Translations under genes and position numbers: made by a program
Shown here: piece after piece, positions 1 to 64,000 of the stretch
Numbering within the stretch: position 1 is the first letter of the stretch
How the letters are laid out: each line of letters starts with the position of its first letter
From: Podarcis bocagei
Lineage: Eukaryota
Assembly: GCA_964188305.1 (NCBI GenBank)
Contig: OZ076898.1
Length of the DNA stretch: 64,000 nucleotides
Direction: 5' to 3' (one strand)
Notes under the pieces: generated by a model
What the model saw: the letters and a program-made list of their open reading frames with translations, nothing else
Databases searched by the model: none
Told to the model about the DNA's origin: nothing

Positions 1-633
1 CCTGTCAGTGATTCAGATTTAGGGAGCGGTTTTTAAGGTGGCACAACAGAGCTGTTGCTCAATCATCTTTTTTTCTAAACCACTGAGAAACTTGCTGCTG
101 CAGTTCAACATTTGAAGACTTTGTAAAACTTTGGGGGAGTTTGTGAAATGTTCATAATTTGACAGCAAGAAATGGTTTGCAAGGCAAGTCTTTGATCTGT
201 GGACCCTGAATTCAGTTATGGGAGCTGCAGGAGGGAAGATGGGGCCCGACAATTAACGAATGGGACCACAGTGCCAGCGAAGCCATTTCTTGCCTATGAA
301 AAAGGACGCAATGGTTTTGATTCTGCTAAAATGGTGATTCTTTTCTCGGTCTTCATATTTTTGCTTTGTGAAGAACAGTAAGAACTGGAGAAATATCTCT
401 GGATCTATTAACCATAAGTGCCCCAGAGTAGACTGGAAGAAGACTGGAAAAGTAATGGTTAATGGCATGCAGTTTCCATCTCTTTCCTCTGGATTCTTTC
501 TTTTCTGTCATCATCTTCAGTCCTTAGTTCTCATTCTCCATCTGTCATCTGTTCCTCCTTTTGGTGGTCCCTGCTGCAGTTGTTGCGGACTGTGAAAACT
601 GTATCTGTGTTTACTCTTGTCATTTGCTCAAGG

Positions 634-635
<2 letters not shown>

Positions 636-670
<35 letters not shown>
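636..670. repeat. (GT)n microsatellite
   Basis: About 17 perfect GT units. Confidence 0.95.
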
Positions 671-671
<1 letters not shown>

Positions 672-2726
672 TGTTTTGTATATCCATTGCAGAAAGACCT
701 TGAGCTGCACACCCTGGACAACAGCTAAAGTATTTATAGAGTGCCTCTCATATTAAAAAAAAAATACTAAGGTGGTGTAAAAGTAATACGCAAGTACAAT
801 AAAACATAAAATGCCATAAAAAGGATGCTCTTGTAGGAAAGCTTTCTGATTGTGCCTTTCTTCTTCAAGTTGTGGGATGGTTGCTGCTTGTTGGTATAAG
901 AGATGCTGATACAATTCAATCCTCTTTAGGAGGAACTATCACTGGGTCTGAGCTTGGCCCTCCCAAACAACAAACAAAAGCTAAGACATTGTCATCAAGT
1001 TGATGGCAAGGGTGGCACAAGGTTTGAAGCAAGTCTCTACCTCCCTGCCCCTTGCTGACTTCCATTTTCCCTCCTTTGCACGGGGAGGCTCCCTGTAACA
1101 TAATGTGATGACTTGTACAATAGAAATAAACATTTTTGTACATGCAAATGCAGTTCAAGATCTTTTGCTTTAAAAAACCCCCAGCCATTTGTGTTCTCCA
1201 TGTACGTATGTTGGAGGAGCTGTGTTTTATAGAGTATGCTGGCATTTTATTTCCTGCTTTCTTTGTTGCATTCCTTGAACAGTCAGGCAGGGGACTTCAG
1301 CATGGTGGTAGGCACAACGAGGGGAGATTTAGGAGGGAGCAAAGAGGCCTTGAAAGCAAATTATCTTTTGTGAAATGGTATCATGAATTGGAGAGTTGAA
1401 AATGGAAGAATTAAGGCTAGTTCGCATGATACTGCTTTCTGCCAGGATATCATGTGAATCCTGCCTATGCATTTCTTACGTGGGACTTACCTCACACATC
1501 TGTTTTGCTACATGTAGAATGAAATAGATAGGGGAAGATAGCACCCTAGTCTCTCACTCTAGACTCTTAATGGGAAGCCAAGGTGGATAGTACTTCCTCA
1601 AGCTGCCCACAGCTGTGACCATTCAGCTGTCCTCTCCACACCCAGTTCCAGGCGCAGCAAGTTTGTTGAGATTCCCCGGAGGTCCAAAGGATGGGGAACA
1701 GGGGGTCCCTCCACTCATTGCTCTTTCTTTACTCTCTGTCCTCTCCTCCTTGAAGTATTGTAACTGTGGATATTGGATGGGGAACCTGTGGCCCTTCAGA
1801 TGTTGTTGGACTCTCATCAGCTTGGTCAGTGGGCATGGATGATGAGAGTTGTCATCTAATATTATCTGGAGAGGTCACAAGTTCAACATTCCTGCTATAG
1901 ATCGGAGAAGGAATTGGAAGACCAGGGGAGCATATTTCAGCACGCTCCCACCTTATTACCCTGTTGCCGAAAGCTTGTGCTTTCGGGGGATATCTTAGGA
2001 GCCCCTTTGTGTTCTGAATAGCAAATCAGTCTGCCTGTGCTGCTGGACTGTGGTCTGTACTCATGGCCAGCTGCTTGGTCTGATATGTGTGTCTTCGGAT
2101 TCTCATGCTCCTCATTTGCAGGAGCCCCTTGCATGCATGTTGAAAGGTGATGTCTTATTTTAAAGCTACATCTGCTTCTTTTCTCCAAGTGGTTTCTTTA
2201 CCGTATGGGCTGTGTCAAGGTGGAAATGATTTCGACTGTTTTGTCATGTTAATGCTGCCTCTGAGGGTGTAGCATCAACATCCTTCCTGAGCTATAACAT
2301 GAGCGCTTGCGCAAGTTAAGTTTCCATTAAGTCTTAGCCAGCAGGTTACAGGGGGAAATGATTAAGTCGTGAATTCCAGCTAAAAAGATGAAGAGCTAAA
2401 AAGATGTTTTAGAGGAAACAATTCATAAAAGAAATTAAATAATAAACAAATGTGTACAAATGTTCTAAGTCATGCATGCTTTGTTCGAAATAAAGCATGC
2501 TGGGGGGAAAGGGTGTGAAAAGTCCCTTTTGTGGGGTTCACCCAAGGTGCAGAAGTAGCAAGTTATTTGCATTTGGGGGATATAAAATTATCTTGTTCCT
2601 CTTCAGATCTTCCTGCAAGGACAGTCTGGTCAAATAAATCGGGGCTGTGTATGTTCTGTACAAGCACAGAACTTGGTATAAGACAAGATTATGCTGTAAC
2701 TTTAGAACCTGGCTTCTTGATCATAT

Positions 2727-2817
2727 TGAAATAAAAAGAAATAATAAAAGCCCTTATGAAATAATAAAATAATAATAAAAGCCCTTATGAAATAAAAGAA
2801 ATAATAAAAACCCATTA
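2727..2817. repeat. Minisatellite, 3 copies of about 30 bp
   Basis: TGAAATAA(A/T)AA..AATAATAAAAGCCCTTA repeated three times with small indels. Confidence 0.85.
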
Positions 2818-3613
2818 TGGCTGAGTATTCTTGGAAGTGTGTGGGCGAACCCTGCTGAAATCTCGGAAGACAGTGAGGATTGCTAATGAGATTTCTATTA
2901 TTTGTCGCTGGGTCCTCCATGTTCTTTGCCACGTACAGATAGCAAAAGCAGAATAAATTGGACAGAGCAATCACATTTCATAATAAATCATTCATAATAG
3001 AATATTATGATGATTTGCCTAAGTTCTGATTCAGCTTGCAGAATTCTGGTTCAATTTTTTAGGCCCTGGTGTTGGGTATAAGCACCCTAAAATCCACATA
3101 TTTCTTAAAGCAATCTTAAATCTGTTTTAGTACTTTAAACGTTTGTATGTTTTAAAGTAGGGTTGTAAATTTTCCTTGACTTTACTGTTTCATCTTTCGT
3201 AAACCACTTTGAGGTTTCTTTTTCCAATCAAGCAGTATATACATTTTATTAAATAAGTAAGTAAGTAAGTAAGTGAATAAATAAATAAATCAAAGGTTTA
3301 TGCCCCTCTGGCCATGAAACTAGGCAGGAAAAATACATAGGAAATGCCTGCTGAAATCACAGAAAATTGAACAGGGGCTGGGAGGCTTTCCAGGACTGAG
3401 CTTCAGTGCCCTACGTAACTCTTGCTATTCCCCGTTAGTAACAGAAGCAGAATAAATTACAATACAAGTAGGTAGGCACTTTAGTTTGCTTAATCATAAC
3501 CCACTGACACTTAACTTTGTTTAGTGTAGAACATGGTTTACTTTATAGCAGAATTTTGATATTTTGTTATCTTCTCTCTAAGGTTCATAGTATACATAGC
3601 CCTGTGTATATAG

Positions 3614-3739
3614 CAGTGTTTCCCAAACTTGAGTCTCCAGTTGGACTATAATTCCCATCATCCACAACCGCTGGTTGATAGGTAGGGTGATGGGAATTGT
3701 AGTCCAACAAGAGCTGGAGACCCAAGTTTGAGGAAGCTG
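3614..3739. mobile_element. Short palindromic hAT (Charlie-like) MITE
   Basis: CAGTGTTTCCCAAACTTG...CAAGTTTGAGGAAGCTG termini, inner ACTATAATTCCCATCA/TGATGGGAATTGTAGT inverted repeat, 8-bp TSD gtatatag/gtatatat. Related degraded copies at about 36515-36652, 48784-48914, 49178-49292, 50834-50952 and 51609-51673. Confidence 0.8.
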
Positions 3740-4222
3740 GTATATATCATCCAGTTCTTGGCCAGACAACCTCTTGCCTTTCTTCCAACTTCTATGTACA
3801 TGTTTGCTTCTCTCTATTGAGCCTGGAGCATCTTTGCTGAGGCTGATAGCTTGTACTAGAGTACAGAGCAGCTGCATAGTTCATGGTGGCATTTAAAGGG
3901 GGGGATGACTCCTTTTTCAAAAGTCTGCAGAGGCTTGAATGAGGGGTTGCCCATTTCCCACCATATTTCTTCAGAGCTTAACTTGCAGGTTTTATGTCCA
4001 GCTTGGAAGTTCTGTGTTTCGCAAGCATCATGTCGCTCTCCCTCTGTTGGCTTTGTGGAGATGCCTTGCTCACCTTTTCTTCACATCCTCCTAGAGCCTT
4101 CTCTTCTTTCATTTTTTCCTCCTTTGGTATTTCTTTGCTTCTCTCCATCCATCTCCTGGTTCCTCATCCCCCTGCATGCCACTAACTAGTTTCATTAGAT
4201 GTTAATTGATTTGTGAATTCAG

Positions 4223-4326
4223 GCTGAATTGCATCATCAGCAGATGGCGGATCCCGACCTGTTGGAGGAGTCTTCGTCTCTGCTGGAGCCGAGTGAACTG
4301 GGAAGAGGAACCCCGCTACGGTTAGG
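4223..4326 (+). CDS. ATP6V0A1: ATP6V0A1 exon 6 (human-style numbering), with alternative acceptors at 4223 (adds AELHHQQ) and 4244
   Basis: ttcAG|GCTGAATTGCATCATCAGCAG|ATGGCGGATCCC...CGGTTAGG|gtacgt. Encodes (AELHHQQ)[28 protein letters not shown]. Confidence 0.95.
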
Positions 4327-6703
4327 GTACGTGCAACTTTCACTTTTCAGCAGCATCGGTTGTGTTCTGTAGGATCTCTTCTGCGCATCAGGCATGATTG
4401 GTTAAGGCCGTAGGACTTGGGTTTGCATTCTTCCATACTATTCTTGATTCCTTGGAGGAGAGCAAGCTATTTCTTGGTGTTAATATTATTTAGCTGAATC
4501 TGAATTAAGTTGCTCAGTACTAGATCTGATTGAACAGGATGCATCTCGTGCCAGATTGTTGACAGAAAAAGCAGTTAACTGACAGCAGTTCCACTTTTGT
4601 GTTTTTGGAAATGTAAAGAACTGAATAAATATTGGCCCAGGCTGTGCAGATAATATAGAATTTCTGTAGCTTATCAGTTTTCACTCTTCACTCCTTGTAG
4701 TGCTGCTTTGATATTTGGATAGCCTTGACAGCAGCTATGGATGCCTTTTATGTGCACCAACAATTGATAAACAGAGTTCTTGATTTACACAATAGTGGAT
4801 TTTGTTCAGATTCTGAAAGGTTGACATGGAAATAATGATTTTCAGTTAAAGATCTACTAAATTTGTCCTTCTATTAGCATGCAAAATTCAGGCAAAATGA
4901 CAATCCTGTTTGTTTCTGTCTGCATGAATTTTGTTCAGCTTCCATTCTCATGTTTGATTTCATGTAGTATTGTACTTGATATTCACTTGTTTTATTTTCT
5001 GTGGTGCATCTTAGTTTTTTTATATAATTGCTGAAGAATGAATCGTTGTTAAATGGACCATTTTAACAAATAGTGTCCTGCAGCAGACTTCCAGCTCTTT
5101 GAGAATGTAGCTTCTTTAGGTCTTATTTCTATAACATTTGCTAATTTTTGCCTCAGCTCAGATGTTAATGTCAATCACGCTTTGAACTAACTATCTAGAA
5201 CCCATAATGGTTTGAGGTTCCGAACATACAGCAGGTATACTATGTGGTGTGTAGAGTGCTTGGCTGCTTTTGTTTTTCCTTTGTCTCAACACTCAGTGCC
5301 ATAAGATTATGCCTCTCTCCTTGGTGTAGCAGTCTTTGGGAGTAGACTGTAACCTATAGCTGGTCAATTCAGACATCTCATCGCAAATCATGATTCACAA
5401 ATCCACCTCAAAGCACGGTTCCCCATCCTGCTTTGCTGGTCAATTATGAAACAAGGGTTGCCAGTTTATATGTCATGCCAAACCACAGTTCTGCTTCCTT
5501 AGCCACAGTGTGTCAAGCCTTTCTATAGGCACAGCACAAAAGAGCAAAAGTGGCTTCATAATAATAATAATAATAATAATGCTCCCAACATAATATAAAA
5601 AATAGAATCAAACATTAAAAACTTCCCTAAACAGGGCTGCCTTCAGATGTTTTCTAAAAGTCAGGTAGTTCTTAATGCTGGAAGAAACAGAGTTTGAATC
5701 CTACCTTCTTTTTTTTACTAAAATTGCATAGACAGTGGCTTGTTTCCCTTTCATATTCACCAAACCGTTGATGTTGGGTCCCTCTCTTGCTTTCTGTTGC
5801 CTTTACTGTATCTGTCTGTGTGTCTTCCAGGCCCTGCACTGAACAGAACATTGCTGAATGCATACTAATTTCTTTTACTTTTGTGTGACTTCCATTGTGT
5901 TCAGATTTGTGGCTGGTGTGATCAATCGTGAGCGGATCCCTACCTTTGAGCGGATGCTGTGGAGGGTGTGTCGTGGAAATGTCTTCTTGCGTCAGGCTGA
6001 AATTGAAAATCCGCTGGAGGACCCTGTGACGGTATAAGGACTGCTTTTGCAGCCGCAGGCTGCTGTGGGCTGTCAAGATGAAAGCTTGCAGCCTAACGTC
6101 TTACAGTGTGTTCTTCTTAACAAAAGCTTGACTTCTGTTGTGGATCATGGAGAAGTCATATTTTAATTGGATCTGAAATATAACTGCCTGCTTTCTTTGA
6201 AGCCATTGATAATGCCCTCATTATGTGGAGGTGTAGGATTGTGAAATTTTAAAAGTGGTCTTTTTTTTTGACAGCTTAACAATTCACTTATAGAAGTTAC
6301 CTTTTATCTCAGTACCCTCAAATACATCCTCAAAAGAGTTTTATGTCAGTATCCTTAAAAAGATATTCTCAGTTGAAGTTTTGACTATGTATGGTTTTAG
6401 TCCACTAAAGAAGAACATTAAGCTAGATGAATGAGCTCAAAAACCAAATGCTCTCTAAGTATTGGATAGACTTGATTTAAGTACATGTTTGCATATTCTA
6501 ATGTCGGTGTGCTATAATAATTAAATTTGTCACATGTTTTAAAATGTAAACAAAACGGATCCTGAAACACACTGTTAAATGACACACATGGATCTGCTTT
6601 TGTTAACTTAAACAACTAATGGTATCAACAGGGTTAGTAGTGAGGACAAATAATGGTACCCAGCCAGATGGGCGGGTAATTAATAAATAAATAAATAAAT
6701 AAA

Positions 6704-6769
<66 letters not shown>

Positions 6770-9700
6770 CAAGGTAGTAAGTAGTATGGAGCTTTAATAA
6801 TGCCAGCTACTCTAGAATTTGGGCCCAGGGGTTACCCTAAGTCTTGGGAAATGCTTCCAGGCAGGCTTGAATCTTGGGTGTCTTGTTTGAGAAACCAAAC
6901 ACCAGTTACAATGAAGGTGAAATTAGGATTTGTGAAAAGTTCAGATGGGTGCGTGAGGGGCAGAAAGGAGGTCTCTCTTCCCCCCCCCCCCACAACACAG
7001 TTTGAAGCCCCTAGTCAATGTTTATTTTGTTCCTACCACCTGTCTACTAATGTCCAAGATAAGCAAATCTTTTCATTTTCCGTTCATTTGCATGTCTGTA
7101 TATGCTGCAGAAACCAGCTGTTTGTGGGGTGGGATATATATTTTTAAAGCACAGTCCCAGTTTAGGATTCAGAATGTCTTTGTCTTAGAGAAGGCAGTCG
7201 GAATCATAGCAATCAGCTGCCTTCATCCTTAGCAGAGGAAAGTGTAACGGACAACAAGGTTGCACCCACCCAATGCCCCTATTCTCATCAAGGCTGCACA
7301 AAAGTTTCCTAATGGAGGTAGCCCGGTGTCTTGTTCTTGAACAAATGCAGGAAGGGGGGGAAGTCGCTATCTGAGCCCAGCCAGCTGCCTGAAGAATGCA
7401 CTCCTGGCCTCCCCGGAGAGTTCAAGGGTTTGGACTCTAAAGTCCACTGCATACATCAGTTCCTTTCCATTCACTCCTTTTCCTTCTGCTTGTTTACTGC
7501 AGATCACATCCTTGTTCAGCTGCTAGGCTTATCTGCCTGGGTTCTCTGGTTACATTGCAATTCCTCTTTATACCAGCCAAACTTAATTAGATAGGGTTAT
7601 TAATCTTTGCTTCTCCTCCTCCCCTGCCCCCCTCAATTATTCTGCAAAAGCACAATGAGTTTACTTGGTAGCCTCTCCCAGGAACACGTATGAGAGCCTT
7701 GCAGGGTCTGAGGTGGAACTGGATACATTTTGAAAGGCTCCCTAATGCTACAGATGTTGGCAGGCTGCTTGGGTGTGTGTGTGTGTAGTTGAGACCCAGG
7801 AAATGGCTCCATATTAGTGTTAAAGGTTTTGAAGGCCTAACCCCAGAAGCTTATTCCGCTGTTTTTTGAAGGCTTCTCTCTGCATTGGTTTTCCCCCTTC
7901 TCTTCTAGGGGGACTATGTGCACAAGTCGGTGTTCATTATTTTCTTCCAAGGTGACCAGCTGAAAAACCGAGTCAAGAAGATCTGTGAAGGGTAAGCAAG
8001 TTGGAAATACGGGAGGTTCTTGGAGTTCAAGCAGCTCATTCCAAATTCATGTAGAGCTGGCTTTCAAGTGGTGAGCTCTCCATCATGTTAGCTGTGTTGT
8101 CACTTTGTCACTGAGCAGACTGTGTGCCTTTCAGATTCCGGGCGTCTCTTTACCCCTGTCCAGAAACTCCACAGGAAAGGAAGGAAATGGCTGCTGGAGT
8201 CAACACCAGGATCGATGACCTTCAGATGGTATGAATTATGTGGGGGTGGGAAACGATCAGGTTTTTCCCCATGATGCTCCTCCTGAGCTCTGAATTGTTC
8301 TCTTTTGTGGTTTGCTACCCTCAGGGAAGTTTATCTTCAATTGTATACTCTAATAGGGGTGTGTGGTGTTCATTGATCTAAGCGGACAGATAATTTGGCT
8401 GTGAAAGCTAACTGCCAGGTGTCCCTAGAATCAGGTGTGGCTTTAAGCACCCTCCTGTTGCGCCTGTTTTCCAGTGCCTTTTAGGCTGCGGCTGCTGTCA
8501 ATGTACATTTCTTTACTGGACAAGAGGGGCAAACTGTCCCTCCTTCTGTCGGCAAGCTTCTGTGCTGCACTTGTGAAGTTCACATGCTCAAGTAGCATCG
8601 CAGGAATTATATGTGAGCGTTGGGCATCAAGCAAATCAAAGAACACACACCATTCCTTCTTCCCAGTAACGGTCCAGTTAAGCAACCATTCCCTACTTTT
8701 GACATGTTGGCTCTGGTCCAAACCCCCCCCCTAAGGCTATAACTATTTCCTTAATGAAGTGTTTTAGGCCATGTCTCAGGGTAGACACCCTCACAAGGCT
8801 GCTTACAATAGTAAACAATAATAAAAATAGGTAAAATAAAAACATCTATTTAAGGAGCTCCAGGTATACATGATTCAAAATAATTTCAATTTCAGCACTG
8901 TAATACCACCAACAGAAAAAAAGCAAGGTGATATAGATGGTTTTTAAAAATCCTGCATAAAAACGTTAATACCGATCTTAGTGAGTAAAGAATGCATAAA
9001 GGTGGGGTCACTGAAAATGCTATTGTGTGCCTGCCCAACCTACTTGATCTCAATACACAGGCAAGATCATATGGATGAAGAAGGTCCTTTAGGTAACTTG
9101 GTCCCAATACTTTTCCAGTGTCCTTGTGACACCTGACTAAGCTTCCCTGAATGAGACATCCTTTACTAAGTCATTTCAATCTGCTTCCCTGGCTGGGTAT
9201 GCAACTTTGGTAGCCTTTGTAGACTATCTCCTCCTGGGAATTGGCAGGGCGAATTTCTACTTGCTGATTCTCTTAGACCTTGGAGGTTTTTGGCACTGTA
9301 AGTCACCACATCTCGTTACTTGATTTGGAGCTTCTAGAGGGCGTTCACTGCCAGCCTTGAGTTGCTTTTGGTTTCTCTAGATGATTTCAGAAAGTAACCT
9401 TCGAAGACTGCCAAGCCATCTGCTTACTGACTATTTTGCATTCAGGGGCTGCCTTTGTCTCTAGCCATTAACTTTGCTGGCTAGCTTCTTGGCCCAATTC
9501 AAGGAGCTAACTTAAACTGAGATATCCTAGTCTTGCAGAGCCCCTCTTCTGCCTCAACATATTTTTCTTTAGCAAAGGCCCTACTGAAGATCCTTTCCAT
9601 GAAATTAAAAAAAAAAATGTAGAATTTGACGCAGTACTTTGGGCTCAGCCATTGCCCTGAGGCAATGGGCTGCACTTCTTGTGGAGATAACAAATGCAGC

Positions 9701-12700
9701 TCTGTTTAGCCCCCTGTAAAGCACTATTTGTGGTCATTTGTTGGTTTTGGGGTACTGTCAGAAGCTGGCCATGCTATAGCTTCCAGAGTGGTTATATTGT
9801 TTTAGTCTTTTTAATAGACCTATTCTGTGTATATGGTCATTTTTCAGATGTAAAGTTTTGAAGCAATCTGGTCTTTTTCACAAGAAATCTGCCAAAGTTG
9901 AGAAACTCCCCACGCAGTCTCTCCACCCCCCCATGCTGCATTTTTCCTACCAAATGCCAGCAGAGGTGGGGCAGGGGTGAACATTCTCTTACTGGGAATG
10001 CAAGCAATTTGTTCTTTTGGCGTACTCGGCAGGGATGCTGTGGGATATGTAGCATATATAACTGCAACAACACGGTTGGAACTGCAGAGCTCGTGAGCAG
10101 GGGTGGTCCTGTCCACCCCCGTTTTTCAGTCTTCCTCACCACTGCGTAGTTATCATTCCCTCCCTCTGCCTTCAGCTAAACATCTTGTTGTTCTTGGGCT
10201 GGAAGGGATTTGTGGGATTGTACCATGGAGGCATGGACATGGTTGTCTGCTGCACAACAAAAAAAACATCTGGGGGAGGTGCGGGGGAGGGAAGATATAA
10301 AGTTTGTAGCCTGAATGGCTGCAAAAATAGGATCTGAAAATATGTGAAGTCTCAAGCTAGAGTGGGCTAAGTAAAATTTTCATAGATGATAGGGTAGAGA
10401 ATGATGAACGCCCCATTTGAGTCTCATCTTTCCTTGGTTAATGCAAAGCAGAACAAACATTGCACGTTAAGACTATGGGTAATTGCATTTATTTTAATTG
10501 GAGCACGTAATTCCTTGTTTTCTGGATGCAAAATCTGTACTATACACAACCACAGTCTTTGTTCCAGGCTTCTTGTATCTTCTGTTACAGCAGAACTCTC
10601 AGAATTAGACAGTGTTGGAATGCAGTTCAGCATCTCTTGAGCCTGGCCTTATGTGACATGATCCCTCTTCCCCTTCAGGTGCTGAACCAAACCGAGGATC
10701 ACCGACAGAGGGTCCTGCAGGCTGCTGCCAAGAACGTCCGTGTCTGGTTCATAAAGGTGCGCAAGATGAAGGCCATCTACCACACCCTGAACCTCTGCAA
10801 CATTGATGTGACCCAGAAATGTCTCATTGCCGAAGTCTGGTGTCCTGTTGCTGACCTTGACTCCATCCAGTTTGCCCTCAGGCGGGGCACAGTAAGTACA
10901 ATTCATACCACTCTGGCTCTACTGCTATGCCCTGAAAACACTGCTGGAGCACACTTCCAGTGAAAGCATCTTTATAGGCAAAACATGGGGGGAATCCCAT
11001 TGGTCTTGGAAGCAAAATCTGCTGCTTTCCCCAAAAGACTCTTGGTTTTTGGATACAGGTGTCCTGAGTCTAAACAGGACTGCAGAATAGCCGTGGCTAG
11101 TTTTGTGTGTGGACACAAAGTACTGCTCTGGCCTTGACAAACGTGCTTCTTCTCCAACCCTGATATTTGTGTGGATATTTCAGTGGCAATTTATTTCTTC
11201 CCCTTTTTGTCTCCACCCTCTAAATGGGAGAAGAGCACAGTGCACTCATTTGAAATCTGCCTGACTTTGAAAACAAACACGGCCTTTGGCCCAGATTCCT
11301 CACTTCTTTCCGAAGGGAAGAGACTCGCCTAGAATTTTTAGCCTATAACAAAGATACACCCACAGCTTGGATCCCCTTTCTGACTCTGTAGCGTTAGGAC
11401 AACTGAATTCTTCTAGTTCTGGACTCGTTTGGATGGTGACGAGTAGATCTTTTCCACTGGGTTTTAAAAGCTCGTCTGACGTGCTGTTTGTTTTCACATA
11501 ATGCACAGGACATTTTAATACATGCACACCTTCCTGCCTTAAGGCCCTTGACTGGGAGAGGGACTGGAATACATTAATTGATTTGCTGTTAGAGGCTCAG
11601 GAGCTAATCCAGTGCGATCTATCTTGCCTTTGGAAACATGCCTGATCATGTAATTTGCATCCGTCGGAAACAAAACGCAGCTGTTCAGGGAGCCTGCAGA
11701 GTAGTAACCTACAAGAGCTTTCTAAATGATAACGAAAAGTGTGTGGTGATAAGTGGATCTTGGTTTCTGCTCCACAACAAGCTAATCTCTCTAACCTCCA
11801 GTGTGTTTGTGTGTAACAGGAGCACAGCGGATCCACTGTCCCTTCCATCCTGAATAGGATGCAGACCAACCAGACGCCACCCACATACAACAAGACAAAC
11901 AAGTTCACCTCTGGGTTTCAGAACATCGTAGATGCCTATGGCATTGGAACCTATCGTGAGATCAATCCAGGTAATGGCGTCTGGCCTGCCAAAAGCAGCC
12001 TTTCCTTCTAGCACCTGATAAATTGTTGAAGAAGCTTGATCGGTCTGTTCTCTCTGGCTTGTGCATCTGCATAACCCTATGTGGAGAGGAACTGATATTG
12101 CTTGGGGTGGGGGAGGGTTGACTCTTAGCAAATACGACTGCAGCATAGATCTCTTCACCACCACCACCACCACCCTCAGAAACTAAACAGATTTATGAAC
12201 ATAGTGAACCAAATCCATATAGAACTAAGGAAGCCAAGGAGGCATGTGTTTGGATGGGAGGCCGCCAGGAACCCCATGTAAACTGCTTCTCAGCTTCCTT
12301 CAGAGGGATAATGGGAAGTATAATGAATAATAAAAAAGACACAAAACTTTATGGCTTTTAAGGTATGCTTGCCAATCTTCTTGAGGCACGTGTAGAAGGT
12401 GATTAATAAATTAATAAATAAAATAGAAAGGGAGGTATCAGCAGGCTCATGGGAAAGTCGAGATTTGTAAAAGTAGGAAAAATATTTAGGGGATCCCCCT
12501 ACCCCACAAAAAACATCCCACAGTTAATTAAGGGCTGAGCATGCACAATAGGTACATAATGCTGGCTGGCAGGGTAGAACTGAGAATTGGAAAAGGATGT
12601 GGATGGCTGGAACCCTGAACAGGAACACTTCACACTGCAGTATTTTGTTGTAGCTCTCACTTGCCATGTCTAACATTTATTGTTAAACGACATCTCCATG

Positions 12701-15700
12701 AAGTTATTAAATACTCTCTTGGGGAAATAGGCAGCTGTGCTAGTTCATACAGGATATGTTAGCATTTGAAAAATAATTAGGTTTGAAATACATTGTCTTA
12801 TCCCAAGCTAGTTAATTTCCCTTACCTCAGAAGCAGAATTGCTCCTTTGCTAGCTTAACGCAGCATCTCCTTCATGAAAACTAAGCAACTTCTGTAGAGC
12901 AGAAGGACAAGGGTTGGGGGTTTTTTTTGGTCAGAGAGAAAGAAGGCTCTGTTAGAGAGGAATCTGAGCACCGAGAAGGGGAAATGAGTGAGCTGATATG
13001 TCGGCTTACTTTTTAATCCAATTTAAATGAGTGTGAAGCTCATTTCCTTACACAAGGACTTCTGTGAAATATTGTAAAGCTGGATGAGTGGTGGATTTTT
13101 TCTTCAGGGCTGCATAGGCTTGTGAAAGAGAGAACGTCTAGTCTTCCGAGTCAGTTGCGCAGAGTTCAGCAGAATGGCCAAGTAGCATCCTACAGCCCTG
13201 AGTGGTATGAAAAGAAGACATAGTAGTAGTCTGAGCAGAACAACTTTACTAAGGCTATTTAGTTAGGTGCATGTAGCAGTCTACTACACAGTATAATATT
13301 ATCCACTTTGATATATCTAAGGATATGGCTTCAAGTATTCATTGCGTTTGCCGCCTAAAAAATTGCCAGTGAGGCAGTGGATTTTCAGAATGCGCTAAGC
13401 CAGCTCATATAAGGAGTCCATAGGGCTAGCGGTCCAGAACTGGTCGTGGGATGGCTGCCTCTCCCAAGAGATGGGCTGCATTGTCCATCATGCACTTACC
13501 TTCACTTGCATCCCCCCAGCTCCATACACTATCATCACCTTCCCGTTCCTGTTTGCTGTGATGTTTGGGGATGTCGGCCACGGAATTCTCATGACCCTGT
13601 TTGGTGTGTGGATGGTGATCCGGGAGAGCCGTATCCTGTCACAGAAGAGCGACAACGAGGTATTGACGGCAAACACACACACACACCCCAATTTGGGCAG
13701 GGTGTGGGGTTGGGAATGAAAGCGAAAGTGGAAGATCAGTCTCCGGCTCCTTGCGAAGTATTTGATTCCATCTTCAATATGAAGAATTCATTGTAATCTA
13801 AAGAATAGCAAGAATTAGCGAGGTCCTTTCCAGGCAGAGTTGCGACTTTTGCAACCTTTAATAAGCAGAAAAGCTTTGCATGCTGCCATAAGGCTAGTAT
13901 GCTTTGAGAGGTACTAGAATTTGGTCTGGAGAATGGCAGGGGTGCAAATAAGCTTCACTTAATTTAGTCACATCTACTGGGAACTGGTTTGGCATTCAAA
14001 TTTGAAGAAGGAAGCTTTGCACTTTCTGGTGTTTTTCTGCCTCCTTTCCCTGGGCAGAGCAGGCAGGCATTTTCAGTAAGTCTCTGTCCGTCTGGATCAG
14101 GCCTGTGGCCTCTCAAGCCCTGGAATAAGGTGGACAGAGATTTCCCTTGTCTTTGGTCGCAGTGTCCTTCTCCGAGGGGTGACAGCGGTGGGGAGGCAAC
14201 AATGTCTTGATTATGTAACTCGTATTTTTTATATCTCTCTCCCCCCCCCCACCTCCGCCCCCAAATTCTCCTCCTCTTGTTTACTGGCCAGATGTTCAGC
14301 ACCATTTTCTGCGGCCGCTACATCATTCTCCTGATGGGTTCTTTCTCCATTTATACCGGCCTGATCTATAACGACTGCTTCTCAAAGTCTCTCAATGTGT
14401 TTGGCTCATCCTGGAGCGTCCGGCCAATGTTTCTGAAATCCAACTGGACGTAAGTTGATGAGATGCTCACAAAGACACAAGGAAGGCCTGTGAAATGCTC
14501 GCTCTGAGCAGTGTGCTAATGCGGGAGGGGTGGGTGGGAAGAGGAGGACATGGCAGGGATGCAGCAGCACCTCCTGTGTGACTAGCGCATTCTCTGTGTG
14601 GAACTAAAGAACCAGAGCTGTTTCCCGCCCCGCCTCCCCTGCCCCCTAGCTGTGCCAAAGATGCACTCCACTATAGTGCCTGTTTTGTACTCCTCCAGTC
14701 ATTCTTTGTTGATAGCTTTCTGCTCTCTTGCCCACAGAGAAGATCTTCTCAAGGAATATCCTAGCCTTCAGCTAAATCCTGCCATTGAGGGTGTCTTCGG
14801 CGGGGCATACCCCTTTGGCATAGATCCGGTAAGAGCACCTGCTTGCAGCTACTGTTCATGAGTAGAGGTGTTTGTTTCTTGAACAGCAAGTGTTGATCAG
14901 GGTGGTACAGTTCTGAATTGTGCCACTTTCTCTTAAGTCTCTTTTTGGGAAGCCACCGTGTAAAGAACTCTCTGCATACAGTAAGCTTAGTAAACCAGGG
15001 AGGAGGCTGCGCTGAACTGTTCCCCTACTGATGTTGCTTTATGAAGGGAGCTCTTTACGTAGGAGAGTATTTTTAAAAAAGACTGAAGCACTACAGTCCT
15101 GAATTACTCTAGTACCTCTTTCAGCTCTGTCTCACAAATTAAGTACATAGGAAGCTGTCTCATGCAGAGTCAGACCATTGGTCAGTCTATCTTAGTACTG
15201 CCTACACTGACTGGCAGCAGCTCTCCAGGGTTTCAGGCAGGAATTTCTCCTAGCCCTACCTAGAGAAGCTGAGGGTTAAGAACCTGGGGCCTTTTGCATG
15301 AAAGGCAGATTCGCTAGAGTCAAATGTGGCATGCTACTGCTGTGGAACGGAAATGCCCTTGAAGTTACTCACCCCTAAAGTGCAAATTGTGTAGTCTCAC
15401 ATCAGGGTTTATTAGTGGGCAGCAAGGTTGAGACCAAAGTTCACAGTGGGGACAGGCTTGCCTTCAATTATGTGGAGAACACAGGGGAGGGAGATCCACC
15501 CAGATCCTTGGAGTATCCTTTACACTCAAAGCCTTTCACAGAAACTGTCTTAAAGTTGTTCCTGTAGCCATGAACACACGGTTAGCATTTTTAAAAATAA
15601 AAGACACACCACGCCATGCTTGGTCTCGAGGATGCTTTATAAAGTAAAAGGAATGTTTCTACGGAGAGCAGATTATTTTGGGTGTTACTGAGGATATTAT

Positions 15701-18700
15701 GGGTCTGGGTGTACTTAGCTGTTTCACTGTTTGTCCTCTTCCTTGGTTCTGAACACCCTTGGGTCTTTGCACTTTGCACTAGATCTGGAATATCGCCACC
15801 AACAAGCTGACCTTCCTCAACTCCTTCAAGATGAAGATGTCTGTCATTCTGGGCATCATCCACATGATCTTTGGCGTCTCTCTCAGTCTGCTCAATCACA
15901 TGTGAGTGTGCTCATTTTAGTTTAGCAGTCAGTAGACAGGCTGAGAAGATGCAGGACCATAGAAAGCTGCCTTATACTGAGCCCAGACCTTTGGTGTGCC
16001 TAGCACAGTACGGTCTGCACTGACTGGCAGCAGCTCTCCAGGGTTGGAGACATATCTCTTGTATCCGTTGATTGAAGGCAGGGTCTTAAATTTCTTCTTT
16101 GCATATCCTCTAGCTACTTTAAGAAACCTCTGAACATCTACCTCGGGTTTATCCCTGAAATAGTCTTCATGACATCGCTGTTTGGCTACCTGGTCATCCT
16201 CATTTTCTATAAGTGGACAGCCTACGATGCTAAGAACTCCATGGATGCACCAAGTCTTCTCATCCACTTCATCAACATGTTTCTCTTCTCCTATGATCCC
16301 AAAGAAAAGATGCTTTATAAGGGACAGGTAGGTGGTTTGGTGAGGGCAAGAGCTGTTTTGCAGAAAGCAGCGCCTTCCTCGTTCTGGCTTTAAGTGTGTG
16401 TGTGTGGGGGGGGGAATCTACTGCTGAGCTGGGAGGGGAAAGAATCATAGAATTGGAAAGGATCCTGAGGATCATCTAGTTCAACCCCCTTCAGTGCAGA
16501 AATATGCAGCTGTCCCGTATGGGGATCGAACCTGCAACCTTGGCATTTCAGCAAGAACTACTCCTTTGCAAACCACATGAAAACATGCAGAAGCTCCCAT
16601 TTGTTGTGAGGTTTGTGCAGGAGCACACACATCTGTATCTGCTAGCATTTATGCAATTTTAGAATACGAGTTTTGATGTAAGAGCAAGTTTCTAGACCCT
16701 GTGGCAACAGGGAAGTGTGGGCAAGTTCTCCTGAGAAAATCTGAAAGGGTTCTTCACTCAAACGCAGGCAGGAGGGCTTAGGGAACTGGATGTGCTTGCC
16801 TGTTGGTGATAATCTCACTCCCTCATCTCTGTTCCCCACAGAAAGGGCTCCAGTGCTTCCTGGTTGTGGTAGCATTGCTGTGTGTGCCGTGGATGCTGGT
16901 TGCCAAACCTCTGGTCCTTCGCCAGCAGTACTTGCGAAGAAAGCACTTGGTGGGTGAATCTGTTTTCCCCTCTTTCCTTTGTAGGTCTTATTTGTTCAGA
17001 TACTAGAGGTTTAGTCTGGATTTCTGCGACGGAGATCTGCATCCAGATGGAGCTCTGTTAGCACTTCAGTCCTAAGCATACTTTCTTAGAATGAAAACGT
17101 ACTGGAATCATTGCGACTTACTTTCAGGTTTAGGATTGCAGTTTAAATCCTGCTTGCAGGCAGAGGCACAGCTGTAATTTAGCAAACAGGCAGCATCTCT
17201 CATGACCACTGGTCGCTTTCTGGATCCATCCGAAATCCTGGTTCATATGCATGCATTTGCCACTCATGGTTGGGATCCACAGAGCTGCTTTAAGTGTGCC
17301 CCAACCCACTGGGATTTTTTTAAAAAACCCTTTCTTTTGACCAGCCGGCCCCTATTTCACAAAAGAGGCTTTTGAATCTCCCATTTGGTTTCAGAAGAGA
17401 TTTGCCCATGTAGAGTGAGACGTTGCTGCTCAAGGGAGCATGAGCTCAAGCAGCGACTTGGGAGTGCGGAACTGGTGTGGTTCTGCTGGAGGAAAATAGC
17501 CTTCCATCAGCAGAGACATTCAGAATGGTTTAGTCCTAAAACCCGTCGTGCAGCTGGTGATGTTAAGCTTTTAAGGACACCAACCTGCTGCTGTGATTCT
17601 CCAGAGACGTGGCGGCTGTGGTGTTCTTGTGGCAAGCTGTTAAAGATGCAACAGCCCTTCAAATTGCAGCTCGGTTAAAGACGCTCCCTCTTCCTTCTCT
17701 GACCATCTCATCTCCCCATGACCCCTCCATTCGTCTCCCTTCTTTTCTCTTTGTTTTTCTCCTCCTTTTCCCCTTTTCTTTCCTTCCATTCGCTATCAGG
17801 AAGGGCAGCCCGTGGAACCCCCTGTCAGCCCAGCCCAGAGTCCGCAGGCAGTAGAGGCAGCGGCGGCTGCAACAGTGAGTGGATTAAAAGATGCCAAAAG
17901 GATGCACATGGCGAGAACGGGAGGTGCCCAGGGGCCTTGGAAAGTATCTGCCCCGAGGAGGAGGAACGGCACAGCTGCCCTTTCCTCGGAAATATACGTT
18001 CCAAGAAATCTCATTCTTTCCAAACCCTACACTTACGTGCTCAGGGGACACAACGCAACCATATAATATGGTTGGATTTCAAACTTTGGTGTGTATGCCA
18101 AGGGTCTCCTGCAGTTGTGCTTGGCAGAGGACTCTAGGCAGTGCTCAAGGGTGTTCCTCCCTCATTTCCTTGGAGTGCTGTCCAGGTTTGTTGGGGCCAG
18201 CCGCCGTTCATCGTAAACTGAGTTGTATATGCGCATGTCTTGGGATGCGCCCAACTCTCCTCTGTGGATGCACACTGCAAGGGAAATTGGCAAGGATGGA
18301 CAACGCTGCCTTATGGGCAGCTTCCTTGTCATTATAAATGTTAATTGTGGAACTCCTAAGTGTCTAAGGAACCTCAGAGTTCCTGGGGCACACAGTTTGA
18401 AAACTACGGTTGCAGCACAAAGAGATTCTTTGCCCTAGTGTGTGTATGTGGGGGGAAGCCCCCTCTTTCCAGATGCCAAGGCCCTTGGCTTTTGCATAGC
18501 TGCCACTTCTGTGGCTTTCCTCCCCTCCCTTTCTTCACAGTCCTCCCCAGGATTTTTGTCTCTCGAGTACGTTTTTAATTTGCATCCCATGTTTTCAGAG
18601 TGCCATAATTGGTGGTGTCTCCTCAGCAATGCCATCCCTTCTGAGTTCACGTCTCTGGCCTTCACCAGTTTCTTGCTGCCTGCTAGCTAATGGTCGCTTT

Positions 18701-20178
18701 GGGAATCCTTGTGGCAGTGCACTGAGTTGCTGGCTGCCCACTTCAGTGCTGTTCTTAATTGCGCCCACAACTCTCTGTGCCGTTGTGACAGTGGTATCCT
18801 ACCTACCGACAATTGCTGGAGAACAAAACAGCTGTTTGCATTTCGGTATGCTGTTGCACTCCAGAAAGTCTTCTGCAGTCAGTTGAATGGCATGCCAGGT
18901 TTTTGGAACAAAGCACGTGATTAGTGCTGTGAAATTGGGGTGTGGTATTTAGCAGTTAACCCGGCAAAAAAGTTGTGTGTTCTACAGTCTTGCTGCGAGA
19001 ACATGGAATTTGCTGCTCATGAAAAATCTGGTAACTTGAGAATTTCTTGCTTTCATGTGGGAAATGGTTTTAACCCTCAAGGCTACAAAGGTGGGCTGAA
19101 GAACATAGGACCAGAAAGCCCATTAGCCCAGCATTCGTTCCAGCTGCTTCTTGGAGCTGGCATGCTTGAAGCTGAAGCTGATAACCTTCTCAACATCTGG
19201 TATTCAGAGGTATACTGCCTCTGAGTATGGGCGTCCCATTTGACTTTCAAGTAACTATCTGTGAAATCGGAAGCCAATGGGATGGGGTGGTCAGGTGCTC
19301 TGCAGCCTGCAGATTCCACAGTATGTCCCGTTAGACTTAGAAACAATATGAGTTTCCTTTTTGCCAAATTTTTATAGAATATATCAAATCTATTTCTTAC
19401 AGCAAAGGGTGTACACACAGACAGATCTATGTTCTTTTTTTAAAAAAAATACTGATTAATCTATGTTACAAAGAATCCCTTATGGACTTATCAAAGTATG
19501 TTGCCTTTAAGAACAACATAGTTATTAATGTATTCCTTCCTAGCATCCGATGAAGGCTGCAGACATTGGAGAGTCTCAAATGGCTGAATGTATGCCCCAA
19601 AAAGGAGTGACTTGGCCTGGCCTGGCCTCCCCATGTAAGGACAGGTCTGGTCTTCCCTGCTTGTGTTGTCGAAGAGCCAGACAGTGTCAGCCATACCCAG
19701 CAGCAGAGTTCAGGAGGCTTTGCGCCCATTTCTTCGCTTGCTAACAGATTATTTATTTCATAGGCCACTGATTGCATCGTTCTCTAGGGAATATTGTGAG
19801 AGTTCTTGCTGATGTTGCAAACATACAGCCTTTTTTTTTTTTTTAAAGCATTTGAGATTCTTGATTCCTGGCTCTCCTTCTCTTACTTCTCCTCTCTCCC
19901 CACCCCTCCAGCCCCTAATCCCTAGTTTCCCATTTTGAGAGGTCCAGTGTCTGGTAAGCTCTCTACTTTAGACTAATGTTGTTTCGCCAGCTTTTGCTGC
20001 CTTTGGATTCATAGCAGAACAAGCTTAGGCTGTTCTGAAGAAGGAAGAGCCCTGGAAAACAGACCAAAGCATGCTTTAGTAGCCAAAACACTTTAACAAA
20101 TTGCTCAGTTCTTGATGCTCAAAAGTGCTGGAAACCTATAATTTGTTGTACTGGTACCCATAATTTGTTGCCTGAGGC

Positions 20179-20227
<49 letters not shown>

Positions 20228-23200
20228 CTTTCTCTCTCTCTCATATGGTAGGGCCAGTTCTGCTAATGGCCCTGCATGCCAATTCCATACTAAAACATGA
20301 ACCGATTGTGTGTCTCCTCTTGTTTTCTCCTCTGTTGTCTGCTTTAGGGGACACTCAATTTTGGTGGGATCCGCGTGGGCAATGGCCCAACTGAAGAAGA
20401 TGCAGAGATAATCCAGCACGACCAGCTCTCAACCCATTCGGAGGAGGGGGAGGAGGTAAGACCTCCCATTCTTTCTTTGTACAACAAACTTTCATTTGGG
20501 AGATGTTACAAGAAGGGGTGGACCTTTTATGACTCTCCTTACATATATTACCAGATCAGACCAGGTCTGTATCCATTTACCCTCTCTTGCAGCTGACATT
20601 TACTCAAGCTAGCCAAAGCAGACTGCTTGGAAACTGTGTTGCCCCAGTAACTGTTTTTCTTAAGACTAGGGAAGCTCAATTTGACACTTGGGAACACTTC
20701 CTGTAGTGTCTTTGTTCTGGCACTTGGAAAAACCTGTGGGCAGCCCCCTTCAAAAGGTGGTTGTAATAAGCTGAGGCTGTGTCTTAAGTTCTCAATAGTT
20801 TGTGGTGGACGGGGGTCCCTTTCAAGGCGGGTAGTAAAGACTTCAGGTCAGATTTGAGGGTCTGTTACAATCTCCTCGCTTCCCCATGGGAAACCTCTGA
20901 ATGGGCTGCGTCACTGCTGCCCTTGTTTCAAAGAGAACTGAACAAGGGTTCTTCCATTCAGTTTGCTTGTCTGCATGGGAGAAGGTCTTCCGATTTTTCC
21001 AGGCAGACCACTATGTCTCAGGGTGGTGGGAGGTTAGCTGTGCAGGTTCTTGTTATCCGCTGTTTGAAGAGGGCATCCTTGTACGCTACCTTTGTGTACA
21101 AGGCAATCTTACTGAGATGGCTTAGACCCCTGAAACATTAATAAAAACTCAAGCATACAGGATCTCTGGTTATAGTTGGTGATGTGGCAGTTCAAAATGT
21201 AAGCCAGTTGAGCAGTGTAATGGGTCTTGTCCTGTCCTGAGGGCTGCTGTCCTAACAGAGGTTTTAGCCTTCATATAAAATGAGCATTCTCAGGGTTCCT
21301 TGCTGGAAAGCAGTTTTAAGTTCTGAGAATAGGCATTGCCATTGGTGCAAATGTATGAACCTGCCATATCTTGAATCAGACTGTTCCACCTAGCCTTAGT
21401 GCTGTCTACATTTGATTGACAGTGTCTCTCCAGAGTGTTAGGAAGTCTTTCCTAGCTCTACTTCCTGAGATCCTTTGGAGAATCCCTTAGAGATGCCAGG
21501 GATTAAATGCGGGTCCTTAATGCATGCAGAGTATGTGCTCTTAACTTTGAGCTTTGACACACACACACCCCTACAATGCACAATGTACACTTCAAGCTTT
21601 CAGAGTTTTTCACAACTGGTACACAAGAAGCACTGTAAAACTAGACTAATATCCCTCAAATTGTGATGATAGGGATGAAACTGAGAGCTGATGGTTTGGC
21701 AAATCAGTCTTGGCCTTCTCTCCCTTGGGGAGAAGTCACAGTTGTTACCAATGCAAAATGAGGTGGAATGCAGCAACAACAATGATAGAGCACAGTTGCA
21801 TTTTAGGATATTGCACTGAAAGAGGATATGCTCTTGTGTTATCAAATGATGCATGACCAAACCAAATATTCCCTTGTGTTTTCAAGCCTGCCGTGGAGGA
21901 GGTGGTAAGCCTGTAGCCAGTTTCTCTGTCTGTCTTTATCCAGATCATTGCTCCCATCACTGTAAACCATTTTGTAGAATTAGGCATATTTGCATCTGTG
22001 ACTTGAAATTCTTTCTTCATCTTTTCATAGCATCTCATTTTGTGATGCCTCCTTCTTGTAATCAGAGGTCAATAATACCCATTTCCATAGAAAACAGCTT
22101 CATATTCATTTAAAAACAAAAGACATGTTTGTTTGAACAGCTGCATGTTCTTAATGGGGACTTTTGTGGTGTGGGTTGCATATTCGTCACTGTTATGTGC
22201 ACAACCTGTGCACCTCAATAATTTGTAGAACAGAATCCCAAAAGTAGCAGAAGCCTTTGGAACGGGACGTGGACATGTTTGTACCTTTATTTTAAAAAGC
22301 CAACTTCCTCCATCCCCTGAACTCCAGCGTGCCCCTTAATTGCCAAATTTCCAATATCCCTGGGGCCTGCTCTCCTGGCTCTTTTTGCTTATTCCCATGG
22401 CCGTTTCCTGAAAATTCTGGCAAGACTTTACAACAGGATCACTCACTGGACAGTTCATGCAACATCTCACTGAGAGACCTGACTACAGACACGCTGAGGT
22501 TAGTTTTTTTACAGTTGCTGGGAGGGAAAACCTGACTAAGCTGAACCATGGTTAGCACAAACACTTGAGCATGCAGGTTCCAGAAGAGGAGATCACAGTC
22601 ACTTTGCTTCTGCTCCCATCCTCTTGTTACTGCAGGTTTGGCCTGAGTGTCATCAGAGCCTGGACTTGTGGTTCGTGCCACTCTAGACAAGCCACAAGCT
22701 ATCATCAAGGTTTCTTGGTTTTACAGCTTGTGGTTTTTCTAGAGAAGACAAACCACAAGCCTGGGTTCAGATGACACACTGAGCAAAACTGTGGCTTAGC
22801 TCACAGCAGTGCAGAGAAGGTGCAAAATGACGTTCTCCCCAAGTTGGTTTATTGTTCTGTGCAAATTGAGCCAATCAGTTGATAAACATTCAGATTAGGA
22901 GTGATGGATGCCAGTCTTCAGGTGGGGTGTTAATGTTCACTAGCCACCTGCTCAAAGTCAACAGGTCTGGACACAATCCACCAGTAAAAGGGGGAGTTAG
23001 TGGACTGGGATTCCACAGCATATTTGCTCCTTGCTTTGACTTCTTTATGAATGACCTGTCACTTCATCTAGCTTTTGTGGAGAGCCACCTCCCTGGCAGC
23101 CAACGATAGCAAAAGTTAAAAATAGACATTTTATCTTTGTGCCTCTGCCAAGAGAAAATGCAGCAACCTCCACATCACAGTCAGTTGATAAGAGGCTCTG

Positions 23201-26200
23201 ATCATGGATATCAATGCAGTGATGGGAAATGCTGGATGGGCCCAGAAGGTTCTGCATAGGAAAAGAGCAACGCTTGAATTGCCCCCATTGCCTTTGTACA
23301 ATAACCATGGAAATGCTGAGCAGTGCAGTCCTGAGGGGTCTGTTGCCAGGCTGCAAAAGTACGGAAATTAACTTAGTAAGCAGTGCATCGAAAGAACTGG
23401 AATATTGCTTATAATTTTAATGTTGGTTTATCCATCTTCTGCTGCTGCAGCCATCCTTTCAATCACCTGTCGGCTCTTACAGCATTGTGCTTTGTTGCTT
23501 GTCCTTCAAATACATGTTGGAGATTTGCAGGGCACAGTGTCCTGCAGTTCTGATGGAGTGCAGAATGAGGCTTTGGGCACAGAATTCAGCCGCCTGAAAA
23601 AGTCAGCTTTCACTTGCACTCCTCTTCTCCCCCCGCCCCCTAACACATTCCTAGCCCTCTTCACTGTGATGGTATGCCTGAACGTTTATGGGCAAATGCC
23701 TACTGAAATGTCAGAAGCCGGGGTGGGGGGTGGAATGTAGCGGAACAAACTGCCCTGCTTATTGCAGGTGGGGATTCATTGCCTGCTACCATTTCTTGTT
23801 GTCCTGCCCTGCCTGCCCCCCCCCCCCCCAGCATGAGTAGCAAAAACCCCCAGGATCAGTTATATAATTATAGTGGGGATGGGGGTGGGAATCCATCAGA
23901 CTCGATTATGCCAAAAGGAGGCCAAGCAAATTTTGATCATTTTGATGTAGAACATGTGCATCCCTGGAGTCTAGTAATTTCATAGCTTGCTTGGCAAACT
24001 CTCATCAGGGCAGCTTTTGCTAAGAATTTTTGTTTCTTGGTTCCAAAGCTTGAGGCCTAAATGTTAACAAGTAGCTTGCCTTCCTCAGTCTGAAATGTTT
24101 GCTGTGCTGGATACTGGAGGGGAATGAGAGAGCGCTCAGTTCACCTTTATCTTGGAACATTTTTGGAACTTGGCAGCTTTAGCTGGGTGTAGTCCGTTTG
24201 ATTGCTAGAAGACTCCAGAGATTCTGAGATGTGGCAGACAAAAATACTAAGATGGGATTTTTCACAACTTTGATTTTGCAACACTTAATCTCTCTCTGGT
24301 CACTTCTCCTCCTCTTAGTTGTTATTCAAACCTTCGCCACAGTGACTTAAGCAGCATTTCCTAAGAGGATTTGGGGACGGTGGAGGATGACAGGGTGGCA
24401 AGCAAGAGGGGACAGCAGGCTTAACCAAATCTCAGCAGAGGCAAGCAAGTTCCTGTCTGGCACCCAGTTTTATAATGGAAATGTGAGCCTCGCCTGATTG
24501 TATGCCGACATTAGTTGTTCCTAATTAAGTCCATTTCCCTTGCAGTCTGTCACTTCTGGATTCCAAGGCCACTTGAGTGCCTATTAATGCCAGGCAAATA
24601 AGGATTCTGCCATAGACACATGGATAGAGTGACTCCTGCTGTCTGTGCCTGATCCAGCTACCAAATCTTAGCTTTCAGTTTACCACCAAGAAGGGCAGGG
24701 CTGAGGAACATTCAAGTTGAGTCTTAGATCTGAACAAGCCATTGAACACTTGTACATTTTAATGGCGCTGAGTGTCCTGCAGTTTTGAGTTGTGTTGAGC
24801 AAGTGATCCTCCCAAGTCTTGGTGAACAGAGAGGGAAATAGTCCAGCCAGCGTTCTAGCTGTGAGCTTTGAGTGCCCTTGCAATAGAGTTAGTTGCTGTT
24901 GTTGCTGCTACTGCTGCTGTTCCTGCTTTCTAGCTGTCTAGTCATTGCTGCACACTCTGCCCACCGCTCAGACCTGGCTTTATTACTTCCTCTTGCAGTT
25001 TGACTTTGGGGACACTGCTGTTCACCAGGCCATCCATACCATCGAATACTGCCTGGGCTGCATCTCCAACACAGCGTCATACCTTCGCCTCTGGGCGCTT
25101 AGCCTGGCGCATGCACGTGAGTAGCTTCACCATGGCTGGCTCTTTTGAGTCCAGGGATGAGGAAGGGGAAATCTGAGCTGTGAGAATAGGGGGAAGGTGT
25201 CACAAGCCCTTTTTCCTGTGGTAGTAGCCAGTGACTTTTGTGTACTCTCATTCCAGGTCGTGTCATGTAGAGAGGGCTAGAAGACTATGTAGCAGTCTCC
25301 TCTCTGCCCAGTATCTTTTTTTGCCCACCCAAAATTCTTATTGAAATCTTCTGAGTTCTCTGAAGGGGAGCATTGGGTAGCTTGTGAGAATGAGTTCAAA
25401 ATGTCCACAGTGTGCAGAATTTGGACCCTAAGCAGGAGGAGGCTTTGCTTTTTCTTAAAAGGAAAATTGGTCTGGGGTGTGATTTAAGAGCACAGCTCAC
25501 TTTGGGAACTCATCCAGCTTCCGAAATCTCACTTTTATTAGAGCAGTGAGCACTGCCCTCCAAAGAGGAGCAGCTAGAGTGAAGGCAGGCATGCAATCCC
25601 TCTTCTCCAGAGCTGTAGCCCTTGCTGATCGGTGATCATTCTTCCTGTCTTTCTCATCACAGAGCTTTCTGAGGTCCTCTGGTCCATGGTGATGCGTGTG
25701 GGCCTCAGCGCAAAGAGCTTGGCTGGTGGGTTCGGCATGTTTTTCGTATTTGCTGCCTTTGCCACCCTGACAGTGGCCATCTTGCTGATCATGGAGGGCC
25801 TCTCTGCTTTCCTGCATGCCCTCCGCTTGCACTGGTAAGTGTCATCTGGTACAGCTCTGCACTGCAAACAAACAAAAGCACAGTGGGTACAAAGTTTGCA
25901 TCATGTTTGATCTCTGTCATCTCTACTTAAAGTATCTCAAGAAGCATGGCTGGGAAGTGCTCCTGCCTGAACCCTGGGAGAGCTGCTGGCAGTCAGAGTA
26001 GACATTGGTGGACAAATGAACTCAGGTTTAGGCTGGAGAGAGGACAGCTTTATTTGTTCAGGTCTAGTAAGCTAATATCCATATTTCTCAGATGCATGGT
26101 TATTTGTTCTGATTGTGCTTTTTCCTTGGCCAGCATCAGCTTACTTTCTGGGGGCTTTTCTAAGTTCAAAGGGGGTGTCCCTCCTGCATTTTAACTACTT

Positions 26201-29200
26201 GCAGGATAGACCTGGAAGTCCTCAAATGCGCAATATCTAGTGCATATAGAATGAATGAATGAATTTTATTATTTCGGTCACAGACCAGTTCCAGCCCACA
26301 TACAATATCAAGGAAGTCATAAAACATGATAGGGATACATTTGAATTTGCAGTTAGGTATAACAGGGACAATACAGATATAGCAACAGTTTAAAAATATA
26401 TAAATTAAAACTTAGTCACTAACATATAACCTAAAATTATCATTTAAACCCTTAATCATTATGATAGCGCAACTTGTTCCCTAAGTTTTATGGCAATCAC
26501 ACAAGTGCATATAGAATAGATTGAGGCTGGGGTTAGCTGTGCTGCCAACATCATCATCTTAAAGAGTGGTCAATGTGCACTGCGAAGCATGAATGAGTGA
26601 GAGAGTTCTTTACCTGCAGATAGGTTCAATTGGGGGTTGAAACTGGCTGGTCTCAAACCAAATCTGAAGGAGTCCCTTTTTGGTCAACTTTACAAGCAAG
26701 GCCTTGCATAAACCCAGCCAGCACTTTGGATCCCAGGAGCTGCCCATAGAAAACTGCTGTAGTTTGCAAAAAGGATGGCATGCAAAGTCTTCCACGCTGT
26801 TAACTAAGATCATAGGCATAGCACTACTGGATCAGAACTAAGATCCATTTGCAGGCACATGCAAACAGCTAGAATAGTTTTAAGGACAGTACAGTAGACA
26901 AAAGTGAAGATGGCTGTTCATCTTGTTTTGTTCTTTAAACCCAAGGCAGATATCTTTACATCCAGCTGGAAAAGCTTGTCAGAACAAAAAAGAACAACTA
27001 ATGGGTGCCTGGTATATCTGAGCATTATAAAAAAAATATTCACTATCCATACACCATGATTTCATAAACTTTTGCCACCCTGTCCCTTTTTCTAAACTAA
27101 AAATTCCCAATTCTTGCAGAAAGTGCTTCAGCCTCTAGAATCATTTTGCTGTAGAAGCAGAATAGTGTAAACTTAAATGAATGGACACATATAGTAAGTT
27201 TGTATGCCGTTGATGAATAATTATGATGACCATGTTGTGTCAACACTTCCATGTGCAGTAGCAGTTTTCTTACATTTTAGAGCTGTAGGCTGCCTCCAGA
27301 ATCCAGCTTGATTTTTCCTAACCCAGCTTTAACTCCTGCTCTCGGTAGGCCTGGCTTGTGACATTTGTTTTCATGACCCTACTTCAAGTTTCAGTGGCTG
27401 GTTTGACTGGGCTCCACTCCTTGTCAGGAAAGCCCATCTTAGCAGAACAATAGCAGCTGCACCCCAAGCAATCATGACATCAGCCGTTATCTTGATCTTG
27501 TGCTAGGGGCCAGGGATTGCTGTCCTGGCCCAGCCTTTTCTTCTCTGTGCCAAGTTCAAAACAAATAAGCTTCCAGCAGGGGCCAGCTGTGTCTGGAGAT
27601 AGGAGCGGTTGAGTCATTCTGCTGTAGGGCAGGAGTTGCTGTCAATATCTGGGAGTGTACAGGAATCCCCACTGCTGATTTAAGTGACTCTTAACTGAAA
27701 ACTTTGAGGAGAAAGCCAGAGAGACAACTTTGGAGTTCTTTCAAGGTGCTGTTTTCTATCAGTACAGAGCAAGTAGCTGGAGTGTGTGTTGGGGTGGGGG
27801 TGGGGGGTGGAGGAGAGGTTCCCTGTTGCATCAGTTGATCATAATTTGGATAGCCGGTGATGAGCTGCAGCCAAACCATTCTCAGCAAGGTTTTCGCAAA
27901 GGGTGAAAAATTGCACCTAGGTTATTTAGAGGTGCAAAATAATTAACCTTCTGCTCCTCAAATATAAATATCTTTCCAGATTGCAAAATCCACTTCCATT
28001 GGGGGTAACGACTCCATTAGAAAATTACTATGAGCTGTTTTCGATCTGTTGTGCATGTGCGTTTTTTTAAAAAAGGCAGATGGCAAAGTTCTTTAAGGGG
28101 GGGAATAAATTAGGGAGTTTGACTGCTGAGGTGACTAAATTCAGTGCTAAGATGTGGAACTTGCAGCTCCTGCATCTCTTCCCTTTAGCAGTGGAATCTG
28201 CAAGGTGGTGGCACACACATATGGAAGGTAGAGTGGAGGGAGGAGACTTTGCAGATTTTGTTGGCCTCAGCAAATTGTCTTTATACTGAGTCAGACCATT
28301 GGTTCATCCAGCCCAGTTCTTCCACTGGCACCAACCCTCCCAAGCTCCCATGTCGAGCTCTGTTAACCTGGAACCCATTTTATTTGGTGATGCCAAGAAT
28401 TGCACCTTGAACCATCTGCATGCAAACGATTTGCTTTACCGCAGAGCCTTGTTGCTTCCTCTTAGAATTCAAAAGCTGAGGGTGTGTCACCTTTTGCTGG
28501 AGAGGAAGAACAGTGAATCTTCTTTCCTGCTGGAAAAAATGCTTTCCATCTCTCCTTCCTCAGCCCGGCCACTCCCGGCTGGGATGGGTTTATCTCGTAA
28601 CTTTTCAGGCAGCAGTACATTCCAAGCAGATGGTTGCCTTGGCTGAAAAACAAATAGTTTTGCAAAGCGGGGGCTTCCTTATCTCCGCGGCTGTGTGGGA
28701 AGCAAGTGTGTATTTCGCTGCCAGTGCCATTGGCTGATCACGCTCTACCCCCTTAGCTGCACAAAGGGCCCTTTTGACATTTAGTTTGCAGCCAAAGGCA
28801 TGTTGGGGTTCATTGTCTTGCCACCTGAGACCTAAGGAGGGCTGAGATGGAGGGCAGGATGGAGATGTGCTCCGGGGATTGATGCACAGCTGGAATGGGA
28901 GTTTCCCCACACCTTGGGCGTAAAACTAATGGAATGAAAAAGAGAGCGATGGCAATGCAGTCCTCTTCTCTCTGCTTTTCTGTGTCTTAATAACTGGCAT
29001 GCAGTAGAACCCTTCAGCCTTAGGGAACTGAGTTCCAAAAAAGATAACTGAGGCCAGGAAAACAGAATGAAAGTTATCCAGTTGGCTGGCGCTGCACGAT
29101 GCACAGGAGGCGAGACTTGTTCCAGTTGGAGAGGGCGAGATCTTTGGCTAAAAGCAAGGAACCACCTTAGCTCCAGATGGCTGGGCCAGGAGGTTGGGGG

Positions 29201-32200
29201 GCGGGGGAAGGAGGCTCAGGTAATTAGGTGCCAATGGGGAGCTACACATTCCATGGCTGGAAGGAGCGGAACATTCCGTTGAGGGAGGATGTTCTGTGGA
29301 ACTGTGTGTGTCTCCGTGTGTATACACTTAATTTGATACAGGCCTTAGTAGAATCTGAGCTGAACTCGGAAGGGGAGAGGGATTGTGTTCCTCTGCTCCT
29401 GCAGTCTTCTAAGAAGGGAGGGGACCTCCAAGTATGTGTGCTCTTGTCTAGCAGTAGGATACTATCACCAGCTCCTCTCTTGAAATCATGCAGGGCCTTC
29501 TGGGGTTGCAATCTTTTGACTCGGTGCTACCCATCTCCTCCTCCTGCCCAGGAGGGTGGGAAAGTGGGACTTTTTTGTTCCTGACCACCTGCAATTTCTC
29601 CGTCCACCATCTAATCCTGCAAATGGGAGCCCCTTCCAACTGCTTTCCACGCCGCTACTTGGGGCATGTGGAAGGTAATGTTTCCAGACACTGTGTTCCC
29701 TGGACCCGACGGCTGGCAATTCATAAAGTTCCTGGGCTGAATTGCTGCGTGTCCATTGGAGAACAGTGAAACTGAGACCGAGGAGCTCCCCTACCCCACC
29801 CCTTTGGATGTGAACCACAAATTTCTTGCCTGCCTCTTGATCACGCAATGCCTGTTGCCAGAGACATGAGTCTTGAAACTCGCTAACTTCTTTTAAAAAA
29901 AGGCTTGAAATATGGCCGCCCCTCCCTCCCACTAGCCCCGTGTCCCTGCCAATTAGTGAAACAAGTGGAGAGGAGCAGAGCGCGCAGCTGTTTCCAGTCT
30001 GTAAGTGCAGCTGGCACACCCTGGATATGCTGGGAATGCTTGGAGGTCTGGCAGCGCAACTGGTATTCTCAGTCAGGGGGGAGCTGTTCGCCGTCCAAGC
30101 GACGTGGGCATGCTGGCGGGGGCATAGAGAGCGGAGGTGGTGGTGGGCTGTTGCAATCCTCTGCCCTTTCGCTCTGCAATGGTTTTCCCTTAGCATATCA
30201 GAGGCTGCACTTTGCTTGCGTCTGGGATATATCACTTCAGGCTACGGGCGGGCGGCTCACGTGACTGAGCGCTCCTTCTTAACATGCACAAATCTCTGCA
30301 CATAGAAAGGTGGTGTATCAGGAAGAAGAGCTCTAGCATAACCTTTGCCCTGATGCACTAGTCTTCAGTGTGCAGGGATTTTGCTCGTGTGGGTTTGGCA
30401 GGCGAATCGTGAAATTGGAGATTTTGCAGAGAGAGAGAAGGCCAGTTCATATTGGTAGCTGACAAATTCCATCTGTGCCTTTTGCCTTTTGGGGGAAGCT
30501 GTTGCATTTGCTTGCAAAGGTGTATGAGAGTTTGCTTGATCCATTATGCCTTCTGACTGCCCCTGAGTTAAATGAAGTTTCTCTGTGTTCTCTGGTGTAT
30601 TTGGGCTTGCAAGATGGATGTTAGTCTTTAAAAAGAATCCTGCACTTGAAACATTCCACCCTAGAGGAGCAGCGGCAGCAAATCAACTCGTACTCCGTTT
30701 TTCTCTGTATCTGGCAGATGAAGGGGATGGAAAATGTTTCTCACCACAGAGCCAAGAGAAGAGCACGGGGTTTGTTTTCTTAATGAATCATGGGGTTTTT
30801 CTTTCCATGTTTGGTGCCTGTTTATGATTGGGCAGCCTTCCAGTACCATTCCCTTTACATTTTGAGTTCATTAGTGGAAACGGCAAAACAGCAAAGGAAG
30901 CAAACCGATCCTGGAATGCAGGCCTCTGTTCCTTTCTCTGGTGTTTCCCTGTGGCACCCTGAAGTTGGTGATGGAAGAAGAGGGGTTCCAGACTGCTCTG
31001 GTTCAAAAGAAAGATGTCTCACTTGCCGTGGCTTAGATGGGCATTTAGAATAGTTTTTGGAGTGCAGCTGAGGTGAGCTACACAGATCTGAAACGAACTG
31101 TGATCTTGCTTTTTGTATGGTATTCCAGTACTGAATCTTTAGCTTTTTTGCTAAAATGGAAGATTTTTGTTCCACTTTGTGAAATGTATTGAAGCCTAAT
31201 CAACTTGAATAGTTCCCTTCCCATTTCTTTTTGAGGGGAACATCATAGGTTAGGGAAGACATGATAACAGTGACCCTGACTTGGCTGGGTGAACCTAAGA
31301 CTTTGGATTGATGTCCAGGTAATGGCCTTCCACGAAATCACTACTGGGAGAATGTGGCATACTTCCAAAGTTCCCTGGCATAGATACAACCCTGAAGGCC
31401 TTTAAAGAACAGGGAGGGGGGAATCCGGATACCTGTGCCATGTTGTGCTACACCCCTGTGGTTTATTTGAAAAAGGCCTTGGGAGACCTCAGTTCAAACC
31501 CCTCTTGCCCATGAAGCGTTAGGATCAGTGACTATATTTCAGCCTAGCCTGCCTCACAGTGGATGGCGAGGATAAAATATGATAACCTCCATGTATTGCC
31601 CTGAACAATTTGGAGGAAGGTGGAATACAAATACGGTATACACCGCATGAAGCGCTCTCTCTCTCTCTCTCTCTCTGGATGTGTGTTAGAATCTTGGCTG
31701 GTTCTGAGGTGGGTCTCTAACTGGTCACCCCCGGGAATTTCAGGAAAATCATCATCTGTGGGAGGATGCAGAATGCTCTTTGGAAGTCTGAACCATCAAA
31801 TCATCCTGACCTGAGAGATGAGGAATAGGATTCTGCATCGCTGACAGTCCAGAATTCTAAAGAGCCTGTCCTTGCAGGGGTTGTCACTCACGGTTCTTCT
31901 GGGGTATATCCACGGAAGCTGCTTCAGTGCCTGGTTTCCTGTTGTGATGCTAAACCAGATGCAGAGGAGAAAGTCTAAAGTAGTGCTGTGTTGGGCATTC
32001 AGTCCAGGTGTGCCCCTTGCCCTGAGCCTCCTAGACACATGGTTTAGCAGAGATAGACATAACCACAATGATTGTGTTTTTCCTCCATTGTCAGAGATAT
32101 TGCACTCCCTGAATGCCCGCTTCTTGGACTCACGAGTGGATAGAGTGCTGTTGCGCTCAGGTCCTGCTTTGGGGCTCCGCATGGGCATGGGGTTAACCAC

Positions 32201-32752
32201 TGTGAGAACAGGGGGCTGGACTAGATGGGCCTTTAGCCAGATCCACTTTAAGGACCCATGCCATCCACCCAGAAGTGCTTGAGAGAGGTGTGGAGCAGGG
32301 CCAGCAAGAGTCCAGAGGGATGGATAGAGGGGCCTGTATTCAGCCACCAGACCTGAGGTTCCCCATTCCTACGTTTGGGCATAGAGCACTGTTATCGCTT
32401 GCATGCCTGAGTCCTTGCACTGATACCCACTCACATTTGCTGCAATTTGAACCTTCTGCAAAGGCAACCGGGAGGGGGGCTGTGGGTTTAAACTTGGACA
32501 GGGAATTGGGATATCTGAAACGGTACATTGCAGTAGTAAAACATGAATGCCACAGAAAGGATAAGGTCACTGCCACTTTTGAATCTCGAAATTCTTCGAC
32601 ATGCCTCCTGAGCTAATGCTTGTTTGCTTCTTGTGTTCCTTTTTTTGTTTCTCACTAGGGTGGAATTTCAGAACAAGTTCTACATGGGCGCCGGGTTCAA
32701 GTTCCTCCCTTTCTCATTTGACAACATCCGTGATGGGAGATTTGATGAATGA
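4223..32752 (+). CDS. ATP6V0A1: V-type proton ATPase 116 kDa subunit a1, spliced gene, 5'-partial (exons encoding roughly the first 141 aa lie upstream of the window)
   Basis: Manually joined GT-AG exons translate to [52 protein letters not shown]...[24 protein letters not shown]...[37 protein letters not shown], matching vertebrate a1. The 16 constitutive exons sum to 2073 nt (690 aa + stop) and all junction phases agree. Confidence 0.98.
5905..6031 (+). CDS. ATP6V0A1: ATP6V0A1 exon 7
   Basis: ttcag|ATTTGTGGCT...GTGACG|gtataa, 127 nt. [42 protein letters not shown]. Confidence 0.97.
6682..6768. repeat. (AAAT)n + (ATT)n microsatellite, probably a retroelement tail
   Basis: Directly visible, about 21 ATT units. 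Confidence 0.9.
7909..7991 (+). CDS. ATP6V0A1: ATP6V0A1 exon 8
   Basis: ttctag|GGGGACTAT...GAAGG|gtaagc, 83 nt. [28 protein letters not shown]. Confidence 0.97.
8135..8228 (+). CDS. ATP6V0A1: ATP6V0A1 exon 9
   Basis: tttcag|ATTCCGG...CAGATG|gtatga, 94 nt. [31 protein letters not shown]. Confidence 0.97.
8790..9110 (-). mobile_element. Degenerate L2-like LINE 3' end
   Basis: Minus-strand translation [21 protein letters not shown]...AFSVTPP...[10 protein letters not shown] is typical of the L2 ORF2 end, followed by an AT-rich tail. Boundaries approximate. Confidence 0.65.
10679..10891 (+). CDS. ATP6V0A1: ATP6V0A1 exon 10
   Basis: cttcag|GTGCTGAAC...GGCACA|gtaagt, 213 nt. [71 protein letters not shown]. 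Confidence 0.98.
11820..11970 (+). CDS. ATP6V0A1: ATP6V0A1 exon 11
   Basis: taacag|GAGCACAGC...AATCCAG|gtaatg, 151 nt. [50 protein letters not shown]. Confidence 0.97.
13520..13659 (+). CDS. ATP6V0A1: ATP6V0A1 exon 12 (start of membrane domain)
   Basis: ccccag|CTCCATAC...AACGAG|gtattg, 140 nt. [46 protein letters not shown]. Confidence 0.97.
14292..14449 (+). CDS. ATP6V0A1: ATP6V0A1 exon 13
   Basis: ggccag|ATGTTCAGC...AACTGGAC|gtaagt, 158 nt. [52 protein letters not shown](T). The luminal N-W-T glycosylation sequon is completed across the junction. Confidence 0.97.
14738..14828 (+). CDS. ATP6V0A1: ATP6V0A1 exon 14
   Basis: ccacag|AGAAGAT...GATCCG|gtaaga, 91 nt. [30 protein letters not shown]. 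Confidence 0.96.
15783..15901 (+). CDS. ATP6V0A1: ATP6V0A1 exon 15
   Basis: cactag|ATCTGGAAT...CACAT|gtgagt, 119 nt. [39 protein letters not shown]. Confidence 0.97.
16114..16327 (+). CDS. ATP6V0A1: ATP6V0A1 exon 16
   Basis: ctctag|CTACTTT...GGACAG|gtaggt, 214 nt. [71 protein letters not shown]. Confidence 0.97.
16442..16553 (-). mobile_element. tRNA-headed SINE fragment with CR1-type 3' tail
   Basis: Minus strand GGTTGCAGGTTCGATCCCC (B box) ... GAACTAGATGATCCTCAGGATCCTTTCCAATTCTATGATTCT (CR1-like ATTCTRTG end). Confidence 0.7.
16842..16949 (+). CDS. ATP6V0A1: ATP6V0A1 exon 17
   Basis: ccacag|AAAGGG...CACTTG|gtgggt, 108 nt. [36 protein letters not shown]. Confidence 0.97.
17800..17874 (+). 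CDS. ATP6V0A1: Putative alternatively spliced 75-nt cassette exon of ATP6V0A1 (between exons 17 and 18)
   Basis: About 110 nt of polypyrimidine tract, then atcag|GAAGGGCAG...GCAACA|gtgagt. Phase 0-0, no stop. [25 protein letters not shown]. Confidence 0.82.
20182..20242. repeat. (CT)n microsatellite upstream of exon 18
   Basis: Directly visible. Confidence 0.95.
20348..20455 (+). CDS. ATP6V0A1: ATP6V0A1 exon 18
   Basis: ctttag|GGGACACTC...GAGGAG|gtaaga, 108 nt. [36 protein letters not shown]. Confidence 0.97.
21887..21904 (+). CDS. ATP6V0A1: ATP6V0A1 18-nt microexon (orthologue of the mammalian neural PSEDEV/PTEDEV insert)
   Basis: gttttcaag|CCTGCCGTGGAGGAGGTG|gtaagc = PAVEEV, phase 0-0, at the expected position between exons 18 and 20. 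Confidence 0.88.
24999..25116 (+). CDS. ATP6V0A1: ATP6V0A1 exon 20 (contains the essential proton-translocation Arg)
   Basis: ttgcag|TTTGAC...GCAC|gtgagt, 118 nt. [39 protein letters not shown]. Arg codon CGC at 25086-25088 corresponds to yeast Vph1p R735. Confidence 0.98.
25663..25834 (+). CDS. ATP6V0A1: ATP6V0A1 exon 21
   Basis: tcacag|AGCTTTCT...CACTG|gtaagt, 172 nt. [56 protein letters not shown]. Confidence 0.98.
26253..26503 (-). mobile_element. 5'-truncated non-LTR retrotransposon 3' end with (ATTC)n tail
   Basis: 14-bp TSD AGTGCATATAGAAT (26239-26252 / 26504-26517). The minus strand ends AATAATAAAATTCATTCATTC. Clade not determinable by eye. Confidence 0.75.
28600..30920. promoter_or_regulatory. 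Candidate intronic enhancer (TEAD M-CAT cluster, E-boxes, CLEAR motif)
   Basis: Nine CATTCC/GGAATG hexamers in 2.3 kb, several CAGCTG E-boxes, and TCACGTGAC at 30257-30265. No recognisable TEs and locally more CpG. Confidence 0.5.
32659..32752 (+). CDS. ATP6V0A1: ATP6V0A1 last coding exon
   Basis: cactag|GGTGGAATTTCAG...GATGAATGA. (W)[30 protein letters not shown]. Confidence 0.97.
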
Positions 32753-34410
32753 TCCTCTTGAGGCCAGTTGGATGGATGTGTGGCAGTAAACCTTGGCTCC
32801 CTCCTGCATGTGTTTGTGTTTACCTGTGTGAGATAAATCTGAAGTTGTATAGCTCTCCGGTTGTGTAGTCAAGCTGCTAGTGTGACAATATCGTGCTTTT
32901 CTCATGAGAACCCCACTCAAAGGAGAAAGGGAATAATAGGAAAAACCTAAGAATCATAAGAAAATATTGTTCCTGTAATCACCTTGGCAGGTCCTGGGGT
33001 GTGGCAGTGTCCTTCAAGTTGCACAGACAGAGACTACCACGGAGGAGCACATCCTAACCACCTGCAGCCTGTTAATAACAAGCATGTTAGCTGCTCAGTT
33101 TGGTACCGGAAAGTGAAGTGCAGTTCAAGAACACACAGGACTAGAAACTTGTATAAGCTTCTTCTGGCAAATTGTCTTGCCAGAGGGGCCATTATTCCTC
33201 AGTCCAACCACACACACTTATCTCTCCTGACCTCTAGAGCGGCACACTGGACTGCTTGCAACAAGTCCCAGATTTGCCCCATGCAAAAGTTGTATTCCAG
33301 CTTTATGCCTATCCAGCGATTTGCTGGGGGCAGATTTTCCTCTTTTACTGGCATTTTTGCTCTGCCATACCCTCAGTTAAATTGCCATCATAAAATTGCT
33401 TAAAAGGCAACACACATGACAGGCAAGAGAGCTCCCACCCCACCTGCGCCTGCCACACGTCCTAGCTTGACCTCTGAGCAGAGCATTGGCTGCTATTCCC
33501 TCCCCCTCTCATTGCTCTTGCTCTACTGCTTGTAAGCTACATTTTGTCCCCTCTTCTCTGCCTCGCCCCTCTGTGTGTGGGCGTAATCCTCTAGGAAACT
33601 CTGACCGAAAGCAAAGGATTCTTTGGGAAAGGTGACCCCCCACATGGCATTACAACTGGATGTTTTTGGAACTGTCCTTCCCTGGACAAGAGCAGGCCGG
33701 TGAAGGAGGGAGGGAGTTTGCTTGCCTGCCCAACTGCAGAGCCGACCTGTGCCTGGCTCTGCAGGATTAGTTAATAAGGAAACTTTGACTCACCCTGCCT
33801 GCAACTCTGAATGGCTTGTTTTGTTCCAAGGAAACTGAGGGTCTTTCACCTCCAGGAAGCTCCTATGTAACCCTGACATTACTAGATGGAAAGAAGAAGC
33901 AGGGTGGGGAAACCTGCACACCCCGATTACTACTGAGCATTTGTAAAAGCCATCCACAGCAGCCCTTGTGTATTTTAGGGTGGGCTTCCCTAGGAAAATA
34001 GGAATTTCCCAAGGGCGGGCAGCATCTGCCTTCCCTTTGCCATAGGAAAGAGGCTGGGCTTTCTGCGCCTCTGTATGCTGAGTATTTATATGATTCATGT
34101 GTATTTGTGTGACTTAAGCATGCACTGTTCTAGAATTGTCTCGGTATGAGGCCACCTGTGTCGCGCACTAAAGGCAAGAGCACCGGAACTGGTGTGGCAA
34201 CTTTATGGGCAGGTGCTAATCCCTTATTTGCTCTTGAGTAGAGAGTCTGAAGTATCAGGTGCTGCCATGTGTATGTGTGAAATAGAGAGCAACCGGTCAT
34301 TGTGTTTACTGCTGCTGTTTTGGACAAGTGAAGTATTCCCCCCACCCCCCGCTGGTCCTCATCAGTCAATCACTGTGTCTATTAAACTAGTTCATCTCAT
34401 CTGCTGTGTG
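32753..34410 (+). other. ATP6V0A1: Probable ATP6V0A1 3' UTR (about 1.65 kb; end approximate)
   Basis: No recognisable repeats after the stop. AU/GU-rich block at 34080-34130 and a candidate poly(A) signal at 34381. Confidence 0.5.
34381..34386 (+). terminator. Candidate polyadenylation signal ATTAAA
   Basis: ATTAAA followed about 20-50 nt later by a GU/U-rich element (ctgtgtgtcctggtcttctttgactgtg). Confidence 0.5.
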
Positions 34411-37400
34411 TCCTGGTCTTCTTTGACTGTGCCTGGAGTGGGGAGGATTAATGGAAGGGGGTTGGCTGGGCTGTGTCAGCTAATAATAATATTGCACCCA
34501 TGCAGTCTAAAAACTGAATTCTGGGGTTGGTATGAATGATGCAGATAGGATTGCCTCTCATAATTTGCAGGGTGTATTCCACATTTCTGCCACTTTGCAT
34601 GCTTCCGGTTGCGTTGCCGATGGGAGAGGCAAAGTCCTGCCTACAGCCAGCGACTGCGTGGGCAAGCTTTTTCAGCCTCCCCTTTGGCTTGTGGAACTCC
34701 CAACAAATATTTGCAGCTACAAGAGCTGAAAACTTCCTTTAAAAAAAAGAAGTGGAGGGGAACACCCTCTACAGTTATTTGCAAAAAGTTGAATGTTTGC
34801 TCAATACCACATGGTTTCCAAGGAATCCCAGAATCCACACAGCTGGGTTTGCTGTCTCCTGTGGGTGGTCTTTTAGCTAGGCCTAAGACCACAGAAAAGG
34901 CTCTACATCCTGTTTTATATCAGAGAAACTCCAGAGCTTGCTGCCTTCTCTGTGATGCAGGTGGAAGATAAGCCCTTGCCCTTCCATTACCATAACTGGG
35001 TTTAGGGTAATTCCTCAACAGCACAAGCTTCCTTGGAGAAGTGAAGGAAGCAAGTTATTTGTCTCACAGCTGCTGCAAAACTTGTGCTGATACTTGAAAT
35101 GTCCATTACCTTTTACATTGCAGCCAGCGCTATAAACCACCCTTGACAGCTGTATCGTGTCAGCTTCTTGTGGGGAAGTTTTCCCTTCTGTGTTTTGCAG
35201 TGCATGGCTATAGTTGCTCCAGAAGGGCTCACTTCTTCCCTAAAATTGCACACAGCCTGCAAAGGGTCGTATGTTTAGTGTCTTTACAGCACAATCCTAA
35301 CCATGCTCACTCAGAATTCAGGGCAGGGAGCTTCCTGTTGTCAATGGATCCATCCTTATTATGAGAAGAAACATTAAGTGGGCTGGGAGAGGGGTGGAGC
35401 AGCGTGTGCTATCCTTTTTTCTCTGCAAAAGTTCTGCAGTGCTTCACAAATGCCTTCTGGATCTGTTACACAGTGCCTGGGGAGAAGAGCCACATGGGAT
35501 ATGAGAGGAGCGGGTCGATTGTGTCGGCACAGACCTATGTTCCTTCCAGGCAAACAAAACTCCCTTGTGCATTGAAAACTAGCACATCTGGGATAGGTTT
35601 TTGCCTAGCCTCTTCCAAGCATGCCAAATGTGCACATGATTCTTATTTTTCAGTGCAAATGATGTTGCTGTTCAGTCACAATGGTTCATACTGTTTGTAA
35701 TAGCTGCAAATGAGCTGCAGCAAACCTCAGGTTTGCATGCTCCTCCTTCCCTTATGTGACTTCTGCCACCATTAAATTTGCATGTTCTTTTAAGGTACCA
35801 GGGGACTCTTTGGCCTCTCTGTGAAAAACCATGCACACCGATGGTCCTAAATAAATAAAAGATGAGCAAGATGCTTTGCGGATAAGATCTCAAGTTACAC
35901 ATGTGCATGCTGGTATGTAAAGAGTGATTGAGAGACACTCCCTTGGGGTGGGGGTGGGGGAGGTGGGGAAAGGGCACTGGTTGGAAGTCATAGAATGCAA
36001 ATCCCTTCTAAGGCTGGTGATGAACCAGCTTTGTCACTAAAAGGAAAGTGAGAGATTAATGCTTGAAAATGCACCACATCAGAACATCTCTGAATGCCTA
36101 ACCACAGTGAATGTGCACTTCTGCTTTTTGCAACAGAAAGAGGAAGCAAGGTTTCTGTGAAAGTTTGAACTCTTAGCACTTTTTAGAGAAGAAAGTCACA
36201 GCTGGGGGCAGTGGGTATAAATATCTGGGTGACAGCTGGCACAATCAGAGAGTGTAGGCAAGAAGGGATATGAGACATGATGGTTGAATGCTCTGGCATT
36301 TTTGGTGAGAGCTGGAAAAGACTCTGAGCCAGGCTTTTCTTGGTTTCCCTTTCCTCCCTAGTGGGTTCCACACACTGTCATCCCACCCCCAAATTTATCT
36401 GGTGGTCAGACTTGACCCATCCTCTTTTGGAATAGAGGTACTGTGCAACTTCCTTTGGCCAAAGGCTCTATGAGTTTGCTGTATGCCCCCCTTTTTTCTG
36501 TGTTCCTTTAAAGACAGGATGGTGGAGCCTGCAGCCCTTCAAATATTCCTGGACTTCAAGTCCCATAATCCCTGACTATTACCTGTGCTGGCTGGGGCTG
36601 ATGGGAGTTAGGAGTCTGACAACACCTGGAGGGCCACAGGTTCCTCATTTCTGCTTTTAATATTGAATTGTCATGTCTCTTCACCCTGCCCTCCACTGCT
36701 CATGATCCTGGTGCTTCACTGTCTCTGCTGGTAAGTCAAAGCAACAGCACTTTATTTTCTTTCTCCCCTGGCAACGTTTGCAGTCAGAGTCAAGAGCACT
36801 CCATTACGGGCCAGTTACTTGCTGTAAATTTGGAGCAAATTCTGAGAAGAAATAATTGTATGGTAGCTGCACCTTGATCCTGTGATTGGAGAAACTGCCT
36901 GTGGTGCTATTCTGATGAAACTGCAGGTGACTGTGGCGCTGCATTTGAAGTCAGGTACCAGACTGAGGGTTCTGGTCCAAGCAACAATGTACAGACAAGT
37001 GTGTTGAATAGGCGTCTCTCTGTAATCATTGAAGTTGAATATCACAACTTATTTGGGGCCTGTGCAAACTTTCATATGCCTTCTTCCCAAACAATGCCTT
37101 GCTGGTTATGAGGAATTGCTGTTTCCTTCTGCCCTGCATAGGAAATACCAGCAAGAATAAAGGGACTCTGGGAAATGTTTCAACACTCCTCATTGGCTCC
37201 AGCAAATCTGACAGCATCAGGTCACCCTTATAGATATAGAAAAGCTGGGACAAACATCCTCATGCACAATTTGCAACTTAGCCTACTTTCTCTTCTCTTC
37301 TCCCCCTGCCCTGCCCCAAGTTGATAAGAGGTGTGCAGCCAATATTTTTGATACCACCCTACCTTGAATTCTGGGCTCTGGTAAAGTATATCAGTTTCCC

Positions 37401-39496
37401 CACATGCCATTGTAACTGGGTCCAGAGTACAATTAAACCCAATAGGCCTGATATTTATTCCAAAGGAAACATGTTGACTCTTATACTGTAGGATCATGAA
37501 GTGATGCTTTTTCTCACCAAGTTTATTATTTTTAAAAAAGTGGTTCCAGTTGTGAGCTTTTATAGCGTATCGGCTCAAAGTTTGAATTAAGAATTGGGAA
37601 ATTCACTGTTCAAATGTCACCTCTGCCATCAAGTAACTAGGTATCCTTGAGCAAATAAGTATATTTATATATCATCTTTCCTCCAAGGACCTCAAAGTGA
37701 CATACATACCCTTTTCCTTTATCCTTACAACAAGCCTAAGAAGCGAGGTAGTGACTGGCCCCAGGTTATCTTGACCTAGTGAGCAACTATTATCTCAGCC
37801 TCCCGCTAAGCACCTCCTATACAAAAATACTAAAACTGACCTGCGTTGCACTGTCTAAATCCCCAGTATTATTCTTACAAATGGGACTTTCGGCAAAAGG
37901 TTGGCAGTGTGGAGCATTCCTGTTCAGGATTCAATCAAGCTCACTATCCTCCCCACCCCCCCAGGATACTCCATTCCATCTCCCTCTTCCCCAGCAATCC
38001 ATCAACATTTTGTGCCCACTGAAAGTCTCAGTCCTCATTGGGCTGTGTTTAGGGTTTTACTTTTTATATTTTTTTATATTCAAATATAAATAACCATAAT
38101 GATTTTTTAAAATCAGTATATTACAATCACTATGGTGGTTTTTTTCAAGTTTTCACCGTTTTATGATTTCTTAAAAAATTTCTGCAAACTTTGTGGTTCC
38201 CTTAAGCCTGCTGCGAACCCCCCCCCCTTTTTGTGTGTGTGTGTGTATGGATTGTGCTGTTTTGCCTACCTCAGTATCAGCACTTGGGAGAATGAGTTTG
38301 CTGGCCTGGCTTGTAGTCTGTAAGTGTAAAGACTGCAGCCTGTAACAGTAAGCCCTGGGACTGAAGAGTAGCAGGGAGGCACATTCTGGATCCAGCCATT
38401 GGCCAGGGGGTCTAGCTCCTTGGTGACGCTGCACCCTCTGCTTCCCAGGAATAAACATAAAGGCAAGGGAGAGGCTAACCTTGTCCTATCTATTGGCCAA
38501 AGAAGCAGCAGCGGTAGAAAACTCACCCAGAAGAAACACAAGCACCCACTGAAGAAGTAAGGTGGAAATAGCACTCTGCTTTCATCCATTAGCAACAGGA
38601 AAAAGAGCCACCAGCATGAGACAATCAGCCTAGCTTACCAATTTGTTTTGACCTTAAAGAGTTGCAGTCCTTCCAAGCTGGTTGGATTATTATTATTTTT
38701 TAAATGAGGCATGCATTCTGCAACATGGCATTGATACAGTAATAGTGCATTGTGGTAGATTTAGACTGGACAGTCCGCACATCCTTCTGTTTTGTTAGTT
38801 GGTCTGGGGTGCTTTCCCAGTGTTGCTGTATTACTGCCGAGTAGAAGGGGACTATAGAGCACCAAAAGTGGGTCAAAAAATAAACCAGGAAATTTGTGGT
38901 ATACAAAAATCACAGGGTGTCACCAAGGCGTTACAGGGCATGCACTGCTTTGAAACAAAGCAGTGTGTCAGCTCCAAAAAGGTTTGTCTGTACAAACAGT
39001 ACTGAAAGTGGGACCATGAATAACTTGCCCTGATACCATCATGAGCATGAATAATAATGCACCATGAAAACTGGCCTTTGGCACCTGAGATGTCTGTTTT
39101 TAGGGCCTGCCCGATTCCTGTGATTGTAATCGGTTTGTACTGTTTGCTATTTTATATTGTTGTAACCTGCCCTGGAACCTGCTGGTGAAGGGTGGGTAAT
39201 AAATTTGCTGGTGATAAAAAGGATATCTGGAGGGGCCTTGATGGCTTCTCTGCCTTTTCCCTCCAGATCCCTTTCCTTGTCCATGTGGTCTTTTTTTGTT
39301 TGCATGCCTGATGGCAGGGTCTGTAGCTCTCTCTTTTTAACTGATGTGAGCTGTTTCCGGAGATGATAATTGTCTGAAAAGCTGGATAAAAACACAGTAC
39401 ATCCATAAATAACACTGATAGAATGTAAGACTGCTACCTCAAATACTGGGTAGCATTTGCAAAGTAAGAATCACAAATCGAACAATGTTTCTAGCA

Positions 39497-39959
39497 CAGT
39501 GTTTCCCAACCTTTTTTGGGCAAAGGCACACTTGTTTGATGAAAAAATTCTCGAGGCACACCACCATTACAGCCCCGTGACGTCAGCGCGCAGCGTCACG
39601 CCGGGAGGGACGCACGAAAGTGTAAGTTTCAATTTTTTCCCCTCCCCCTTGCCGGGGAACCTCCAAGCTTTGGGGGTGGGGGGGAGGAGGCAGCAAAGCG
39701 AGGCAGGAAGGAGAGCGCGGCTTGGCTGGGTGAGCTTTGGCAGGGGCAGGGAATGAGACCCGCGAGGCGGGCGCTGCAGACGGAGGCGCTGCCTGCCGAG
39801 CTCGCAGGCAGCCAGGCAGGCAGACGGCGAGAGCTCCGCGCTGGGCGGCCTCTCCTCGCCGCCGCCGCCCCGCCTCTCGCCGCCCGACTCGCCCGCCTCC
39901 CTCCAGGCAACATCTCGCGGCACACTAGTGTGCCGCGGAACAGTGGTTGGGAAACACTG
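39497..39959. mobile_element. CpG-rich non-autonomous hAT (Charlie-like) element, 463 bp
   Basis: Perfect 15-bp TIR CAGTGTTTCCCAACC and perfect 8-bp TSD TTCTAGCA (39489-39496 / 39960-39967). Confidence 0.93.
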
Positions 39960-40102
39960 TTCTAGCACACCATAAAAGCAAACAGTGTCTGAACCTCCTA
40001 AAGCAGGAGTTCCCAAACTGTGGTCCATGGAACCCCAGTGGTAATGAACTTCATGCAGGTGATCCGTGGCACATCTGTGGATTTATGATTGAATACAGGA
40101 TA

Positions 40103-40435
40103 GGTAAAGGTAAAGGGACCCCTGACCATTAGGTCCAGTCGTGGCCGACTCTGGGGTTGTGGTGCTCATCTCGCGTACAGCTTCCGGGTCATGTGGCCAG
40201 CATGACTAAGCCGCTTCTGGCAAACCAGAGCAGCGCACGGAAACGCTGTTTACCTTCCCGCTGGAGTGGTACCTATTTATCTACCTGCACTTTGACGTGC
40301 TTTCGAAATGCTAGGTTGGCAGGAGCTGGGACAAAGCAACGGGAGCTCACCCCATCACAGGGATTTGAACCGCCGACCTTCTGATCGGCAAGTCCTAGGG
40401 CTCTGTGGTTTAACCCACAGCACCACCCACGTCCC
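40103..40435 (-). mobile_element. Sauria/Squam1-type tRNA-derived SINE
   Basis: Minus-strand head GGGACGTGGGTGGTGCTGTGGGTTAAACC...GGTTCAAATCCC (A/B boxes), tail (CCTTTA)n, 13-bp TSD TGAATACAGGATA (40090-40102 / 40436-40448). Confidence 0.9.
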
Positions 40436-40494
40436 TGAATACAGGATATACATCACATTAACCTCCAAACCATCCTAAATATCTTCCAGATATG

Positions 40495-40943
40495 CTCTGG
40501 TATCTTCCAGAATGGATTGCTGCAATGGGCTCTATGCGGGGCTGCCCTTGATGACAATTCAGGAACTTCGACTGGTCCAAATTGCAGCAGTCAGATTACT
40601 GGCAAGGGTTCTGTTTGGATCTCACATACCCCCTGTTTTAAAACAGCTTTGCTGGTTGCCATTTTGTTTCTGGGCCCAACTCACAAGTGCTCATCAGGAG
40701 TGCCAACTTGGCCCCGTGACCATGGGTGCCAGGGGCCGTGGGTGCTATGCAGTGTGCAAGGCCCTGGCACCAAAATTTGTGGGTGCCCAGCCCCTTCATG
40801 TGGAATTTTGGGGGTGCTTGGGCACCCAGGGAGTTGGCACCTATGGTGCTCATATTAGAGATGTGCCTGTCGCCTTCATTATAATAGCCTATGGAGAATG
40901 CTGAAGACGTACCTCTTTACCCTGACTTTTGACACTTGAGCTG
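40495..40943 (+). mobile_element. Degenerate L2-clade LINE 3' fragment, interrupted by a MITE
   Basis: Translation DCCNGLYAGLPLMTIQELRLVQIAAVRLL...LKQLCWLP resembles the L2/CR1-group ORF2 C-terminus (DYCNxLYxGLP...LQLVQNAAARLL...LHWLP). Confidence 0.75.
40695..40845. mobile_element. hAT-type MITE nested in the L2 fragment
   Basis: Imperfect TIR CAGGAGTGCCAACT / AGTTGGCACCTATG, with perfect 8-bp TSD GTGCTCAT (40687-40694 / 40846-40853). Confidence 0.8.
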
Positions 40944-40945
40944 TA

Positions 40946-41187
40946 CAGTGGTACCTCGGGTTACATACGCTTCAGGTTACATATGCTTCAGGTTACAGAC
41001 TCCGCTAACCCAGAAATATTACCTCGGGTTAAGAACTTTGCTTCAGGATGAGAACAGAAATCGTGCTCTGGCGGCGCAGCAGCAGGAGGAGGCCCCATTA
41101 GCTAAAGTGGTGCTTCAGGTTAAGAACAGTTTCAGGTTAAGAACGGACCTCCAGAACAAATTAAGTACATAACCAGAGGTACCACAG
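40946..41187. mobile_element. Tc1/mariner (pogo/Tigger-like) MITE
   Basis: TA|CAGTGGTACCTCGGGTTA ... TAACCAGAGGTACCACAG|TA. TA TSD and internal CTTCAGGTTA repeats. Confidence 0.88.
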
Positions 41188-41206
41188 TATATTTATTTAT
41201 CAAGAG

Positions 41207-41344
41207 CAGTGCTATTTTTCTAGAAAAAGAGGTGCTGGAACTCACCACGAACGCCTCCCTTGTTCTCTTACAATGGCAATGGCGCCCACCTGAGAGGTGC
41301 CGGAACTGAGTTTTGGTGAATTCCAGCTAAAAGAAGAAGCTCCT
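41207..41344. mobile_element. hAT-type MITE (same family as 60782-60917, opposite orientation)
   Basis: CAGTGCTATTTTTCTAGAAAAAGAG terminus and near-perfect 8-bp TSD atcaagag/atcgagag. Confidence 0.75.
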
Positions 41345-42881
41345 ATCGAGAGAATAACATTCAGAGGCCTACGTAAAATTTTGGCTGAATGTCAACTGTG
41401 TGTTGGAATATTACGAATGCAAGATAAAAACTGGGGAAGATGGCATGGCCAAAATTATTCCCTGGTTGTGGGCACAGCAAACAAGCATTTGTGAGGGTCA
41501 TGTAGAGGAGCCCTCTGTTAGTATAGCCCTATGCTCTCTTGCTTCAGGGATTTAAAGTCTGTATTGAAGGGGGGGGGGGGAACCTGCCCAACTGAATTCT
41601 AACAAGGCTAGTCAACTAAATTTCCCCCCTCCCCTCCGTCCTGTAAATTAATACCTTGAGCTTCTTCGTCTCTCAACCAGTCAGAGCTTTTAGGCAACTG
41701 GACACTTTGTCCACCATTTCTCCTCCTCCAGCATAGCAACTGGTCACATCCCAGACTTCACGTTTAAACTAATAAACACAGGCCCCAGACATTTCGCAAA
41801 GGCATATGTATTTCCCAATTTTAATTCTTTGCCGCCATCTTGTGATCACGTTCTGCAGTAGCAACCCTCCACTCTCCCCCCCCCCCACTTGAATTTCCTA
41901 TTTATTTCCCCAAGCATAATTCCTAGTGATGTAAACCAGGCCTGTGAAGGGAGGGCATTTATTGTGTGGGTGTCAGATTGTGGTCACTGGCTCCAGGCTT
42001 CCAGAACAAGATATATGTTCTTTCATGTAGCTTCTGAAGTATAATCTCTTCATTACCGTCTGTTTGCTTGTCTGTTTATTCACAGCATTTGTATCCTGAC
42101 TTCTTGTAAAAAATGACGAAGGCGGGATTTTGCGTTACAGTGACAGGCAGAAATTAAAACAATTTATCCCGAAAGGTCCAAGTCAAACTAAAACTGAGGC
42201 TCTGGAAGAATTATAAAACATTTCAGAGCAGTGGCAACAAATCCCATTAAAAAAAAAAAAACTTCTGAAAGAAAGAGGTTTTAACTGCCTTTTTGGAATG
42301 CGAGCAACAGGTAAATTTCTCTAGTGCCTCTGAGGAAAAAAGGCCTTGCCTCTTGTGCCTCAGATTGCAGGAAGGCCTCAGGCCCCATCTTTGCAATATA
42401 TTTAAAGCAGAAATACGCCGCTTTAAACAGGCATGACTTTCCTCAAAGAATCCTGGGAACTGTAGTTTGCTAAGGGTGCTGAGAGTTTTTAGGACTGTTC
42501 TCCTCGAGTGTCAATTCCTAAAGTTTCCTGGCAAGAGGGATTGATTATTCAGCTACTCTGGGAATTGTGTAGGTGGGTTCAGGCACGACCAAAGACCATA
42601 ACAGTAGCTGCTACTAGGACCTTGTTAGGCAGGTTATCACACGTTTCTTTAATTGTATTTTAAGGCTAGTTCCTCATTAAAGTTGAGGAGTCACCTGTTA
42701 AGCTGTGTTAACTCATGAGTAGGTAATTTCACTCCCATAGAAGGCCTCAGTTTGGGGTTTTTGGAGTACCGTTTATGCATTCACTTACGCTGAGGAAAGA
42801 AAATGTGCCACAGCTTTAGATTTCATCTTTGAAGGTAAGCATGTGAGGTGTTGTTGTTTTTTGCTGTAATGTAATTTCATA

Positions 42882-43192
42882 CAGTGATGGGGGAAAAGAA
42901 AGTGCACCATCCTAGAATTATGTGGTTTTACATATGAAGACATGACAACAACCCTCTGTTCTGTAGCAGGTGTTAAAATTAGGTAAATACAATCTCAGGT
43001 GAACAATGATGCATGGCATATTACACTGTGTTGTGATTTATTTAACAGAAATAAAGCCAAAATGGAAATGCCATGTGTGAAAAATTAAATACTAATTAGT
43101 TATGCCTTTTAAGGAACAAATGATTGCTATTATGTCCTGATATGTAAAACCACAGAATTCAAATAGAGTGCACTTTCTTTTTCCCACGACTG
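42882..43192. mobile_element. Tc1-derived MITE
   Basis: TA|CAGTGATGGGGGAAAAGAAAGTGCAC ... GTGCACTTTCTTTTTCCCACGACTG|TA. The imperfect inverted repeat extends to about 65 bp. Confidence 0.8.
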
Positions 43193-45922
43193 TATACAGT
43201 ATTCTAATTTAGTATATTGCATTAATTCAAAATTACTACTTTGGTGTTTGTATTCAGATGCATGGTAGCACCTAACAGAAATCAACAGGCATCTTTAACT
43301 ACAGTATATTATGTGTGGTGGTCTTGCATTATATATTCTACTTCATATAGTGGGTGAAGCTGTTTTCAAAGTTTATAGTATATTGGTGCTCTCCTGAATG
43401 AAGAGAAAATCTGCAAGAAAACTGAGACACCAAGGGGTCTTCAGTTGCTATTCATATGCATTTTCAGTTGATTGAAAAAAAGTATGAAATGCGTTTTAGT
43501 CCTGGAAAACTTGTCCTATAATTATCGGAGGATTTGCTGTTTACTTGTATTGTATTGTTTGAATGATTTCAGTTTCTCATCATTGGTGAATCTTATTGGT
43601 TAGCCTATCATATTTGCCTGTTTCTACTATTTGCTGATATATTTATTAATTGGTTCCTGTGACTTTATCTCTTTGTTGTTCATTTACATTTGGCTGCCCC
43701 ACACTGGGCCCAGATTACTAATTTTTTATTTTAATTTCAAAAGCTGCTTATCCTCACAAGGTCTGCTATGAGAAAGATACACATTTATTTCCCTCAAACA
43801 AAAAAATAATAATTCTGGTCCTTGTAGTTTACCTCTTACAGTTACAATTCCCAGCAACCCTTAGCAAACTACAGTGCCCAGAATTATTTGAGGGGTGTGT
43901 GTGCTGTACTCAAATGTGCTTTAAAGGTATAGAGCGTCACAGCCTTGCAATATCTCTTTAAGGAGGCTAGAGTGGTTATTTCCTCTGTGTTATAGATGTT
44001 AGGTCTGGGAGGTAGCAGCAGCCTAGTTGGGATGAGATTTGAACTAGAGACTTGCAGCTCCTAGTTTTAATACTTGAATTAAGGGAGGTGGAGATTGCAG
44101 GAGGCTTCATGATTTGGCTAAGATTGGAGAGATTGAGGCTTGTGAATTCCATTTCTAGTAAGCCTCTCCGTAACCATTTATTTTCCTTAACATTATGTGA
44201 GCACTGTTCTTTTTGAAAAAGCATTTTTAACACAAAATATTTTATTAAAGATAATATATAATAATTATGATAATCACATCATATATACAAGTAGTAATGA
44301 ATAAAGAAATAAAACACTGCAAGACCAAATATTATCGAGCAAGAATTCAAGCCCTCTACTTTTCTAGGAACAATTTCTGCCAATTAAAGCAACAATAGTG
44401 GCACGATTGTTAGGTGTAAGAAGAAGTGAAGACCATGCTTCCCCAATGCATTAGCCAATGAAGGGGAGGGGGCAGGATTTCCTAGCCCCCCCCTTGCTTT
44501 TTTCTTTCATTTGACTTTTCTTGCATAAACTGAGCCCTAGAAAGCAAGGGTTACTGAATACGGCCAGAAGCAGCACCTATGCAGGCTGTTAGCTGAAGCA
44601 ATATTGTTGTAATTCCTGGATCCAGCAAGACTTAAGATCTAATGGAGGATTCAGTTGTTGGAATAGCCAGGCCAGCCTCTTGGTAAGCTAATGGCCCTCT
44701 AAGTATTAGTTGTTAGGGTAGCAAAGGAACACATGGGCATCTCTTGCCAGCGGATTCATTTCTGCTGCCATTCAGGCAAAATGGAGTGGTGGGGAGTGGG
44801 AGGGAGCGGAAGAGGAACATTCAACTGGTCTTCTGCTTGCTGGAGACCAGGTACACACTGGCAATGGTAGTTGGTGCATCTGGGTGAATGGGGCACTGCT
44901 CCACCATCATCAGCCAGCACCCACCTGCCTGCCTTCTTACTAATATCCAGTGCAGGGGGGGGGGGCATTGGTTGTGCCAGCTTCCTCTCGTTTATCTTGT
45001 AAAACTCAGCAGGGAAGAGGATGGAAGCAAAGCTAGAATTAGTTGGCTCTGCCTGTCATTTGCTCTGGTGCCACCTGCTGCTGGGCTCCCTCCCTTCCAC
45101 CCTATCAGCCCTAACAGGTGCCAGCCACTACTGGAACACACAGACTTACCTGCTGTGGTGGTAAATATTGTTCCTCCTGTGCTCACAATAAAATAAAAAT
45201 AAAAATTGTGGGAATACCAATGGTCATACTTTGGCTTCTTGCTCTGAATCTTCTTCCACATCTGGTGCAACCCTGAATATGTTTTGTTTCGGTATGCATG
45301 CATGTAAGCATTATAGCCCATGAAAGGCCTACTACCTGCTCCTCAGATAATCTATTTTTTCACCTCCCCACCCCATGGTGTGTCCTGCTGGTGCTTTTTC
45401 AAAATTTAAAGTTGGTATCCTGTGCACACTTGGGACTAAGCCAATAACCGATTTCGTTCTGTGAACTGCCCTGAGACATTCGGCTGTAGGTCGGTATATA
45501 AATTCAATAAATAAATAAAAAAACAAGCTACATTATCCAAGTGAAATTTATTTTCAGGTTGACATGCATAAAAGTGGACTACAAGACATGTAAAATCTGC
45601 TCATGTGACCCCTTTATACGCTACTATGAAATTGCACGTATGTGCGTGCTCAAGTGCATGATATAAAATCAGAGAAAAGAAAGGTGCTTGATAAAATACT
45701 TCTGCAAGGAATTGTAAAAATTGATAAATGTTTTGCGAAACTGAGAGGGTGGAGGGAAAGTTGAAAATAGGTATCAGTATCTGCAGCAGATAAGTAATAA
45801 TGAGTTAAACTGCCACTGACTGTGGAGGTTGGAAGTTGTTCTTTTGTCCACTAAACTAGACACTCATTTAAAATATATTCACTCACCCACATGTGCTTAT
45901 TCTGCATTTTCATAGAGGAGCA

Positions 45923-46012
45923 AGGCTGCAATCCTAACCCCACTTACCTAGAAACAGGTCCCATTGACCTCAATGAGACTTACTTCCAAGTAGCATGGTT
46001 AGGATTGCAGCC
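45923..46012. mobile_element. Palindromic MITE (GGCTGCAATCCTA termini). Degraded relatives at about 17067-17141, 35287-35380 and 46369-46533
   Basis: GGCTGCAATCCTAACC ... GGTTAGGATTGCAGCC, a perfect 16-bp inverted repeat. Confidence 0.7.
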
Positions 46013-47429
46013 ATGGTGTAGTGAATCAAGTGTTAGGCTTTGAGCGGAAAAGTCCTAGGTTCAAATCCCTGTTCAGCCACAAAGCTCACAGGATTGACCT
46101 AGGGCTAGTTACCTTCTGTCATCTTAAAACCTACATCACGTGATTGTTGTGGTTGTAGAAGAACCCCACATATGCTGACTTGAGGTCCTTGGATTAAGTC
46201 TGGGGTACAAATATGACAGAAAAGTAAACATTTGCACATTCCTCTCTTTTTTGCAATATTTCATGAGCACGATCCAGTTAAAGCTAAGCATTTTGATGTC
46301 TCATTCATTCCTATAGGCAAGGCTTAATTATGTGCCTAATCCTCCCATTGAAATGAATGGGAATAACAGCACAATCCTATGCATGTTTTCTCAGATGTTA
46401 ACCCTCACTGTATTCAGTGGGACTTGCTAACCTAGTTCATCTGCTTACAGAGAAATCCTAACGGTTTCTGCTCAGAAGTACCAATTAATTCAATGGGACT
46501 TACTTGAAGGTAAGTGCACCAAAGACTGCAGCCCTAAAGTGCTTAACTTTGGCTAAAACAGTGTGTGTACACATATTACAGTGAAGGTTGCCAAATATTG
46601 GCATTCACATACGGATGCTCTCAGTCTCTAATTAATGTGGTAAATCTCTTTCTCCCCCTCCCCGCACATGCACGCACGAACACACACAAGTGTATACTGA
46701 TAAACACATTTAAGACGCTGTTGCCATTTATTTGTCTATCTCTGAGTTTTAAGACACTGACAAAAATGTGGCTAAGCTTTCATTAAATTCTGGACACTTA
46801 CTCCTTTTCCCTGTAACATAGAATTAGCTTTATAAGAAATTAGAATCAGTGTGGCTGGCATTGTAACATACCCTGATGATAAACTCTTCTTTCCTGCAGT
46901 TTGTCAGCCTGGGATCAGATGAGGAAGGAGGGAAGTGTGGTGGTTCATGGAGCCGATGGTACCCTGTCAAGACAGATGGCAAACATTAAAGGGCAAAAAA
47001 AGAGGCAAACTTATTTGCTGCGGCCAGTGCGTTCTCCGGCGAATCCTTCTTGGCAGGCATCATTGGAGCTCAGCCCTGGCTGTTTTTCCTTCATTGCACC
47101 AGCAACTACTGGGGGTACAGCTGTCAAATCTTCCCCAGATGCTCTGCTATGACACAAAGGCCTGGTCATGTTCAGCCCTTTGTCCTGTGAGTTTTGTCTG
47201 TTGTCCTCTTGGCTTCATCTCTGAGGAGCTCCCAGACTAAAAGACATGGGTAGGGGACGCAGCCTGAGAAGGGAAGAGAGGAGATGGATGCTGGAATCCA
47301 GCAGCCCGGAAAATCATCAGCAGGGAGTGGGGGCGGTGGTGGTATTAGTCCTCCCGCTCCTTCAAGAACCTTGCTCTGTTCTGCAGTGTGTTGGCTCCAG
47401 AGGCAGGCAGCAGCATCTTTCCACATAAA

Positions 47430-47569
47430 ACATTAGCTGATGGGTTGCAAGCAGCTCGGACTTATTTAGCGGATGGGTTGCAAGCAGCTTGGACTGCTCC
47501 CCTTTAAATGCGCACACACCACACACACACGCACACTCTCTCACACACTGGTAATCTCATCACTAGCTC

Positions 47570-47606
<37 letters not shown>

Positions 47607-47981
47607 AAGGGAAGGGGGAGGGCTTTGCTTCCATTGGCTGCTCCTTGCCTTCCCACCCACATCTCTTCCACATCACCTTGGTGTCTCCCTAAATAAAACC
47701 AGCCCTCCTTATCGCAGCGAGGAAATCAAGCGGTAGAGTTGCAATGGATTTTAAATAAACATTTTACCCCCCCCTCCCCACACACACTGTCCCTGCCAGG
47801 CTGCTGGGGAGAGCACGCAGCAAGCACCTTCCCCACTGCCACCCAAACACTCACATGCAGCTGCCCTGCTTGCTGGCTGCTTCTGTTGCCTCTTTCACCC
47901 CATGAGGGAAAGCTGGAGCGCACGAGAAACTGGCTGCAGTCAGAGGAGGGAAGTGGCACCTTCATGACCAATCCTTTCTCC
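47430..47981 (+). promoter_or_regulatory. Putative ASIC2a proximal promoter / 5' UTR
   Basis: Directly upstream of the first coding exon. Contains a duplicated 30-bp element, TTTAAAT at 47503, (CA)n/(GT)n(GA)n tracts and TAAATAAA at about 47690 and 47752. The TSS cannot be determined from sequence. Confidence 0.45.
47512..47606. repeat. Compound (CA)n / (GT)n(GA)n microsatellite in the ASIC2a upstream region
   Basis: Directly visible. Confidence 0.9.
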
Positions 47982-48545
47982 ATGGATTTAAAGGAGAGCA
48001 CCAGCGAGGGAAGCCTGGGGAGCCTCCAGCCCTCCAGCCTCCAGATCTTTGCCAACACCTCAACCCTCCATGGAATCCGCCACATCTTTGTCTATGGACC
48101 TATGACTGTGCGGCGGGCCCTGTGGGCTCTGGTGTTTGTGGCTTCCCTGGGCCTCCTCCTGGTGGAGAGCTCCGAGCGGCTGGTCTACTACTTCTCCTAC
48201 CAGCATGTCACCAGAGTGGATGAGGTCGTTGCCCACAGCCTGGTCTTCCCAGCTGTTACCATCTGCAACCTCAACGGGTTCCGCTTCTCCCGCCTCACTA
48301 CCAATGACCTGTACCATGCTGGCGACCTATTGGCCTTGTTGGATGTCAACCTCCAGGTCCTTCACCCTCATCTCGCTGACCCAGCAGTCCTGGCCATCCT
48401 GCGAGAGAAGGCCAACTTCCAGCATCACCGAGCCAAAGTCTTCAGCATGAGTGAGTTCATGGGACGTGTGGGCCATGACATGAAGGAGATGTTGTTATAC
48501 TGCAAGTTCCGGGGGCAGGAGTGTGGCGAGAAGAACTTCACAACT
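47982..48545 (+). CDS. ASIC2: Acid-sensing ion channel 2, isoform 2a-specific first coding exon (3'-partial gene)
   Basis: MDLKESTSEGSLGSLQPSSLQIFANTSTLHGIRHIFVYGP...ESSER...YQHVTRVDEV...FPAVTICNLNGFRFSRLTTNDLYHAG...CKFRGQECGEKNFTT|gtgagt. 188 codons with the HG gating motif, TM1 and the ENaC/DEG FPAVTxCN signature. The N-terminus matches ASIC2a (MDLKES..EGSLQPSS) rather than ASIC1 or ASIC2b. Confidence 0.95.
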
Positions 48546-51500
48546 GTGAGTACAAACAAGAGTTTTGTTTTCCTTTTGGCATTAGTGGAAACAATGGGGA
48601 CAACCCAAGAAGTGAAAATTGGGTATCTCTGTTGGAGACCCTGGCTGATATATCTTGGTGACCCAGCTGTCTTGAACTGAAGCAGGTTTGTCTGCTATTC
48701 TTGTGGCCAATGGGCTTTTCGGGTTTTGAAGAGTGTAAGGCTTAAGGATGTAATGCCTGATAAGGTTTCTACTTTCTCTAGTGCAGGGTTGGGGGACCTG
48801 TGGCCCTCCAAATGTTTATGGACTGTAACTCCCATTATCCCTGACCTCTGACCATGCTTGCTGGGGCTGATGGGAATGGGAGTCCATCAAACCTTTGGAG
48901 GGCCACATCCCTGCTCTAGTGGTTGGTTGCTGCAGTTCCTGGAAGTACGGGACAGGAGGGGTGGGGAGAAGGATTGTATTCATGGCTTTATGGAAGATGT
49001 AGAGATCAGTGGCCAATGGATGGTGCATGGCAGCAAACTAGTGTTGAAATGACACTGTGCATTCTTGCTGATAATGGTTCAGATCAAGGTACAAAACTGT
49101 ATTGGACAGAGTCAGCCTGTTGGTCCATCTAATCTAAATGCTCTCTATGCTGGTAGCAGTCACCCAAGATTTCATTTTCCAGTACGAATGGGAACATGTG
49201 GTCCTCCAGATGCTGTTGGATTCCAGCTCCTATAATCACTGGCCTTAGTGGTTGAGACTTATGGGAGCTGGGAGACAGCAATGGCTGGAGGGCCACAAGT
49301 TCCACATCACTGGTCTTTCTCAGCTCACCTGCATGGGATGCTTCTACTGGAGAAACTGAGGATTGAACCAAGTATGTGTCCTACCACTGAGGTGCTCCTG
49401 GCCCTAGGGGAAACAGAGAGATCTATGGCTGATGGGTGGCAAGGGGCGCAATGAGATAAGGAAGACTGTCACTTCCTGGTGGTTCTGGCCTGTTGCAACT
49501 TTTTTTCTGTGGCTGTTGTGTGGTGGATAATAGGATTGCCTGATTTACCCCCAGAATCATTTACACATGTATTTTTCTCATTTTATGACTGTGGCTTGTG
49601 TATATGTGCATGCATGAGTCACAGCAGATAGAAGATTCACGTTCCCATGTATCTCATCCAACACAGTGCTTTTCAGTAGAGTTGGTTCACACTTTCCCAT
49701 GCCAAGCCATCGGGTGCAGTGTCATGCATGTGTGATCCAGTTTTTTGACCCTGCTTGTATGCTTTGAACAGCAACTGGAAACATAGACATTAATCTCAGT
49801 GAAGCTTTTCCCATCTTGGAAAGGAGAGTGGTGTGAATTGACTTGCTTTATTGTGTCTTTGTTACTAGTTGCCATTAAAGACACTGGAGCCAGGCCAGAA
49901 AGATAAGATGACAACATCAGGGCATAGAAGTGGGTGGGAGTTTGAACGTGTGTAGCATAATATTCTCCTGTATGCTACTGCTCAGCAAACTTCTTGTCCT
50001 GTAGGGTGACTGCTTCACCCCAACCTGCTTCTCTGTCTTCAACAGCAGCAGCCCAAGGTGGGGAAATGGAGCAATGCTAGGTTGGCACTGCAGGGTGGGA
50101 GATGCTTCACCCACTTCCTTTCTCTTTCTCAAACTGTTTTGAACCCCCTAACCCACCCCCAGGAGTAGGGCTAGGGGGGAAAAAAGCAAATTGGTAAGTT
50201 TATTTACCTACCAAACCTTTCTTCTCTTGGTTGGGACCTGGATGAGGGCTCACATGGAAAGGAACTAGTTTCCTCTGAGGGAAGTTGCAGGTTAGAATGT
50301 TGTACTCAAGTGGGTGCTGGTGGGTTGCAACGAGGCTAGGGATTGGGGCATCAATTAATTACAATTCATGTCACTTTTTAAAATATATACACACCTGCAT
50401 ATTGCTTACCCCAAAGAATCCTGGGATCTGTAATTTGTTAAGGGTGCTGGGAATTGTTGGTTGCTGAGAGGTGTGAGTTACACTTCCCAGGATTTTTTTT
50501 TGGGGGGGGGGTGAGCCATGGGCCTTTAAATGTATAGTGAACACAGCCATAAGCACTTCGTGTACATTATATTGTTTAGAATCCTTGCAACAATCCTGTA
50601 TGGTAGGTCAGTTTTATGATCCCCATGGGTAACCATGCAGTACCAGGCAAAAGCATTTTGCTGTTGGAGGTTGACTCCAAATGCCCATCTCCCCCACATG
50701 GGCAGTATTTTACAAAGTCTTGTTGCACTGTTCAGACACAGTTCCTGCCTTCCTTTTTCTCTACTCACCTACCCCACCAAGCCACCTGAAGCAAGTCTCT
50801 TCATGCTTCTGTGTGACAGGGCCATCCCTTTGCTTGTTTCTCAAACTTGGGTCCCCAGCTTTTGTTGGCCAACAACTGCCATCATCCCTAGCCAGCTGGA
50901 TGGTGGGAGTTGTAGTCCAACAACAGCTAGGGACCTATGCTTGAGAAACACTGGAAGGTCATGTAGTACGATAATGACAGAAGGGAGATTCACACTGGAA
51001 ACTTCTTGGTCTCTAACTCAGACTTTTAGCTTCTGCACCACACCAGCTCTCAATTGTTATTGATGTTTGGGGTGGCGGTCGTATGTACGTGTGTATACAC
51101 ACACACACACAGATTCTTTTCATAGAAAAAGAATATTAAACTTTCCTGATGCCTGGGAATGCTAAACCACAGATATTGTATGCGTGCTAGGAGCAAACTC
51201 CCAGGATTGAAAGTTTGGTCTGATTGACGGGAACTCACTGAAGGAAACCACTCTAAACCTGATGAAAGAATTCGTGAGAACCTTGATTGTCATCCAGAAA
51301 GGGGGAAGGGTTCATCATTCATGATGCTCCGATAGAATTCACACATTCTATAGCATTCCTACCCCCCACCCCCAAAGCTTGTTTGGAGAGGGTGGTTGCA
51401 GGAGCTTTTAAATTTGTGGAGTAGTTGTGTAGGGGTGTGTGTGTATTTGGGAGAATTAGCATACACAGCATTTTCCCTTTAAGAAACTATTGTGGCAAAT

Positions 51501-51684
51501 TTCCAAGAAGCTATCTGGATCAGTGTGTGTTTCTGTGTTAGGGTTACCTTGTAAATAGTGAGGTGCCTGCTTGCCTCTGGTGAGTACAAAACACCAGTAG
51601 GCAGGGAAGCTGGCTGGGGCTGATGGGAGTTGTAGTCCAAAGCATCTAGAGGGCATCAGGTTGGGGAAGGCTGCTTTAGAGAGA

Positions 51685-51870
51685 GAGAGCCTGTGGTTCA
51701 GTGGTTGAGCACATGTTTTGCATGCAGAAAATCCCAGGTTCAATCCTCAGCGTCGCCAATTAAAAGGATCTTATGCAGCAGGGCTGAGGTCTGAGAAAAC
51801 AACTGCCATTCTGTGTAGACAATGCTGTTAGATGCACCAATGATCTGACTTAATAATAAGGTAGCTTTGT
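51685..51870 (+). mobile_element. tRNA-derived SINE (squamate family). Minus-strand relatives at about 15146-15320, 15951-16050, 21360-21550 and 28270-28445
   Basis: tRNA-like head GGTTCAGTGGTTGAGCACATGTTTTGCATGCAGAAAATCCCAGGTTCAATCC. Body shares the CCAATGxTCTGACT..ATAAGGxAGCTT motif with the other copies. Confidence 0.7.
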
Positions 51871-52147
51871 AGAAGTTTTCTTTTCCCCTGCTATCAATGA
51901 TTACGTGTCTAGGCAGTGTAGCTCTCAAATATCTGTAGGCTAGTGACTTTTGTTGGCTTATATGTGAGACTGCATTAAGTAGGTTCTGGGGGTGAGGGCA
52001 GGTTCAGAGACCAACACTACTTGAACAGCCCTCCCTGCTAGCGATGAAAATAGGCCCCTGACCCCAAAGAGCTTTAAATCTAACTGGATATTGGGAGATA
52101 CAGTAAGTGGGGGTGGAGAGGCCAGCATAACAGAGGAATTGTACAGC

Positions 52148-52221
52148 ACATGCTCAAGCATTATACATACTAGGAGGAAGCATTATACATGCTCAAGCAT
52201 TATACATATACTAGGAGGAAG
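52148..52221. repeat. Local tandem duplication (about 39-bp period)
   Basis: ACATGCTCAAGCATTATACATA(TA)CTAGGAGGAAG occurs twice, joined by CATTAT. Confidence 0.85.
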
Positions 52222-54391
52222 AGGCTGCTAACCAGCAGATCCACAGGTGCTGTTTAGAACTACCGTACTTGATTGCATCTCACTACTTTTCCAGTCTTGG
52301 ATTGCTTCTTGCAGTGAATCTAAGTCTTACTCCTTAAACTTAGCTTGCTTTCTGTCTGTCTGATCCTGCTTCTCCTGCCCCTAATCCATTGTTGCTTTCC
52401 ATCGTATAGGGCTGCTTTCCCTAACACGAGTGCATGCCTGTGCCTCTCTGGGTCTTAGTGGAGGTAAACGAGATCTTGCCTCCTGGAAAGAGAAGGGGTA
52501 GGTGTGTGTGTGTAGGTGTGAACAAATAGTGAAAGGAGGGTAGGCACAAAGCAACCTCTTCAAACATGCATATGAAAAATACCAGCATTTTTATTTATGA
52601 CCCCCAACAGCTGTCCACATTCATGCTGATCTTGAATATGACAGGGTGTTGAAAGGGTGTTGGAAGCACAAATTTTGCTTCAGCTGTAGCATCTTAAAAC
52701 AAAGAGCTTCTGAGAGGTGTGCCTGAGTGTGAATACCCCTCAAGAGAGTGAACCAAAAGTAGCACACACAAAAACAACTTGGTGGAAAGCAGAATGAAAT
52801 TTTATCATGTTCCCTTGAAGTATGTATACCCAACCTTTGACAACTTAACCCCGATTCTGCGCAAACAAAACAAGGTAAATAGACTGATGTAAATCAAGGT
52901 GATGGTTTTATGTCTCTGATTTGAATTGTCGTTTTATATCACCAAGCAGAAATGCCAGTTTAAACCACAGGTTTCAGTCTGGTCTCCAAACTTTATATCT
53001 CATGGATTTCCAGAACAAGCATGCATACTAATTGGCTGCTGTAACATATGGACAGGATGCAGTGCGATTGCCTGGGAATCAACACTTGCAAGGCTATCCT
53101 ACGAAAGCTAAATTGCAGGGTGTATATGTCTGCATGTGGGAGGGATTGTTTTGAACTGACAGGATAGGGGCAGGAGCTGGGCCTTGAAGGGGAGGAGGAT
53201 GTTGAGGTTGGTGTGGTGAATGCTCTGCTCTACTTTTCATGGCTGCACATGGCCTGGGAGCCCTCTTGGAAAGAAACAGAAATTGTGACTGTCCTTCCAC
53301 TCAAGTGTGCTCTATACCCAATTGATTTTGAGTGGGTGGGTGAGGTTTCTTCTGCAATCTCTCAGTCTCTGCGCCAGGAAACTCTCCCATTGAGGTGCTG
53401 AGCGTCTTTACAAAGAGCTGCAATGGAACTGGTTTAGGAGAGGCACTTATGTGCACGGCCCTTTTGCCGTTCAATGTGCTGCCGCCCACCATAGCTTTCT
53501 GTGCAAATTGGTGTTAATTTGCTGTGGAAGCAACAACAAAAACAGATGGGAAGCTGCCTTAATAAGCCATCTCAATAAGACTCAACTAATCAGCGAGAGG
53601 TTATTTCAGAATAATGGCCTTGCTAGATCAGACTGAGTCCAGCATTCTGCTTCCAATAGCAACTGTTAAATGCTTCTGGATGGCTGTAAGAAGGGACCTG
53701 AAGGTGACGGCTCACCCTGTTTTTCTGCTCATAACACCTGGTACTTGGAGATATATTGACTCTGAACATGGAAGTTCAGTTTAGCTGCCATTTCCTCTGT
53801 TTCCTGAATTCTCAGGCAAGTGCTGGTCCTTCCACAGCCAGAACAGTACCAATCCATGCATGTCAATAGGTTTGGGTTGAGGGAACCTTGATAGAAGTAC
53901 AAAAAAACTTTACAGGGGAAATCTTAAATGGGAGGTGGGGAGGAATCCAAAATAACCCAATAACAGTGGGCAAGGAATTCTCATTGACTGTTGGGGGAAC
54001 GGGAACTAGAAAACAGAGAGAGAAACAGGATGGGTCGAATGGAGAATACTGGAAAAGAACATGGCTAGCTGGCTGGAACCCTGAAGAGGAGCACGCCACA
54101 CCTTGGCAAAATTGTGTTGCAGGTCACTGTTGTAGTGGCTATTAACCACTGATGGCCCCACATCCCTTCAGAGGTGGGCAAACCTCAAAACTGGGGACCA
54201 AATGCAGTCCTCCGCAATCTTTATCCGGACTTCAAGACCCTTCCCTTCCCCTGCTTCCAGTCCATACCCTTCCTGGAGCCCTGCTCTGAACTGTCCACAA
54301 GGTGCTTTTGCCTGCCTGCAAATAAGATAACATCTCTTAAAAGCCTCTACTGCACCCTCTTCTTCTGCATTAATGGCTCCCCCATAACATG

Positions 54392-54610
54392 TAGCCCATG
54401 TGATGTAGTAGTTAGAGTGCTGGACTAGGACTTGGAAGACCAGGGTTCAAATCCCTACGCAGCCATGAAGCCCATTGGGTGACCAGTCACTGTGACTCAG
54501 CCTAACCCATCTCACAGGGTGGTTGTGGGAATAAAATGGGCGAAGAGTGTGCACCACCTAGAGCTCTTTGGACAAAAGGTGGAATATAAATGTACTACCA
54601 ATAAATAAAC
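54392..54610 (+). mobile_element. tRNA-derived MIR/Squam3-like SINE. Relatives at about 31470-31630, 37670-37835 (-), 46012-46215 and 56680-56845
   Basis: A box (TGATGTAGTAGTTAGAG), B box (GGTTCAAATCC), core CTCAGCCTAACCxAxCTCACAGGGTxGTTGTG and an A-rich tail. Confidence 0.7.
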
Positions 54611-55726
54611 AATAAGGGAACTATGGGGGGCTAGGAGCTTAGGCCACAACCAGGCACTTACTGTGTGACTTCCTCATACTGGTCTCACTGTCAGACAGCT
54701 TGCCTGTATTTCTCTGCTGACAGCCGGTGTGAGTAGACCTAGAATGGGGAGATGTGGTAGTTAAAGGAAGCCTCTCCCAAGCAGGACTATTGCTCAGAGC
54801 TGAGAAATTTGGAATAAGAGAGGAGTGGATGAGATGGACCATGCTGAGCCTATTGGGGTCTGGTGGTGCTTTGCATTGCAGTTGTGCTATTTGTAGGCCA
54901 TCAAACTGAGTCACTGTCTCCCCTCCCCCCCCCACGCCCTGGGATATATTAGAAGGCCAAAGAAAATCCTAAATGTGAACTCCCAAGATTGCCAACTGAT
55001 TAGGGTGGGGAAATGAATAGACCTGCTCCTGTGCATTTAATGGTAACTTGATCTTCCAAAAAATCACCCGGTAAAGTTTTTAACAGTCTAGAGATGAGCA
55101 CCCATCACCTGGTAATTCTTGCTTATTAAGTTCCTGTTAAAACACAGGAGCTTAAAAATGTTGGCAACCCAAATTCCAGATACTGTACATGCTTTTTTTT
55201 TTAAGGGTGATCACAAAATCAAAGCACCCATGATTCTTTGTGAGCAGGTAGAGATGCAGTGCCTCAAAGAGCTTGTCCAGTTCTTGATGGGGGAAGGAAG
55301 TGTCCTGTGATGTACAAATGAAGCCTTTCATAGTGTCTGCTAGAAGAGCTTACATGAAAATCAGTACCCTAAGTGGCTATTAACTAACGGCGAATGCTGA
55401 TGGAGCGTTTGTGCCATTCCCGTGAATAACAAATGAATTTGTGTCCCGTCAAAACAATGAGGATGAATTGCAACTGAATAAACATGAGCATGCTTTACAA
55501 TTTGCCATTCTTCCCAGCTGACTCACGTTGTGGTTTTCCTGCAGTTTTGCACAGAGGCCATGCAAAGAAAGCCACCAAGAGCACAGTGCATCTCAGGACG
55601 CCATCCTGCACTAACCATATTTGGGATTAAATTAATGACGGTTTGCACTTGCAGTAGGGCTTGTGCAGGAGAACATGCTGCTGGCTTGTGTTTCCCAGTG
55701 TCCATTGGATATAGGTGAGTATAGGT

Positions 55727-55862
55727 CAGGCTTCCTCAACCTCGGCCCTCCAGATATTTTTGGCCTACAACTCCCATGATCCCTAGCTAGCGGGACCAGT
55801 GGTCAGGGATGATGGGAATTGTAGTCTCAAAACACCTGGAGGGCCGAGGTTGAGGAAGCCTG
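55727..55862. mobile_element. Young hAT MITE, 136 bp
   Basis: Perfect 27-bp TIR CAGGCTTCCTCAACCTCGGCCCTCCAG and perfect 8-bp TSD GTATAGGT (55719-55726 / 55863-55870). Confidence 0.92.
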
Positions 55863-56034
55863 GTATAGGTGGACTGGGGATAGTTTTGCCCTCCAATGCA
55901 TATAAAAAACAACACTCATATCTACTTAATGGGCACAGTAAATCCTAAACATGCTTATTATGAAGTAAGTCTTGTGCAAGCGACAACACACTCAAAGCCT
56001 AGTGACTTTATTTAATTTACTGGCTTAACTTGGG

Positions 56035-56320
56035 GTGCTTCCAGGCTGTCGCTGTTTTGGGGTGGGATTCAGTTATATCCTAGTAAATACAGGTCTTGCA
56101 ATTAAAGCTGATTTGGAAACCTTGTGCAACAAACCTGCTTCTCTAAATAATCAGGCTTTTTGTGATAAGGGAAGTGAAGGGGGAAAGCATTGGAAAGTGT
56201 GAGATAACACTTGCTTAACACAAGGGCAAATCAGGATGAATGCTCATTCAATATCAGGTTGTCAAACCTCTCAGCAACCAAATCAGGGTGAATGCTCAAT
56301 TAACAGGTTGTCTGGAAGAG
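56035..56320. repeat. Old interspersed repeat with a diverged inverted relative at about 61330-61565
   Basis: Collinear blocks TTTGGGGTGGGATTCA, CTTGTGCAACAAACC, TGGAAAGTGT..GATAACACTTGCTT and ATGAATGCTC recur in reverse complement at 61340-61560. Confidence 0.65.
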
Positions 56321-58318
56321 CAACCTATTTATTTAATTTATATCACACTCTTCTTCTGTGATGGGGCTCAGGGCAACATACATTGGGTCCCTGATGTTGA
56401 TCAGCCCTGCTGCCTGATGTGCCTTCAAGGCCATGAATCTTATTTCTTCCACACTCCAAAGAGAAACATATCCTTTGAATGAGCCCCTCCCATTAGGATG
56501 TACTCCAGAGCTAAAATTTGCCTCAACTATAAAATAAGGTATTAAATGACAAATTAGATATGTTAATAATGTGATAGGCACGTGTCTTTGTTTCTTCTTT
56601 TTGGTAAATAGCAACCTTGGGTGGGTGGGGGTGCTGCTGATCCTGAATACTGTCCACCATGTTTCTGTTTGCTCTGGGAAGGAACTCAGTGTGGTGTAAT
56701 GGTTAGCGTGTCAGATTAGGACCTGGGAGACTAGGGTTTGAATGCCCACACCCATGGAGCTCACTGGGTCTTATCACTGGTTTTCAGCTTAGCCTACCTC
56801 ACAATGTGAGGATAAAATGAAGGGAGAACCATGTACAATGTACACTGCAAATGGCACGCACATGTGTGACCATGCATGCTTTAAACACGTGCAAAATGAA
56901 AGTTGCCTGTATAACAGCTTCAGCAATTGTGGTTTGAAGTTAGCTTGTTGGACCAAATCATAGTTCAGATTAACCACAGTTCCCAGTCCAGGTGGCGTGA
57001 TGTCCTAAACCTTTACTTGTGGACTGGAGCTGTCTTCAAAAGAATCTCCTGGAGGTCAAACCTGGCACTGGGTTGAGAAAGTGTGTGTAGTTTATCTGCT
57101 GAGAGGAAGACAAGGTTGCTGCCTGTGAATCTATTCTGGGTCAATCCTGATTGCCGAAGTTGGCTTGGGAGTGGAGCTGGGCTTTATGAATATTTGATGG
57201 ACTCTATTCCTGGCAGCAGCAGCAGCAGCATGTCCTTGAAGGTGTCGAACAGAAAGGCAGGTGCCTTTTGCGTGTGAGCTCCTAGGTAGGGATTGCCCTC
57301 CTCTTGTGGGAGACACGTCAGACCCAGAAAGCCTGTCGTGAGGACAAGCCCATTGGTGTTTGGGTTTTTCTAAGGTTGATTTGCATTGACCCTTGAGACT
57401 TGCATCCAATATAGGTAGCAGAGTTACAACTCCCAGCAACTTTTAGCAAACCAGAGTGCCCAGAATTCTTTGAAGGAAAGAATGAGCTTTGAATATGCTT
57501 TAAAGGTATGGCGTGTACACAGCCTCATATAATGTAGCCTTGCATATTGTTTTTTCTTTCCCATTCAGGATCTGATTGATCATACATTTATATGGTGTCA
57601 GAAAATAGCCTACTACCACCACCCCTGTTCAGATTAGTGACTTTGAATCTGTTTAGTGACGAGTGTCCTCTGTGGCTAGGCTTCCTAGCTGGTGACACTG
57701 GGGACTGTTTGCTTTGCAGACTCTTTCTGTGGGCAGCACACTTTCCTTTCATCTGGCTCGGATTGATTTGCGGGGGCTGTGTCAGTCCCGTCTCCTGTCA
57801 AGCTGAAGTAAGGACCAGATAAAGGTCACCTCCACACCATACATTTTAAGTTTGGAGCTGCGCTATAACTCAGCTCTTAGAAGCTAGATCTGCTGCAGCT
57901 CCTCCCATCTAGAATAGGGATGAGGAAGAAATTCATTCAGTTCACATTTTAATGCAAGCCTACCTAATTCACATTTCCTGAACCAATCAGATAGGGCTGA
58001 GGAGCCTTTTCCAGCCTAAAGGCCACATTCCCTTCTGGGGGCCACATGGCAGTGATGATTGGGGCCAGGAGCAAAAAGTGTGCGGAAACAGGGCAAACAG
58101 AACTTAAGGTTGGAAAAATGAGAAATTGAGAAACTGATAGATTTGTCCATCCTTAGGGGGGAGGAGTCGCACTTCTATTTCCTACATAAACAGCCTCAGT
58201 TCCTGCCAGTCTATTTTTTTAGTGGGGTAAAAACAAAGCCTTCTTTGTTTTCAACATGTTCAGGTAGATGCTAAATGACTGTGATCCATGTCCTTTTATT
58301 GTGAAGCCTGACCACGTA

Positions 58319-58646
58319 CCGTATTTTTTGCTCTATAAGACTCACTTTTTCCCTCCTAAAAAGTAAGGGGAAATGTGTGTGCGTCTTATGGAGCGAATGC
58401 AGGCTGCACAGCTATCCCAGAAGCCAGAACAGCAAGAGGGGTGGGATTCAGTTATATCCTAGTAAATACAGGTCTTGCAATTAAAGCTGATTTGGAAACC
58501 TTGTGCAACAAACCTGCTTCTCTAAAAAGAGAATCCCTCTTGCTGTTCCGGCTTCTGAGATTCAGAATATTTTTTTTCTTGTTTTCCTCCTCCAAAAACT
58601 AGGTGCGTCTTGTGGTCTGGTGCGTCTTATAGAGCGAAAAATACGG
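58319..58646. mobile_element. Tc1/mariner (Tc2/pogo-like) MITE carrying an 89-bp captured segment
   Basis: TA|CCGTATTTTTTGCTCTATAAGAC ... GTCTTATAGAGCGAAAAATACGG|TA, with subterminal GTGCGTCTT repeats. Confidence 0.9.
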
Positions 58647-60781
58647 TAGTCTTGTGTAGGGGAAGTGAATACTTAGTAGTGAAGAAAAAAGTACAAGATA
58701 GAAGCAGGATTATTTGCGATCAGTGATGGGGACATTGATTGTCAAGTAATTGCAATGTGGCTTGGAAGATGAGTACTTTGTGCCTGGAGAGTATTGGAAT
58801 ACCGTATTCTCGTAGTTCTGTATATTGGATCAAATAAGTTAAATAAAAAGTACTTTTCTGTGACACAATTTCAAACCGAACGTTTCAATTGAGATTTAGA
58901 CATGTCAGATCAGACTTCAGGTTGAGGTGGGTGAGGAAGAGATTTTGATGAATGTGACAAGATTCTCAGCAAACTTCAATGGTCTCCTTTTTGATATATT
59001 GCAGACTAAGTTGCAAAAAAGTGGGAGAAAAAGAAAAGAAGTGTATTTTAAGACTGTTTGTTGTGTTTTTTTATATATATATATATACTTCATAGTAACT
59101 ATAGCAATGAAGTCAAGCAGTCGCCCTTTCCTTTTAAGTGAAGAGATCTGTGCCTTTCCAGGTATCAAGCACATGTAACAATAGCCACTCATTGTGTAGA
59201 ACTGATAACATGGCTTGGAGTATAGGTTCTTCTAAGGAATCAGCACATGGACTGAAACAAGGGGAGGAATGATGGATTTAAGATCTTTTTGCTCTTTGGT
59301 GAATTAAAGTATTACTGTGGAGCTGCATGAAATGCAGTGCGGAAATTTTAAGGCCTCAGGATGTTATTTAGGTAACTCCTAGCACACAAAAACAGGAGTA
59401 TCCATCCACATAACAGCTTATGGAGGCCAAAGTGTACCTCAAACAGGGAGAGCAGGTACAGTCTGCACAGTAAGTGACTTTGGCAAGTGAGCCCAGCTAC
59501 ATGCTACAGGAGTAAGGTGGCATCACCAGCTATGATATATAGTCATGGGGAAAATTACAGCTGTTGTCTATATCATGATATGCTATTGCCCATCCTTGAG
59601 CATGACATCAAATTAAGCACTGGAACGTAACAGATCCAAACCAGCAAAACTGGTCTCTAACGGCTAGATTTCTTTGAAAATACTTTGGGATTTCATCTTT
59701 TGCTGTATTAGATGGCAGGACTGCAGATCTGCTGCAGTGCATTTAAATGCAGGCTGCAGATAATGCCAGCTATGGCGTCAGGCAGGCGGGAGCCCTCCTC
59801 AAGGGACGCTTTCTAGCAGGTCCAGAGGATCTTTTCCTTGTCTTATGAACTAGTTCAGCTATTTATCAGGTAGATTTGCTCCAGGTTGTCAGAGACTCAT
59901 TGTGCCTATATGCTTGTTCTGCACTCCTGCAGCCCAAAACAATCTGTAGCATTTGGGGCTATTTGATAAATAATGCACTGAGAGCATTTGCCACATGCAT
60001 GCTGATGTTCAGTGTGAAACTCATTAGATGTGAAACTCAGAAAAATGTTGATAAGAGACACATAAGTGGACATAGGCAAGGGGGCTGAATGCAATCAGGG
60101 CTCCTTGGTGTGTGTCTAGTGCATGTCCCTCTGTGTGTGTCTGCAAACATTTCTAAGTCATACTTTATGGTGTTTGCGGCTTCTGACGCCAGTGTACAAA
60201 CAAAGGTGCATACAGAGCTGCCACTTTGGTATTAAGGAGCAGGGCTTTCAGAGGACACTCAGGTTTTTTGATGTATGTACAGTTCTCACTGTATGTGTGT
60301 CTGCTGAACAAAAACCAGGGTGAGTATGTGCTATGGTACAGTGACTCTGTACCCACAGCCTGCATGCTGTGTTGTTTTTTTTTTAATGTGGAGGAATACT
60401 GGGCTTTATGAAGCTGCTCAAACGTGCCAACATGTGCAGACTTAGAGGGGTGGGGGAGAGAAATCTGGCTCACAAGATGGGACAGGACAGAAGGTGTTGC
60501 AAATTGTTTGTCTAAATAACTGTTGCTAAGGGACTCGGAAGCAAGATGTGAGGCGGTCGTTTTTATGCGCTGGAACTACCAGGCATAAAGATCATGCTAG
60601 GCTGTGCTGCGTTATTGAGTATAGACTCTGAGGGACAGCTGAAGGTTTTTGTTGCCCTAGGTCAATTAAAATCCTCCCCTCCCCTGCGACTTACTGTAGG
60701 CTGAGCAGCATAACCGTAAAACATCAAATGGGCATGGGATGTTATTTTTGTTTTTAACTTCAATAATTGGACCATCATACC

Positions 60782-60917
60782 CAGGGCTTTTTTTCAGTCA
60801 GAACTCACTGGAATTCAGTTCCAGCACCTCTCAAGTGGGCACCATTGCCATTATAAGTGAACAAGGAAGGCATTTATGCTGAGTTCTGGCAACTCTTTTT
60901 CTAGAAAAATAGCACTG
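60782..60917. mobile_element. hAT-type MITE, 136 bp
   Basis: CAGGGCTTTTTTT...AAAAATAGCACTG termini and perfect 8-bp TSD ATCATACC. Confidence 0.85.
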
Positions 60918-63025
60918 ATCATACCACTCTACTCCACAGATTTGGATTAAATTCTAGGCACCATCAGCTAACATACTTTAGACAATTCACTTCACATATA
61001 AGCATGCATTAGAAAACTTGATCAATCCAGTTCTGTCTCCAAGACATTAACATAGCTGAGACAAGAGCCCCTGGCTATTCTGGTGCCCCAGGCAGTTCCC
61101 TGATTTACCTCTAGGACTGTGTCAGCCCTTCAGACTGTGAGGTGCCAGTGACATCAACTAATACAACTGTGTGAAAACTGGTTAGTGCGAAAGATTCAAT
61201 TTTGAGAAGTATGTGTGCTTCCACTATTCCATCCTGAAACCACCACCAGCTTCCAAACTAACTGCCTGTCGAGCATTCATTCTGGATTGGTTTGCATGAC
61301 GTTTGTGGGAGATTATCCGTACGATATTGGCTGTTTATGGAGCATTCATTGAGATTTGTTTGTGAGGAGGTTATATCTTTCAACAAGCAAGTGTTATCCA
61401 ACACTTTCCAGTGCACTTTCCTGTCCCTTTCCTTGCTGCAAAAAGTTCAGTTTTTTGGGGGCTGGGGAGGGAAGTGGGTTTGTTGCACAAGAGCACCAAA
61501 TCCACTTTTATTGTGCAACCTGAATTTGCTGGTGTGTGATTGAATCCCACCCACAAAATAGTAGTAGCCAGGAAACTCCCTAGTTTGCAAGTCACAGCAG
61601 GACCAATGCTTGCAGCATTAGCACTCTTGAAGTCATTAAATTGAGCTGAATGGGATTTGGGGGAAAGAGTTTGCTTGAGAATCACATCACAAAAAGTCTT
61701 AATTTATATTTTCTTAGCTAGATAATCTTTTTCAACCTTTCCTTCTATGGATTCTGTTAAGTAACAGATGTAGGACACAAATGTTTTGTTTATACCTACC
61801 ATTGTAGGGGAAGTGAAAAGTTATTAGAGCAAGCTGTTAAATATTGGGGGATGGGGATTGTAGTTTTTGGTTTTCATGGTATCCACCAGCCGTCTTGAGC
61901 ACCATGCCAAATGACTGTGGCCTTTTGTATTTAAGGAAAGTACACTAGAGTGCTACTTTTCAAATTATTTTCAATAACATCTAAAGCAAAAGAAAGAAAT
62001 AAGATGTAGAATCATTGTAGGGATACTACTGGAAAACATAAATAATCAAAGTCAATGCTGTCAAGCATCCGTTTGCCAGAGCTACTTAAATTTCAGAAGC
62101 AGAATTTGAAAAATGTTTAGAATTCCAAGGAAGTCAAACTTGAAAACTGTTTTTCAGTTGTCAAATTTGACTAGCATTATTCTCCAGCTCTGCTATTGAA
62201 CAGGAGCCACGATCACATTAAATCTGGCTAGTGCAGAGTAGATTTCAGATTGCTGGCTAAAATTGTTTCTGGATCACAGTAGTGCTGGAAGATGGAGGCT
62301 GTCAGCCAGTGGCTCGGGGTCCCCTGAAAGATTCATGCCACTTGGGACACCCTGACAGCCAAGATGCCTGCTATTTATGCTTCTGTAGCTCCTTGCAGAG
62401 GGTGGAAAGAGGGCATCGTGTTCATTGAAACCACTATTTTCTAACATAATGAACTGTTCTTGCCCTTTAATGACCACAGCTGACTCTGCAAACAGTAACA
62501 GGGTCCTTCTGCATAGGACTGTTAATGCACAAGATGACTCTTCAGGGTATCAGGATGGTCATATGTGCTCCCATGTTCCAAGTCAATTTGCACATTCAAT
62601 ACCTTTCTGGATGGTCTCATAGCATCTGTCACAAGCCATGCATGGTCTGTAGCTTTTTGCAGGAAACCTGTAAGATTTTGTACCACAAACATTCTGATTT
62701 ATTATTTTTTGGGAGGGTGTGGGTTCTGCTTTTGTTGTGCTATAGCCCTGGCAATGTGCTGAACTAATTTTGCTTCTTTGTGGTGTACTTCACGGTGATG
62801 CTGAATACTGCCATTCTTTTTTGGGGGGATGGAAACAAGCAAAGGTTTAGCACAGCAATCATAGCCTTTATAGCTGTTTAAAAGTGTAACGGTGGTATAC
62901 AGCTGACTACACTTGAAGGAGTGGGAAAGGGAGAGAAGTTTGTGCTAGGGCATCCTGGCAATTTACTCAGTTAAAATTGTTTTTTAAAAAGAGGCAGGAG
63001 TAGGCGCACGTGCGTATGTCCGTAT

Positions 63026-63026
63026 G

Positions 63027-63061
<35 letters not shown>
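63026..63061. repeat. (CT)n(CA)n microsatellite
   Basis: Directly visible. Confidence 0.9.
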
Positions 63062-64000
63062 GTGCTCCATTGGTCCTTCCCGCTAGTTGCTTTTTCCTCT
63101 CTCTTGTCCATGCTGACTAATTCACTCTCACCCTCATCATTCACTTGCTTTCCTCCTCTCTCCAGCATGCTCTGAGCCATTCTGTGGGTCAAGCTCTCTG
63201 GGAGCAGGCATTGCACCATAATGCAGCTACCTTCCAGCTTGAAAAAAGAGGGGGGGGGTGCGCAGTAATTGTGTGAAAGCCTCTTGCAACCTGGCGTGCT
63301 GACAATTAACAGGGGTGGAGAAGATAAAACATTTGGATGCAGGATTCCAACCTTTCAGGCGCAGGTGGAGGAGAGTGGGGAGTGAACCTCATGCGGTTGG
63401 GGACAAGGCAGGAAGACCTCACAAACTCCAAATAAAACATATTTTTTCTGGAAAGAGGGGGGCATTTCTCCATAACTTTGGGAAGCTTTACAAATTGGAG
63501 CTTAATCTTGCTGAATCCCAGCCAGGGTGATATAGCACTATAGCTTATTCTAAAGAGCATGCAGGATGGTAGTCCATCGTAGTGCAACTAATTTCCATTA
63601 AAAGAAATATGGAGAGGAGGACAGATGGCAAGAACAGAAACAAAGGACTGGGTGGAGTCAAATGAGGACAGGGTAGAGTAGATAATGTGTCAGTATAGAA
63701 TAGTTGTCTGGAGGTGACATTACTCCTTCCCATGATCACTTCAGCAGAAAAATATTTCTCTTCTCAGTCACCAGGGTCAACTGGGTCGAGACTTAAGCAA
63801 AAAATAAAATATATACACTAGAACTAGCATGGTCTCTTTGTGATTAGTAGTTCTACTTACCTCATGGACTCTTTCTCAGCTTGACAAATATGAATAGTTC
63901 ATCCTTACCTTCTGATATTTAATCAGACATTACCTATGCAAGTCAGATTCTTTCTTGGACTTGATTTCCCATCTATCATAGACTCATATAGTTTGAAGGG

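Follow-up and report, generated by a model that had tools for sequence, protein, structure and literature searches.

A candidate 75-nt cassette exon conserved in an intron of the V-ATPase gene ATP6V0A1

The intron between exons 17 and 18 of ATP6V0A1 probably contains a genuine and anciently conserved alternative cassette exon, one that is normally skipped and strongly repressed. The exon was located at 17800..17874 on the + strand of the window, the whole 64-kb stretch of DNA that was analysed. It comprises 75 nt in phase 0-0, does not have a stop, and codes for 25 residues. ATP6V0A1, a human epilepsy and neurodevelopment gene, is indispensable for the acidification of synaptic vesicles and lysosomes (PMC8032687). 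The retention of the insert since before the divergence of mammals and reptiles, with a flanking intron conserved like coding exons, implies that it marks a selected and probably cell-type-specific form of the pump. As the cassette is also found in a mammalian-type genome, the question is directly testable in mammals.

The locus and the layout of the cassette

The gene of the window was identified as ATP6V0A1 (V-ATPase subunit a, isoform a1; Pfam PF01496) by its flanking exons, which code for a1-specific sequence. The full-length fish a1 protein P0017, recovered in a search with exon 18, aligned in order to 16 window exons over residues 141-841, with the C-terminus at 32749. The constitutive exon 17 (16842..16949, +) corresponds to residues 636-672 of P0017 in the tblastn search; its translation ends with ...RRKHL in phase 0, and its donor is TTG|gtgggt. 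The constitutive exon 18 (20348..20455, +), which codes for GTLNFGG...SEEGEE in phase 0, matched residues 670-705 of the a1 chains in PDB (6vq6_a, 9bra_a, and others) with an E value of about 1e-16. Since this exon starts at a1 residue 670, the insertion would fall between residues 669 and 670. The intron between the two exons spans 3.4 kb, and the cassette acceptor lies 850 nt past exon 17. The neuronal 18-nt microexon, coding for PAVEEV, was found at 21887-21904, 36 residues beyond the cassette site in the protein.

The cassette follows the acceptor tatcag|GAA(GGG) at 17799/17800 (+) and ends at a proposed donor, ACA|gtgagt, whose positions GTGAGTG (17875..17881, +) were identical, 7/7, in all seven aligned lineages. 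Upstream of the exon, the alignments delimited a conserved intronic block (17664..17799, +) with an AG-free zone, a pyrimidine tract, the acceptor, and a YCAY cluster. The AG-free zone extends for 118 nt ahead of the acceptor (17681-17797), and the tract at 17685-17796 is 88% C/T. A branch-point-like CTGAC was found at 17699..17703 (+), with its A at 17702, 97 nt before the acceptor AG; judged from the sequence, it would act as a distant branch point. The cluster comprises four YCAY motifs (approximately 17703-17735) between the branch-point-like motif and the acceptor, and they were kept in all aligned lineages. Five TCTT motifs occur in the 300 nt upstream of the cassette, and four TCTT and five TTCT were counted within the tract. 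TRF reported a weak 23-nt duplication within the pyrimidine tract. The layout described in the first-pass annotation, a long pyrimidine tract, CAG|, a stop-free 75 nt in phase 0-0, and GTGAGT, was confirmed base for base.

A long AG-free zone with a distant branch point is the architecture of regulated exons, often neural or muscle-specific. The anatomy of the cassette, including the UCUU-type tract and the strong GTGAGT donor, would suit a tightly repressed, cell-type-restricted exon. In its motifs, it resembles the exons repressed by PTBP1/2 or Nova, as seen in the length of the AG-free zone, the branch-point-like motif at -97, the UCUU/UUCU elements, and the four YCAY, and the candidate repressors would be PTB-type or Nova-type proteins.

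The reading frame of the cassette remains open past the donor until a stop at 18064-18066; thus, the open frame alone is weak evidence for an exon. Among the 4475 AGs on the + strand of the window, the AG at 17800 has the highest upstream pyrimidine fraction (0.88 over 100 nt). When the 64 kb were screened with a simple filter for exons, which required YAG, a pyrimidine content of 75% or more over 40 nt, and a GTRAGT located 40-300 nt further downstream, two sites passed, the true exon at 14292-14449 and the cassette. The island at 17660-17900, which comprises the upstream tract, the acceptor, the cassette, and the donor, is single-copy within the window, and no Rfam family matched it.

Conservation across vertebrate lineages

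The loci compared were introns on vertebrate genomic contigs, reached through the ORFs called on these contigs. Six of them, L001-L006, represent one species group, whereas L007, L009 (conspecific with L014 and L015), L010, and L017/L018 represent further lineages. In all of these loci, the exon 18 peptide ends with ...STHSEEGEE. In L016, it ends with ...STHSEDAEE, the mammalian form of the PDB chains. We presume that L016 comes from a non-human mammal, since just one contig in the entire collection carries its ORF. The mammalian-type locus in the alignments is L016; the ORF cluster P0171 (74 contigs) and the mammalian-type exon 18 ORFs P0034, P0037, and P0038 were left out as possibly human. 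By dS, the window is an outgroup to the ...SEEGEE loci, which fits a lizard.

The island aligned at 72-84% identity in at least six other lineages, the level of the flanking coding exons, and the mammalian-type contig L016 carries the same island. When the window intron was submitted to blastn against five other lineages, the matches were restricted to the exons (79-91%) and the island (76-84%); the sole further intron match was 23 nt with an E value of 0.007, which is chance level. The orthologous cassette has 75 nt in L007, L009, L010, L016, and L017 and 69 nt in L001-L006. The only indel of the cassette is the in-frame loss of 6 nt in the L001 group, and no lineage has a stop. Three elements did not vary among the seven sequences compared: the acceptor CAG|GAAGGGCA, the donor ACA|GTGAGTG, and TCTGACCA at the branch-point-like CTGAC. 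Hence, the alignments showed both splice sites and the frame conserved across lineages, as the first-pass annotation had expected of a functional exon, and by this comparison the cassette is older than the mammal-reptile split.

The identity was unevenly distributed. Within the cassette, the first 14 nt were 86-100% identical to the window and the last 24 nt were 88-92% identical, whereas the middle reached 54-76%. The sub-block at 17684-17740, which contains the four YCAY motifs, was 81-88% identical to the window in six other lineages. In four mutually alignable loci, no 50-nt segment of the intron was better conserved than the tract (0.96; the median for the intron was 0.70), and the cassette (0.85-0.91) was comparable to the flanking exons (0.87-0.91). 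In these four loci, the conservation was also raised for approximately 500 nt beyond the cassette, on the downstream side. A scan of metagenomes with the conserved 3' end of the cassette recovered two contigs, both of the species of L009. The best 120 matches listed in a region search with P0017 were all teleost a1 proteins, and none of these had an insert at the cassette site. A 13-nt likeness, GAGGGCCAGCCCG, in the 95-nt intron of the fish locus L013 was rejected as chance, since it lacks splice sites and does not continue the frame of exon 17.

These alignments bear directly on the possibility of a chance pseudo-exon, in which a microsatellite-like pyrimidine tract happens to precede an AG, an open frame, and GTGAGT. 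Such an origin would be in keeping with an open frame of 25 codons, which chance alone would produce in about 30% of cases, with the continuation of the frame past the donor, and with the 23-nt duplication in the tract. However, exactly the island and both splice sites are conserved in an otherwise unalignable intron, which refutes it. In addition, the junction is spliced in RNA (X1, described below), and just one other site in 64 kb, a true exon, passed the filter. We consider a chance origin extremely improbable.

A conserved intronic element of another kind might also look like an exon; the candidates would be an enhancer, a non-coding RNA, or a last exon used alternatively and ending at a poly(A) site of its own. 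An ATTAAA is found at 17883, just 3' of the donor, and in some lineages the island lies within a broader conserved region. Nevertheless, the ATTAAA reads ATTTAAA or ATTGACC in other lineages, and an alternative poly(A) site was rejected for this reason. The X1 contig that contains the cassette extends 270 nt past the ATTAAA, the Rfam search was negative, and the invariant positions coincide exactly with the + strand AG and GTGAGT boundaries. This alternative is therefore very unlikely.

Substitutions were counted exon by exon and summed, comparing the window with the other lineages. The constitutive exons 15-18 had a dS of 0.87-1.86 and a dN/dS of 0.03-0.08, whereas the cassette had a dS of 0.21-0.50 and a dN/dS of 0.65-0.95. 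The first-pass annotation had looked to dN/dS as a measure of the exon; the estimate sets the cassette clearly apart from the constitutive exons but leaves its middle barely constrained as protein. A low dS with a high dN/dS is usual for conserved alternative exons that code for flexible segments. Because of this combination, most of the constraint on the cassette is placed at the level of the nucleotides, with its peak at the ends of the exon and the middle of the peptide free to vary. The same pattern is also compatible with a role at the RNA level alone. In eight mammalian-type genomic ORF clusters, the cassette part was 97.5% identical, whereas the continuation encoded by the intron was 66.7% identical.

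The splice sites in RNA

Four runs were inspected for the junctions, among them X1, an RNA assembly from a close relative (organism A), and X24, which consists of raw RNA reads from organism B. X1 derives from RNA, as it contains an exon 17-18 junction contig at depth 130. It also includes the 18-nt PAVEEV microexon, which points to neural tissue. In the intron around the cassette, organism A and another relative, organism C, have diverged from the window by 2-6%. Organism A had no differences from the window across 17799-17975, and organism C had none across 17694-17877.

The cassette acceptor is used in RNA. A single X1 contig of 387 nt joins 16948 to 17799/17800 with GT..AG ends and no letters between them; it is one contig in one run. 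Instead of ending its exon at the proposed donor, the contig continues within intron sequence as far as 18154. Its mean depth is 5.7, about 4% of the skipping junction, near the depth of the intron downstream of the cassette and above that of the intron upstream. The skipping of the cassette predominates. The junction 16948^20347 was supported by the X1 contig at depth 130 and by nine raw reads of X24 (eight start positions), and the inclusion of the cassette in X1 is at most a few percent. Of the two junctions predicted by the first-pass annotation, the one from exon 17 to 17800 was thus recovered in one X1 contig, whereas 17874^20348 was not found in any read or contig of the four runs, X24 having only nine junction reads in total. 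X24 contained neither the microexon nor a cassette read, although nine skipping reads give low power. We infer the use of the donor, the tissue specificity of the cassette, and the regulated inclusion proposed in the first-pass annotation; the sole cassette-containing RNA contig reads through the donor.

A profile search with the cassette ORFs retrieved 16 genomic ORF clusters, all of them reading through the donor, and no spliced fragments. A word search with the lizard cassette and its read-through (75 aa) returned nothing, a blank that carries little information given the length filter and a collection without short RNA contigs. Recursive splicing at the cassette acceptor was rejected, as the junction TTG|GAAGGG regenerates no donor.

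The read-through contig raises the main competing account, in which the element is a conserved regulatory pseudo-exon or decoy. Use of its acceptor would leave the 2.5 kb downstream unspliced, giving nuclear-detained or degraded RNA or a frame truncated at 18064. Instead of coding for protein, the element would then adjust the level of a1 or the order in which parts of the intron are removed. The sole type of RNA molecule observed to use the acceptor indeed retains the downstream intron, and the X1 intron is deeper downstream of the cassette (3.9-6.4) than upstream (2.4-2.5), as would follow from an earlier removal of the upstream part. The conservation, highest at the ends of the exon and within the intron beside it, the dN/dS approaching 1, and the approximately 500 nt conserved downstream in the four alignable lineages also agree with this account. 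On the other hand, the frame and the length (75 nt in five loci, 69 nt in one group) are kept without stops in all lineages, which a non-coding decoy does not need. The read-through tails vary in length and sequence among lineages; therefore, there is no conserved truncated product. A minor spliced path is also compatible with an assembly contig. We regard a decoy as unlikely, although it is a serious competitor; if it were one, the expression of a1 would have a conserved point of control here.

The predicted insert and its relation to other a1 exons

If the cassette is an exon that is spliced into the a1 message, its inclusion would place 25 additional residues, or 23 in one lineage, behind Leu669, the point at which the sixth helix leaves the membrane on the cytosolic side. 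The peptide of the mammalian type is EGQPVEAPVSPTPSQQGLEAAAAAT; that of the L001 group is EGQPEEAQGSTNAQALEAAAAAT; and L007, L009, L010, and L017 share EGQ(P/T)VEAQVSTVP(S/N)(E/A)QALEAAAAAT. The constant parts are EGQP and (L/V)EAAAAAT, and the middle is variable. The insert would thus consist of three parts, an EGQP(V/E)E start, a fast-evolving and probably disordered middle rich in Pro, Ser, Thr, and Gln, and the (L/V)EAAAAAT end. The first-pass annotation pointed to two S-P sites in the peptide. The first (VSP) recurs in the mammalian type and in one further lineage (P0165), whereas the second is lizard-only, and several lineages do not have any S-P; the proposal of two kinase sites is thus only half supported.

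From the published topology and structures of subunit a, we take the loop after residue 669, between the sixth and seventh helices, to be cytosolic. The earlier suggestion that the insert lengthens the cytosolic loop of a1 agrees with this position. However, the insert was also said to lie just before the helix with the essential arginine, and this placement had to be corrected. Counted from the PDB match, the site after RRKHL lies directly after the sixth helix, approximately 70 residues before R741 (human numbering). R741 is the essential arginine, and R741Q is a disease variant (PMC8032687). The most likely effect of the insert would be altered loop-dependent interactions or sorting, and a change in proton transport would be less likely. 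The effects on trafficking or V1-V0 coupling suggested in the first-pass annotation are hypothetical.

Two inserts are known in the same gene. One is the neuron-specific C-terminal exon of 18 nt (6 residues), and the other is the N-terminal exon of 21 nt. The 18-nt exon, like the cassette, preserves the frame and falls in the loop between the sixth and seventh helices, and it is included in X1, the RNA sample that uses the cassette acceptor. In contrast, the cassette is four times longer and lies at the helix-6 end of the loop; its pyrimidine tract is very long and its putative branch point far from the acceptor, unlike the architecture of a microexon. PMC2835735 lists four a1 variants, none with a 75-nt insert, in agreement with the earlier statement that the classic literature covers small inserts only. 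In a passage of that paper that cites its reference 17, the a1 splice variants are described as sorted to different neuronal compartments. The ATP6V0A1 exon 19 of a preprint (bioRxiv 10.1101/2024.10.15.618524) is most likely the 18-nt microexon, judging by its position in the gene.

No description of the 75-nt a1 exon was found in the literature searched. Because a mammalian-type genome has the exon, it is quite possible that the cassette is already annotated in databases, and the missing piece seems to be its functional description. A more ambitious proposal, which we put forward tentatively and hold as rather doubtful, is that the cassette is a third regulated a1 insert overlooked by the V-ATPase literature. 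It would be a cassette older than the mammal-reptile split, controlled by a near-ultraconserved upstream silencer block, used in a narrow cell type or state, and supplying a flexible arm, phosphorylatable at V-S-P, where helix 6 reaches the cytosol.

A further predicted insert was found at the same protein position (KHL / GTQ.FGG) in another vertebrate lineage. The loci L011 and L012, whose exon 18 is of the GTQKFGGVRVG type, have an in-frame extension of exon 18 by 81 nt, coding for the 27 residues MREAGPAENLETLEQTGTTSPTGLTQQ. Like the cassette, this extension has its own acceptor-like site, is conserved amid non-conserved flanks, and varies between species by indels that keep the frame. It directly adjoins exon 18, as an alternative acceptor would make it, whereas the cassette is a separate exon. 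Homology between the two was unsupported, as p exceeded 0.04 in nearly all Smith-Waterman comparisons with shuffled sequences. Because an unrelated in-frame extension of 27 residues occupies the same position in another lineage, the exon 17/18 junction may have received insertions repeatedly.

Conservation of the intron around the cassette

The 75-nt cassette (window 17800-17874) lies between exon 17 (16842-16949) and exon 18 (20348-20455), and its orthologues in other lineages include those at four genomic loci (L001, L007, L009, and L010) whose introns can be aligned with one another. The median intron identity among these loci is 0.70, compared with 0.80-0.90 throughout a stretch of approximately 500 nt on the 3' side of the cassette (L009:7521-8015 and the corresponding portions of L001, L007, and L010). 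A TGCATG motif precedes the acceptor by approximately 170 nt in 4/4 of the alignable loci and is absent from the window. An ATTAAA hexamer was located at window 17883-17888, 9 nt past the proposed donor. This hexamer is not conserved in the other lineages, and the contig from X1, an RNA assembly of a close relative, continues beyond it.

Sequences at the same position in other vertebrates

In another vertebrate lineage, an 81-nt in-frame block is located immediately 5' of an exon 18 of the GTQKFGGVRVG type (L011:1275-1355 and L012:490-570), with tttgtatttagtcccag|ATGAGG as its acceptor-like site. The block is conserved, whereas the flanks on either side are not, and four related ORFs (P0011, P0015, P0018, and P0026) are distinguished by in-frame indels. 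The block would lengthen the protein by 27 residues at the point where the amniote cassette would also be inserted; no significant similarity was detected between the two. The intron at the equivalent position in one fish comprises only 95 nt (L013:2533-2627). Within this intron, GAGGGCCAGCCCG agrees with the beginning of the amniote cassette at 11/13 positions, but splice sites are lacking and the frame does not continue that of exon 17. The resemblance was judged to be due to chance.

Tissue of the RNA samples and repeats within the intron

The known 18-nt a1 microexon (window 21887-21904; ttcaag|CCTGCCGTGGAGGAGGTG|gtaagc), which encodes PAVEEV, is included in an X1 RNA contig and skipped in X24, the raw RNA reads of a second organism. 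Therefore, X1 probably derives from neural tissue and X24 from a non-neural one.

A 33-nt intron piece (window 19191-19223) is contained in far longer and deeper RNA contigs, such as an X1 contig of 3414 nt with a depth of 28.8, and the X24 reads have loose ends there. This piece probably belongs to a dispersed repeat transcribed elsewhere. Approximately 100 nt upstream of the exon 18 acceptor, reads appear to be cut at a (TC)31 microsatellite (window 20182-20242).

Follow-up and report, generated by a model that had tools for sequence, protein, structure and literature searches.

A direct 89-nt duplicate of nearby DNA at the centre of a palindromic MITE in Podarcis bocagei, probably a templated patch gained without transposition

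We analysed a 64,000-nt window (the whole stretch of DNA under study) of the wall lizard Podarcis bocagei, a lacertid, from assembly GCA_964188305.1, contig OZ076898.1. An open frame at 47739-48680 on the + strand matches, in its best part at ~48048-48560, the N-terminal 176 positions of the Pfam family ASC (amiloride-sensitive sodium channel) with E = 2.8e-30, and, judging from this similarity, probably represents a large exon, the first coding one, of an ASIC-type channel gene located downstream of ATP6V0A1. Between ATP6V0A1 and this ASIC-like exon, at ~39550-40030, Arg/Gly/Ala/Pro-rich ORFs overlap on both strands, and because of this composition the region suggests a GC-rich, CpG-island-like stretch, possibly a promoter. 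Further downstream lie a MITE and the donor of a sequence carried in its centre, both of which may be situated in the first intron of the ASIC-type gene. The coordinates of the MITE, the donor and the related repeats are listed in Table 1.

Table 1. Features of the MITE, of the duplicate in its centre and of the repeat that holds the donor
Feature	Position	Strand	Remark
Left TA target-site duplication	58317-58318		Sequence read; same as TA at 58647-58648
Right TA target-site duplication	58647-58648		Sequence read
Left terminal inverted repeat	58319-58345	+	25/27 complementary to 58620-58646; 27/29 including TA
Right terminal inverted repeat	58620-58646	+	25/27 complementary to 58319-58345
Subterminal copy of right-TIR core GTGCGTCTTATGGAGCGAA	58379-58397	+	95% identical to 58620-58638; inverted relative to left TIR
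Left arm, internal inverted repeat	58414-58440	+	27 nt, 2 mismatches against 58535-58561
Right arm, internal inverted repeat	58535-58561	+	27 nt, 2 mismatches against 58414-58440
Captured copy	58438-58526	+	89/89 identical to 56059-56147
Putative mini-hairpin TTCTCT-AAAA-AGAGAA	58518-58533	+	6-bp stem in MFE folds, next to the long stem
AAGAGAAT, MITE sequence between duplicate and 27-nt right arm	58527-58534	+	Interpreted as a continuation of the right arm towards the centre
Donor (template) of the 89-mer	56059-56147	+	Embedded in older repeat 56033-56318
Old repeat copy A, holding the donor	56033-56318	+	68-79% identical to reverse complement of 61250-61580
Old repeat copy B, inverted and diverged, outgroup for the copying direction	61250-61580	-	68-79% against copy A

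The MITE occupies 58319-58646, corresponding to 328 bp (330 bp in total by another count), or ~241 bp without the 89-nt patch in its centre. The initial annotation had described an intact, TA-flanked element with a 23-bp internal inverted repeat, and both parts of this description agree with our comparison: TA is present on both sides, the terminal inverted repeats (TIRs) are complementary at 25/27 positions, and the inner part of the arms (58418-58440 / 58535-58557) is complementary at 22/23 positions and extends to 27 nt with two mismatches. The TIR score compares the two ends of this one element with each other, not with a family consensus. The TA duplication and TIRs, together with the small size and the non-coding nature of the element, conform to a MITE of the Tc1/mariner superfamily. 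Its longest ORF (75 aa) runs across the patch, and a word search of a protein collection revealed no relative sharing words with this ORF. Folding of the whole MITE gave z = -7.8.

In the 64-kb window, the left TIR showed no further match besides the right TIR, and the MITE family is represented by this single copy. A strict TIR pattern gave 0 matches in metagenome contigs, and 0 matches to the TIR pattern were found in bacterial and archaeal genome contigs. With a looser pattern, 108 loci were detected in the metagenome contigs, where the best 80 of 108 were chance matches in microbial contigs; the top matches among those listed reached 27/30 over the TIR only, and were accompanied by neither a second end nor an interior.

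The subterminal regions of the element, 58346-58400 and 58582-58646, form a pair of direct repeats (74%), the resemblance being found between 58348-58397 and 58582-58638 in direct orientation (74%). The left end bears an inward-facing second TIR core, and the right end a partial tandem (GTGCGTCTTGTGG..GTGCGTCTTATAG). Because of these subterminal direct repeats and the extra copies of the TIR core, the MITE itself looks like the product of an earlier internal rearrangement, or like the bearer of extra transposase-binding repeats.

Between the arms of the internal inverted repeat, the segment 58438-58526 is identical at 89/89 positions to 56059-56147, on the same strand and at a distance of 2379 bp from start to start, as had been seen by eye and was borne out by comparison. 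Of this patch, 77-86 nt are unambiguously foreign to the MITE, and its position is the exact middle of the element, the remainder of which measures 119 nt on the left and 120 nt on the right. A 30-mer taken from the 89-mer gave only two matches in the 64-kb window with up to 3 mismatches allowed (0 expected by chance), and 100 shuffles yielded no matches for 23-30-mers, which rules out chance. The next-best relative of the 89-mer in the window, at 61468-61552, is inverted and 74% identical. The duplicate is well beyond chance, and its local templated origin is well supported.

The 89-mer contains no CpG. Zero differences among 89 positions set a 95% upper bound of ~3.4% on the divergence between the two copies, from exp(-89d) = 0.05. 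Because the arm pairs of the MITE mismatch at 4/54 positions compared with 0/89 between the duplicates, the patch looks younger than the element, a weak point since the arm mismatches may predate insertion.

The direction of copying could be read from the older repeat in which the donor is embedded. The homology between its copies A and B passes both ends of the 89-mer unbroken, by 26 nt or more on the upstream side and 69 nt or more on the downstream side, whereas the MITE sequence adjoining the 89-mer shows no similarity to either old-repeat copy. Because the homology of the donor to copy B crosses both boundaries and the MITE flanks are unrelated, the 89-mer has, on this sequence comparison, its original place at the upstream locus and came to the MITE later. 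The comparison likewise supports the upstream neighbour 2.4 kb away as the template, since the one further relative within the 64 kb is ~26% diverged. The nearby upstream copy had been proposed as the template from the outset, and the homology of copy B through both ends of the 89-mer strengthens that proposal. The other old-repeat copy had been described as heavily diverged, which agrees with its 68-79% identity, but it is inverted rather than direct and spans 61250-61580 rather than ~61330-61565.

The old repeat is either interspersed or duplicated, and each of its copies, 56033-56318 and 61250-61580, also holds a ~25-nt motif twice (CAAATCAGGNTGAATGCTC...). No Rfam family was matched on 55500-62000. 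The possibility that the two copies mark, as long TIRs, the ends of an ancient transposon of 5.5 kb was rejected, the homology covering only ~300 bp with nothing further outward, as was the possibility that the MITE flanks represent an old-repeat copy, a sensitive BLAST of the flanks having matched only the flanks themselves. A second, unrelated palindromic MITE was found at 55727-55862, with 58-nt arms of 88% complementarity around a 20-nt spacer, and with TIRs starting CAGGCTTCC. A perfect 8-bp direct repeat, GTATAGGT, is present on both sides of it (window 55719-55870), and because of this repeat the sequence suggests a hAT-type insertion. It is the nearest recognisable MITE to the donor, 197 bp upstream.

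The junctions of the patch were then compared with the sequence expected from palindrome symmetry. At the left junction, arm and duplicate overlap by the 3 nt GGG at 58438-58440, which as part of the arm pair with CCC 58535-58537; the donor reads TTTT-GGGG-T at this point. Starting at the sixth base of the donor piece (5 nt in), the donor-derived GGGATTC at 58443-58449 is complementary to GAATCCC at 58532-58538. The initial annotation had drawn attention both to the GGG microhomology and to this pairing capacity, and both were found. The register used at the left junction is, however, the 3-4-nt GGG(G) and not the better GGGATTC 5 nt downstream, which the model given below leaves unexplained. 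Priming by the bottom strand of the right arm on the donor GGGATTC was considered on paper and rejected, as it would produce an inverted insert.

The right junction reads ...CTTCTCTAAA at the end of the duplicate, followed by AAGAGAAT-CCCTCTTGC..., and the donor piece ends with TTCTCTAAA, that is, TTCTCT(AAA). The sequence AGAGAATCCC occurs once in the window, and from its reverse complement the left-arm tip is predicted to read ATTCTCTT; the sequence to the right of the patch, when reverse-complemented, gives a predicted left tip of GAGGGATTCTCTT, and the left arm is predicted once to have continued ...CAAGAGGGATTCTCTT. From palindrome symmetry, the lost tip of the left arm is predicted to be GAGGGATTCTCT. 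The segment 58518-58526 (TTCTCTAAA) may thus be common to the duplicate and the predicted native tip, and the homology at the right junction amounts to 3-9 nt, depending on that tip. The mini-hairpin at 58518-58533 is built from the donor-derived end and the adjoining MITE sequence.

On sequence comparison, the donor piece looks as if it carried one half of the predicted lost tip at each of its ends. When 89-mers were drawn at random from the two strands of the window, an equally good match to the predicted arm was seen at the start in 1.2%, at the end in 3.4% and at both ends in ~0.05% (about 5e-4); on the + strand of the 64 kb, TTCTCTAAA occurs only in the donor, besides the copy within the MITE. 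The symmetry-restored palindrome has a 34-bp stem and a 4-nt loop, with a folding energy of -34.1 kcal/mol as single-stranded DNA. The most economical model of the native centre would be ...GAGGG-A-TTCTCT-AAAA-AGAGAATCCCTC..., and it predicts that other copies of the family read ...CAAGAGGGATTCTCT-(A)n-AGAGAATCCCTCTTG... at their centre, with the 89-mer absent. Because the donor ends match the symmetry-predicted tip, the model suggests that the left arm broke ~7 nt before the loop and that the right junction involved at most 9 nt of homology.

In conjunction with the central position of the patch, these junctions lead us to a reading to which we assign a probability of roughly 0.65, namely that a break or stalled synthesis at the palindrome after insertion was patched by short templated copying from nearby. 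The MITE would have inserted first, with a near-perfect internal palindrome of ~34-bp arms and a ~4-nt loop (by symmetry); it is the nesting of the patch within the element that suggests this order. The palindrome would then have broken, or stalled a polymerase, close to its centre; a position ~7 nt before the loop in the left arm is probable, which would place the break between GAGGG(A) and TTCTCT. A free 3' end may have paired by a few bases with the DNA 2.4 kb upstream on the same chromosome, one end through TTCTCTAAA (9 nt) and the other through GGG(G), after which ~80 nt (~77-80 nt truly new) would have been copied from the donor and the new strand would have re-annealed to the opposite side of the break. 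The outcome would be the 89-nt perfect direct duplicate within the hairpin, at the cost of at most a few bases of the MITE, perhaps one.

The process is best read as transposition-independent gap filling, either by SDSA or by a replicative template switch, giving a single-copy 'Pack-TIR'. Templated repair without transposition is favoured because a complete element holds a central breakpoint with negligible deletion, the junction homology is short and the template lies in the same orientation 2.4 kb away on the same chromosome. Both SDSA and a FoSTeS/MMBIR-type switch would yield this product, and the sequence is compatible with either of them and with either strand having switched first. A break at the centre of the hairpin is plausible. 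The scenario of the initial annotation, a break at the hairpin tip followed by microhomology-primed copying, is retained as far as the junction GGG, the palindrome centre and the published Pack-TIRs (Tan et al. 2021, Nat Commun 12:4280, PMC8277862) support it, but the break would be shifted from the tip itself to ~7 nt before the loop.

The trigger may instead have been a transposase, in which case the MITE would have been excised and its inward refilling from the sister chromatid would have aborted at the hairpin, with a brief switch to the upstream template. The TIRs and the TA duplication are present, the hairpin is a plausible spot for repair synthesis to dissociate, and abortive gap repair is established for P elements and given as an alternative by Tan et al. 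(PMC8277862). Abortive gap repair, however, usually leaves large internal deletions; this MITE has lost hardly any sequence, its breakpoints lie exactly at the centre, and synthesis from both ends would have had to fail at the same central point. We regard excision-triggered abortive gap repair as unlikely, and as a weaker alternative to transposition-independent patching.

Similarly doubtful is a stronger form of the account, in which the palindrome tip chose its own donor through the GGGATTC and TTCTCTAAA matches, or in which the present copy is a Pack-MITE loaded but not yet transposed. If the choice of donor were guided by the tip, the palindromes of MITEs would be sequence-specific 'capture sites', and their cargo would be predictable from 6-9-nt matches within the surrounding few kb. 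If the family were still mobile, this copy would represent a Pack-MITE just after loading, before any transposition. As for a nascent Pack-type MITE with the capacity to mobilise host DNA, put forward in the initial annotation, the ends look intact, but the notion stays a conjecture, because there is one copy in 64 kb and its TIRs already differ at 2 positions.

The identity of the two copies could also have arisen after the capture, if the 89-mer or a diverged homologue had been present in the MITE subfamily beforehand and the two loci had become identical through a local hop or gene conversion. DNA transposons often reinsert locally and gene conversion is common between repeats a few kb apart, but the sole other old-repeat copy in the window is ~26% diverged, so that the identity points to the locus 2.4 kb away; in addition, the junction overlap is typical of a primary template switch and the 64 kb contain no second MITE copy. 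We consider such a history improbable. Still less probable is an assembly artefact, in which a chimeric read or a mis-join put the local 89-mer into the hairpin. Palindromes are hard for polymerases and assemblers, and the junctions are read from the assembly; however, known palindrome artefacts are inverted rather than direct duplications, the junctions are clean, with microhomology and with both arms preserved, the window contains no Ns, and an exact 89-nt direct copy from 2.4 kb is atypical of polishing or collapse errors. A patch templated by RNA, that is, by a reverse-transcribed piece of a transcript covering the donor, possibly intron RNA of the surrounding gene, can be set aside as highly improbable: donor and copy are in the same orientation and both lie 8-10 kb downstream of the ASIC-family first exon on the + strand, where they may share a transcription unit, but neither poly(A) nor a splice signature is found, and DNA-templated copying from nearby chromatin is simpler and explains everything.

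Templated repair without transposition is in line with the catalogue of Tan et al. 2021, in which 370 Pack-TIRs from 100 animal genomes were collected (PMC8277862). Single-copy Pack-TIRs were attributed mostly to transposition-independent gap filling, 57% of them having the parental copy no more than 15 kb away and the majority of these no more than 5 kb; a breakpoint showed microhomology in 68% (median 2 bp, range 1-36), the gap had a median of 4.6% of element size, and the breakpoints were skewed to the interior, "possibly induced by secondary structures" (PMC8277862). In 94% of the primate cases, an outgroup whose element lacks the patch spoke for this kind of gap filling (PMC8277862). The lizard MITE shares with these elements two intact TIR ends, young and near-identical non-element DNA inside, a parent on the same chromosome at <5 kb, microhomology, internal breakpoints and little loss.

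Set against the definitions used for that catalogue, the MITE has two TIR parts (58319-58345 / 58620-58646), each of which exceeds the 10 bp of termini demanded, and a parent of 100% identity and equal length (89 vs 89 nt), where at least 90% identity and a length ratio of 80-120% are asked for. The parent is unique as far as the 64-kb window extends, the next-best match being 74%. The catalogue further asks for TE-free 100 bp around the parent, a control for segmental duplication (PMC8277862); the donor in this case lies within an old ~300-bp repeat, and the nearest recognisable MITE is 197 bp off. With 89 bp, the patch falls short of the >100 bp required, which is a pipeline cut-off and not a mechanistic one. 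The MITE works like a Pack-TIR, yet would escape listing by length. Apart from this cut-off, it differs from the catalogued Pack-TIRs in its lacertid host ('lizard' and 'Anolis' are absent from the main text of PMC8277862), in its cargo, which is a fragment of an old repeat and not gene sequence, and in a break at a defined palindrome centre with tip homology at both ends of the donor.

Publications already cover this class of mechanism, the bias towards nearby templates and the role of microhomology, and the locus opens no new question in these respects; the novelty initially claimed for this route of sequence acquisition was overstated, as animal TIR elements have been described in this way (PMC8277862). 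What the locus offers is a clean natural case of a non-autonomous DNA transposon that would have gained foreign sequence without moving, and a legible one, with the source 2.4 kb away, two readable junctions and a putative break at a defined palindrome centre. Such a break would provide sequence-level support for secondary structure as a cause of capture breaks in TIR elements, a cause inferred only statistically by Tan et al. 2021 (PMC8277862). As the locus also shows, patches shorter than 100 bp escape surveys that use this length as their lower limit.

Several other systems can be compared with this MITE. Long inverted repeats with short spacers, such as the palindromic AT-rich repeats of human translocations, are fragile sites. 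The MITE resembles them in that its palindrome is near-perfect and its spacer very short, an arrangement at which breaks and stalled forks occur preferentially, but its arms (~34 bp) are much shorter than those of classic fragile palindromes, and breakage is here what we infer. Abortive gap repair and filler DNA at DNA transposons were reportedly described by Gloor and colleagues in 1991 (Gloor et al. 1991) and by Dooner and Weil in 2007 (Dooner and Weil 2007). The events at P, Ac/Ds and Tc1/mariner elements are similar in that a template switch by short homology takes place in or at a DNA transposon, but they come after excision, and a large part of the element is usually deleted, whereas the present element is essentially complete. 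In mosquito, microhomology-mediated miniaturisation has been described as a route to the birth of MITEs (PMC3814204). The Pack-MULE, Pack-CACTA and Pack-TYPE elements of plants (PMC6379663, PMC8903248) are likewise non-autonomous TIR elements with captured host DNA; they are defined by gene fragments and are often multicopy and mobile, in contrast to the single copy without a gene fragment found here.

With respect to the repair pathway, the present insert would have been formed by copying from an ectopic template. Insertions of the Pol-theta type usually measure from a few to ~30 nt and have their template no more than tens of bases from the break. Templated and inverted insertions in yeast (PMC11724301) and FoSTeS/MMBIR share with the patch the microhomology-primed ectopic copying at a break or stalled fork, and in SD-MMEJ / Pol theta end joining (PMC2943611, PMC11292364) microhomology also primes copying from an ectopic template into a break. 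As in Pol-theta-type repair (TMEJ / SD-MMEJ), the left junction carries microhomology (GGG), but the template is not break-adjacent, lying 2379 bp away. Of the two pathways named in the initial annotation, SDSA fits and a Pol-theta-like route is unlikely, because 80-89 nt were inserted from a template 2.4 kb away; SDSA or FoSTeS-like switching fits the patch better.
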